Shown one piece after another: positions 1 through 64,000 of a stretch of 64,000 nt of DNA. How positions within the stretch are numbered: the first letter of the stretch is position 1; each line of letters begins with the position of its first letter. The stretch comes from Squalus acanthias (taxonomy: Eukaryota). Location of the stretch: positions 94,862,001 to 94,926,000 of the forward strand of contig CM059431.1 in NCBI GenBank assembly GCA_030390025.1, read 5' to 3'. The position numbers were made by a program, and so were the translations under genes. Below the pieces are notes generated by a model, which ran no database searches, was not told the origin of the DNA, and saw nothing but the letters and a program-made list of their open reading frames with translations.

Positions 1-355
1 GGTCAGCCCGGCACTCCTCTTGAGTGCCAGCCTCTTTTGCCGGCACCCCACACCCTGGTGGTCCAGCAGGGCCCCGGTGTGTGCTGCGCTTGGCCCCTCC
101 CCTTTAATCGGGGAGGGAGGCCTGCAATACCGCGGCGCTACGTGCCGATGTGTGTGGCGCTGCGGCACGTAATGCTGTGATATTCAATGGGAGTGCCCCA
201 AGAGGGAGGGGGAGCGCTTCCAGTAGTGCCCCGCCTCCTGCTTGGGGCGCGACCATTCAATTTACGGCGCGGGGGCGCTAACATTTTTGGGGCGTTAAAA
301 GTACCACCCCGGCGAAGTTAGCGCCCCAAAGGGGGCGCGAGCCAATTTTTCCTCC
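1..355. mobile_element. Right end of a PIF/Harbinger-type element, cut by the window edge
   Basis: Ends in CAATTTTTTCCTCC, similar to the TIRs of the Harbingers below; carries TTAGCGCC/GGCGCTA subterminal motifs and CCCTCCCCTTTAA; resembles 5320-5440. Confidence 0.65.
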
Positions 356-800
356 TGTATCTTTAGTCATCCAGGAAGCTCTAGCTTTAGCTACCACACT
401 CCCTCCCCCACCCCCCCTTTTCCCTTTGTGGGCTGGATCTAATCTGTACCCAAACCAGCTCCTCTTTGAAGGCCTCCCATTGCACATTTACTTTTTCACC
501 TGTCAATTTTTGATTCCAACCCACCTGGGCCAGCTCCCTTTTGAACTCACTGAAATTAGCCCTTCTCCGCTTTATTAATTTTATGTTTGATTTTTCCTTG
601 TCCTTTTCCATAACTACTCTAAACCTAATGATATTGTGATCACTGTTTTCCAAATGCTCTCCCACTGAAACATGCTCCACTTCATTCCCCAGAACTAGAT
701 CCAGCTCTGCTTCCTTCCTTGTTGGGCTGGAAACATATGATTAAGAAAATTGTCTTGGGCACATTTCAGGAATTCCTCTCCCTTGTTGCCCTTTACACTG

Positions 801-1172
801 TGTAACAGAGTGAGAGAGGGATGATGTGTGGGCCATCGGCTTTTGATAGCTCTGTATCTGTGATAGGGGTACGACTTATTAAAGTTGTATCAAATGTCAG
901 AATGACCAAGTCAAGGTGGTATAGCTTTAAGAAATTATTGACATTAATTGCCTTTAATCAGGAACAACTCCCAGCCTGTAAGGAAAAAAGGCAGGGAAAT
1001 AGTTCAGTTGGGGAGAGGAAGGAACTGAGAGTGAGAAGGTGTAGGCTGGAAAGGAGTCCCTGTTACTGTTTTGTTCATCAACTGCTGTGGGTGAATAAAC
1101 CTCACTTGTTTTGAGCTCTAGTCTGCGTGGCTAATTGACCACTGGGTCACGGGCCTGCTTCAGCTTGTTACA
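801..1172 (+). mobile_element. Solo LTR, 372 bp
   Basis: TGTAAC...GTTACA termini; flanks ACTG (797-800) and ATTG (1173-1176) form a near-perfect 4-bp TSD; AATAAA near 1094; interrupts the CR1. Confidence 0.75.
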
Positions 1173-1310
1173 ATTGTTATTTCCCCAGTCTATATTAGGA
1201 TAATTGAAATCCCCCATTATCACTACTCTATTGTTCTTGCATCTTTCTGAAATTTGCCAGCAAATTTGCTCCTCAATCTCTTCCCACTATTTGCTGGCCT
1301 ACAGTATACA

Positions 1311-1387
1311 AAATTGAGAGGTCGCACAACACCAGGTTATAGTCCAACAGTTTTATTTGAAATCACAAGCTTTCGGAGCTATCATGA
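1311..1387 (-). mobile_element. Penelope-like terminal fragment carrying the 3' half of a hammerhead motif
   Basis: Reverse complement matches 9790-9855; flanked by 13-bp direct repeat CCTACAGTATACA (1298-1310, 1388-1400). Confidence 0.75.
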
Positions 1388-1523
1388 CCTACAGTATACA
1401 CCCAGCAGTGTTACAGCTCCTCTTCTATTCCTTAACTCTAACCAAAATAGATTTTGTCTTTGAATCCTCAAGTACATCATCCCTTACCAGGGCTGTAACG
1501 GTATTTTTGATCAATATTGCCAC

Positions 1524-1676
1524 CAATGTTCCCTGTAAACTGTGCTTTGTTTTGCGCGGCCTGTTTCTTTTAATGCGCAGTCCCTTTAAATTTCTGTGCA
1601 TGCTCGGTATTTACAATGTAAAAGCTGGTGAGCGGCCTGCACGGGACCTTTACCATTACTGCACGAGGGAATATTG
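1524..1676. mobile_element. hAT-type MITE, 153 bp
   Basis: TIRs CAATGTTCCC...GGGAATATTG; perfect 8-bp TSD ATTGCCAC (1516-1523, 1677-1684). Confidence 0.85.
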
Positions 1677-2764
1677 ATTGCCACCTACTCCTTTTTTTCC
1701 TTCCCTATTTTTGCTGAATACATTGTAGCCAGGAATATTTAGTGCCCATTCCTCCCCTTGTTAGAGCCAGGTATTCATTATTACCATTATATCATGATCC
1801 CGATTGGCAACTTGTACCTTAAGCTCACCAACCTTCTTTGCGACACTCTGTGCATTTATCCCATGCACTGCAAACCCACCTTGGTCTGTCTTTTATTTCT
1901 CCTCTGTCTGATCACTCTTTCTGGACTATTATTTATTTGAACGCTGTTTGTCTCTCCCAATCCTCTGTGTACCTTGTATCTCCTCTCTAATGCTTCATCC
2001 TGGTGCTAAATTAGTTTAAACCTTCCCCAACAGCACTAGTTAACCTCCTCGCGAGGACATTGGTCCCAGCCCTGTTGAGGTGCAAACAGTCCGTCTTTTA
2101 CGGGTCCCTCCTGCCCCAGAACTGGTCCCAATGCCCCTGGAATCTGAAGTCCTCCCTCCTGCACGATTTCTCCAGCCACGCATTAACCTGATTTGTCTTG
2201 CTGTTCTGTACTCACAAGTGTGGAGTAATCCAACTACTTTTGAGGTCCTATTTTTTAGCTTCCTCCCTAGTTGCTGAATCTCTGTCTGTAAGACAAAAAC
2301 TCTTTTCTTTCCTGTGTCATTTGATCGAATATGGACCACGACTTCTGGCTGTTCCATTTCCTCTGTTCAGTGATGTCCTTTACCCAGGTATCAGGGAGGG
2401 AACACACTATACGGGACTCACATTGGCGGTTGCAGAAACACCTGTCTATCCCCCCCTGACTATTGGATCCCCTATAACAGCTGCATTTCTACACTCAGCT
2501 GTGACCCCTGTGCAGTCATTTGCCCCATGATGCTGTGGATGTGCTCTGGACTGTACTCGTTTGAGGTGTTGTCACCCATAAGTACTGAAGGATCGGGTTG
2601 ATCAAAGATACTGTTCAAGCCCTGGAAAGGGATAATGTGCTTGAGGGTTCAAAGCGTTGTGAATGCCACACTTCCGGAGGATTCCTGCAATGCTTGTCTC
2701 TTCTTCCTACTCTGTCCTCTTGGACTCTCTGTGATTGTGGGATGGCCACCTCCTGGAATGTCCT

Positions 2765-3222
2765 GTGTACGGTTTTGGTCTCCTTGCCTAAGGAAGGATA
2801 TACTTGCCTTAGAGAGAGTACAACGAAGGTTCACTAGACTGATTCGTGGGATGGGGGGATTGTCTGATGAGGAGAGATTGAGCAGCCTAGGCCTATATTC
2901 CCCAGAGTTTAGAAGAATGAGAGGTGATCTCATTGAAACATATAAAATTCTTAAGGGGCTTGACAGGGTAGATGCAGGGAGGATGTTTCCCCTGGCTGGG
3001 GAGTCTAGAACCAGGGCTCACAGTCTCAGAATAAGTGGTCGGCCATTTAGGACTGATATGAGGAGAAATTTCTTCACTCTGAGGGTGGTGAATGTTTGGA
3101 ATTCTCTACCCCAGAGGGCTGTGGAGGCTCAGTCGTTGTGTATATTCAAGACAGAGATCGATAGATTTTTGAATATTAAGGGAATCAAGGGCTATGAGGA
3201 TAGTGCAGGAAAGTGTATAGAA
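2765..3222 (+). mobile_element. CR1 LINE 3' fragment
   Basis: LERVQRRFTRLI...RRMRGDLIETYKIL...NFFTLRVVNVWNSLP. Confidence 0.9.
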
Positions 3223-3224
3223 GC

Positions 3225-4832
3225 ATAGAAGATAGTAGCAGGAGTAGGCCATTCGGCCCCTCGAGCCTGCTCCGCCATTTAATGAGATCATGGCTGATCA
3301 TCCAAATTCAGTACCCTATCCCTGCTTTCTCCCCATATCCCTTGATCCCTTTAGCCAAAAGAAATATATCTATCTCCTTCTTGAATATATTTAATGAATT
3401 GGCCTCAACTGCCTTCTGTGGTAGAGAATTCCACAGGTTCACCACTCTCTGGGTGAAGAAATTCCTCCTCATCTCAGTCCTAAATGGCTTACCCCTTATC
3501 CTTAGACTGTGACCTCTGGTTCTGGACTCCCCCCATCTTCCTGCATCTAGTCTGTCTAGTCCTGTTAGAATTTTATAAGTTTCAATGAGATCCCCTCTCA
3601 TTCTTCTAAACTCTAGCGAATATAAGCCTAATCGACCCAATCTCTCTTCATACGTCATTCCTGCCATCCCAGGTATCAGTCTGGTAAATCTTCGCTGCAC
3701 TCCCTCCATGGCAAGAACATCCTTCCTCAGATAAGGCGACCAAAACTGCACACAATACTCAAGGTGTGGTCTCACCAAGGCCTTGTACAACTGCAGCAAG
3801 ACATCCTTGCTCCTGTACTCGAATCCTCTTGCTATGAAGGCCAACATACCATTTGCCTTCTTAACCGCCTGCTGCACCTGCATGCTTACCTTCAGCGACT
3901 GGTGCACAAGGACTCCCAGATCTCGTTGCACTTCTCCTTTTCCCAATCTATTGCCATTCAGATAATAATCTGTCTTCCTGTTTTTGCCACCGAAGTGGAT
4001 AACCTCGCATTTATCCACATTATACTGCATCTGCCCAATCACCCAACCTGTCCAAATCATACTGGAGTTTCTCTGCATCCTCCTCACAGCACACACGCCC
4101 ACCCAGCTTTGTGTCGTCTGCAAACTTGGAGATATTACATCTAGTTCCCTCGTCTAGATCATTAATATATATTGTGAATAGCTGGGGTCCTAGCACCGAT
4201 CCCTGCGGTACCCCACTAGTCACTGCCTGCCACTCGGAAAAAGACCCGTTTATTCCAACTCTTTGCTTCCTGTCTGCCAACCAGTTCTCTATCCAAATCA
4301 GTACCTTACCCCCAATCCCATGTGCTTTAACTTTGCACGCTAATCTCTTATGTGGGTCCTTATCGAAAGCCTTCTGAAAGTCCAAATACACCACATCCAC
4401 TGTTTCTCCCTTATCTATTCTACCAGTTACATCCTCCAAAAATTCCAGTAGATTAGTCAGGCATGATTTCCCTTTTGTAAATCCATGTTGACTTTGTCCG
4501 ATCCTGTCACTGTTTTCCAAGTGCTCTGCTATTACATCTTTTATAATGGACTCTAGCATTTTCCCCACTACCGATGTCAGGCTTATCGGTCTATAATTTC
4601 TCTACCACCTTTTTAAAATAGTGGGGTTACATTAGCTACCCTCCAATCCATGGGAACTGTTCCAGAGTCTATAGAATTTTGAAAGATGACCAGCAATGCA
4701 TCTACTATTTCTAGGGCCACTTCCTTAAGTACCCTAGGATGTAGATTATCAGGCCCTGGGGATTTATCGGCCTTCAATCCCGTCAATTTCCCCAACACCA
4801 TTTCCCTACAAATACTGATTTCATTCAATTCC
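3225..4832 (-). mobile_element. CR1 LINE: RT, C-terminal domain and 3' UTR (frameshifted)
   Basis: [23 protein letters not shown] and FADDTK motifs in ORFs 4020-4568 and 3308-4123. Confidence 0.95.
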
Positions 4833-5065
4833 TGAGGTAGAAGATCAGCCATGATCTTACTGAATGATGGAGCAGGCTCAAAGGGCCGAATGGCCTACTC
4901 CTGCTCCTATTTCTTAAGTTCTTATGTTCTTATGTGCGATCCAAGAATCTTTCAGCCTCCCATATGCCCTGCAGTGACTCCAGCCAATCCTCAAATTCGA
5001 AAGCCTGAGCTCGAGCTCGAGCAGCCGAAGGCACTTCCTGCACACACGGTAGTTCAGGACACTTT

Positions 5066-5460
5066 GGGTGCTAAATTCGGTTGATTTGCGCCTCCCGTTA
5101 GCACCCTAAGAGGGCGGGACGCTATGTCCACCGGGGTCAGGGGGGCCTACCTGCAGCTGGGGCAGTGCAAATTAAAGGGGAGGTGGCGGGCGGCCATTTT
5201 TGTCTTGGCTGCCCGCCAGCACCTGCCCCCGTTGTTGTCCCCGGCCCCTGTGAAGCCCCCCGCGGGGTGCCGGCACTCCCGATCTCTGGTGGCCCAGCTG
5301 AGCGCTGGGACGCGCTGCGCCAGGCCCCTCCCCTTTAATAAGGGGAGGAAGGTCTGCAGTACCATGGCGCGACGTGCCGCAGCGCATGTTATTGGCTTGC
5401 AGAGCCCCAAGAGGGACGCGGGGCACTACCTGGGAAAATCGGCCGTGTCCTGGAATTTCC
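5066..5460. mobile_element. Harbinger-derived non-autonomous fragment
   Basis: GGGTGCTAAATTCGGTTG...GCGCCTCCCGTTAGC start resembles 26862 and 52755. Confidence 0.6.
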
Positions 5461-5519
5461 ACATAGCACAGGATATGCAGGAAAGTGGGAATTTAGAGCT
5501 TGAAATAAATTTGAATCAT

Positions 5520-6398
5520 TGAAATTCCAGTATGATTTGGACAGGTTGGGTGATTGGGCAGATGCATGGCAAATGCAGTATAATGTGGATAAATGCGAGG
5601 TTATCCACTTCGGTGGCAAAAACAGGAAGACAGATTATTATCTGAATGGCAATAGATTGGGAAAAGGGGAAGTGCAACGAGACCGGGGTGTCCTTGTGCA
5701 CCAGTCGCTGAAGGTAAGCATGTAGGTGCAGCAGGCGGTTAAGAAGGCAAATGGTATGTTGGCCTTCATAGCGAGAGGATTCGAGTATAGGAGCAAGGAT
5801 GTCTTGCTGCAGTTGTACAGGGCCTTGGTGAGACCACACCTTGAGTATTGTATGCAGTTTTGGTCACCTTATCTGAGGAAGGATGTTCTTGCCATGGAGA
5901 GAGTGCAGCGAAGATTCACCAGACTGATACCTGGGATGGCAGGGATGACATATGAGGAGAGATTGGGTCGATTAGGCTTATATTCGCTGGAGTTCAGAAG
6001 AATGAGAGGGGATCTCATTGAAACTTATAAAATTCTAACAGGGCTAGACAGAGTAGATGCAGGAAGGATGTCCCCGATGGCGGGGGAGTCCAGAACCAGG
6101 GGTCACAGTCTAAGGATATGGGGTAAGCCATTTCAGACTGAGATGAGGAGGAATTTCTTCACCCAGAGAGTGGTGAACCTGTGGAATTCTCTACCACAGA
6201 AGGCAGTTGAGGCCAATTCATTAAATATATTCAAGAAGGAGTTAGATATATTTCTTAAGGCTAAAGGGATCAAGGGATATGGGGAGAAAGCAGGGACAGG
6301 GTACTGAATTTGGATGATCAGCCATGATCTCATTAAATGGCGGAACAGGCTCGAGGGGCCGAATGGCCTAATCCTGCTCCTATCTTCTATGTTTTCTA
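5520..6398 (+). mobile_element. CR1 LINE 3' portion with 3' UTR
   Basis: ORF 5726-6307; closely similar to 3225-4070 in the opposite orientation. Confidence 0.95.
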
Positions 6399-6924
6399 TC
6401 AGACAATTTGTATTAAGTAACTTTGAATTAAGAGCAGCAGGATATATTAAAATGTGTCTGCCCATACCACTAGCACAGACTCAATTTTTGAGGTGATGTT
6501 CTCATCTGCGGCAGCTTACTGTAATGTCCTGCACCAGGGGAGAGGGAGGGCCTCACAAAATTGGAGCCAAGATGTAACTAGGTCTTAAAAAAGACCCTCA
6601 TGACTCATGATTGTAGCTGAGCTCCAATCACAGCTCACTACAAATCCAAAGTTGTACTTGTTTCTAGTTTGATTTTTTACTCTTTCTCTCCACGCCAATA
6701 AATTCCATCAGAAAAAAGCAACTTTGTTTTGCTCATGGCTCTGGAATGTTGGCAAGGCACACATTACTTGCATTAGTATCGTGCAGAAGAATGCTGCTCT
6801 TTATGTGAAATAAAACAGGCAGCTGCACAGACCAAGGTTTTTTCACTATTTGGAAACCGTCTTTTGATGTTCTCCATTGAAAATGTATTAATTGAATTTC
6901 TGAATAAGTTTTACATTTTTTTAA

Positions 6925-7165
6925 ATTTACTCTATCCTGTCAATTCCTTTAAAAATCCTAAAAACCCCAATCAAATCACCACTTAACCTTCTATATTCCA
7001 GGGAATACAAGCCTAGTTTACATAATCTCTGCATAATCTTGAAGCCCTGGTAACATTTTGGTGTATCCTGCTTGCATTCCTTCCAAGGCAAATATATCCT
7101 TTCTAAGGTGTGGTGCCCAGATCTGTACACAGTACTCCAGATGTGGTCTAACTAGGGCTTTGTTT
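6925..7165 (-). mobile_element. Decayed CR1 fragment
   Basis: LGLYSLEYRRLSGDLI.VF. Confidence 0.8.
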
Positions 7166-7194
7166 GGTTCAGCAAAAATGCCTCCCCTTTATTT

Positions 7195-7715
7195 TTTTAA
7201 ATTCATTCATGGGATGTGGGCGGCACTGGCAAGGCCAGCATTTATTGCCCAACCCTAATTGCCCTTGAGAAGGTGGTGGTGAGCCGCCTTCTTGAACCGC
7301 TGCAGTCCAAGTGGTGAAGGTACTCCCATAGTGCTGTTAGGAAGGGAGTTCCAGGATTTAGACCCAACAACTATGAAGGATCGCCGATATATTTCCAAGT
7401 CAGGATGGTGTGTGACTTGGAGGGGAACGTGGAGCTGGTGGTGTTCCAATGCGCCTGCTGCTCTCATCCTTCTAGGTGGTAGAGGTCGCGGGTTTAGGAG
7501 GTGCTGTTGATTAAGCCTTGGCGAGTTGCTGCAGTGCATTTTGTAGATGGTACACACTGCAACCACATTGCACTGGTGGTGGAGGGAATGAATGTTTAAG
7601 GTGGTGGATGGGGTGCCGATCAAGCAGGCTGCTTTGTCTTAGATGGTGTCGAAAATCTTGAGTGTTGTTGGAGCTGCACTCATCCAGGCAAGTGGAGCGT
7701 ATTCCATTACATTCC
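7195..7715 (-). mobile_element. 3' end of a second LINE family (CR1/L2 group)
   Basis: Matches 19020-19522 (YKMHCSNSPRL...SWNSLP) with tail GGGCAATAAATGCTGGCCTTGCC plus poly-A. Confidence 0.85.
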
Positions 7716-7727
7716 TTGTATTTGGTC

Positions 7728-8972
7728 ATCAGAACATAGGAACAGGAGTAGGCCATTGAGCCCCTCGAGCCTGTTCCGCTATTCAATGAGATCATGGCTG
7801 ATCTGCGACCTAACTCCATACACCCACCTTTGACCCATATCCCTTAATATCTTTAGTGAACAAAAAGCTATCAATTTAAAATCAACAATTGATCTAGCAT
7901 CAATTGCCGTTTGCGGAAAACAGTTCCAAACTTCTACCACCCTTTGTGTGTAGAAGTGTTTCCTAATTTCACTCCTGAAAGGTCTGGCTCTAATTTCTAG
8001 AAAACGCCCCCTGTCCTAGAATCCCCAACCAGCAGAAATAATTTCTCTCTATCTACCCTATCTATTCCCTTAATATCTTGAAAACTTCGATCAGATCGCC
8101 CCTTAACCTTATAATTCTAGGAAATACAACCCTAATTTGTGTAGAGTCTCCTTGTCAAATTTGTTGTCTTAAAATACTCCTGTGCAGCGCTTTGGGACGT
8201 TTTACTAAGTTAAAGGCACTATATAAATACAAGTTGTTGTTTTAACTTAACCCTTGAAGTCCGGGTATCATTCTGGTAAACCTACGCTGCACTCCCTCCC
8301 AACCCAATATATCCTTCCTAAGGTGTGGTGCCCAGAACTGCTCACAGTACTCCTGGTCTAACCAGGGTATTGTATAGCTGCAGCATAACTTCTACCCCCT
8401 TGTAGTCTAGTCCTCTAGATAGAAAGGCCAGCATTCCATTCGTCTTTTTAATTATTTTCTGTATCTGTTCATGACATTTTAATGATCTACGTACCTGGAC
8501 CCCCCAAGTCTTTTTGACCTCCACTGTTTTAGCTTTTCACCATTTAGAAAGTACCCTGTTCTATCCTTTTTAGGTCCAAAGTGGATGGCCTCACATTTGC
8601 CTACATTGAAATCCATTTCCCACAGTTTTGCCCATTCACTTAATCTATCAATATCCCCTTGTAATTTTATGCTTTCATCTACACTGCCCACAAAGCCGCC
8701 TATCTTTGTGTCATCGGCATATTTGGATATATGACTTTCTATGCCATCATCTAAGTTGTTAATAAATACTGTGAATAGCTGAGGCCCCAACACAGATCCC
8801 TGCAGGACACCACTGGACACAGATCCCTGCAGGACACCTCCTGCCAATTTGAGTGCCTACCCATTATCCCTACTGCCTGTCTCCCACCGCTCAGACTCTT
8901 TCTGAACCATGTCAATAATTTGCCCTCAATTCCGTGGGCTTCCACCCTAGTTAGCAGCCTCTTATGTGGTAC
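7728..8972 (-). mobile_element. CR1 LINE 3' half, with an L2/SINE-type tail inserted at ~8155-8242
   Basis: [16 protein letters not shown]; 3' UTR at 7728-7810. Confidence 0.85.
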
Positions 8973-9186
8973 AGTAATCATGGGGACTTTTATCTACATT
9001 TAGACTGGGCAAACCAAATTTGCAGTGATAGCGTGGAGGACGAATTCATGGCATGTATACACAATAGTTTTCTAGATCAGTATGTTGAGGAACCAACTAG
9101 GGAACAGGCTATTTTAGATCAAGTATTGTGCAATGAGAAAGGGTTAATTAATAACCTTGTAGTAAAGGGGCCTTTAAAGAGTGACC

Positions 9187-9855
9187 TGATTGAGGCCGTC
9201 CTCATGGGTGCGGAACTTGGCTATCAGTTTCTGCTCGACGATTTTGCGTTGTTGTGTGTCTCGAAGGCCGCCTTGGAGAACGCTTACCCGAAGCAGAGTC
9301 TCTCAGCGTAGTCTGTGTTGTATGTCGACTTGAGTGGGTTCGTGATCTGTAGTCCTTTCGGGATCTTGTCTGCTTTCTTGCATCTCGGTAGAAACGGCCT
9401 CAACCGGGATCTTGGGTTCATGTCACGCTACATGTAACCCCACCTGACGTAGAGTCATCCAGACTCGAGTCGTCGTTGGCTTGTTCTCTCTACACAGATG
9501 CGGCCGGACCTGCTGTGATTTCCAGCAAAAAAAGTTTTTTGTTTTCCATACCGACCCCAGCATCTGCCACATTTGACCCCTTGTGACCCCACCTCATTGT
9601 CTTTGATGTAATGTTTTCCTGACTGACCTGTTTGGACACCATCCACACCTTTGATTGTCGTGATTATCTCTCTGCCGAGGTGTGATAAAGGGCAGTTAGA
9701 AAGATTAACTGTAATCATCTGGCAGTGTTCTCTGACTATATATGCTGTGTCTATATGCATCTCTTCACTTCACCTGACGAAGGAGCAGCGCTCCGAAAGC
9801 TTGTGATTTCAAATAAAGCTGTCGGACTATAACCTGGTGTTGTGCGACTTCTCAC
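9187..9855. mobile_element. Rearranged Penelope-like element (PLE) fragment
   Basis: Minus 9187-9294 translates to LRVSVLQGGLRDTQQRKIVEQKLIAKFRTHEDGLN (GIY-YIG C-terminus); minus 9295-9393 to FLPRCKKADKIPKGLQI (PLE N-terminus-like); plus 9396-9437 to GLNRDLGFMSRYM*, followed by a 3' region with a hammerhead. Confidence 0.8.
9770..9806 (+). ncRNA. Minimal type I hammerhead ribozyme motif
   Basis: TCAC-CTGACGA-AGGAGCAGCGCTCC-GAAA-GC-TT-GTGA: intact CUGANGA and GAAA core, stem I TCAC/GTGA, stem II GGAGC/GCTCC, palindromic AAGCTT stem III. Confidence 0.8.
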
Positions 9856-11110
9856 AGTATAATTAAAGACATAGTACTGGAGAAATTAATGGGACTAAGT
9901 GGCGACAAATCCACTGGACCTGACGACCTGCATCCTAGATTTTTAAAAGAGGTAGCTGCAGAAATAGTGGATGCACTGTTATTAATCTTCCAGAAATCCC
10001 TAGATTCTAGAGCAGTCCCCAAGGACTGAAAGGTAGCAAACATAACCCCGCTATTTAAGAAAGGAGGAAGGGAAAAAATGGGGAACTTTAGGCCAGTTAG
10101 CCTGACATCAGTAGTAGGCAAAATGCTAGAATCTATTATTAGGGACGTGGTAACAGGGCACTTAGAAAATCGTAATATGATTAGGCAGAGTCAACATGGT
10201 TTTATGAAAGGGAAATCGTGTTTGACAAATCTGTTTGAAATTTTTGAAGATGTAGCTAATAGGATGGATAAGGGGGAACCAGCGGATGTCGTGTATTTGG
10301 ATTTTCAAAAAGCATTCGATAAGGTGCCACACAAGAGGTTATTACACAAAATTAGGACTCATGGCGTTGGGGGGTAATATATTAGCATGGATTGAGGATT
10401 GGTTAATGGACAGAAAACAGAGAGTAGGAATAAACGGGTCATTTTCAGGTTGGCAGGCTGTAACTAGCAGGGTACTGCAAGGATCAGTGCTTATGCCTCA
10501 TCTATTTACAATCTATATTAATGACTTAGATGAAGGGACTGAGTGTAATGTATCCAAGTTTGCTGATGGTACAAAGTTAGGTTGGAAAGTAAGCTGTGAG
10601 GAGGATGCAAAGAGGCTGCAGAGAGATATAGACAGGTTGACTGAGTGGGCAAGAATATGGCAAATGGATTACAATGTGGGGAAGTGTGAAGTTATCCACT
10701 TGGTAGGAAAAACATAAAAGCAGAATATTTTTTGAATGATGAGAGACTGGGAAATGTTTACACTCAGAGGGACCTGGGTGTCCTTGTACATGAATCACAG
10801 AAAGTTAACATGCAGGTACAGCAAGCAATTAGGAAAGCAAATGGTATGTTAGCTTTTGTTACAAAGGGATTAGAGTATAGAGTAAAGAAGTCTTACTACA
10901 ATTATACAGGGCATTGGTGAGGCCACACCTGGAGTACTGTGGACAGTTCTGGTCTCCTTACCTAAGGAAAGACATACTTGCCTTAGAGGGAGTGCAGCGA
11001 AGGTTCGCTAGACTGGTTCCTGGGATGAGGGGATTGCCCTATGAGGAGAGATTGAGTAGACTATTCCTTAGAGTTTAGAAGAATGAGAGGTGATCTAATT
11101 GAAACACTGA

Positions 11111-12984
11111 GGGCTAGAAATGAGCCTCCTTTGCGCCTCACATTATCGTCTCGGGGGGCGATAATGGGACGCTAACGACTTACCGACTGGGCGCAGCGAA
11201 AGAAAGGACTCCTGCGAAATTCAATGGGGGGGTAGCGCCAGGGGTAAAACTTAATGCCTCGATCTCCTGCGCCCCGGAGATCGTCCAGTTACTGCCCCGG
11301 ATCCTAAATTCGCTTCCGCCCCCTGCAGCTTCACTGGGCATCAGCAACGGCAGCTGTAGGAGGCGTTGTGACCTTGGCTGGCCACTTGGGGAGTGGTAAT
11401 TAAAGGTAGTCAGGTAGGCCAAAAAAAAATTCTCACCCCTTTGTGCTGTTTTGTTAAATTTTTCATTGCCGCGATAGATCAGCCCTGCACTCTCTTAGAG
11501 TGCTTGGGGCAGCTCCTCTCGGATCATGGGGGCTGCTCTTCGGGGATGGTGGGGGCTGCTCTTCGCGGATGGCGGGGGCTGCTCCTCACGGATGGCGGGG
11601 GCTGCTCTTCGCGGATGGCGGGGGCTGCTCCTCTCGGATGGCGGGGGCTGCTCCTCGGGGATGGTGGGGGCTGCTCCTCTCACATGGCGGGGGCTGCTCT
11701 TCGGGGATGGTGGGGGCTGCTCCTCATGGATGGCGGGGGCTGCTCTTCGCTGATGGCGGGGGCTGCTCTTCGCGGATGGCAGGGGGCTGCTCTTCGCGGA
11801 TGGCGGGGGCTGCTCCTCATGGATGGCGGGGGCTGCTCCTCACGGATGGCGGGGGCTGCTCTTCGCGGATGGCGGGGGCTGCTCCTCACGGATGGCGGGG
11901 GCTGCTCTTCGCGGATGGCGGGGGCTGCTCTTCGCGGATGGCGGGGGCTGCTCCTCATGGATGGCGGGGGCTGCTCCTCGCAGATGGCGGGGGCTGCTCC
12001 TCGCGGATGGCGGGGGCTGCTCCTCGCGGATGGCGGGGGCTGCTCCTCGCGGATGGCGGGGGCTGCTCCTCGCGGATGGCGGGGGCTGCTCCTCGCGGAT
12101 GGCGGGGGCTGCTCCTCGCGGATGGCGGGGGCTGCTCCTCGCGGATGGCGGGGGCTGCTCCTCGGGGATGGTGGGGGCTGCTCCTCTCACATGGCGGGGG
12201 CTGCTCTTCGGGGATGGTGGGGGCTGCTCTTCGCGGATGGCGGGGGCTGCTCCTCACGGATGGCGGGGGCTGCTCTTCGCGGATGGCGGGGGCTGCTCCT
12301 CGGGGATGGTGGGGGCTGCTCCTCTCACATGGCGGGGGCTGCTCTTCGGGGATGGTGGGGGCTGCTCCTCATGGATGGCGGGGGCTGCTCCGCTGATGGC
12401 GGGGGCTGCTCTTCGCGGATGGCGGGGGCTGCTCTTCGCGGATGGCGGGGGCTGCTCCTCATGGATGGCGGGGGCTGCTCCTCACGGATGGCGGGGGCTG
12501 CTCTTCGCGGATGGCGGGGGCTGCTCCTCACGGATGGCGGGGGCTGCTCTTCGCGGATGGCGGGGGCTGCTCTTCGCGGATGGCGGGGGCTGCTCCTCAT
12601 GGATGGCGGGGGCTGCTCCTCGCAGATGGCGGGGGCTGCTCCTCGCGGATGGCGGGGGCTGCTCCTCGCGGATGGCGGGGGCTGCTCCTCGCGGATGGCG
12701 GGGGCTGCTCCTCGCGGATGGCGGGTGCCATCGCTGACCCATCCCCAGCTTTACCTTTAACTGCTGTGACCATTGGCCCTTCCCTTTAAGGGAGGGAAGG
12801 AGCCTGTGAATCCGGCAGCGCTGCATGGAACATTGATCAGCGCTCTGCCGATACCGCCCCTCGCACTCCCTTTAGCGCTCTGAGGAAAGTGATAGCGCTT
12901 GATTTAGTGCTCCACTTCCCTCTTGGAGTGCTACAACTGAATTTTGCGGGAGCTTCTCACCATTTCTCTCATAATTTCTCCCCC
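11111..12984. mobile_element. Harbinger-type non-autonomous element carrying a minisatellite
   Basis: Termini GGGCTAGAAAT...ATTTCTCCCCC; GGCGCTA/TAGCGC subterminal motifs; CCCTTTAAG motif; interrupts the CR1 at GAAACA. Confidence 0.75.
11505..12725 (+). repeat. 23-bp GC-rich minisatellite (GCGGATGGCGGGGGCTGCTCCTC)n, ~53 units
   Basis: Direct tandem periodicity of 23 (e.g. 12003, 12026). Confidence 0.97.
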
Positions 12985-13334
12985 ATAAAATTCTTAAGGG
13001 GCTTGCTGGGTTAATGCTGGGAAAATGTTTCCCCTGGCTGGGGAATCTAGAACACGAGGTCACAATCATTGAATAAGGGATCGGCCATTTAGGACTGAAA
13101 TGAGGAGGAATTTCTTCACTCAAAGGGTTGTGAATCTTTGGAATTCTCTACCCCAGAGTTGCTGAGTATATTCAAGACAGAGGTCGATACATTTTTGGGA
13201 ACGAAGGGAATTAAGGGATATGGGGATAGTGTGGGAAGGTGGAGTTGAGGTGGAAGATCAGCCATGATCTTGATGAATGGCCTTGAAGGGCCAAATGGCC
13301 TACTCCAGCTCCTATTTCTTATGTTCTTATGACT

Positions 13335-13706
13335 TTATGAAATGCCTTCTCGAAGTCCATATTATTAACATCCATAGACATTCCCCTGTCCCCTACTTTA
13401 GTCACCTCCTCAAAAAATCAATCACGTTTGCCAGGCATGACCTACCTGTCACAAATCCATGCTGGCTCTCTCTGATCAACTGAAAATTTTCAAGGTGTTC
13501 AGTCACCCTATCCTTAATTATAGACTCTAGAAATTTCCCAACAACAGATGTTAGGCTAACAGGTCTATAATTCCATGCTTTCCCTCTCTCGCCATTCTTA
13601 AATAGTGGAGTGACAAGTGCAATTTTCCAATCTAAAGGAACGGTTCCTGAATCAAGACAACTTTGGAAGATTATAGTTAGGGCATCTGCAATATATTCAC
13701 CTACTT
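13335..13706 (-). mobile_element. Decayed CR1 RT fragment
   Basis: Reverse complement shows the YRPVSLTS, QHGF and MDF..AF region. Confidence 0.75.
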
Positions 13707-13718
13707 CATAGAGTCACA

Positions 13719-14310
13719 GGGGGCGATTTTGCCAGCCCTGGGGAGGTGGGTTTGGAGGCGGGACTGCCGGGAAAATGGCAGAATCTGGGGGTGGATACCC
13801 ATCCTGCCCCAAACCCGCCTCCGTGCCATCTTCCCAGGAGGCGGGTACCTAACCTGCGGCGGGTCCCATCTCCTCGAGGCGGGAAGGGGATTAGTGCCAA
13901 TTAACTGCATGTTAACAGGTAGTTAACAGGCAGTTTTTTGGCTAATCCCTATTTTGAGCCCCGAAGTGTGGGCTTCCCAACGGCTCCGAACCTCGCCAGG
14001 GTCAGCGAGGTGGGCCGTCGGTCTGCGGGGGTCGGAGGGGCCGAGATGTCCGATGTGCAGGTGAGTGATGGGTGCATGTGTACAGAGGTAAGTGTGTGAG
14101 GTGTGTGTAAAGTGTTTTAATAAGTTTTATTTACCTTTACTTCTTCCTGCCGGCTTTCCCTTAATTGGCCTGCTAAGCCCGCTGGGCGGGATTAACAAGG
14201 TCAATCAAGGGAAAATAGCGTGGGTTGGCCACAAGTCGATGGAGGCAGGACTAAAACCCGACAAGTGGGAGTCCCACCTCCGAAAGCTCTCCATTGACAA
14301 AATCCAGCCC
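13719..14310. mobile_element. Harbinger-like MITE
   Basis: Imperfect TIRs GGGGGCGATTTTG...CAAAATCCAGCCC; 3-bp flanks ACA/ATA; lies in the (CATAGAGT)n CR1 tail. Confidence 0.65.
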
Positions 14311-14321
14311 ATAGAGTCATA

Positions 14322-15214
14322 GGGGGAGAAATTCAGTATCGCCCCATTTGGGGCGCAATTATCGGCCGGGTGCTAAGATTAGCGCCTGGCGCTAATTATC
14401 ACCTCCGACTGGAAACTTGACTTTTATCGCTCCTGGAGGTGATTGGAGCGCTAAATCAGGCGCTTCACACCTGTCTTAAGGCGCAAAGGCCGAGGAGCGA
14501 GGCGCTACCTCAGAGCGCTGGCGAAGCTCATGTGATGTCAGTCAGCAATGGAACACACACACAATGGCGCCAGCCAGTTCTTAAAGGGGAGGGTTGATCT
14601 AGCTTTCCATCCACATCCTGCTCATTGCAGCCTTGAATCTCGGCCTGGAGAGACCTGTACATCAAATCTGCTGGAAAGAACAATGGAGAGGCCCAGGGAA
14701 AGAGCTCAGAGTGCAGCCCCCACAGTCTCTTCTAAATCGATACAAGGAAGGGCAAATCAAAATGAACCTGCAAAGTACTGCTCAGTACCCAAAACTCCTT
14801 CACACAGCGTTGAAGCTCTCCAGAAGTCTCTCTCTCTCTCTCTCAGAATGCGTGGTGCAAAAATGTCACCAATAATAAAAGACAGGAAGCGGTCACCTTT
14901 AAATAGCGCTCCCCCAGTCCCTTCCTGACTGCAAAACGCTCCCCTCAACCCATCGTTGCTAGCAGCAGGCAGTAAGGCAGGGGGCGCCACTCAATATCCG
15001 CTCCGTGGCGCTACCGGGGCGTTGCGCACTCGACTGACGTCACGATTTGCCGGCGCAGGAGATCGTGGCGGTAGTGTTTAGCGCCGCTGCAAAATGTCTA
15101 GTTAATTTTGTGAGTGGCGCAAACATCGCCGCGCCCGAGCACTAGTTGCTTTGCGCCCCATTAGCGCCCTCTTCAGGCGCTAACGGGAGGCGCAACCAAC
15201 TGAATTTTTCCCCC
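14322..15214. mobile_element. Harbinger non-autonomous element, 893 bp
   Basis: TIRs GGGGGAGAAATTCAGT...ACTGAATTTTTCCCCC; TSD ATA/ATA; same family as 26862-27747 in reverse orientation. Confidence 0.9.
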
Positions 15215-16443
15215 ATAGAGTCACAACGGCCAGAAGGAGGCCATTCGGCCCATCAAGTCTGTGCCGGCTCTCTGTAGAGCAATCCAGTCAGTCCCATTCC
15301 CCCGCTCTATCCCCGTAGCCCTGCAAGTTTATTTCCCTCAAGTGCCTAGCCAGTCTCCCCTTGAAAACATTGAGTGTCTCCGCTTCCACCACTTCTGTTG
15401 GCAGCGAGTTCCAGGTCCTCACCACTCGCTGCGTAAAAAAGTTTTTCCTCACATCCCCCCTGTATCTCTTGTCCAAAATCTTAAATCTGTGTCCCCTAGT
15501 CCTTGTACCATCAATTAGTAGGAACAGCCTTTCCTTGTCTAGCCTATCCAAACCCGTCATAATCTTGTATACCTCCATCAAATCACCCCTCAACCTCCTT
15601 TACTCTGATGAAAACAAATCCAGCTTCTCTAACCTGTCGTTGTAGCTAAGATCCCCCAGCCCCGGAACCATTCTGGTAAATCTCCTCTGCACCCCCTCAA
15701 GTGCCTTCACATCCTTCCTAAAGTGTGGTGACCAGAACCGGAGGCAATATTCTAGTTGTGGCCTAACCAGTGCTTTATAAAGGTTCAGCATTACTTCTCT
15801 ACTTTTGTACTCAATACCTCTATTTATGAAGCCCAAGATCCCATATGCTTTGCTAACTACTCTCTCAATATGTCCTGCCACCTTCAGGGACCTATGCACA
15901 TTAACTCCCAGGTCCCTCTGTCCCTGCACACTCTTTAAAACTGTGCCATTAAGTGTATATTGCCTCTCCCTGTTCCTTCTGCCAAAATGCATCACCTCAC
16001 ACTTCTCTGTATTAAATTCCATCTGGCCACTTGTCTGCCCATTCTGCTAATCTTTCTATGTCCTGTTGCAGTTGATTGATATCATCATCACTGTTTGCCA
16101 CACCCCCAAGTTTGGTGTCATCGGCAAATTTAGAAATTCTACTCTGTATTCCAATATCCAAGTAATTTATATATATCAAAAAAGCAGTGGCCCCAGCACT
16201 GACCCTTGGGGAACACCACTGTCTACCATCCTCCAGTCTGAAAAACAGCCATTGACCACAACTCGCTGTTTTCTGTCCTTAAGCCAATTCCTTATCCAAG
16301 CTGCCACTGACCCAACTATTCCATGAGCCTCAATTTTGTTAACCAGCCTTCTGTGTGGTACTTTGTCAAACGTCTTCCGAAAATCCATGTAGACAACATT
16401 CATTGCATTCCCTTCATCGATCCTCCCTGCTACTTCATCAAAA
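15215..16443 (-). mobile_element. CR1 LINE 3' half
   Basis: RT and C-terminal ORFs 16176-16541, 15600-16022, 15288-15593. Confidence 0.93.
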
Positions 16444-17631
16444 GGGGATGGGCAATAATGTTGGCCTTGCCAGCGACGCCCACATCCCATAAACAAATAA
16501 AAAAATATATACCACTTCTGCAGTGATATTTTCCTTCTCAAAATGGGAAGTCAATTTTCTGTGCTGGATGAGAGCTGTGCTTTAAAAAAATTTCTGTGTG
16601 GGAATCCCCTGCAAGTATCGACAGACTGTTGGGGGATTTCTACAAGTACTGGTGGACTCCAGAATTACCATCTGGCCTAACGTTTAAAGGAAGTGTCGGT
16701 TACCCAACGGAAAATGGAAACCGTTCTAATAATATATAGCAGCAAGAATAACGTGTTGGTAAAAAAAGAGACAAATGTGAGGGTCATCTCACCAATGACT
16801 GTCCTCCGTGCAGGGAGCTGCAGTTAGCGGGAGCACAGGTAGGAAAAGCATAGCCCTATTTCCAACCTGGAATACCACAGTTCCCCATGTGGTGTGTGGG
16901 ATTGATAAAACCATCCTAAAATGATTAAAATGCAGAGATCAGACCTCATGGAACCCTGAGATTGCCTTACGGATCCGTCCTGGTTCCAGAGACCCCAATT
17001 TGAAAACCTACAAACTAGCAACATTGTAATAATGAAGGCCCTATTATAATTACACAGGAACCCGAGGATTGAATTGATTTTGTTGGATTAAACACCTTTC
17101 ACGTGCCATTTCTTTCATTATATTTTCCTTCCCATTAAATTAAGAAAATGTTTTACTTTTCTTCCTCTTCTGATATTCGAACAGATTTTCCTCTAATTTG
17201 GCTTGAACAGTTTACTGACATATAGCAAGTGATACAAAAACATGTTAAAACAAACAGTAAAATACTGCATATGTTGGAAGTCTGAAACACAAACAGAAAA
17301 AGCTGGAAACACTCAGCAATTCAGGAATGGCACTTCTCCAGGGATGCCATGATGGACTTGCTGAGTGTTGCTTACATTTTTTCTGTTTTTCTGACAAAAA
17401 TATGTTAGCCTCTGTTCTCCACATTCAGCCACCATTTGTCTGTCTCCCAGCGGTTGCAATCATGAATCAATAATTCAATTTGTTGGATTAAACACCTTTT
17501 ATGTAGCATTTCTTCAATTATATTTTCCTTCCCTAAAGTGACCCAGGAAACTACTTTGATGTCCATTGTGCTAGAAGCCCTTATTAAAGATAAGATCGTG
17601 GAGCATCTGGATAAAAATAAAATCATGAAAT

Positions 17632-19930
17632 ATCATAGAATCACACAGCACAGAAGGAGGCCATTTGGCCCATCGTAACTATGCCAGCTCTTTGAAAGAG
17701 CTATCTAATTAGCCCCACTCCACTGCTCTTTTCCCATTGCCCTGTAATCTTATCCTTTTCAAGTATTTATCCAATTCCCTTTTAAAGTTACTGTTGAATC
17801 TGTTTCTACCACCCTTTCAGGCAATGCATTCCAGATCATAACAACTCGCTGTGTAAAAAATGTACTCCTCAACTCCCCTCTGGTTCTTTTGCTAATTACC
17901 TTAAATCTGTGTCCTCTGCCAGTGAAAACAGTTTCACCCTATGTACTCTATCAAAACCCTTCAAAATTTTGAAACACCTCAATTAAATCTCCCCCTCAAG
18001 CCTCTCTGCTCTAAGGAGAACAATCCTAGCTTCTCATAACTGAAGTCCCTCATTCCTGGTACCATTCTAGTAAATCTCCTCTGCACCCTCTCCAAGGCTT
18101 TGACATCCTTCCTAAAGTGTGGTGGCCAGAATCCAATCTGGCCAATTACCACCCCATCAGTCTACTCTCAATCATCAGCAAATGATGGAAGGTGTCATCG
18201 ACAGTGCTATCAAGCAGGCACTTACTCACCAATAACCTACTCACTGATGCCCAGTTTGGGTTCCGCCAAGACCACTCAGCTCCCGACCTCATTATAGTCT
18301 TTGTCCAAACATGGACAAAGGAGCTGAATTCCAGAGGTGAGGTGAGAGTGACTGCCCTTGACATCAAGGCAGCATTTGACCGCGTGTGACATCAAGGAGC
18401 CCTAGTAAAATTGAAGTCAATGGGAATCAGGAGGAAAACTCTCCACTGGCTGGAGTCATACCTAGCACAAAGGAAGATAGTTGTGGTGATTGGAGGTCAA
18501 TCATCACAGCCCCAGGACATCGTTGCAGGAGTTCATCAGGGCAGTGTCCTAGGCCCAACCAACTTCAGCTGCTTCATCAATGACCTTCCCTCCAACATAA
18601 GGTCAGTAATGGGGATGTTCGCTGATGACTGCACTGTGTTCAGTGCCATTGACAACTCCTCAGATAATGAAGCAGTCCATGCCCGCATGCAACAAGACCC
18701 GGACGACGTTCAGACTTGGGCTGATAAGTGGCAGGTAACATTCACATCACAGAAGTGCCAGGCAATGATTATCTCCAACAAGCGAGAGTCTAACCACCGC
18801 CCCATGACATTCAACGGCATTACCATCGCCGAATCCCCTACCATCAACATCCTGGGGTCACCATTGACCAGAAACTTAACTGGACCAGCCACATAAATAC
18901 TGTGGCAACAAGAGCAGGTCAGAGGCTAGGTATTCTGCGGCGAGTGTCTCACCTCCTGACTCCCCAAAGCATTTCCACCATCTACAAGGCACAAGTAAGG
19001 AGTGTGATGGAATACTCTCCACTTGCCTGGGTGAGTGCAGTTCCAACAACACTCAAGAAGCTCGACACCATCCAGGACAAAGCAGCCTGCTTGATTGGCA
19101 TGCCATCCACCACCTTAAACATTCGCTTCCTCCACCACCGGCGTACCATGGCTGCAGTGTGTACCATCTACAAGATGCACTGCAGCAACTCGCCAAGGCT
19201 TCTTCGACAGCATCTCCCAAACCCGCGACCTCTTCCACCTAGAAGGACAAGGGCAGCAGGCGCATGGGAACACCACCACCTCCAAGTTCCCCACCAAGTC
19301 ACACACCATCCTGACTTGGAAATATATCACTGATCCTTCATTGTCGTTGGGTCAAAATCCTGGAACTCCCTACCAAACAGCTCTGTGGGAGTACCTTCAC
19401 CACACGGACTGCAGCGGTTCAAGAAGGTGGCTCACCAACACCTTCTCAAGGGCCATTAGGGATGTGCAATAAATGCTGGCCTTGCCAGCGATGCCCACAT
19501 CCCGTGAATGAATAAAAAAAAATTAGACATAATACTCTGAGGCCTATGTAGTGATTTATAAAGGTTTCTCATAACTCCCTTGCTTTTGTACTGTACGCCA
19601 CTATTTATAAAGCTTTTTTAACAGCCTTTATCACTTGTCCTGCCACCTTCAAAGATTGTGTACGTAAACCCCATGGTTTCTGTTCCTGCACCACCTTTAA
19701 AATTGTACCATTTAGTTTGTATTGCCCCTCTTCAATCTTCCTTCCAAAATGCATCACTGCACACTTCTCTGCATTAAATTTAATCTGCAGTGTGCCTGCC
19801 CATTACATCAGTATGCCTATATCCTTCTGAAGTCTACTACAATCCTGCTCACTGTTTACTAGATTTTGGAGTTTCGTGTCATCTGCAAACTTTGAAATTG
19901 TGCCCTGTATACCCAAGTCCAGGTCATTAA
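17632..19930 (-). mobile_element. CR1 3' half split by a second-family LINE
   Basis: CR1 minus strand at 17632-18130 resumes at ~19525-19930. Confidence 0.75.
18131..19522 (+). mobile_element. Second LINE family (CR1/L2 group): RT to poly-A tail
   Basis: QFGFR, ALDIKAAFDRV, QGSVLGP, FADDCT; poly-A tail near 19513. Confidence 0.92.
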
Positions 19931-19934
19931 TTAA

Positions 19935-20385
19935 GATAGTCAATTTGGGTTTATGAAGTAGAGGTTTTGCCAATTTAACTTACTAGTTTTCTTTCAGGAT
20001 GTGACAAAGGAGCTTCATAGGGGTAAAGCAGTGGATGTGGTGTACTTGGATTTCAGTAAGGCCTTTGATAAAGTTCCTCTGGAAAGGCTGGTACTGAAAA
20101 TAAAAAAAACAGGACTCAGTGGAAATATTTTACAATAGATATATAATTGATTGACAGATAGAACCCAAAGGGCAGTGGTACAAGGATTGTCATCAGCCTG
20201 GGAGAATGTTACTAGTGGAGCCCCTCAGGGGTCTGTTTTGGGACCTCTTTAGTTTAATATCTTCATAAATTATCTGGAGTTAGGAGTCACAATCACTATA
20301 GATAAATTTGCAGATGATACAAAACTAATTAATGTGGCAGACTCCAAAACTGAATAGGATAAACTACAGGAAGATTTTATTTCAG
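19935..20385 (+). mobile_element. Old CR1 RT fragment
   Basis: [23 protein letters not shown] and KFADDTK readable with stops. Confidence 0.8.
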
Positions 20386-21254
20386 TGTGTGACTGTTCAA
20401 TCTATGGAACAGACTCCCTAGGGAAGCGATGAAAGCAGACCTTATTGATTCAAATAGATTAGATTTTTGTGGTAATGAGTGGTACTGATCGTAACTTTCC
20501 AAACATATTTAACAATTCCTAGGGACTTTTCTACAGGAGATGTATATTTTCCAGACCATTTTCATCCTGCACACTACGATTTGCATTTTTCAAGTGCATT
20601 TCAGATCATTAGATCAAGTTAAGGTAAAATCAACTTCTCTGGATTAATGTGGAGCAAGACAGACCAGAGCTATCAATGTCATGGAATATGAAATTCTCAA
20701 TTTAACACTCATCAAAGATGCTTTTACTTCAAGTCATTTGTCTAGATAAATACACTCCAATTTACAAAGTCTTCTTCATTTTCCAGCTTATCCTAATCCA
20801 GAACTGTTGCACAGCTCTTGGACAAGGACAGTCTGACATGCAGACTTGCATCAAACTCTCACCCAATGGCGTTTTATAGTCAGCACAAAGCACCTACACA
20901 CAGCAGGAGTTGGTCTTTCACTCTGGTATAACACGAATATCAGAACATCAGTTTTATCCTTCACTGCGATTTTACTCATCTCACAATTGGAAATGTAAAT
21001 AGGACAAAAAAAGTTGATTACATTCAGTTTACTGAAGCCGATTTTATAAAAATTACTAAAAGTCCTCAGCCCTTAATGTGGTAGTCACAGTGTTTTACAT
21101 TGATTACACTTACACAATTCTCATTTGTTCACCAGCTTGAAGACCAAGTCCACCATTCTGTCACTTCGATTACTCAGGTATACCAGGTAGTGATGGCCCA
21201 ACAAAACACTAGTTTCAGCATCTAGAAACAGTGGGTGTGACCCAGTACTATAGA

Positions 21255-22810
21255 AACAAGTCGCCTGGTCTAGATGGCTTGCGTCCCAGGTTGCTAAGGG
21301 AATTGGGGGAGGAGATAGCGGAAGGGCTTGCCATAATTTTTCAATCTTCCCTAGATGCGGGGGAGGTGCCTGAGGATTGGAAAGTGGCAAATGTGGCACC
21401 ATTGTTCAAGAAAGGGTGTAAGGACAATCCTAGTAACTACAGGCCGGTCAGTTTAACATCAATAGTGGGTAAAGTGTTAGAAACAATAATCAATGAAAAA
21501 ATTAATGGGCACTTGGAGAGGTTTAAACTAATTAAGGAGAGCCAACACGGATTTGTTAAAGGCAGATCGTGTTTGACTAATCTAATTGAATTTTTTGATG
21601 AAGTAACAGAGAGGATTGATGAAGGGAATGCAGTGGATGTTGTCTACATGGATTTTCGGAAGGCGTTTGACAAAGTAGCACATAGAAGGCTGGTTAACAA
21701 AATTGAGGCTCATGGAATAGGTGGGTCAGTGGCAGCTTGGATAAGGAATTGGCTTAAGGACAGAAAACAGCGAGTTGTGGTAAATGGCAGTTTATCAGAC
21801 TGGAGGATGGTAGACAGTAGTGTTCCCCAAGGGTCAGTGCTGGGGCCACTGCTTTTTTTGATATGTATAAATGACCTGGATATTAGAATACAGAGTGGAA
21901 TTTCTAAATTTGCCGATGACACCAAACTTGGGGGTATGGCAAAAATTGAGGATGATACCAATCGACTGCAACAGCACATAGAAAGGCTAGCAGAATGGGC
22001 AGACAAGTGGCAGATGGAATTTATTACAGAGAAGTGTGAGGTGATGCATTTTGACAGAAGGAACACTTAATGGCACAGTTTTAAAGAGTGTGCAGGGATA
22101 GAGGGACTTGGGAGTTAATGTGCATAGGTCCCTGAAGGAGGCAGGATATATTGAGAGAGTGGTTAACAAAGCATATGGGATCTTGGGCTTCATAAATAGA
22201 GGTATTGAGTACAAAAGTAGAAAAGTTATGCTGAACCTTTATAAAGCGCTGGTTAGGCCACAACTGGAGTATTGCGTCCAGTTCTGGTCAACACACTTCA
22301 GGAAGGATGTGAAGGCCCTTGAGAGGGTGCAGAGGAGATTTACCAGAATGATTCCGGGGATGGAGGATCTTAGCTACAAGGACAGGTTGGAGAAGCTGGA
22401 TTTGTTTTCATTAGAGCAAAGGAGGTTGAGGGGTGATTTGATAGAGGTGTACAAGATTATGATAGGTTTGGATAGGCTAGACGGGGAAAGGATGTTCCCA
22501 CTAGTTGATGATACAAGGACCAGGGGACACAGATTTAAGGTTGTAGGCAAGAGATACAGGGGGGACGTGAGGAAAAACTTTTTTACGCAGTGAGTGGTGA
22601 TGACCTGGATATCGCTGCCGACGGAAGTGGTGGAAGCGGAGACACTCAATGTTTTCAAGGGGAGACTGGATAGGCACTTGAGGGAAATAAACTTGCAGGG
22701 CTACGGGGATAGAGCGGGGGAATGGGACTGACTGAATTGCTCTACAGCGAGCCAGCACATACCCGATGGGCCGAATGGCCTCCTTCTGTGCCGTTATGAC
22801 TCTATGATTC
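21255..22810 (+). mobile_element. CR1 LINE: RT to 3' UTR
   Basis: ORFs 21231-22070 and 22108-22593; same subfamily as 15215-16443. Confidence 0.95.
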
Positions 22811-22869
22811 ATTCAAATGCAACTTTGATAGATTTCTTTCAGAAAATAAAATTTTGTGATACACTATAT

Positions 22870-23230
22870 GAGCAAAGCTTAAGGGGAGATTTAATAGAGT
22901 TGCTCAAAATTATGAGGAGTTTAGTTAGAGTAAATAGTAAGAAACTGTTGGTCGGTAACCAGAGAACTCAGATTTAAAGCAGTTGGCAGAAGAACCAGTT
23001 GGGGGATGAGGAGATCTTTTTTATGCAGCGAGTTGTTCTGATCTGGAATGCACTGCCTGAAAGGGTGGTTGAAGCAGATTCAATAGTAACTTTGAAAAGG
23101 GAATTGGATAAATACTTCTGGGGAACGATCCGTGGAGTGGGGCTAATTGAATAGTTCTTTCAAAGAGCCAACATAGGCACAAGGAGTCAAATGGCCTCCT
23201 TCTGTGCTGTATCATTCTATGATTCTATAA
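22870..23230 (+). mobile_element. Decayed CR1 3' end
   Basis: GDLIE...FF.QRVV..WNALP and 3' UTR tail. Confidence 0.75.
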
Positions 23231-23737
23231 TTTGAGGCATGACATATTGAAAGTGTAGGATGCTTGGGAGGAACAGATGATTTTGAACCTATTGGGGGAA
23301 AAATTCGGGTGGCTAGCAACTTAGCGCCCGAGCACGGCGATGTTAGCGCCGCTCGCGAAATTGACCTGTCGTTCTGCGGTGGCGCTAAACACTATCGCCA
23401 TGATCTCCTGCGCCCGCAGATCGTGTCATGCAAGCGTGCAACGCCCCAGTAGCGCCCCGGGCCGGAAATTGATTCTCGCCCCCTGCTTTAGCGCCTGCCG
23501 CTAGGAACGACAGGTAGAGGGGGACGTTTTGAAATCGGGAAGGGGCTGGAGGAGCGCTATTTAAAGGCGGGCACTTCCTACCTTTTCGTGTCGGCAAAAT
23601 TTTGGTATATGCAGGTTGAGAAGGAGAGAGACGTCTGGAGAGATTTAACGCTGTCCTAAGGAGTTTTGGTCCTGAGCACCACTTTTCAGGTTCCTATATA
23701 TCTGAGCTTCATATTTAGCACATTGAGAAGATTTGAA

Positions 23738-24880
23738 ATGGGGGCTGTACTAACTCAGGGCGTCGTCCTCCAGCTTCACCTTCGGAGGCAGCAGAGGCGC
23801 AGAGAGAGAGTGGCAAACGTGGCCTGAGGGAGGGCCAACAGTCCTCTGCACAGGAGACCTTACCCTCCCAGGGTATTCTGGGTGCAATTCTCCTATATTC
23901 ATTTGTCCGAGGAGCAGTGTTTCCGCAGGCTACACTTCAGCAAGGAGGTGGTCACTGAGCTCTGCCACCTCCTGTAACCAGATCTGCAGCCTCAACTGAG
24001 GACCAGGACATCTCTGGCAGTGAAGGTGACAGTGACTTTGAATTTCTATGCCAGCGGCTCTTTCCAGGCTTCATTTGAGGACATAGCGAATATCTCCCAG
24101 TTCGCTGTCCATTGCTGCATCCGGGAGGTCACAAATGCTCTGTACAAAAGGAGAAGGCAGTACATCTCTTTCCCCATGACCCGGGACAAACAGCATGAAT
24201 GCACATGTGGCTTTGCTAGGATAGCAGACTTCCCCATGGTTCAGGGCACCATTGACTGCATGCATGTGGCATGAAAATGCAGAGGTTTTCTGAAACCGCA
24301 AGGGCTTCCACTCTCTGAACGACCAGTTGGTGTGCGCATCCTTGCCGTCAATGCCCGCTATCCTGGCAACAGCCACGATGTTTTTATCCTGTGCCAGACT
24401 GGTGTCCCAGACCTCTTCCAACCACCGCGCCAACCTCATGGCTGGCTCCTCGGGGACAAGGGTTATCCACTCTGCACCTGGCCGATGACACCGCTCCGTA
24501 ACCGCAACACGCCTGCTGAGCTCGTATACACTGAGAGCCATAGCACCACCAGGAACCTCATTGAACAGACGATCGGTGTCTTGAAACAAAGGTACCGATG
24601 TCTTGACCACTCTGGAGGAGCCCTGCAGTATTCTCCTGAGCGAGTCTCACTTTTCATTGTTGTGTGCTGCATGCTTCACAACCTTGCAATTATGAGGATG
24701 CAGCCATTGCCACCAGGGATTGGTTCACCACCTCAGGAGGAGGACGATGAAGAGGAGGAGGAGGAGGAGGCGGAGGAGGAGGAGGAAGAGGAGGATGAGC
24801 AGCAACAATGTGGGAGGGAGGCGCTCAATGTTGCCTTTCCAAGGGCCATCCGTGAACGACTGATAAGACACTGCTTCTAA
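23738..24880 (+). pseudogene. Harbinger DDE transposase (HARBI1-like), disrupted
   Basis: LNFYASGSFQ, GTIDCMHV, LLGDKGYP, RNLIEQTIGVLKQRYRCL, CCMLHN, acidic tail; premature stops and frameshifts. Confidence 0.92.
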
Positions 24881-25171
24881 CAAATGACAGAGAAGATGGC
24901 TTCTGGGATGAAGAAGCACATCATCGCAAGCATTCCGCAGTCCCTATTGCCGAGAAAATCTCCAATGAGGCAAATCAGCAAAGTTGTAAAGTTCCAATAA
25001 AACTTTTAATTTATATTACAAACTTATTTATTCAGGATAAACAATTAGAAACAAACCCAACAATGCATAAACTAACAAAACTTGTTCTTACCACATCGAT
25101 ATAAGCGTCAAAACAGTAAACAAATATATTAAGATGAACATCAAACTTCCCACAAATATTCCCCCCATTTA

Positions 25172-26753
25172 TTAATAATTTTTACTTTTTGCCCTTCGAG
25201 GGTGATCTCCATCCCCTGTGCACTTCCCCCTTCCCATCCTACTGCTTCTCCGTAATGTGGCCCCAGTGGCTGCAGCAAGGCTGGCGGAAGGCTGCTGAAT
25301 GTTGGATCCAGAGACTGGAGATGGCCTTGAAGGACGCCCTCCACCAGCTCTGGGCCTGGAGGGCCCGGCTGCAGACTGCATCAACTCTACATGGGCGGCA
25401 GCAGTCTGGGCTGGCTGTGTTACAGGCCATGGCAAGTGCAATGGGGAAGTGGCAGTGGTGGGAGCAGGAATGCTGTCATCCTGAGAGAGGACAGCACCTT
25501 CCTGCTCGACCGACACACTGCCACTCCCCCGGGGCAGTACCTCAGCATCCGGAGCAATCTGCTCGAGCACAGATTGCTGGCCTGCTGCGGTACTGTGAGA
25601 TCTCCAGTGGACTGTGGGTGACCCAGCGAGGATGGCAGCAGTCAGCACTTGCTTGACATCAATCTGAGACTGCATGGGAGCAGTCTGAGACTGGATGGCA
25701 CCAGCCAATGACTCGATTGCAGCACTAAGCCATTGCGTTGCGTCAGCCTCTGCTGCAATGGATCCTGCCACCTCACCCATTACACGCGGCATGGGGTCTG
25801 GGTCCCCACGGTCTCCCTGCAATTCAACCATCCTCTGCAACGAGGCAAGGATGGGTTTAACGGTTTGCGCACAGATGACAGCTGTGCTGGCGGCGGACTC
25901 CTCCACGCTCCTAGCCAGTGTATCCATGCTGTCGGGCACCCTTGTCATTGCACCCATGAGCTTAGTGTGCATGCTCAAGGCCTGCGTATTCATGGCCACG
26001 ATGTTGAGGTCCTCATCCGAGTCCTGTGCAGCAGAACTCGTGCACCTACTCACCCTCTGGGGAGATGGCCCCCGAGCTTCCCTTCCCCTATGGCGTTGCT
26101 GCAGCCCGCTGGGTCCCGGAGCTTCGCCCTCATCAGACCCTAACCCCCTGCTCCCCTCCAGGGAACGCGTGGCCCCTCTGGTGCATCGCTGCCACTGGCA
26201 GGTTGAGGGACAGGCTGGTCAGCTGGTGGTTCACTATCTGAAAGCAGGAAGGTACAAGAGTGGCTTTAGCATGAGGGCAGAGAGGCAGGAAGGGAGCAAG
26301 GACTGGAAACAGTTAGTTAGATTGAAAGTGTAAAAGGCTGGTGTTGTGAGGGGGAAGTGGTATGAGAGAGGAGAGAAAGCTGATGAACAAACCGTTGCTG
26401 TGGGATGTGCATGTGAGTTTTATGAGATGGCCATGGTTGCTGGATGACAGTTGGGCATTTGGATATTTACACCGTCTGGGCACAGAGTGAAGTTGAGATG
26501 GTGGGATGGAGAGGTATTGAAAAGCAGGTACTCACCCTGACCACCCGAGTGAGGTCGTTGAACTTTTTACGACTCTGTGTATGTGTCCTCTGCACCAGGC
26601 TCCGCGATGACACATGCTGGGCTACCTCCCTCCAGAGTCTTCTAAACTCGCTGGAAGGAGCACTGCCTGTCACCATTGAACTGCGCCAACCAGAGCCACC
26701 AATACCTGATCGCTAAAGCGCCGAGCTCTCTCCCTGGGCCCCTGAGTATCCAT
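25172..26753 (-). pseudogene. Harbinger Myb/SANT-like (trihelix) DNA-binding gene, spliced, disrupted
   Basis: MDTQGPRERARRFSD...LWREVAQHVS...RTHTQSRKKFNDL; GTGAGT donor after 26536; TTTCAG acceptor before 26237; exon 2 largely deleted. Confidence 0.85.
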
Positions 26754-26861
26754 CACTTGTTTAAGCTGAGTAGGTGTTTGCAGGCCGAGGTTCAACGCTG
26801 CAATGAGCAGGGTGTGGCTGGCCATCAAGATGGCCCCTCCCCTTTAAGAACCGGACTGTCT

Positions 26862-27747
26862 GGGGGAAAAATTCAGTTGGTTGCGCCTCCCGTTAGCGCC
26901 TTAAGAGGGCGCTAATGGGGCGCAAAGCATCTAGCGCCCAGGTGCGGCGATGTTTGCGCCACTCACGAAATTAACTAAACATTTTGCGGCGGCGCTAAAC
27001 ACTACCGCCACGATCTCCTGCGCCGGCAGATCGTGACGTCAGTCGAGTGCGCAACGCCCCGGTATCGCCCCGGAGCGGATATTCAGTGGCGCCCCCCTGC
27101 CTTACCGCCTGCCGCTAGCAACGACAGGTTGAGGGGAGTGTTTTGCAGTCATGAAGGGACTGGAGGAGCGCTATTTAAAGGCGACCGCTTCTTGCCTTTT
27201 TTTGTTTGTGACATTTTTGAACCACGCATTCTGAGAGAGAGACTTCTGGAGAGATTCAACGCTGTGTGAAGGAGTTTTGGGTACTGAGCAGCACTTTGCA
27301 GGTTCATTTTGATTTGCCCTTCCTTGTATCAATTTAGAAGAGATTGTGGGGGCTGCACTCTGAGCTCTTTCCCTGGTACTCTCCATTGTTCTTTCCAGCA
27401 GATTTGATGTGCAGGTCTCTCCAGGCCGAGATTCAAGGCTGCAATGAGCAGGATGTGGATGGAAAGTAAGATCAACCATCCCCTTTAAGAACTGGCCGGG
27501 GCCATTGTGTGTGTGTTCCATCGCTGACTGACATCACATGAGCTTCGCCAGCGCTCTGAGGTAGCGCCTCCCTCCTCGGCCTTTGCACCTTAAGACAGGT
27601 GTGAAGCACCTGATTTAGCACTCCAATCACCTCCAGGGACGATAAAAGTCAAGTTTGCAGTCGGTGGCGATAATTAGCGCCAGGTGCTAATCTTAGCGCC
27701 CGGCCGATAATTGCGCCCCAAATGGGGCGATACTGAATTTCTCCCCC
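26862..27747. mobile_element. Harbinger non-autonomous element nested in transposon 1
   Basis: TIRs GGGGGAAAAATTCAGT...ACTGAATTTCTCCCCC; TSD TCT/TCT; inverted relative of 14322-15214. Confidence 0.92.
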
Positions 27748-28691
27748 TCTGAGTTCCAGGGTAACTGACATCGCCTGAGCTTCGGTAGCGTTCTGAGGTA
27801 GCGCCTCGCTCTCTGACGTTTGCGCCTTAAGAGAGGTGTGTAGCGCCTGATTTAACGCTCAAATCATCTCCGAGGCGATGGAGGCAAATTTTGCGGTCGG
27901 CGGCGATAATTAGCGCCGGGCGCTAAACTTTGCGCGTAGCCGATATTAGCGCCCCAAAATGGGTGATACCCAATTGTTCCCCCATTGTTCCCAAAGCTTT
28001 CCACCACTGGAAATTTTCTATAATTAGTCAACAACTCCATTATCATTGTTTCTTGCGACTACCAGAACAGAAGAAGGCAAACTCGGTGGATCTTGGTCTT
28101 TTTTCGTCTAATTCCAATTGAAAACATTACCAGAGGGATAATCAAACTCTCAGAATTGAAATCTCTAGACTTCATTCATCTCCATTTACCAGCTCGATAT
28201 AAAGAGCTATTGATGCAAGAACACAGCAGTGCTACTGCTGACAAACACTGTCCCTTCCTCCCAGTCCACTGATTTTTTTTAAGAAGAGAGTACTACACAA
28301 GGGTTCTTGTTATTTTCCTTAAATTCACTGCAGGCCCATGGGGAACTCCAGTTCAGAGAGTTCTCTCTCCCCCTCACCACAGAGCAATGACAATGAAACA
28401 AATCATTCATAGTTGAAGACAGTCACCCATTAGAAAAAACATAGGCCTAGAAATTGGATAAGGCCCGAAAACGGGCGGCAGCATTTCGCAGTGCGATGTG
28501 CCTGCGCCCATTCAAAGTGGTGCAGGCATCACGCATCACGCAAAATCTGTGCTGCCTGCTCGTTATAATGATTGCAGCACTGATCTCGGGTGCCGTCTAC
28601 TGGCCAATAAAGTTTGGCCTAGGCTCTCTGCACTACTTAAAGGGGAGGTGCTTTGTTGCAGAAGCTCCTCATTGTCAGTGTGGATAAAGCC

Positions 28692-30487
28692 ATGGCCCAA
28701 AAGTCAAGAGAAAGGGCAAGAATATTTTCTGATGTGGCACTGGAGGCCTTGTTCCTGGGGGTACAAAGACGCTGTGAGGTCCTCTACCCACAGGGGAGAA
28801 GGAGGCCTTTAAGGCTGAACACCAAAAGGCTGTGGGAGGCGATAGCTGAAGCCGTCACTGCGACGAGTGTTGTCCCCAGGACCTGGATCCAGTCGCAAAA
28901 AGTTTAAAAACCTCACACGAGTGGTCAAGGTGAGTGAATGCATCATCAAATGCCATATCTCACCATCTGCACCACAAGCCTCACACAATGCTCAATGCAC
29001 CACAGCCCCATCACTCACCTACCAACAATCTCTAGCAATCACCACTCATACCTCACAATCATAGCTTCACTTCAACCTCACACACTTACCACTGTCGCAA
29101 CACTCACACCCATGTCTCACACCTTGCACACACTGCCAGCTATTTAACTATGGCAGGCACATCACCCAAATACATTGCACCACACTCACTGACACACTTT
29201 CCATTCTCTTGCAGGCAAAGGTGGCTCATAATCGCCAGGAGCAGCAGCAGACGGGTGGAGGGCAGGCCAGACTTCAGAATCTCACGGAGCTGGAGGAAGC
29301 AGTTCTGGACATCATTAGAGGGGCAGTCACTGAGTCCGTGGTGAGCGGGGAAGTGGAAAGCAATGCTGATGATGGCTGTCTGCTCATACCTAATCCTTCT
29401 TCTCACATCCCACTTCCCCTTATCGCACAATCTCTTCTTACTTACAAGCTGCTGATGGTGTATACATGGATATCTTGCTTTCCACCCCCTCACCACAACC
29501 TGACCCTTGTGCCTTTCTCCTTTCAGATACCCAAGAACTGCCAGTAGCCCAGCCCGTCCATGAAGTGATGGAGGAGAAGAAGATGACACACCGGCACTGC
29601 ATCTGACGCTCGCAGACACCAGCTCAGGAAATGGCACTGCGTGTAATTTAGAGGGTATAGAGGTGGGAGTGGTGAGTCACTGAGCACGAGTGGCCTGCAG
29701 CCAGGCCAGGGGAAAGGCTAGCGCAGGTGCCAGCTCCCCGAAGGGCGAGGTCGCTCACGAGTTCTGCTGCACAAGACTCAGATGATGACCTTGATGGGAC
29801 AGCCTTCAGAAGAAGGGTGATGGACATGCACACAGAAATGCTAGGTGCAATGGCAGGCCTGCCAGAGAGCCTCTTGTCAGTGTCAAGGAGCATGGAGGAG
29901 ACCGGCTCCAACATTGCACGAGGCTTTGCGCGGAGCTTGGAGCCCGTAATGAAATGATGGGCAACTACATGAGAGACGTTGTGGACCCAGCCATGATGCT
30001 GGGTGTGATGGGCGATGTGGCAGCTTCCAATGCAGCATAGACGGAACCGACCTAATGTCTCAGTGCTGCAGTGGAAGCTGAGACTGCTGTCATCGCGGCT
30101 GGGTTTACGAGTGTGGAAAGGGGTTTGCAGGATCTCACAGCACTCCAGCAATCTGTCCTCCAACAGATGGCTAGGAATGCTGAGAATGCTGGGGATGTGG
30201 CAGTAGCTCAGTGGAGCAAAAACTTGCTATCCTCTCTCAGGATGACAGCATTCCTACTTCCACCACTGCCTGTTGCCCATGCCGGGGTGGTGCAGTCTAC
30301 AGCCGGGCCTCCTACGCACAGAGCTGCTCGAGGTCATCCTGCGAGGCTATCTGCAGTCTCCCCCATTGAAAGTCAGCAGCCTTCCACCAGCCATGCTGCA
30401 GCCAATTGGGGAGCACTTTGTAGGAGCCCTAGTGTAGGAAAGGGTACACGAAAGACAGACACTAAGGGAATGCACAAGGGTGATTAG
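28692..30487 (+). pseudogene. Harbinger Myb/SANT-like gene, three exons, disrupted
   Basis: MAQKSRERARIFSD...LWEAIAE...KKFKNL; donor after 28929; acceptors before 29215 and 29527; SAAQDSDDDLDG motif. Confidence 0.85.
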
Positions 30488-30649
30488 TTGACTTTGTTCC
30501 TTTGATTTGCATTTGATAAATTTATTAATTATGTTTGAAATTTGTGTTTTGTGGTGGCTCTCATCTCAGCTTTGTGCCCAGGAGGACATTGTGAATTCTG
30601 TGACAGAGGGATGGTAAGATGGGGAAGTGGTGAGCAATGGGGATCTGGA

Positions 30650-31805
30650 GTTTCAATCACTGGAGTCTTATGAGGTGCTCACGGGCAGCCCGTCCGAATG
30701 GGAATCTGCTGCCTGCCTCCTCCCTTCTTTCTCCTCTTCCTATTCCTCCTCTTTCTCTTTCTCTACCTCCTCCACCTCCTCCTCTGGTCCCGGAACCCGT
30801 GGTGGCAAGGGCTGCGCCATCATGATGGCCAAGTTGTGGCGCATGCAGCAGACCACCACGAAATGGGACACCCGTTCTAGCATGTACTGGAGGGCTCCTC
30901 CTGAGCAATAATAGCAGCGGAAACATTGCTTTAGCACCCCGATGGTCTGCTTGATGCTGTTCCTCATGGCAGCATGTGGTCATTATATGAGTGCTGGTCA
31001 CGACTGGTGGGATTGTGGAGGGGAATCATCAGCTAGCTGTAGAGCGGATAGCCCTTGTCTCCGAGCAGCCATTCTTGGGTTTGACGTGGTGGCTGGAAGA
31101 TTGCTGATGCAGGATGAAGGCATCGTGACTGCTGCCAGGATACCGGGCATTCACCATCATGATGTGCTGGGGGTGGTCGCACTACTGCACATTAAGAGAG
31201 TGGTAGCTTTTGTGGTTGCGGAACATCTCAGGATTGATATGTGGTGCCCGTAAAGCCACTTGTGTGCAGTCGATGGCACCCTGCACCATGGGAAAGCTCG
31301 ATATCCTGGCAAAGCCACATGCGTGTTCCTCCTGCTTCTCTCTGTTGAGAGAGAAGACAATGAAGTCCCTTCTCCTGGAGTAGAGAGCCTCTGTGACCTC
31401 CCGGATGCAGCGATGGACGGCGAAATGGGAGATGTTATGTCTCCCGCTCCAGACTGGAAGGTTCCGGTGGCAAAAAAATTGAGGGCCACGGTGGCCTTGA
31501 GAGCCACTGAGAGAGCCATGGTCACCCTGCTCTGAGGCTGCAGGTCTGGTTGCAGGAGGTGGCAGAGTTGTGTGACCACCTCCTTGGTCAAGCGGAGCCT
31601 CCTAATACACTGCTCCTGGCTTAAGTGCAGGTAGGGGACGTGCTCTCTGAAGACCCTAGGTGGGTAAGGCCTCCTGATGAAAGCCCTCCTGCCCCTCCTG
31701 CCCCTCCTCCTCCTCCCTCTGCGAGCATCTTGTCATCGCTGCCTCCGCTCCATCTCCTTGTCATACTCGAGCGTGAGGGGGACTGCAAGTAACTGGGAGC
31801 AAATG
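30650..31805 (-). pseudogene. Harbinger DDE transposase, disrupted
   Basis: ALNFFATGTFQ, GAID, LGDKGYP, IKQTIGVLKQCFRC, CCMRHN, acidic tail. Confidence 0.9.
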
Positions 31806-32344
31806 GTGTGAGCAGAACCCTTTAAATGAGAATCGATGCATTCCCCAACTGCAGCAACACTCCCCGTCACCTCACCAACTTTGAACAACTCTGGAAAGCT
31901 CCAGACAGTTGCACAAATTTAGACAGAGCCGGTAGAACTGGAAAAGCAAGTCAGCTGCAAGTGGTGGATGATCCCTTTAAATAGCGCTGCTGGGGGCTCC
32001 ATCCTGCTGCTGAACGCTTGGTCAGCTCGTTGTGATTCGGAGAGGGCGTTGAATGGAGTGGCAACTCGAAAATGACAGATCGTGCATCAAATCAGCATTG
32101 CATACTCATTGACATCATGATCTGTCTCATCTAAATATCTGGAGCGAGCGCAGGCAATGGCAGCGCTGCCAATCTGCTCGAAATGGCGGCCGCCGTACGA
32201 CCCGCCAGAAGCGGGCGGGAGCGAGACGGCCGCCATGTTTTCTTCCAAACCGACCTTAACGGTCGGCGGTTAAGGCTTCAATTTTGTGGCCACTGACTTA
32301 AAAGAAATTGACTTTCTCCTTCTAAAAATGCACCGAGTCTTTCA

Positions 32345-33320
32345 GTTTTATCATCAGTGAACAGCCCTACTTTGGACCTAATGATGGAGGGAAGGTTATT
32401 AATGAAGCAGCTGAAGATTGTGGGGCCTAGGACACTGTCCTGAGGAATTCCTGCAGTAATGTCCTGGGCTGAGTTGATTGGCCTCCAACAACCATAACCA
32501 TCTTCCTTTGTGCTAGGTATAACTCCAGCCAGTGGAAAGTTTTCCACTTAATCCCCATTGGCTTCAGTTTTACTAGGGCTCCTTGGTGTCATTCCCAGTC
32601 GATGTCCAGGCAGTCAATCTCACCTCACCTTTGGAATTCAGCTCTTTTGTCTATGTTTGGACCAACACTGTAATGAGGCCGGGAGCTGAGTTGTCCTGAC
32701 GGAATCCAAACTGAGAATTAGTGAGCAGGTTATTGGTGAGCATGTGCCACTTGACCGCACTGTTGACGACTCCTCCATCAATTGCTGATGAGTAAGAGTA
32801 GGCTGATTGGACAGTAATTGGCCAGATTGGATTCGTCCTACCTTTAGTGGACAGAACATACCTGGGCAATTTTCCACACTGTCGGTTAGATGCCAGTGTT
32901 GTAGCTGTACTGGAACAGCTTGGCTAGAGGTGCGGTTAGTTCTGGAGCACAGTTCTGGAGAACACCTGGAGTTCTTCAGCAGTACAGCCGGGATGTTTTC
33001 GGGACCCGTAGCCTTTGCTGTGTCAGTGTACTCAGCCATTTCTTTATATCATATGGAGTGAATCGAATTGGCTGGAGACTGTCATCTGTGATGGTGGGGT
33101 CCTCAGGAGGATGCCGAGAAGGATCATCCACTTGGCATGACTGACAATGGCTGACAATGGTTGCAAAGACTTCAGCCTTGTCTTTTTGCATTCACGTGTT
33201 GGGTTCCGCCATCATTGAGGATGGGGTTGTTCATGGAGCCTCCTCTTCCCATTCGTTACTTATAAATCCATCACAACTGGACTGCAGAGTTTTGACCTGA
33301 ACCGTTGGTTATGGGATAGT
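32345..33320 (-). mobile_element. Second-family LINE RT fragment
   Basis: QFGFRQDNSAP, PQDSVLGP, FTDD; homologous to 18131-18640. Confidence 0.85.
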
Positions 33321-33322
33321 TT

Positions 33323-33830
33323 GGGGGCAATTTTAACCCTTAATGCGAGGTGGGGGAGGAGGGTGGTGGGGTGTTACAAATAAAAGAATGAGAAACCCTA
33401 CCACAACCTGCATCCAACTCACCCACTTGAGGTTTTAACGGAGGTGGGTCGGGGGCGGGTGATGAACTTGCTCTCAGGAGACGGGTCGAACACTAACATT
33501 TTTTAAGGAGGCTGCGTGCCTCCACTTCAAATTAAGTTTTATTCGTAACACCTGCAGGCTGTGAGTCCTGTGCCTCGGGAATCCCAGAAGATGAAAGGAA
33601 GCGAGAAGGATCGGATCCATCTGATAAGTGCCTTTACTGCACTGCTTTTGGGCTAAGAGGAGCAGCAGTGCTTCCCCGGTCCACCAAGATTACCTTTTAA
33701 ACATCCCACGATGGGACCCCCACAACCAGCCAACCCACCACTGATGTTTGACTCCCCCCACCCTCCATAATGGCCGACATCCGCCCCGATGTCCCATTCA
33801 ACCCCGAGAAACCCAATTCCCTTCACCACC
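33323..33830. mobile_element. Left part of a Harbinger-like MITE running into the 26-bp array; no right TIR found
   Basis: Starts GGGGGCAATTTT, like the 13719 terminus; degenerate proto-units near 33705 and 33785. Confidence 0.5.
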
Positions 33831-36800
33831 CCACGATGTCCGATTCCCCCATTCCCCCACGCTGTCCGATTCCCCCATTCCCCCGCGATGTCCGATTAAC
33901 CCATTCCCCCGCGATGTCCGATTCCCCCATTCCCCCTGCGATGTCCGATTCCCCCATTCCCCACGATGTAAAATTCCTCCATTCCCCCACGATGTCCGAT
34001 TACCCCATTCCCCCACGATGTCCGATTCCCCCATTCCCCCACGATGTCCGATTCCCCATTCCCTCACGATGTCCGATTCCCCCATTCCCCCACGATGTCC
34101 GATTCCCCCATTCCCCCACGATGTCCGATTCCCCCATTCCCCCACGATGTCCGATTCCCCCATTCCCTCACGATGTGCGATTCCCCCATTCCCCCACGAT
34201 GTGCGATTCCCCCATTCCCCCACGATGTCGGATTACCCCATTCCCCCACGATGTACAATTCCCCCATTCCCCACGATGTCCGATTACCCCATTCCCCCGC
34301 GATGTCCGATTCCCCCACGATGTCGAATTACCCCATTCCCCCACGATGTACAATTCCCCCATTCCCCACGATGTCGAATTACCCCATTCCCCCACGATGT
34401 ACAATTCTCCCATTCCCCACGATGTCCGATTCCCCCATTCCCCCACGATGTACAATTCCCCCATTCCCCACGATGTCCGATTACCCCATTCCCCCGCGAT
34501 GTCCGATTCCCCCATTCTCCCATGATGTCGAATTCCCCCATTCCCCCACGATGTCCTATTACCCCATTCCCCCACGATGTACAATTACCCCATTCCCCCA
34601 TGATGTACAATTCCCCCATTCCCCCGCGATGTCCGATTCCCCCATTCCCCCTCGATTTCCGATTCCCCCATTCCCCCACGATGTCCGATTCCCCCATTCC
34701 CCCTCGATTTCCGATTACCCCATTCCCCGCGATGTCCGATTCCCCCATTCCCCCACAATGTCCGATTCCCCCATTCCCCACGATGTCTGATTATCCCATT
34801 CCCCCACGATGTCCGATTATCCCATTCCCCCACGATGTCCGATTATCCCATTCCCCCACGATGTCCGATTATCCCATTCCCCCACGATGCCCAATTACCC
34901 CATTCCCCGAGATGTCCGATTCCCCCATTCCCCCATGATGTCGGATTACCCCATTCCCCCACGATGTCCGATTACCCCATTCCGCCATGATGTCCGATTC
35001 CCCCATTCCCCGCGATGTCCAATTCCCCCATTCCCTCGCAATGTCCGATTCCCCTATTCCCCCACGATGTCGGATTACCCCATTCCCTCACGATGTCGGA
35101 TTACCCCATTCCCCATGATGTCCGATTACCCCATTCCCCCACGATATCCGATTACCCCATTCCCCCATGATGTCCGATTCCCCCATTCCCCCACGATGTC
35201 CGATTCCCCCATTCCCCCGCGATGTCCAATTACCCCATTCCCCCACGATGTCCTATTACCCCATTCCCCCACGATGTCCTATTACCCCATTTCCCCACAA
35301 TGTCCGATTCCCCCATTCCCCCATCATGTCCGATTACCCCATTCCCCAGTGATGTCCGATTACCCCATTCACCGGCGATGTCCTATTACCACATTCCCCT
35401 GCAATGTCCAATTACCCCATTCCCTGCGATGTCCTATTACCCCATTCCCCCGCGATGTCCGATTCCCCCATTCCCCCACGATGTCCGATTCCCCCATTCC
35501 CCACAATGTCCCATCACCCCATTCCCCCACGATGTCCCATCACCCCATTCCCCTACAATGTCCGATTACACCATTCCCTGCAATGTCCGATTCCCCCATT
35601 CCCAGTGAAGTCCGATTGCCCCATTCCCCCACGATGTCCGATTACCCCATTCCCCCGCGATGTCCGATTACCCCATTCCCCGCGATGGCCGATTACCACA
35701 TTCCCCCACGATGTCCTATTACCCCATTCCCCCACGATGTCCTATTACCCCATTCCCCCGCGATGTCCGATTCCCCCATTCCCCGCAATGTCCGATTACC
35801 CCATTCCCCTACGATGTCCGATTCCCCCATTCCCCCACGATGTCCGATTCCCCCATTCCCCTGCGAGGTCTGATTATCCCATTCCCCCGCGAGGTCTGAT
35901 TACCCCATTCCCCCATGATGTCCGATTCACCCATTCCCCTGCAAGGTCCGATTCCCCCATTCCCCTGCGAGGTCCGATTCCCCCATTCCCCGCGATGTCC
36001 GATTACCCCATTCCCCTGCGATGTCCGATTACCCCATTCACCTGCGAGGTCCGATTCCCCCATTCCCCGCGATGTCCGATTACCCCATTTCCCTGCGAGG
36101 TCCGATTCCCCCATTCCCCACGATGTCCGATTCCCCCATTCCCCTGCGATGTCCGATTCCCCCATTCCCCCACAATGTCCAATTCCCCCACGATGTCCGA
36201 TTACCCCATTCCCCCACAATGTCCGATTCCCCCATTCCCCCACAATGTCCGATTCCCCCATTCCCCTGCGATGTCCAATTCCCCCATTCCCCCACTATGT
36301 CCGATTACCCCATTCCCCCATGATGTCCGATTCCCCCACGATGTCCGATTACCCCATTCCCTCACGATGTCCGATTACCCCATTCCCCCATCATGTCCTA
36401 TTACCCCATTCCCCCATCATGTCCGATTACCCCATTCCCCCACGATATCCGATTACCCCATTCCCCAGTGATGTCAGATTCCCCCACGATGTCCGATTCC
36501 CCCATTCCCCCACGATGTCCAATTACCCCATTCCCCCACGATGTCCTATACCCCATTCCCCCATCATGTCCTATTACCCCATTTCCCCACAATGTCCGAT
36601 TACCCCATTCCCCCATCATGTCCGATTACCCCATTCCCCAGTGATGTCCGATTATCCCATTCACCGGCGATGTCCTATTACCCCATTCCCCTGCAATGTC
36701 CAATTACCCCATTCCCTGCGATGTCCTATTACCCCATTCCCCCGCGATGTCCGATTACCCCATTCCCCCACGATGTCCGATTCCCCCATTCCCCTACAAT

Positions 36801-36880
36801 GTCCGATTACACCATTCCCTGCAATGTCCGATTCCCCCATTCCCAGTGAAGTCCGATTACCCCATTCCCCCACGATGTCC
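33830..36880 (+). repeat. 26-bp C-rich satellite (CCCCCACGATGTCCGATTCCCCCATT)n, ~3 kb
   Basis: Periodicity 26 (34091, 34117) with 25-bp and deletion variants. Confidence 0.97.
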
Positions 36881-37514
36881 GAAACCCCTTACAACCTCAT
36901 CCCAGGAAAATGTGTTGGAGGTTGGGTGAACACCAAGGGATGGGCAGAAAACCCACTCCACCATAAAAGCACCTAGTCTCGGAAACAGCTGGCCTCTTGG
37001 AGAAGGGGCTATGAAAAGAAGGCAAAGAAAAGCTTTTTAATAAGGAGCATAAAATGCAGTCCGGAATGTTTTGCCAGGATAGTTTATGGCTTGGATTTGC
37101 TGCTCAGCAACTTTTCTTTCCACTTGCAAAATATGGTGTGTTGCTGTGAAATATGAGTCTTTTCCCAATGTTTTTGTGCTAAATCCCTATCCTACCTTTG
37201 TGTTGCTTCAGTCAGGACCAGTTATCAGAACAGTGAAGACAGTGTCCTACTGACAGTTAACATTAGCAAAAGCATTATTAAATATGAAAATGAATAGATA
37301 CAAGACAAAGCATCCCTTGTTACAACCCATCCTCCCATGATAATATTGCTCTTGCTATCTACCGATTATGTTTGAAGTGCACAAATGGATTTTGTAACTC
37401 TAATCAAGTGCAGCGTGTAGCTTTTATGCTGCAATTGGTAGTGATGAAACTGTAGAAGGTAATCACTTATTCTCAGAATTGAGCCCATGTGATGATCTCA
37501 TTTCACAATGTGGA

Positions 37515-37855
37515 AAGATGCAAGAAAGAACTTTAATTTGTGTAATGCCTTTCACGTACTCCAAGTGCTTCATAGCCAATGACGTACTTCTGAAGTGTGT
37601 AGCTGTTATAATGCAGGCAAAGGTGGCAACCAATTTGCGCACAGTAAAGTCCCACACACAGCAATGAGACAAATGACCAGATAATCTGTTTTTTGTAGTG
37701 TTGGTTGAGCGACACGTGTTGGCCAGGACATTGAGAGAACTTGCCTGCTCTTTTTCGAATGCGGCTGTGAAATCTTTTATGTCCACATAAGAGAGCAGGT
37801 GGAGCCTCTATTTAGCATCTCATCTGAAAGACAGCACCTTGGACAATGAAGCACT
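37515..37855 (-). mobile_element. Deu-domain SINE (SacSINE1/AmnSINE1-like)
   Basis: Reverse complement has GTGCTGTCTTTCAGATGAGA...ACAGATTATCTGGTCATT...TGTGCGCAAATTGG and an L2-type tail; family recognised from memory. Confidence 0.75.
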
Positions 37856-38649
37856 GGCAGAAACACTCATCACATTCAAAAGGTGCCTGGATGTGCACTT
37901 GAGGTGCCGGGCCTGCAGGGCTACGGACCAAGAGCTGGAAAGTGTGTTTAGGCTGGATAGCTCTTGTTCAACCGGCGCAGACACGATGGGCAAAACGGCC
38001 TCCTTCTGCAGCATAAATGTCTATAACTCTGCCCCAAAGAGGACAATTCTTCCTAATTTCTAGAATGTTGATTGTAACAGTCATAATTATTTCTGGCAAA
38101 GATTTGGGGCAGAACCCTCCAAAAATAAACAAAGTGCCAAAAAATACACATTACTAATTCAGCTGTCACAAACTCAAAGTTAAAGTTCATTTTACTATAA
38201 TTATCCAAGTAAGCAGTGACTTCCTAAGCCCAGAATGTGCCTTACTCTGATTAGCTCTTGTCAAGAAGTGCAACAAAAGGCCCAACCATTTTGAGGGCCA
38301 GGCCTCATTTAAATAGAACCGACAAGCTGCCCATCATAAATGGGCTTCTTGATGCAGCCCACCGGATTCAGGACAGCCTACTCCTCAAGGCCCCTCAAAA
38401 ATAATTTTTCACTGTCCTTTGAGGGCCTCCACTTCTTGGCTGACAGGCTCTAATGAGTGGAGTGTCCACGGCGGTCGGTCTGACAAGTAGGCCGTAAAAA
38501 TAGACTCTGATTTAAATGTATTCAGGAGGCTCCTGCCTGAGTCAAGCAGGTACCTCAGCTGCCTATTAAACCAGCGGCAGGAAGATGGCAGCACGGTGGA
38601 AAACCAACAGTAAGTCTAGAGCTTTGATTTTAACTCTGTACTGTCCAGT

Positions 38650-38790
38650 TTCCACCATGTGTGTCCTCAGTATACATGTGGAAGCTGATCTGATGTCTGC
38701 AGATGATGTCGCCAATAGACTGCATGCAGATAAGGAAGTAGAGGCGGCCAAAGATGGATCCTTTTGGGCCTCACAAGGTGACGGTGTGAA
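38650..38790 (-). mobile_element. Old L2 LINE RT fragment (copy at ~55510-55650, + strand)
   Basis: Translates GS(I)FG.LYFLICMQSIGDIICRHQISFHMYTEDT, resembling L2 QGS.LGP..F.IY..PLG.II.....FH.YADDT. Confidence 0.65.
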
Positions 38791-39227
38791 GGTGGGAATA
38801 CAAGTGGTGGAACATTGGTATATTAATCGTAACAAACTGCATTCAGCTGCACGTTCAGCCTAACTCTTTGGGGGCGAAATTCATTATCTCCCAGGAGTGG
38901 GCCCTAACTTCGGAAAAGTTTGAGATTTAGCACCAGGCGCTAATGAATCTCGTTGCACGCAAAGTTCAGTGTCATCGCTCAAAGAAAGGATGGGAGCGCT
39001 AAATCAAGCGCTAACGGCCTAGCTCAGTGGCGTTACACTCAAAGCGCTAAACAATTTCAGGTGCAGTCTAATCATTAGTTATCATTGCCACAGGCTCTTC
39101 CAGTTCTTAAAGGGGAGGTTCAATCATGCTGCAGAAGCTCATTCTCAGCATTGCTGGTTCTGCAGCTGTCTCAGCAAGCAGCAGAAGGCCAAGGAGAAGG
39201 AACCGGACCACTGAAGGAGGTGTCATT

Positions 39228-40677
39228 ATGGCAGATCAACAGCCCAGGGAGAGAGCGCGCAGATTCTGCGGCCAGGCATTGGAGGTGTTGGTCTTTGCTG
39301 TGGAGAGACGGAGGGCAGTGCTCTACCCGGCAAGTGGCAGGAGGCCCTCGCCGCAAGTCTTCCGCACCATGTGGAGGGAGGCAGCCCAGCAGGTCTCGGG
39401 CAGCACTGTGGTCCCCAGAACCCACACACAGTGCAGGAAGAAATTTAACAACCTCACTCGGGTGGTCAGGGTGAGTCAATGCTTCAACAAATGCTACATA
39501 CCACCATCTGAACCTCAGTCTGCACACACTGCCCAAAGCACCACACCCCCAGCACTCACCCACCAACAATCTCCACCTACCAACACTCACACCCACATCT
39601 CACACCTTGCACACAATGACAGCTATTCAACTATGGCAGGCACATCACCCAAACACATTGCTCCACACTCACTCACACACTTTCCTTTCTCTTGCAGGCC
39701 AAGGTCGCTCACAACAGGAGGGAGCAGGAGCGCACAGGAGGGGAACAACCTGACACCCAACCACTGTCTGTGCTGGAGGAAAGAGTGCTGCAAATCATTG
39801 GGTGCCCGGTGGTGGGCACCGTGGCCTCCGGCAACGTTGACCCCCTTGGGGACAATAACGATATGTTCATCCCTACTCCTTCTTCTCACATCCCACTTTT
39901 CCCTCACCCCACAAGCCTTTCCCACTTTCCAGCTAATCATGCTGTATGCATGCATTTCTCCTGTCCTGCCCCCATCCCCTCACCTTAACCCGACTCTTCT
40001 GCCTTTATGTTTTCAGATAATCAGCAAGCAACTGAGCAGCCCATCCCTGAGGGTACCATAGAGAGCGAGGCGGGAGAGGAGGAGAAAGAACACACCTCAT
40101 CACTGCATCTCTCACCCACAGGCACCAGCTCAGATACTGGCACTACGCGTTATTTAGAGGCTAATATAGTAGCGGGATCTGCACAGGGTGATGCACTGGG
40201 GACGAGCGGGCTGCAGCAAGGCCAGGGGGAGAGGGTAGTTCGGGAGTCAGCTCCCCAGAGGGCGAGTTCGCACGTGGATTCTGCTGCACAGGACTCAGAT
40301 GAGGACCTCGATGGGGAGTCCTTTAGAAGAAGGGTGATGGGCATGCACACGGAGATGATAGGTGAAATGGCAAGGGTGCCTGAGAGCCTCTCGGCAATGG
40401 TAAGGAGCGTGGAGGAGTCCACCTCCAACATTGCACAGAGCTCTGCACATACCATGGAGCCCATCATTTCCAGTCTGGAAAGGATGGTGGACTCCCAGAG
40501 AGACCGTGGCGACCCAGACCTGATGCTGCGTGTGATGAGCGATGTTGCAGCTTCCATTGCAGAACAGGCGGAAGCCACACAATGTCTTAGTGCTGTAATG
40601 CAGTCTATGCTTGGTGCCATCGATTCTCAGACTGCTCTCATGCAGTGTCAGCTTGATGCCACGCAAGCTCTGACTGC
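39228..40677 (+). pseudogene. Harbinger Myb/SANT-like gene; exons 39228-39470, 39698-39860, 40017-40677 (continues 44166-44202)
   Basis: MADQQPRERARRFC...MWREAAQQVS...RTHTQCRKKFNNL; the exons join in frame; intron 2 donor is AT instead of GT; CR1 insertion in exon 3. Confidence 0.88.
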
Positions 40678-41249
40678 CGTGCCTTTTTTGCACGCACCTC
40701 TGATTTCCTGTTTCATACCCTCCCCCACCTCACTACTGCTGTTTGGAGATCTGTACACAACTCCCACTAACGTTTTCTGCCCTTTGGTGTTCTGCAGCTC
40801 AACCCATATTGATTCCACATCCTCCAAGCTGATGTCCTTCCTAGCTATTGCATTAATCTCCTCTTTAACCAGCAATGCTACCCCACCCCCTTTTCCTTTT
40901 ATTCTATCCTTTCTGAATGTTGAATACCCCTGGATGTTCAGTTCCCAGCCTTGATTGTTCTGGAGCCACGTCTCTGTAATCCCAATCACATCGTATCCGT
41001 TAACATCTATTTGCACAGTCAATTCATCCACCTTATTACGGATACTCCTTGCATTAAGACACAGAGCCTTTAGGCTTGTTTTATTAACATCCTTTGTCCT
41101 TTTAGACGTATGATTTAGTATGGCCCTTTGTGTTTCTTGCCTTTGTTTACTCGGCCTTCCCCTATTGTTTCTCACCCTTCTAACATTTGTTTCTGACTGC
41201 ATATTACTTCCCCCTGTTTCGCTACATAGGTTCCCATTCCCCTGCCATA

Positions 41250-41740
41250 TTAGTTTAAATCCTCCCGAACTGCTTTAGCAAATATTACCCCGAGGACATC
41301 GGTTCCAGTCCTGCCCAAGTGCAGACCGTCCCTTTTGTACAGGTCCCACTTCCCCCAGAACTGGTTCCAATGCCTCAGGAATTTGAATCCCTCCCTCCTG
41401 CACCACTGCTCAAGCCACGTATTCAATCTCACTATCCTGTTCTCTCTATTCTGATTAGCACGTGGCCCTGGTAGCAATCCAGAGATTACTACCTTAGAGG
41501 TCCTACTTTTTAATTTAGCTCCTAGCTCCCTAAATTCTGCTTGTAGGACCTCTTCCCGCTTTTTACCTATATCGTTGGTACCTACATGCACCACGACAGC
41601 TGGCTGTTCACCCTCCCTCTTCAGAATGTTCTGCAGCCGCTCCGAGACATCCTTGACCCTTGCACCAGGGAGGCAACATACCATCCTGGAATCTCGGTTG
41701 CGGCCACAGAAACTCCTGTCTATTCCCCTTACAATTGAGT
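41250..41740 (-). pseudogene. CR1 ORF1 SGNH esterase domain, 5'-truncated
   Basis: SIVRG...CLPGARV...VHVGTND...DGLHL. Confidence 0.88.
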
Positions 41741-44067
41741 GTTTAAGGGATGGTTTCCTAAACCAATATGTTGAGGAACCAACTCGAGGGGAGGCCATCC
41801 TGGACTGGGTGTTGTGTAATGAGGAAGGACTAATCAGCAATCTTGTGGTACGAGGCCCCCTGGGGAAGAGTGACCATAGTATGGTGGAGTTCTACATTAG
41901 GATGGAGAAGGAAACAGTTAAGTCAGAGACCATGGTCCAGAACTTAAATAAGGGCAACTTTGAGGGTATGAGGCGTGAATTGGCGAGGTTAAATTGGCAA
42001 GCGATATTTAAGGGGCTATCAGTGGAAGGGCAATGGCAGACATTTAGAGATCGCATGGATGAACTACAACAATTGTACATCCCGGTCTGGCGTAAAAATA
42101 AAAAAGGGAAGGTGGCTCAACCATGGCTAACAAGGGAAATCAGGGATAGTATTAAAACCAAGGAAGTTGCATACAAATTGGCCAGAAGTAGCAGCAAACC
42201 CGGGGACTGGGAGAACTTCAAAACTCAGCAGAGGAAGACGAAGGGTTTGATTAGGGCAGGGAAAATAAAATATGAAAGGAAGCTTGCAGAGAACATTAAA
42301 ATGGACAGCAAAAGCTTCTATAAATATGTAAAAAGAAAGAGGTTAGTAAAAACAAACGTAGGTCCCCTGCAGTCGGAAACAGGGGAAGTCGTAATGGGGA
42401 ACAAGGAAATGGCAGATCAATTGAACAAGTACTTTGGTTCGGTGTTTACTGTGGAGGACACACACAACCTGCCGGAAATAAAAGGGGTCAGAGGGTCTGG
42501 TAAGAGGGAGGAGCTGAGGGAAATCCTTATTAGTCGGGAAAAGGTATTGGGAAAATTGATGGGACTGAAGGCTGAAAAATCCCCGGGGCCTGATGGTCTG
42601 CATCCCAGAGTACTTAAGGAGGTGGCCTTGGAAATAGTGGATGCATTGACGATCATTTTCCAACATTCCTTAGACTCTGGATCAGTTCCGATGGAGTGGA
42701 GGGTGGCCAATGTAACCCCTCTTTTTAAAAAAGGAGGGAGGGAGAAAGCAGGGAATTATAGACCGGTCAGCCTGACATCGGTTGTGGGTAAAATGATGGA
42801 AGCAATTATTAAAGATGTCATAACAGACCATTTGGAAAGTGGCGACATGATAGGTCCAAGTCAGCATGGATTTGTGAAAGGGAAATCATGCTTGACAAAT
42901 CTTCTGGAATTTTTTGAGGATGTTTCGAATAGGGTGGACAAGGGGGAACCAGTAGATGTGGTGTATTTGGACTTTCAGAAGGCCTTCGACAAGGTTCCAC
43001 ACAAGAGATTGGTGAGCAAAGTTAAAGCACATGGGATTGGGGGTAATGTGTTGACGTGGATTGAGAACTGGTTGGCACACAGGAAACAAAGAGTAGGAGT
43101 AAATGGGTACTTTTCAGAATCGCAGGCAGTGACCAGCGGGGTACCGCAGGGTTCGGTGCTGGGACCCCAGCTGTTTACATTATATATTAATGATTTGGAC
43201 GAAGGGACTAAATGTAATATCTCCAAATTTGCGGATGACACTAAATTGGGAGGCAGTGTGAACAATGAGGAGGATGCTAGGAGGCTACAGAGTGACTTGG
43301 ACAGGTTGGGTGAATGGGCAAATGTATGGCAGATGAAGTACAATGTGGATAAATGTGAGGTTATCCACTTTGGTGGTAAAAATAGAGAGGCGGACTATTA
43401 CCTGAATGGTGGCAGATTAGGGAAAGGGGAGGTGCAACGAGACCTGGGCATCATGGTACATCAGTCATTGAAGGTGGGAATGCAAGTGCAGCAGGCAGTC
43501 AAGAAAGCAAACGGAATGATGGCCTTCATAGTAAGGGGATTTGAGTACAGGAGTAGGGAGGTGATGCTGCAGTTGTACAGGGCCTTGGTGAGGCCACACC
43601 TGGAGTATTGTGCGCAGTTTTGGTCTCCTAACTTAAGGAAGGACATTCTTGCTATTGAGGGAGTGCAGCGAAGGTTCACTAGATTGATTCCTGGGATGGC
43701 CGGACTGACATATCAAGAAAGATTGGGTCAACTGAACTTGTATCCTCTGGAGTTCAGAAGAATGAGGGGGGATCTTATAGAGACATTTAAAATCCTGACT
43801 GGTTTAGACAAATTAGATGCGGGCAGAATGTTCCCAATGGTAGGGAAAACTAGAACCAGGGGTCACAGTCTAAGGATTAAGGGGAAGCCATTTAGGACTG
43901 AGCTGAGGAGGAACTTCTTCACCCAGAGAGTGGTGAATCTATGGAATTCTCTTCCACAGAAGGTTGTTGAGGCCAGTTCGCTAAATATATTCAAAAGGGA
44001 GTTAGATATAACACTCACAACTAGGGGGATCAAGGGGTATGGCGAGAAAGCAGGAATGGGGTACTGA
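41734..44067 (+). CDS. CR1 ORF2 remnant, uninterrupted (endonuclease C-terminus plus complete RT); lacks its native start
   Basis: Open frame from IECLRDGF to GMGY* with [32 protein letters not shown]. Confidence 0.85.
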   Translation: MECLRDGFLNQYVEEPTRGEAILDWVLCNEEGLISNLVVRGPLGKSDHSMVEFYIRMEKETVKSETMVQNLNKGNFEGMRRELARLNWQAIFKGLSVEGQWQTFRDRMDELQQLYIPVWRKNKKGKVAQPWLTREIRDSIKTKEVAYKLARSSSKPGDWENFKTQQRKTKGLIRAGKIKYERKLAENIKMDSKSFYKYVKRKRLVKTNVGPLQSETGEVVMGNKEMADQLNKYFGSVFTVEDTHNLPEIKGVRGSGKREELREILISREKVLGKLMGLKAEKSPGPDGLHPRVLKEVALEIVDALTIIFQHSLDSGSVPMEWRVANVTPLFKKGGREKAGNYRPVSLTSVVGKMMEAIIKDVITDHLESGDMIGPSQHGFVKGKSCLTNLLEFFEDVSNRVDKGEPVDVVYLDFQKAFDKVPHKRLVSKVKAHGIGGNVLTWIENWLAHRKQRVGVNGYFSESQAVTSGVPQGSVLGPQLFTLYINDLDEGTKCNISKFADDTKLGGSVNNEEDARRLQSDLDRLGEWANVWQMKYNVDKCEVIHFGGKNREADYYLNGGRLGKGEVQRDLGIMVHQSLKVGMQVQQAVKKANGMMAFIVRGFEYRSREVMLQLYRALVRPHLEYCAQFWSPNLRKDILAIEGVQRRFTRLIPGMAGLTYQERLGQLNLYPLEFRRMRGDLIETFKILTGLDKLDAGRMFPMVGKTRTRGHSLRIKGKPFRTELRRNFFTQRVVNLWNSLPQKVVEASSLNIFKRELDITLTTRGIKGYGEKAGMGY

Positions 44068-44199
44068 GGTAGCATGTTCAGCCATGAACGCATTGAATGG
44101 CGGTGCAGGCTCGAAGGACCGAATGGTCTACTCCTGTACCTATTTTCTATGTTTCTATGTTTCTATGCTGCCATCGTGGCTGGGTCAACCACCATCCAA

Positions 44200-44260
44200 C
44201 GAAAGCTTGTGATTGCAAATAAAACTGTTGGACTATAACCTGGTGTTGTGCGACTTCTCA
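44200..44260 (+). mobile_element. Penelope-like terminal fragment
   Basis: CGAAAGCTTGTGATTGCAAATAAAACTGTTGGACTATAACCTGGTGTTGTGCGACTTCTCA matches 9794-9854. Confidence 0.8.
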
Positions 44261-46349
44261 CTTTTGTAATAAAAGAGGAAAAGGTTTTGTGTGGCCCTTC
44301 TTCAGCGCTTGGGTTCAACATTTTTCTCAGTGTTACTGACTCACCCATGTCCCTCCTGAAGCTACTTAGCCACCAGACTCGGGAGGAGCAGTACGGTAGA
44401 GCAGAGGGGCCAGTTGTGCTGATTCTCAGCATGACACACTGACAATGGCCTGTGATGCTCCTGTCACATTTCTGGTCAATTTATTTTTAATCTATAGAAA
44501 CGATTTGGAAAAAAGAATTACATTTAAGGGCTGTGTTTTAAAGCAAAGTGTATTCATACATTTTTTTTTAAAGGCACTAAGCCAAAAGGTGGTTAAAATG
44601 CTGATGGACTAGTATTTGAAGTTGTTTTTCTAAAGGTAGACAATAAGCAATTTATTAGCTTGTCTTCATAATTGATAAACACCTCACACCCATTGGACGT
44701 AACTTTGGCAGGTCATAAAATGGGTGATAGCGAATCGGATGCACGTTATACACACTTCCCAATTTTCCTTTACATCAACTTCAATCAGGTTTTTAAACAG
44801 AAGCTGCTCACGGAAGCTTTCACAGGGCTCAGCAGAATAAAACGCAGAATTATTGTAAGAAGTTATATTGCTTAAGTCAAGCAGGCGACCTCCTAATATG
44901 AAGAAGGGTAGTGTATTTATTATTTTGCATTATTACGTGAAGGCAAGTTGTATTGATTGAATTAAATGAGCCCAATTCTAATGATTGCTTTGTATATTCA
45001 CCTACTCTGAAATAAAGTAGTAATAATTTGTATCTGACCTCACCTTACCAAGTCTTTTCTCGGTCTGCCACAAAAAATAATTGAGGACACCTATGAAAGG
45101 CACAGTATCCAGCTCACGTCAAGGAGGGTGTATTGTTACATCCTCAATTGCATAAGCAGATTTTGGGCAGTATGAGCTAATATGAGTCCACTCCAGAATG
45201 TGAGGGGCATGGGATTCCCTTACAGGAACAAATATCGTCACTCTACCTGAAAATGTAGCTAAGGCAGACCTTGGAATAGTTCCCTGCACCCAGTTACCTC
45301 ATTTATTCCTGTCACTGGGAAAGCACCTAGAAGGAGCTAGGATTAGGATTTGGAACAAATAAAACATTTTCTATCAACAAAAGGAAGCACCAAGTCAAAA
45401 CAAATGAGCCACACACACTTATCACCTGTCGGGAATGAAATTTGGTTGCACTTTATTTCAACCATGTTCAGAAAGTTTCTTCTGAGGGTGTAGAATAAAA
45501 TTTCAGCATGTGAAAGGATTTACAGCTGTGGTATCTGAGATAGTGCAGAGGCCAATGTTCCTGAAGGCGTATTGTGTTTCTGCATTGTGCACATGTGGAT
45601 AGACCATTAATGCTTTGGACAGATCTGGCACTTTGCTGAAGGTCTAATCTAGGAGACCTTGCCATGTGGCTCTTGTTGCCTGCAATGCTATTGCAGCAGG
45701 GATATCTTCTGGTTGATCATCAGTGTCTTGGCCCTCACACTCTGGAGTGGATTCAAACACCCAGAATGTGCCTAACACTGATCAGCTGTTTCCAAGAGGT
45801 GCAAGGAGAGGCCTTGACCATTTTGAAACAATATCCTATAATACCTCCACATAAGGGCAAAGGGATATATGACAGTATCCTATATATATCCCAACAATGT
45901 GCTCATTGTACCTTCACTCTCCTGCTGTTTATAGCTGCCTCAATGGTGTCAAGGGCCAGGACTGAAGAGGGTGGCCTTGGCCTACTTCAAATAACCAGGC
46001 ACAACGGATTATTTTAAGATGAAGGTGTCATGAGTACTGCCTGGAAGTGGCGATTGACCTGCATGATCTGGAATTGCAGGTCACTGACACCTGCACGTTG
46101 ATTGGGTGATACCTATTGTGGTTCAGAAAGGGCATGGGATTGTGCGTGGGGTCCCAGGTGGCCACATGGGTGCCATTAATAAAGTCCTTGAGTTTTGGGA
46201 AATCCAGTTATGATAAAATTGCATGGTCCTTTCATTCTTCTGCCTGGTTTACAGCAGAGAAATGATAAGAAAGAAATAATTTGCATTTATATGGCACCTG
46301 AATGCAACCTCAGGACATTCCAAAGTTTCAGAAGCAATTAATTACTTTT

Positions 46350-46578
46350 GATGTCTTACTGCAATTATACAGGGCCCTGGTGAGACCACACCTGGAGTAT
46401 TGTGTAGAGTTTTGGTCTTCTTATCTAAGGAAGGATATACTTGCCATAGAGAAAGTGCAACGAAGGTTCACCAGACTGGTTCCTGGGATGGGGGGATTGT
46501 CCTATGAGGAGAGATTGAGTAGACTCAGCCTAAATTCTCTAGAGTTTAGAAGAATGAAAGGTGATCTCATTGAAACAT
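46350..46578 (+). mobile_element. CR1 fragment (5' part of the element that continues at 59240-59599, minus)
   Basis: [13 protein letters not shown]...GDLIET, ending at GAAACAT. Confidence 0.9.
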
Positions 46579-47705
46579 TGTAAAGTTTCGCAATTATCGC
46601 GATTCAAAATAACGAAAGAGAAGCAGATTCGTTTGATCAGTTTATTTAAACGAAATGCTGTCATAATTATAAAGGACACAGAAGCCTGTAAAATGGCCGC
46701 CGCGCATCGTGGCAGAAGCTTCCAGAAATACAGTGGGCAGACAAGATGGCGTCGAATAAACATTTCAGTATAAGATTGGATCATACTCGGTAAACATTGA
46801 TAAAGACAGGATGCAACCTGTTTGCATTTGAAACAATAGCAAAGATATAAGTGCTGGAATCGTTTTCCATGCACAAGTAAGACCATTGTACTGGGCAATC
46901 GAAGGCCCATCCAGACACATCAATACACATATACCCCCATGACTCTACAATGAGAGAGCCATTCACGGGTGATTAAGTCAGTATTCGAGGAGGCCCCAAA
47001 ACCAGTCAGGGAGACTCCTAGCCGGTTCGACAATGGGGAAAACATTAACGGATAGTTGGCCAGTCTCAGGTGCTACCGAAACCCGTTAAAGGAAAGAATC
47101 GCCCCATGCTGGGAGTTTTGTGCGCCAACATTTCACAAAGGACAAACATTAAGATTTGTGCGGGAGATAAGGGGACACAGCATTATAACTATAGAGAACA
47201 AATGTCCATCGGTCTCTTTATTCTCCCGGCTGGTCTCTTATTCGCTTGCCGCTTCATGGACTCGCTTGACTGGTGAGCTTCTGTGCTTTTCTGGACTCTG
47301 TTGACTTTTAGCCGTACTGGTCGGTTATTTCGAATGTTGGGTGGAGCTCAAACGGAACGAGCCACCTCGACAAGGGCAAGTGACCGGGTGCACCATCCCG
47401 AGTGTCGGTAAACGGTGTCTGGACCCGAAGGCCCGAAGAGACAAGACGAAACGAGACGAGAAGAAGAAGAATCCACGTGCCGCCACGGTCAGTAAACCCC
47501 GACCGCGCCCGAAAATATAATAAAAGACTCTTCATTGAAATCTACCAACAACCGGTGTCGGTACTGGAAGACTCTTCTTTGAATTTTACAAACGTGTCCG
47601 AGTTCTGTCGAGTTCTTCATGACAAAAGACGGTCTGGCCTGCTTGTCGCAGCAGCGAAGATAAACAAGTGAGGTACAGAGAACCCTCCAAACACGTGACA
47701 GTCAG
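46579..47705 (+). mobile_element. 5' part of a solo LTR (1127 bp)
   Basis: Starts TGTAA right after ACAT; CpG-rich, non-coding; TATA-like TATAAC near 47184. Confidence 0.8.
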
Positions 47706-50700
47706 GCGAACACACTAACCACAGGCGAACACACTAACCACAGGCGGACACACTAACCACAGGCGGACACACTAACCAAAGGCAGACACACTAACCACGG
47801 CGGACACACTAACCACAGGCGAACACACTAACCACAGGCAGAGACACTAATCACAGGCGGACACACTAACCACAGGCGGACACACTAACCACAGGCGGAC
47901 ACACTAACCACAGGCAGACACACTAATCACAGGCGGACACACTAACCACAGGCAGACACACTAACCACAGGCAGACACACTAACCACAGGCGAACACACT
48001 AACCACAGGCGGACACACTAACCACAGGCAAACACACTAACCACAGGCAGACACACTAATCACAGGCGGACACACTAACCACAGGCAGACAAACTAATCA
48101 CAGGCAGACACACTAACCGCAGGCGAACACACTAACCACAGGTGGATACACTAACCACAGGTGAACACACTAACCACAGGCGGATACACTAATCACAGGC
48201 GGACACACTAACCACAGGCAGACACACGAACCACAGGCGAACACACTAACAACAGGCAGACAAAATAACCACAGGCAGACACACTAACCACAGGCAGACA
48301 CACTAACCACAGGTGGATACACTAACCACAGGCGAACACACTAATCACAGGCGAACACACTAACCACAGGCGAACACAATAACCACAGGCAAACACACTA
48401 ACCACAGGCAGACACACTAATCACAGGCGAACACACTAACCACAGGCAGACACACTAATCACAGGTGAACACACTAACCACAGGCAGACACACTAACCAC
48501 AGGCGAACACACTAACCACAGGCAGACACACTAACCACAGGCGAACACACTAACCACAGGCGAACACACTAACCACAGGCGAACACACTAACCACAGGCA
48601 GACACACTAACCACAGGCAGACACACTAACCACAGGCGAACACACTAACCACAGGCGAACACACTAACCGCAGGCGAACACACTAACCACAGGCGAACAC
48701 AATAACCACAGGCGAACACACTAACCACAGGCAGACACACTAACCACAGGCAGACACACTAATCACAGGCGAACACACTAACCACAGGCGGACACACTAA
48801 CCACAGGCAGACACACTAACCACAGGCAGACACAGTAACCACAGGCGGACACACTAACCACAGGCAAACACACTAACCACAGGCAGACACACTAATCACA
48901 GGCGGACACACTAATCACAGGCGAACACACTAACCACAGGCAGACACACTAATCACAGGCGAACACACTAACCACAGGCAGACACACTAACCACAGGCAG
49001 ACACACTAATCACAGGCAGACACACTAAACACAGGCAGACACACTAACCACAGGCAGACACACTAACCACAGGCGGACACACTAATCACAGGCGGACACA
49101 CTAACCACAGGCAGACACACTAACCACAGGCAGACACACTAACCACAGGCAGACACACTAACCACAGGCAGACACACTAATCACAGGCAGACACACTAAC
49201 CACAGGCGAACACACTAACCACAGGCGAACACACTAACCACAGGCGAACTCACTAACCACAGGCAGACACACTAACCACAGGCGAACACACTAACCACAG
49301 GCGAACACACTAACCGCAGGCGAACACACTAACCACAGGCGAACACAATAACCACAGGCGAACACACTAACCACAGGCGAACACACTAACCACAGGCAAA
49401 CACACTAACCACAGGCGGACACACTAACCACAGGCAGACACACTAACCACAGGCGAACACACTAACCACAGGCGAACACACTAACCACAGGCGAACACAC
49501 TAACCACAGGCGAACACACTAACCACAGGCAAACACGCTAACCACAGTCAGACACACTAACCACAGGCGGACACACTAACCACAGGCAGACACACTAACC
49601 ACAGGCGAACACACTAACCACAGGAGAACACAATAACCACAGGCGAACATACTAACCACAGGCAGACACACTAACCACAGGCGAACACACTAACCACAGG
49701 AGAACATACTAACCACAGGCAGACACACTAACCACAGGCAGACACACTAACCACAGGCGAACACACTAACCACAGGCGAACACACTAACCACAGGCGAAC
49801 ACACTAACCACAGGCGAACACACTAACCACAGGCAAACACGCTAACCACAGGCAGACACACTAATCACAGGCGAACACACTAACCACAGGCGGATACACT
49901 AATCACAGGCGGACACACTAACCACAGGCGAACACACTAACCACAGGCGAACACACTAACCACAGGCGGACACACTAACCACAGGCAGACACACTAACCA
50001 CAGGCAGACACACTAACCACAGGCGGACACACTAACCACAGGCGAAAACACTAACCACAGGCAGACACACTAACCACAGGCAGACACACTAACCACAGGC
50101 GAAAACACTAACCACAGGCGAACACACTAATCACAGGCGGATACACTAATCACAGGCAGACACATTAACCATAGGCGGACACACTAACCACAGGCGGATA
50201 CACTAATCACAGGCGAACACACTAACCACAGGCAGACACATTAACCACAGGCGAACACACTAACCACAGGCAGACACGTTAACCACAGGCGGACATTTTA
50301 ATCACAGGCAGACACACTAATCACAGGCAGACACACTAACCACAGGCGAACACACTAATCACAGGCAGACACACTAATCACAGGCGGACACACTAATCAC
50401 AGGCGGACACACTAACCACAGGCGGACACACTAACCACAGGCAGATACACTAAACACAGGCAGACATGCTAATCACAGGCGGACACACTAACCACAGGCG
50501 AACACACTAACCACAGGCGGACACACTAACCACAGGCAGACACACTAACCACAGGCAGACACACTAACCACAGGCAGACACACTAGCCACAGGCAGACAC
50601 ACTAACCACAGGCGGACACACTAATCACAGGCGGACACACTAACCACAGGCGAACACACTAACCACAGGCGGACACACTAACCACAGGCGGACACACTAA

Positions 50701-51975
50701 CCACTGGCGGACACACTAACCACAGGTGAACACACTAACCACAGGCGGACAAACTAATCACAGGCGGACACACTAATCACAGGTGGACACACTAACCACA
50801 GGCGGACACACTAACCACAGGCGAACACACTAACCACAGGCGGACACACTAACCACAGGCAGACACACTAACCACAGGCAGACACACTAACCACAGGCAG
50901 ACACACTAACCACAGGCGGACACACTAATCACAGGCGGACACACTAACCACAGGCGAACACACTATTCACAGGCGGACACACTAACCACAGACAGACACA
51001 CTAATCACAGGCGGACACACTAACCACAGGTGGACACACTAACCACAGGCAGACACACTAACCACAGGCAGACACACTAATCACAGGCAGACACACTAAT
51101 CACAGGCAGACATACTAATCACAGGCGAACACACTAACCACAGGCGGATACACTAACCACAGGCAGGCACACGAACCACAGGCGAACACACTAACCACAG
51201 GCAGACACACGAATCACCGGCGGACACACTAATCACAGGCGGACACACTAACCACAGGCGGACACGTTAACCACAGGCAGACACACTATTCACAGGCGGA
51301 CACACTAATCACAGGCGGACACACTAACCACAGGCGGACACACTAATCTCAGGCGTACACACTAACCACAGGCGAACATACTAACCACAGGCGGACACAC
51401 TAATCACAGGCAGACACACTAATCACAGGCGGACACACTAATCACAGGCAGACACACTAACCACAGGCGGACACGTTAACCACAGGTAGACACACTAACC
51501 ACAGGCGGACACACTAATCACAGGCGGACACACTAACCACAGGCGGACACACTAATCTCAGGCGGACACACTAACCACAGGCGAACATACTAACCACAGG
51601 CGGACACACTAATCACAGGCAGACACACTAATCACAGTCGGACACACTAATCACAGGCAGACACACTAACCACAGGCGGACACGTTAACCACAGGTAGAC
51701 ACACTAACCACAGGCGGACACACTAATCACAGGCGGACACACTAACCACAGGCGGACACACTAATCTCAGGCGGACACACTAACCACAGGCAGACATACT
51801 AACCATAGGCGGACACACCAATCACAGGCAGACACACTAATCACAGGCGGACACACTAATCACAGGCGGACACACTAACCACAGGCGGACACGTTAACCA
51901 CAGGCAGACGTGTGAACCACAAGCAGAAATGCTAACCACAGGTGGACACACGAACCATAGGTGGACACATGAACC
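47706..51975 (+). repeat. 19-bp satellite (CACACTAACCACAGGCRRA)n, ~4.3 kb
   Basis: Direct periodicity of 19; sharp left edge, degenerate right edge. Confidence 0.97.
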
Positions 51976-53224
51976 GGCAACTCTACTTTTCTATTTTCTG
52001 CCGGGTTGCTCACAACAGTGCACAGTCTGTCATTCCTGAAGACTCCAGGAATAGGAGGGTTGGCAACCTGAATTATACTGAGTTATACTAGGGGTTCCAA
52101 ATTAGCCTCTGGCTCTGGAAATTGACTCAGCAGCCTGTGGATAATGCGTCCCTTATGGCTGAGCTAATCTCTGAAATAAGCAGGCCTATCTTTGGATTAG
52201 TCCTCCACTCTCCTCAGCCCTCTCCCAGAAAATACCTGTTTCATGAAATGCAGATGAAAAATATAGTTTATCTGCTGTACACCACAGAATGGACGCCTGT
52301 ATTACATGACATTAAATGAGGTTAATGTCAAACATGACTCAGAGAGCTTGTTAAGTGATTATATGAATCATACAGACAAGGGAAGTCCCAGTTTTAATCC
52401 AGTTTCTGCTGTCAGCTGGGCAGGAGAGGGGTATTTCATGTGGCCTTGTTGAACCTGGTGTGATGAAGGGAAAATTTCCCACAAAGGATTGTTATACATC
52501 GACTCGTTTGTGGACACTGGTGGAGGTCAGGCTCAGGTTTACTTGCGAATTACCTGCCAAACTACAAAAGCATCAAAAGCAGCAGCTTCAAAAGAGCCAA
52601 AATGTTAAAAACAGGACCTGATGACTGGTCATGTGAAGACAAAGTGATAAATTTTACAAATTTTTGGGGCCTGCTAATCACCATGTCTGCATTCCTAATG
52701 TACACTCCTGTCAACAAAGCTCCACATACGGAGAGAGAATTTGCAAAAGTTAAAGGGGGAGAAATTCGGTTGGTTAGCGCCTCCCGTTAGCACCTGGCAG
52801 GGGCACTAATGGGGCGCTAATGAAGTAGCGGCAGGACGAGGCGAATCCAGCGCCGCACGTCAAATCCAGTCGCCCCATAGCGTCGCCGTGAACAGTTAGC
52901 GCCTGGGGCTTTAGCGCCAGGCAGATCGTGACATCAGTGAGCGTGCAACGCTTACTCAGCACCCAATCTGCCAAATTATTGCCCCCTGCCTTAGCGCCTC
53001 GCCCTGACAACGACAGGAAGAGGAGACGTGAAGCAGGCGGATGGCGGCTCCAGGGGCGCTATTTAAAGGGATCAGTCGCAGCTGTCAGGTTAGTGCTGTC
53101 TCACTGCTTCCTTGTCAGTTTGTGATTGTGCAAAAGTTTAATTCAGTCATTTAAAGGTTCATCAGTATCAGGAGTGTTGTGGCTACTAAAAATTTGTTAC
53201 TTTATTCTGACAAAATTTCAAAGT

Positions 53225-53597
53225 GCGACACTGGCCGTCGACCTCGCCCTCCAGAATCTACTGCAGAAGGAGCGGAGGCAGCGAGAAAGATTGCAAGATG
53301 TGGCCAGAGGGAGTAGGAGGGCCATGAGGGCTCTCAACAGGAGGCTTACCCTCCAAGGGTATTCCGAGAGCACTTCTCCTACCTCCAATTAAGCGAGGAG
53401 CAGTGCATTAGACGGCTCTGCTTCAGCAAGGATGTGGTCACTGAACTCTGCCACCTCCTGCAACCAGACCTCGAGCTTCAGATCAGGGTGACCACGGCTC
53501 TCTCAGTGGCAGTCAAGGTCACCTCAATTTCTTCGCCAGCGGTTCCTTCCAGTCTGCAACCGGAGATATAGCGAACATCTCCCAGTTTGCCATCCAT
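53225..53597 (+). pseudogene. Harbinger transposase, N-terminal fragment
   Basis: YPPRVFREHFSYLQLSEEQCIRRLCFSKDVVTELC...LNFFASGSFQ...ISQFAIH. Confidence 0.88.
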
Positions 53598-55072
53598 CGT
53601 TGGATGGTGGTTGACCCAGCCACGATGGCAGCAGTCAGATCTTGCGTGGCATCAAGCTGAGACTGCATGAGAGCAGTCTGAGAATTGATGGCACCAAGCG
53701 TAGACTGCATTACAGCACTAAGACATTGTGTGGCTTCCGCCTGTTCTGCAATGGAAGCTGCAACATCGCTCATCACACGCGGCATCAGGTCTGGGTCGCC
53801 ACGGTCTCTCTGGGAGTCCACCATCCTTTCCAGACTGGAAATGATGGGCTCCATGGTATGTGCAGAGCTCTGTGCAATGTTGGAGGTGGACTCCTCCACG
53901 CTCCTTACCATTGCCGAGAGGCTCTCAGGCACCCTTGCCATTTCACCTATCATCTCCGTGTGCATGCCCATCACCCTTCTTCTAAAGGACTCCCCATCGA
54001 GGTCCTCATCTGAGTCCTGTGCAGCAGAATCCACGTGCGAACTCGCCCTCTGGGGAGCTGACTCCCGAACTACCCTCTCCCCCTGGCCTTGCTGCAGCCC
54101 GCTCGTCCCCAGTGCATCACCCTGTGCAGATCCCGCTACTATATTAGCCTCTAAATAACGCGTAGTGCCAGTATCTGAGCTGGTGCCTGTGGGTGAGAGA
54201 TGCAGTGATGAGGTGTGTTCTTTCTCCTCCTCTCCCGCCTCGCTCTCTATGGTACCCTCAGGGATGGGCTGCTCAGTTGCTTGCTGATTATCTGAAAACA
54301 TAAAGGCAGAAGGCAGAAGAGTCGGGTTAAGATGAGGGGAGGGGGGCAGGACAGGAGAAATGCATGCATACAGCATGATTAGGCTTGTGGGGTGAGGGGG
54401 AAGTGGGATGTGAGAAGAAGGAGTAGGGATGAACATACCGTTATTGTCCCCAAGGGGGGTCAACGTCGCCGGAGGCCACGGCGCCCACCACCTGGTGCCC
54501 AATGATTTGCAGCACTCTTTCCTCCAGCTCAGAAAGTGGTTGGGTGTCAGGTTGTTCCCCTCCTGTGCGCTCCTGCTCCCTCCTGTTGTGAGCGACCTTG
54601 GCCTGCAAGAGAAAGGAAAGTGTGTGAGCGAGTGTGGAGCAATGTGTTTGGGTGATGTGCTTGCCATAGTTGAATAGCTGTTATTGTGTGCAAGGTGTGA
54701 GATGTGGGTGTGAGTGTTGGTAGGTGGAGATTGTTGGTGGGTGAGTGCTGGGGGTGTGGTGCATTGGGCAGTGTGTGCAGACTGAGGTTCAGATGGTGGT
54801 ATGCAGCATTTGTTGAAGCATTGACTCACCCTGACCACCCGAGTGAGGTCGTTAAATTTCTTCCTGTACTGTGTGTGGGTCCTGGGGACCACAGTGCTGC
54901 CCGAGACATGCTGGGCTGCCTCCCTCCACATGGCGCGGAAGACTTGCGGCGAGGGCCTCCTGCCACTTGTTGGGTAGAGCACTGCCCTCCGTCTCTCCAC
55001 AGCGAAGACCAACACCTCCAAAGCCTGGTCGCAGAATCTGCGAGCTCTCTCCCTGGGCCTTTGATCTGCCAT
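53598..55072 (-). pseudogene. Harbinger Myb/SANT-like gene; exons 55072-54830, 54602-54439, 54291-53598
   Basis: All GT/AG sites present; one extra base in a 6-nt run at 54454-54459 frameshifts exon 2; 3' end deleted. Confidence 0.88.
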
Positions 55073-56446
55073 AATGACACCTCCTTCAGTGGTGCGGTTC
55101 CTTCTCCTTGGCCTTCTGCTGCTTGCTGAGACAGCTGCAGAACCAGCAATGCTGAGAATGAGGTTCTGCAGCATGATTGAACCTCCCCTTTAAGAACTGG
55201 AAAGAGCCTGTGGCGATGATAACTAACGATTCGACTGCACCTGAAATTGTTTAGCGCTTTGAGTGTAACGCCACTGAGCTAGGCCGTTAGTGCTTGATTT
55301 AGCGCTCCCATCCTTTCTTTGAGCGATGACACTGAACTTTGCGTGCAACGAGATTCATTAGCGCCTGGTGCTAAATCTCAAACTTTTCCGAAGTTAGGGC
55401 CCATTCCTGGGAGATAATGAATTTCGCCCCCAAAGAGTTAGGCTGAACGTGCAGCTGAATGCAGTTTGTTACGATTAATATACCAATGTTCCACCACTTG
55501 TATTCCCACCTTCACACCGTCACCTTGTGAGGCCCAAAAGGATCCATCTTTGGCCACCTCTACTTCCTTATCTGCATGCAGTCTATTGGCGACATCATCT
55601 GCAGACATCAGATCAGCTTCCACATGTATACTGAGGACACACATGGTGGAAACTGGGCAGTACAGAGTTAAAATCAAAGCTCTAGACTTACTGTTGGTTT
55701 TCCACCGTGCTGCCATCTTCCTGCCGCTGGTTTAATAGGCAGCTGAGGTACCTGCTTGACTCAGGCAGGAGCCTCCTGAATACATTTAAATCAGAGTCTA
55801 TTTTTACGGCCTACTTGTCAGATCGACCGCCGTGGACACTCCACTCATTAGAGCCTGTCAGCCAAGAAGTGGAGGCCCTCAAAGGACAGTGAAAAAATTA
55901 TTTTTGAGGGGCCTTGAGGAGTAGGCTGTCCTGAATCCGGTGGGCTGCATCAAGAAGCCCATTTATGATGGGCAGCTTGTCGGTTCTATTTAAATGAGGC
56001 CTGGCCCTCAAAATGGTTGGGCCTTTTGTTGCACTTCTTGACAAGAGCTAATCAGAGTAAGGCACATTCTGGGCTAAGGAAGTCACTGCTTACTTGGATA
56101 ATTATAGCAAAATGAACTTTAACTTTGAGTTTGTGACAGCTGAATTAGTAATGTGTATTTTTTGGCACTTTGTTTATTTTTGGAGGGTTCTGCCCCAAAT
56201 CTTTGCCAGAAATAATTATGACTGTTACAATCAACATTCTAGAAATTAGGAAGAATTGTCCTCTTTGGGGCAGAGTTATAGACATTTATGCTGCAGAAGG
56301 AGGCCGTTTTGCCCATCGTGTCTGCGCCGGTTGAACAAGAGCTATCCAGCCTAAACACACTTTCCAGCTCTTGGTCCGTAGCCCTGCAGGCCCGGCACCT
56401 CAAGTGCACATCCAGGCACCTTTTGAATGTGATGAGTGTTTCTGCC

Positions 56447-56787
56447 AGTGCTTCATTGTCCAAGGTGCTGTCTTTCAGATGAGATGCTAAATAGAGGCTC
56501 CACCTGCTCTCTTATGTGGACATAAAAGATTTCACAGCTGCATTCGAAAAAGAGCAGGCAAGTTCTCTCAATGTCCTGGCCAACACGTGTCGCTCAACCA
56601 ACACTACAAAAAACAGATTATCTGGTCATTTGTCTCATTGCTGTGTGTGGGACTTTACTGTGCGCAAATTGGTTGCCACCTTTGCCTGCATTATAACAGC
56701 TACACACTTCAGAAGTACGTCATTGGCTATGAAGCACTTGGAGTACGTGAAAGGCATTACACAAATTAAAGTTCTTTCTTGCATCTT
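56447..56787 (+). mobile_element. Deu-domain SINE (duplicate of 37515-37855)
   Basis: Same Deu-domain motifs; a further decayed piece at ~57500-57630. Confidence 0.75.
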
Positions 56788-57689
56788 TCCACATTGTGAA
56801 ATGAGATCATCACATGGGCTCAATTCTGAGAATAAGTGATTACCTTCTACAGTTTCATCACTACCAATTGCAGCATAAAAGCTACACGCTGCACTTGATT
56901 AGAGTTACAAAATCCATTTGTGCACTTAAAACATAATCGGTAGATAGCAAGAGCAATATTATCATGGGAGGATGGGTTGTAACAAGGGATGCTTTGTCTT
57001 GTATCTATTCATTTTCATATTTAATAATGCTTTTGCTAATGTTAACTGTCAGTAGGACACTGTCTACACTGTTCTGATAACTGGTCCTGACTGAAGCAAC
57101 ACAAAGGTAGGATAGGGATTTAGCACAAAAACATTGGGAAAAGACTCATATTTCACAGCAGCACACCATATTTTGCAAGTGGAAAGAAAAGTTGCTGAGC
57201 AGCAAATCCAAGCCATAAACTATCCTGGCAAAACATTCCAGACTGCATTTTATGCTCCTTATTAAAAAGCTTTTGTTTGCCTTCTTTTCATAGCCCCTTC
57301 TCCAAGAGGCCAGCTGTTTCCGATACTAGGTGCTTTTATGGTGGAGTGGGTTTTCTGCCCATCCCTCGGTATTCACCCAACCTCCAACACATTTTCCTGG
57401 GATGAGGTTCATTCTGTATACATGATGGGCTTCCAGCAGGATTCTCACCCCGAAAAGGGAGCCCATCTGTGCAGGGGCGGAAAATCCTGGCAGTGCCATA
57501 ATGTCCCGGCCAATATTCTTCTCAGTCGAAACAGATTACCTGGACATTCATTTCATGTGCTGTTTGTGAGTACTTGCTTTGTGTAAATTGGCATTTACAT
57601 TTTCTTACAAAACAACGGTGACTACACTTTACTTTACAGCAGCTATACTCTGAATGGAAGTACGCTGGGTGCTGCGGAAGAGCAGATGG

Positions 57690-58345
57690 AGTTGGGTGGA
57701 CAGGTTCACAGGACATTGAATGCAGCACCTCAGGTTGATAAGGCCATAAAAGAAAACTAATGGAATTCTAGCTTTTATCACAAGAGGTATAAAATATAAA
57801 AGCCAAGAGGTAAAGATAAGTCTAAATAAAACCTTAATAAGACCTGTTACAGTATTGTGTGCAGTATTGGGCTCCACACTATAGGAAGATATTGAGGTTT
57901 TAGAGAGAGTACAATGCTGATTTACTTGGGTGCTGCCTATTATGAGGAAATACAAATATGGGGAATAACTTGAACAATTGGTTCTTGTTTTGTTAGAACA
58001 ACACAGATTATGGAGAGATATGATAGAAATGTTTAAAATTCTGATGATGGACAAGGTAGATAGAAGCAGATTGTTTCCAGTAGTTGAGGGGTCAACAACA
58101 AGAGGCCATAGACACAAGAATAAATGTAAGATATTTAGAACAGAGGGCAGAAGAAACTTCTTTACACAGAGAGTTGAGGCTGTGGAATTCACATCCAGAG
58201 TTAATGGTTGTAAACATTCAAGATTAGATTGGATGGGTGGGTGAAGGGATATGAGAACAGTGATGAGTGCCTATTTGCTTGTGTGGAGAGTAAATGCCGA
58301 CATGGACTGGTTGGACCGAATGGGCTGTTTCTGTGTATTTCTATA
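57690..58345 (+). mobile_element. Old CR1 3' fragment
   Basis: RLWRDMIEMFKIL...TRGH...RNFFTQRV. Confidence 0.8.
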
Positions 58346-58426
58346 TACAGTTTCCACCACTTACATCATCCCCGTTTATCCAGGACAAATATCGGACAAA
58401 TAGCATTGACCATTTCCCACTACACT

Positions 58427-59235
58427 GGGTGTAAATTACAAAGGCCCCGCTGAACCCGCCGGGTGGGCCGACTCATGTCAGGCAGCTCAAGCAGCTGTTT
58501 GAATGTGATTACCTGTCATTAAGTCCTAACCCCAGTGTGAGTCCAAACAAGTGACGTTTCGCAAGCAGTTTTCCCATCCAGTAAACTATTAGCAGCAAGC
58601 ATGCAAGAGTTCTTGAAATACAATTTCATTGCAATGGGAAGTTATTGGGAATAAAACAACTTGTGTTACCGTTTGGTCCAGATTCGGGGACACCTTCCAC
58701 CTGCCCCGTCACAGTCCAAACGACTTTTAAACGGTCCAGGGCTTTAATCTCAGCAAAGTTAACAGATTCATCAGTGTATTGACTGCGGGCACAAGGGCCG
58801 TTAACACTGTTGGAATATCCGGATTTTCCGGGGCCTATGATTGTGTACACGGTGTGTACGCGGCCGTAAGTGTCCCGCAAGTTCCAGGTTTCCACGTGCG
58901 ATGCACATCTTCTTGACAGATCATCCACATCCCGGAGAAATGGACATTCGCTGGCGGAGGATTTGCCCAACTACTGCCCAGCGAATGCCCATGAAACTCT
59001 TACACCTGGTAAATTTTTTAAAATCATTTTAACATTCAAAAACCTGTAAAATAAGTTTGTGTTATTTTTGGCCCTTTGAAAAATGTAAACATTTATTTTT
59101 CAAAAAATTAAATTTTTCTTTTAAATGTATATTGTATTTTAATTAATTTTAAACATGTAATGATTTTTTTTATTTCAGTGTTGTTAAAATGTATTTTTTG
59201 GGTAATTCCTATTAAGCTTATGGGGATTCCGTACG
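58427..59235. mobile_element. Probable DNA-transposon (Harbinger-like) fragment
   Basis: Starts GGGTGTAAATT; CpG-rich subterminal region followed by an AT-rich interior; second TIR not found. Confidence 0.4.
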
Positions 59236-59239
59236 TAAC

Positions 59240-59599
59240 TAAGAACATAAGAAATAGGAGCAGGAGTAGGCCATTTGGCCCATCGAGCCTGATCTGCCAT
59301 TCAATAAGATCATGGCTGATCTTCTACCTCATCTCCACTTTCCTGCACTATCCCCATATCCCTTGATTCCCTTAATATCCAAAAATCTATCAATCTCTGT
59401 CTTGAATATACTCAACTGTCCTCTGGGGTAGAGAATTCCAAAGATTCACCACCCTCTGAGTGAAGAAATTTCTCCTCATCTCAGTCCTAAATGGCCGACC
59501 CCTTATTCCAAGACTTTGGCCCCTGGTTCTAGACTCCCCAGCCAGAGGAAACATCTTCTCTGCATCTACCCTGACAAGCCCTGTAAGAATTTTGTATGT
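59240..59599 (-). mobile_element. CR1 3' end (continuation of 46350-46578)
   Basis: Reverse complement begins ACATACAAAATTCTTACAGGG, the exact CR1 continuation after GAAACAT. Confidence 0.9.
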
Positions 59600-60096
59600 T
59601 GTAAGGGGTTTTGTCGTGCTTGTATCACAGACGGTGCTGGTGCGAGGTTAGGCCTTCGTTGCCTAATACTATTGCTTGCTCTGATCTCCGGCCAGCCTTA
59701 TTGCAATAAGCACCTGTGAGTGGTTCGACCCACTCGCCCTTACAGTTCTAACACTGGACTTAGGTGCAGGAGCAGTAATGCAGAGAAAAACTCAAATAGA
59801 CCCGATTGAATAGTACGAAATGGAAATCTTTATTGCATAGCGTCCAAAATCATGAAGTACATGTCATAGGCGCAAATTAACGAGAGTACAAGTATACATA
59901 CATTCATAAAGCTTGGTCTATGGTAATGAAGAACGCACGGCACATCGTAAAAAGGGGAACACATTATACTTTATCCTTAATAAAAACACCCTCCCTTATC
60001 AATACCTACACTACGTCTAGATTTGTAGGATCGAGAAACATGCTCACCACTCGTGATACTTCGGAGAATTTTAAAGTGAGGCACTCGGCTCGTTCG
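59600..60096 (-). mobile_element. 3' part of the solo LTR (497 bp), inverted
   Basis: Minus strand ends CCCCTTACA followed by ACAT; minus-strand AATAAA at 59829-59834. Confidence 0.8.
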
Positions 60097-60900
60097 CTGT
60101 GATTAGTGTGTCCTCCTGTGATTAGTGTGTTCGCCTGTGGTTAGTGTGTTCGCCTGTGGTTAGTGTGTCTGCCTGTGGTTAGTGTGTCCACCTGTGGTTA
60201 GTGTGTCCGCCTGTGATTAGTGTGTCTGCCTGTGGTTAGTGTGTCTGCCTGTGGTTAGTGTGTTCGCCTGTGGTTAGTGTGTCCGCCTGTGGTTAGTGTG
60301 TCTGCCTGTGGTTAGTGTGTCTGCCTGTGGTTAGTGTGTTCGCCTGTGGTTAGTGTGTCCGCCTGTGATTAGTGTGTTCGCCTGTGGTTAGTGTGTTCGC
60401 CTGCAGTTAGTGTGTCCGCCTGTGATTAGTGTGTCCACCTGTGGTTAGTGTGTCTGCCTGTGGTTAGTGTGTCTGCCTGTGGTTATTGTGTTCGCCTGTG
60501 GTTAGTGTGTCCGCCTGTGATTACTGTGTCCGCCTGTGATTAGTGTGTTCGCCTGTGGTTAGTGTGTTCGCCTGTGGTTAGTGCGTCTGCCTGTGGTTAT
60601 TGTGTCTGCCTGTTGTTAGTGTGTCTGACTGTGGTTAGTGTGTCCGCCTGTGGTTAGTGCATCTGCCTGTGGTTATTGTGTCTGCCTGTGGTTAGTTTGT
60701 CCGCCTGTGGTTAGTGTGTCTGCCTGTGGTTATTGTGTCTGCCTGTTGTTAGTGTGTCCGCCTGTGGTTAGTGTGTCCGCCTGTGATTAGCGTCACCACC
60801 TGTGGTTTGCATGTCCACCTATGGTTTGCCGTTTCACGTGTCTGCCTGTAATATGTGTGTCTGCCTGTGGTTCACGCATTCACCTGTGGTTCGCGTGTTT
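60097..60900 (-). repeat. 19-bp satellite in reverse orientation
   Basis: (CCTGTGGTTAGTGTGTYYG)n; sharp left edge, degenerate right edge. Confidence 0.97.
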
Positions 60901-60952
60901 GCGCCCAGCCGATATTAGCGCCCCAAATTGGGCGATACCGAATTTCTCCCCC
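60898..60952. mobile_element. Isolated Harbinger terminus
   Basis: GCCGATATTAGCGCCCCAAATTGGGCGATACCGAATTTCTCCCCC, compare 27939-27983 and 27700-27747. Confidence 0.85.
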
Positions 60953-61624
60953 ATTATTTCCTGTTAAATTAAGGATTGCCGATAGATTCAATTATTTTGA
61001 GGAGATGTTGTAAGTAGAAGATATATCTTGGATTGTTCTTACTGAGAAAATACTGCAGTTGAAATATTCACTGTTTGGGTGGTTTGTAGCTTTAATTCTA
61101 ATTAGTTGCTCTTTAAGTGCTGCATGAGCATTTTGTGATTAGTGGATTGTTCTTTGTAGTTAAAATAAACTTTATGCAACAGTATCTGATGAGCCTGTGG
61201 CAACCACTTTGATTCTGTATTTAATGTAACCCGATTTGCAGGTCTGAATAGAATCTGGAGAGGGAAATAACATCAGGAGGAAGCAGGGGATAGGGATGGG
61301 TTGAGGCTGGGACCACAATCTTGGAGGGATTAGGCGATGGAGCCTGAGAAGGAGTAAGTGGAGGCTGGGGGTCAGGAGCTGGGAGGGAGTGGACAACCTG
61401 GGAGTAGGGCTGGCAGAGATGCCTGAATCGTGGGAGCATTTTGAAAGCAGGAAAGTCTGAGGAGCCAGAACAGGACATCAGCTGGAAGGAAAAGCAAAAG
61501 CTTTCATTTTGCTCTTATTTTTCATATTTGTGTGATGTTTATTAAAAGTAGTTCTCTGGGCTTTGAGTGTATCATACCCTATTGACAAGGGTAAGTCATT
61601 GATTAGGAGGTAGGAGGTATGAGC

Positions 61625-62960
61625 TCAAATTGGCAGGATGTGACTGGTGGTGTTAATTTTCTATTTGTTCCTGGGATCTGGGCATCTCTGGCAAGGCCAG
61701 CATTTATTGCCCATCTCTAATTGCCCTTGTGAAGGTGGCTGTGAGCCGCCTGCTTGAACCGCTGCAATCCGTGTGGTGAAGCTACTCCCACAGTGCTGTT
61801 AGGGAGGGAGTTCCAGGATTTTGACCCAGTGATGATGAAGGATTGGCAATATATTTCCAAGTCAGGATGGTGTGTGACTTGGAGGGGAACTTGCAGGTGA
61901 TGGTGTTCCCATGCACCTGCTGTCCTTGTCCTTCTAAGTGGTAGAGGTCGCGGGTTTGTGAGGTGCTGCCGAAGAAGCCTTGGCGAGTTGCTGCAGTGCA
62001 TCTTGTAGATGGTCATTGTGGAGCGAATGTTACCTGCCACTTATCAGCCCAAGCCTGGATGTTGTCCAGGTGTTGCTAAATGCAGCCATGGACTTCTTCA
62101 TTATTTGAGGAGTTACGAATGGAACTGAATACTGTGCAATCATCAGCGAACATCCCCACTTCTGACCTTATGATGGCGAGAAGATCATTGATGAAGCAAA
62201 TGAAGATGATTGGGTCCAGGACACTGCCCTGAGGAACTGCTGCAGTGATGTCCTGGGGCTGAGATGATTTGCCTCCAACAACTACAACCATCTTCCTTTG
62301 TGCTAGGTATAACTCCAGCCAGTGGAGAATTTTCCCCCTGATTTCCATTGACTTCAATTTTACCAGGGCTCCTTGATGCCACACTTGGTCAAATGCTCCC
62401 TTGATGTCAAGAGCAGTCACTCTCACCGCACCTGTTGTCCAGCAGGGATCTGTACTGGGCCTCAGCTTTTCACTATATTTATACATGACTTAGATGAAGG
62501 AATAGAGAGCCGTATTTACAAATTTGCTGATGACACCAAGGTAGGTGGCATAGTGAATAGTGTAGTTGGGAGCATAAAGTTGCAAAGGGACATTGATAGA
62601 TTAAGTGAGTGGACAAAACTGTGGCAGAAGGAGTTCAAGGTGGGAAAGCGTGAGGTCATCCACTTTGGACCTAAGAAATATAGGTCAGAGCATTTTCTAA
62701 ACAGTGAGGAGCGAGGAACAGTGGAGGAGCAGAGAGATTTAAGGGTCCAAGTAAAGAAATCACTAAAAGCTAGTGGACAGGTACGAAAAATAATTAAAAT
62801 GGCTAATGGAATGTTAGCCTTTATCTCAAGAGGGCTGGAAACAAAGAGGTGGAAGTAATGTTACATTTATATAAAGCCCTGCTTAGACCCCATTTAGAGT
62901 TACTGCATTCAGTTTTGGACACCACTCCTTAGGAAGGATATATTGGCCTTGAAGGGGTGA
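61625..62960 (+). mobile_element. CR1 RT fragment with a second-family LINE (61655-62428, minus) inserted
   Basis: GPQLFTIFIHDL...KFADDTK on plus; ALDIKGAFDQVWH and FADDCT on minus. Confidence 0.85.
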
Positions 62961-64000
62961 ACATAAGAACGTAAGAGTTAGGAGCAGGAGTAGGCCATAT
63001 GGCCCCTCGACCATGCTCCGCCATTCAATAAGATCATGGCTGATCTTCGACCTCAACTCCATATCCCTTGATTCCTCTCGAGTCCAAAAATCTATCTATC
63101 TCAGCCTTGAATATACTCAATGATGCAGCATCCACAGTCCTTTGGGGTAGAGAATTCCAAAGATTCACAACCCTCTGAGTGAAGAAATTCCTCCTCATCT
63201 CAATCTTAAATGGCCAATCCCTTATCCTGAGACTATGCGTCCTAGTCCTAGACTCTTCAGCCATGGGAAGCAACCTCTCAGCATCTACCCTGTCAATCTC
63301 CCTCAGAATCTTATGTGTTTCAATGAGATCACCTCTCATTCTTCTAAACTTCAGAGCGTATAGGCCCAATCTACTCAATCTCTCCTCATAGCACAACCCT
63401 CTCATCCCAGGGATCAATCTAATGAAATAAAAACAGAAAATGCTGGAAATACTCAGCAGATCAGGCAGCATCTATTGAGAGAGAAACAGAGTTAACGTTT
63501 CAGGTCAATGACCCTTCGTTCTGACAAAGGGTCACCGACCTGAAAGGTTAACTCTGTTTCTCTCTCTACAGATGCTATCTGATCTGCTGAGTATTTCCAG
63601 CATTTTCTGTTTTTATTTCATATTTCCAGCATCCGCAGTATTTTGCTTTTGTATCAATCTAATGAACCTTTGTTGCACCGCCTCCAAGGCAAGTATGTCC
63701 TTCCTCAGATAAGGAGACCAAAACTGTGCACATTATTCCAGGTGTGGTCTCATCAAAGCCCTGTACAATTGTAGTAAGACTTCCTTACTCTTTACTCCAA
63801 CCCCCTTGCAATAAAGGCCAACATGCCATTTGCCTTCCTAATTGCTTGCTAACTTTCTGTGTTTCTTGTATGAGGACAACTAAATCTCTCTGAACACCAA
63901 CATTTAATAGTTTCTCACCATTTAAAAAATATTCTGTTTTTCTATTCTTCCTATCAAAGTGAATAACCTTACATTTCCCCACATTATACTCCATCTGCCA
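62961..64000 (-). mobile_element. CR1 3' half
   Basis: ORFs 63034-63471 and 63785-63994; 3' UTR at 62961-63050. Confidence 0.9.
63427..63652. mobile_element. Fold-back element, probably Penelope-derived, with degenerate hammerhead motifs
   Basis: ~95-bp inverted arms centred near 63520; 14-bp TSD ATCAATCTAATGAA (63413-63426, 63653-63666). Confidence 0.75.

Follow-up and report, generated by a model that had tools for sequence, protein, structure and literature searches.

The window, a 64,000-nucleotide stretch of the Squalus acanthias assembly GCA_030390025.1 (contig CM059431.1, positions 94,862,001 to 94,926,000), contains a solo LTR and a 19-bp satellite that are each present in two pieces of opposite orientation. 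This raises the question of whether the DNA between the pieces has been turned around and, if so, how it was broken and rejoined. As read in the assembly, the segment 47706-60096 is confirmed as inverted relative to the ancestral state, and it consists of 12.4 kb of repeat-rich, gene-poor DNA.

Results

Split repeats and their intact copies

Flipping 47706-60096 completes four split repeats, namely a LINE, a solo LTR, the 19-bp array, and an older repeat that hosts the array (Table 1). The halves of these repeats were set against naturally occurring intact copies from other parts of the 3.7-Gb assembly, not against a consensus. All of the elements listed in the original prediction were found, with coordinates exact or no more than 2 nt off, and its central claim, a reciprocal inversion that broke a solo LTR at one end and a 19-bp array at the other, is upheld by the intact copies. 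The product is balanced: both reciprocal joints were found, and the four repeats are whole after the flip save for a loss of 3 nt. The assembly yielded no contig of a second haplotype, the sole full-length match to 51960-52560 being that stretch itself. The cut points chosen for the flip are arbitrary inside the microhomologies described below.

Table 1. Features of the inverted locus, in window coordinates.
Feature	Position	Strand	Description
LINE, left part	46350..46578	+	5'-truncated; last 4 nt, ACAT (46575-46578), are copy 1 of the target-site duplication
Solo LTR, left 1.13 kb	46579..47708	+	Starts TGTAA; last 6 nt common to satellite
Joint 1	47703..47708	+	6-bp microhomology CAGGCG, native to LTR (GTCAGGCGCTG) and satellite unit (CACAGGCGAAC)
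Satellite block A	47703..51969	+	224.6 units of 19 bp (TRF), read as CAGGCGGACACACTAACCA
Inverted segment	47706..60096	.	12,391 bp; flip restores four split repeats
Host repeat, 5' part	51970..52106	-	Ends ...AAATAGAAAAGTAGAGTT, then first degenerate satellite units
Open frame, 556 aa	53519..55189	-	Myb/SANT-like domain (PF13873, E 2.9e-6); high-copy repeat inside the inversion
LINE, right part	59240..59599	-	Includes duplication copy 2 (ACAT, 59596-59599); aligns directly after the left part in the same 11 copies
Solo LTR, right 0.5 kb	59600..60099	-	Ends TTACA; first 3 nt (CAG) common to satellite
Joint 2	60097..60099	-	3-bp microhomology CAG, inside imperfect satellite/LTR match CAG(G)CGAAC
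Satellite block B	60097..60890	+	38.4 units to 60826, read as CTGTGGTTAGTGTGTCCGC, then degenerate units
Host repeat, 3' part	60986..61110	+	82-88% identity to L024-L032

The left part of the LINE matches other copies at 95-96% and ends GAAACAT, and the sequence from 59595 on the minus strand is ACAAAATTCTTACAGGG. The original prediction that this sequence continues a CR1 element across the inversion was borne out by all 11 other copies (L012-L022), which are unbroken across the LTR insertion site and read ...AACATACAAAA... there. In longer copies RVT_1 was found in three of the four upstream frames tested, on the same strand (E 3.8e-30 to 8.6e-15) and directly upstream of the LINE 3' region, which identifies the element as a LINE; the name CR1 is the label of the earlier note.

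The LTR that interrupts this LINE runs from TGTAA at 46579 to a minus-strand TTACA whose last letter is at 59600, and as had been predicted it is flanked by ACAT on both sides; 4-nt target duplications were also present at six of seven other copies checked. Its left part aligns over its full length to seven of nine other copies (88.5-93.5% identity), with L006 and L009 aligning continuously from query position 83 only, and also to the 5' LTR of a full-length element, L051, in which two LTRs surround 5.9 kb of internal sequence. The alignment of the L051 3' LTR to the left part is split in two by some 350 nt of additional sequence. The right part is 96-98% identical to all nine copies and to both L051 LTRs. 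As to polarity, both halves are joined on one strand in 11 of 11 LTRs (the nine copies and the two of L051), and none of the 11 natively holds the 19-mer array. The TG...CA termini, the ACAT duplication, and the family copies flanking an internal region identify the element as a solo LTR of an LTR retrotransposon. None of the four reading frames examined in the L051 internal sequence contained a Pfam family that would assign the retrotransposon to a class.

A private satellite born in an older repeat

Most of the ancestral array now lies inverted in block A, and block B, in the opposite orientation, stayed in place. The array had been described beforehand as a single one in perfect phase, degenerate at its outer edges. 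Phase is indeed exact at the joint, where the reverse complement of 47706-47724 is followed by 60097-60115, and a parse into units placed degenerate units at the outer ends only, near 51900-51975 and 60800-60900, those of block A being confined to its last ~4 units. What did not hold is the register within block A, which is not kept throughout because one unit, at 47782, has 18 nt.

With up to 3 mismatches allowed, the satellite di-unit was found 202 times within the window, and a search of the entire 3.7-Gb assembly gave 202 as well (173 + 29), a count that was reached by 0 shuffles. The satellite is thus private to this locus, and with all 202 matches in the window the two blocks must share one origin. 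Minor unit variants, for example ACAATAACC, are common to both blocks. For the first 20 units of block B, the best-matching stretch of block A is its 20 units next to the junction (closer windows, 0/203), but the contiguity signal between the blocks is weak, with 18 of 213 windows closer when 10 units are compared and 83 of 186 when 37 units are compared. An array-wide higher-order period, sought as a test of continuity, was not found.

The blocks now form an inverted pair (47703-51969 and 60097-60826) with 88-90% complementarity, and these present arrays are what could be said for non-allelic homologous recombination between long inverted repeats, either pre-existing inverted arrays or an LTR with a native array. 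The pair is, however, the product of the event and not its substrate, since each break divided a single element, the LTR in one case and the array in the other. With the array absent from the other LTRs, the satellite found nowhere else, and LTR/satellite homology of just 6-9 nt, the ancestral breakpoints did not lie in long inverted repeats, and we exclude this mechanism, the probability of which is negligible. The evidence instead agrees with the earlier proposal of an exchange guided by microhomology, found here to be 6 and 3 bp, and not by long repeats.

The older host repeat is a fourth split repeat that was absent from the list in the earlier note. Its 5' part matches L025, L026, L028, L029, and L031 at 70-83%. 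Among nine loci with the right flank of the array, five also hold the left flank, upstream, always collinear and 400-520 bp away, and inverted flanks were seen in none of these five; all five contain 2-3 proto-units exactly where the array begins in the window. Eight further loci have the left flank and no right flank, so the argument is made from the five copies. The satellite arose within this older interspersed repeat, from a motif of that repeat.

Microhomology and base loss at the joints

Intact LTRs read GTCAGGCG-CTG-CAGCGAAC, and the gap that they show between the positions equivalent to 47708 and 60099 is exactly 3 nt. The junction string predicted for intact LTRs, with a spacer of 0-8 nt, had 0 matches genome-wide, but a genome-wide search with spacers of 9-12 nt gave 158 copies; among the matches listed, the spacer was 9 nt in all 100 and was GCGCTGCAG in 88 of the 100. 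At least 3 nt (CTG) were therefore lost from the LTR, the figure of 3 nt being what is left after crediting all microhomology to the LTR, and CTG is absent here relative to 11 of 11 intact LTRs aligned. The expectation that the inversion could be reconstructed to the base thus fails on the LTR side, where intact copies hold GCGCTGCAG between the two predicted cut points. On the satellite side, for which the earlier note inferred no loss, any loss of whole 19-nt units would be invisible and leave the phase intact because both joints use the same satellite motif.

The shared CAG (47703-47705) and CTG (60097-60099), predicted to lie within an imperfect microhomology CAG(G)CGAAC, are both present in that setting. 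LTR homology of other copies ends at 47708 and satellite homology starts at 47702-47705. In 400,000 random LTR-by-satellite break pairs, microhomology of at least 6 bp arose by chance at a frequency of 0.0017, and of at least 3 bp at 0.056. Joints 1 and 2 are both free of insertions, templated or otherwise, and of duplicated sequence.

These observations bear on the suggestion that 3-nt staggered cuts with fill-in made the joints, a model in which offset nicks leave overhangs that are filled, giving a few bases at both joints. CAG does occur at both joints, and the model is described as established for Drosophila inversions (PMC1885836). It predicts an inverted duplication from each broken site, however, and on balance the LTR has lost CTG. 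In nine of nine copies the intact LTR already carries CAGGCG as well as CAG, leaving no duplication to explain, and any satellite-side duplication, of at most 3 nt, would be equally explained as LTR-native bases. We therefore set this suggestion aside as highly unlikely.

Cleavage of a RAG-like or recombination-signal kind at satellite CACAG was also considered and rejected; heptamers are not joined to each other, and ~12 nt separate the LTR break from the nearest CAC.

Assembly, public reads and passenger content

An assembly artefact, in which the segment is misoriented and the real chromosome uninverted, deserves consideration because each joint has a 4.3-kb or 0.7-kb tandem array on one side, which assemblers handle poorly, and because both joints are known from the assembly alone. 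Assemblers, however, normally make such errors at long identical repeats, of which the ancestral order has none, and here a mis-join would have used 6 and 3 shared bases in two reciprocal places while dropping exactly CTG. The window contains no N, and the assembly has just one full-length match to the 101 nt that span joint 1. An artefact is therefore very improbable.

Public runs X1-X4 and X5 are two samples of one organism (word share 0.62-0.66), and X19-X21 come from two other organisms (word share ~0.25). Reads on 57000-60170 taken from X1, X5, X19, and X20 at 90% likeness comprised 50,000-97,000 repeat contigs per run, which swamped the set, and among the matches listed 0 pieces bridged 60096/60097. 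In X1 and X5 the pieces covering the unique stretches 57000-57800 and 58218-58990 each differed from the window at 2-4 letters, and in X19 and X20 the differences numbered 23-25 per 560-690 nt; coverage of this kind is neutral as to orientation. In X19 and X20 there was a coverage hole, with depth 0, in the bin 59968-60073 of the LTR right part.

The 556-aa frame within the inversion belongs to a repeat with 181,927 first-look candidates, of which 78 were scored and 77 lie elsewhere at 69-84% identity. We saw no host gene within the inversion, and for this reason a phenotypic effect is not expected.

Discussion

We infer that the lesions were double-strand breaks and that two of them were rejoined by microhomology-mediated (alternative) end joining, a reading to which we assign a probability of roughly 0.7. 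The ancestral order was LINE left, a complete solo LTR flanked by ACAT, and LINE right, then ~7.3 kb of repeat debris and the 5' part of the older repeat, and finally one array of 19-bp units, no fewer than 262 in number, followed by the 3' part of the older repeat. Two double-strand breaks ~12.4 kb apart, one at or next to the CTG in the LTR sequence GTCAGGCG-CTG-CAGCGAAC and one inside the array, would have released a piece that was rejoined in reverse, with a resected end annealing at a short match at each joint. The CAGGCG of the LTR-left end would have annealed to an array CAGGCG, and the CAG(CGAAC) of the LTR-right end to array CAG(GCGAAC). Flap trimming would then have removed CTG from the LTR, with the array losing nothing or, invisibly, a whole number of units. 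The microhomology and the apparently perfect phase would both follow from the array offering, every 19 bp, a motif that the LTR carries twice. Balanced reciprocal joints, short microhomology beyond chance, and a small flap deletion with no insertions are what end joining leads one to expect.

Microhomology alone cannot separate end joining from replicative template switching (FoSTeS/MMBIR), in which a stalled or broken fork in the satellite would have been primed on the LTR via CAGGCG and returned via CAG, with no need for two free double-strand breaks. Tandem arrays are plausible obstacles to replication forks, and microhomology at both joints suits this explanation as well. A study of human rearrangements lists MMBIR as one mechanism behind inversions whose junctions contain repeats (PMC9675761). 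Replicative models usually leave a change in copy number or complexity at the joints, however, and neither is seen: the product is balanced, duplication, triplication, and templated insertion are all absent at both joints, and the net change is a loss of 3-12 nt of LTR only. Template switching thus seems unlikely, though less so than the staggered-cut and artefact explanations.

Under the preferred reading of end joining, the event is an ordinary, known kind of rearrangement that is unusually well documented. The human polymorphic inversion HsInv0379, described as spanning 415 kb, with no microhomology, and as confirmed by PCR and an outgroup, is similar in its non-homologous mechanism, in having breakpoints inside transposable elements, and in a polarity read from the abrupt interruption of elements in the derived form (PMC4591017). 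It differs from the present case of 12.4 kb, in which an LTR has become fused to a satellite with 6 and 3 bp of microhomology and which is seen in an assembly only; a gene is reported as disrupted there, and no host gene was seen here (PMC4591017). Repeat-associated human rearrangements assigned to non-homologous events (NHE), MMEJ, and MMBIR likewise are described as having breakpoints in repeats, short junction homology, and small deletions at inversion joints (PMC9675761). In the NHE events as characterized there, both breakpoints lie in elements of the same class, oppositely oriented in the case of inversions, whereas the partners here, a solo LTR and a private tandem array, are unrelated (PMC9675761). 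The staggered-break inversions of the Drosophila melanogaster group resemble this one in two-site breakage and end joining with no ectopic recombination between repeats, but are described as carrying duplicated sequence in inverted orientation at their breakpoints, with a median of 321 bp in D. yakuba, in contrast to the absence of duplication and the net loss of at least 3 nt found here (PMC1885836).

As an observation on the motif itself, the array offers CAGGCGAAC every 19 bp and the LTR has two partial copies of it 3 nt apart. A speculative and rather doubtful extension is that the satellite acted as a "microhomology sink", with the motif copies in LTR and array channelling the LTR break to an array 12 kb away and so predetermining the joints, and that the resulting inverted-repeat pair could flip the inner 8.1 kb back and forth.

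The locus is of interest as a small germline inversion for which polarity, breakpoints, microhomology, and base-level loss could all be obtained from a single assembly, with no outgroup, by comparing four independent split repeats with intact copies at other loci. A locus-private tandem array, born inside an older repeat, took part in a non-homologous rearrangement. The event created a 0.73-kb/4.3-kb inverted-repeat pair of ~89% identity around 51970-60096, which could seed later recurrent inversions. If the sink reading were true, one would expect private tandem arrays to trap broken ends in their vicinity systematically, and if the segment between the blocks does flip back, homologous recombination could give rise to a recurrent, polymorphic inversion within the species.

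Results

A single inversion accounts for four interrupted features in the window, which lies within one contig of the 3.7-Gb assembly and contains 0 N. Flipping one segment rejoins a LINE, a solo LTR and a 19-bp satellite array, confirming the observation made in the original prediction, and it also restores a fourth feature that is new here, the older interspersed repeat that hosts the array.

Features of the inverted locus, in window positions
Feature	Position	Strand	Description
Inverted segment	47706-60096		12,391 bp
Joint 1	47703-47708		LTR to satellite block A
Joint 2	60097-60099		LTR to satellite block B
LINE parts	46350-46578; 59240-59595	second part minus	Two parts of one interspersed repeat
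LTR, left 1.13 kb	46579-47708	plus	Begins TGTAA; matches one LTR family
LTR, right 0.5 kb	59600-60099	minus	Ends TTACA; same LTR family
Satellite block A	47703-51969		224.6 units of 19 bp, reading CAGGCGGACACACTAACCA (Tandem Repeats Finder)
Satellite block B	60097-60826		38.4 units, opposite orientation to A, reading CTGTGGTTAGTGTGTCCGC (Tandem Repeats Finder)
Host-repeat A-side flank	51970-52106	minus	Just outside block A
Host-repeat B-side flank	60986-61110	plus	Outside block B; same older family as A-side flank
Open frame, 556 aa	53519-55189	minus	No stops; Myb/SANT-like DNA-binding domain (PF13873, E 2.9e-6)

The two LINE parts adjoin in all 11 other copies (L012-L022), where the insertion site reads ...GAAACATACAAAATTC... 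with one ACAT only; in the window ACAT occurs twice, at 46575-46578 and, on the minus strand, at 59596-59599. Longer copies encode an RVT_1 reverse-transcriptase frame directly upstream (3 of 4 frames tested), indicating that the repeat in the window is a 5'-truncated LINE.

The LTR belongs to a family with at least 2,759 first-look candidates. Both of its parts are adjacent on one strand, with no 19-mer array between them, in nine of nine copies elsewhere (L002-L010) and in both LTRs of the full-length element L051. An identical 4-nt duplication flanks the LTR in six of seven copies checked, and its counterpart in the window is ACAT. Across the break, intact copies read GTGACAGTCAGGCG-CTG-CAGCGAACGAGCC. 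The junction string that had been predicted for the restored LTR lacks nine letters of these copies: genome-wide, 0 places have the two flanking motifs 0-8 nt apart, and 158 have them at a distance within the 9-12 nt that were searched. In the 100 of these that were listed, the spacer is exactly 9 nt throughout, and 88 of the 100 read GCGCTGCAG. If the LTR is given all shared bases, so that its left part runs to 47708 and its right part starts at 60099, both L051 LTRs have exactly 3 nt in between; at least CTG was therefore lost, and the flip does not restore the LTR to the base. The earlier interpretation was largely right: the inversion stands, and the base-level junction does not.

Between its LTRs, L051 (C9:29967000-29976900) has four internal open frames at 1897-7755, of 647, 294, 545 and 327 aa. 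None of the four matches a Pfam family, and no reverse transcriptase, protease or integrase was seen among them; L051 may be a non-autonomous or undescribed element. In contigs from public reads of two other organisms (runs X19 and X20), depth over part of the LTR (59756-60073) is zero or far below that in the window's organism, and the LINE beside it is equally abundant. This hole in contig cover hints weakly that the LTR family may be lineage-specific.

Blocks A and B are 88-90% complementary at every aligned stretch. A unit-by-unit parse of the array found a single 18-nt unit, at 47782, and degenerate units restricted to about the last four of A, near 51969, and to B past about 60800; the units next to both joints are 1-2 letters off consensus. 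Matches to a two-unit pattern, with up to 3 mismatches allowed, number 202 in the window, against none in any of 100 shuffles, and 173 + 29 = 202 across the whole assembly, where every one among those listed falls in the window. The equality of these counts indicates that the satellite is private to this locus and that the opposed blocks must share an origin. Blocks A and B also have rare unit variants in common, among them ACAATAACC. Compared 20 units at a time, the start of B is closest to the 20 junction-proximal units of A (0 of 203 other A windows closer), a weak sign of former contiguity; the effect is absent at other sizes (10 units, 18 of 213 windows closer; 37 units, 83 of 186). No array-wide higher-order period usable as a continuity test was found. 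The outer end of A, at 51236-51900, carries a local higher-order repeat with a period of 11 units (209 bp): copies of the rare variant ACACGTTAACC lie 209 bp apart, with their ends at 51273, 51482, 51691 and 51900, and the unit-type string repeats there too.

Five of nine loci found with the B-side flank of the host repeat (L024-L032) also have the A-side flank (L025, L026, L028, L029 and L031), in each case on the same strand and 400-520 bp upstream; the inverted order was found in none of the five. The B-side flank is absent from eight further loci with the A-side flank (L035-L042), and the collinearity argument is based on five copies. In these, the A-side flank ends ...GAAAATAG(G/A)(G/A)AA(G/A)T..AGTT, and after it come two or three proto-units (e.g. 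GGTTCACATGTCGCGCCTGTGGTTTGCGCTCGCCTGTGG in L026), at a position matching the exact array start in the window. The window flanks face each other and become collinear after the flip, which, together with the proto-units, indicates that the satellite grew from a motif inside the host repeat. At 60898-60967, past block B and before the 3' part of the host repeat, are 55-70 nt of another very common repeat, with many genome matches at 90-98% identity; about 350 bp carried here by other host-repeat copies are missing from the window copy.

Within the flipped segment we saw no host gene. The 556-aa frame is the only long open frame there, and its repeat family has 181,927 first-look candidates; 77 scored copies elsewhere are 69-84% identical, most of them with stops, the window copy being among the few that are open.

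Joint 1 reads GACAGT-CAGGCG-AACACAC, in which the six nucleotides CAGGCG are native to both the LTR (GTCAGGCGCTG) and the satellite (CACAGGCGAAC); LTR matches of other copies stop at 47708, and satellite matches start at 47702-47705. At joint 2 the minus strand reads ACTAATCA-CAG-CGAACGAG; LTR and satellite share CAG, past which the satellite has GCGAAC and the LTR CGAAC, a difference of one extra G. No letters are inserted at either joint. Among 400,000 random LTR-by-array break pairs, chance microhomology reached at least 6 nt at a frequency of 0.0017 and at least 3 nt at 0.056. An assembly artefact is very unlikely, as it would take wrong joins at both reciprocal places, through 6 and 3 shared bases. 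Satellite phase is exact at the joint because both joints use the same satellite motif, and it would look the same had whole units dropped out, in whatever number; the exact phase therefore does not bear out the original prediction of no loss on the satellite side.

Discussion

With only 6-9 nt in common, the ancestral breakpoints exclude recombination between long inverted repeats, which the original prediction had also set aside; the array-free LTRs (nine of nine copies and both of L051) agree. The speculative alternative in the original prediction, compatible 3-nt staggered cuts, predicts duplication (PMC1885836), but the LTR shows loss.

The simplest account is microhomology-mediated end joining, in which two double-strand breaks would be followed by resection, annealing of the resected ends at short matches and removal of flaps. 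An LTR break at or beside CTG would leave one end finishing CAGGCG and the other beginning CAGCGAAC, and a break anywhere in the array would have CAGGCGAAC within 19 nt to either side. Breaks at such places would account for joints that overlap by 6 nt and 3 nt, for the missing CTG, for a satellite phase that is exact and for the fact that nothing is duplicated. Replicative template switching could also account for the microhomology, but the copy-number change or complexity that it usually leaves is absent here.

Such inversions have precedents. HsInv0379 (PMC4591017) is an inversion by non-homologous repair inside repeats, where the interrupted repeats give polarity, and repeat-associated rearrangements with MMEJ/MMBIR signatures are described in PMC9675761. 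The inversion in the window resembles these cases in its non-homologous repair within repeats. It is another member of an already known kind of inversion, unusual only in how completely it can be documented from one assembly and in that it pairs a solo LTR with a satellite private to the locus.
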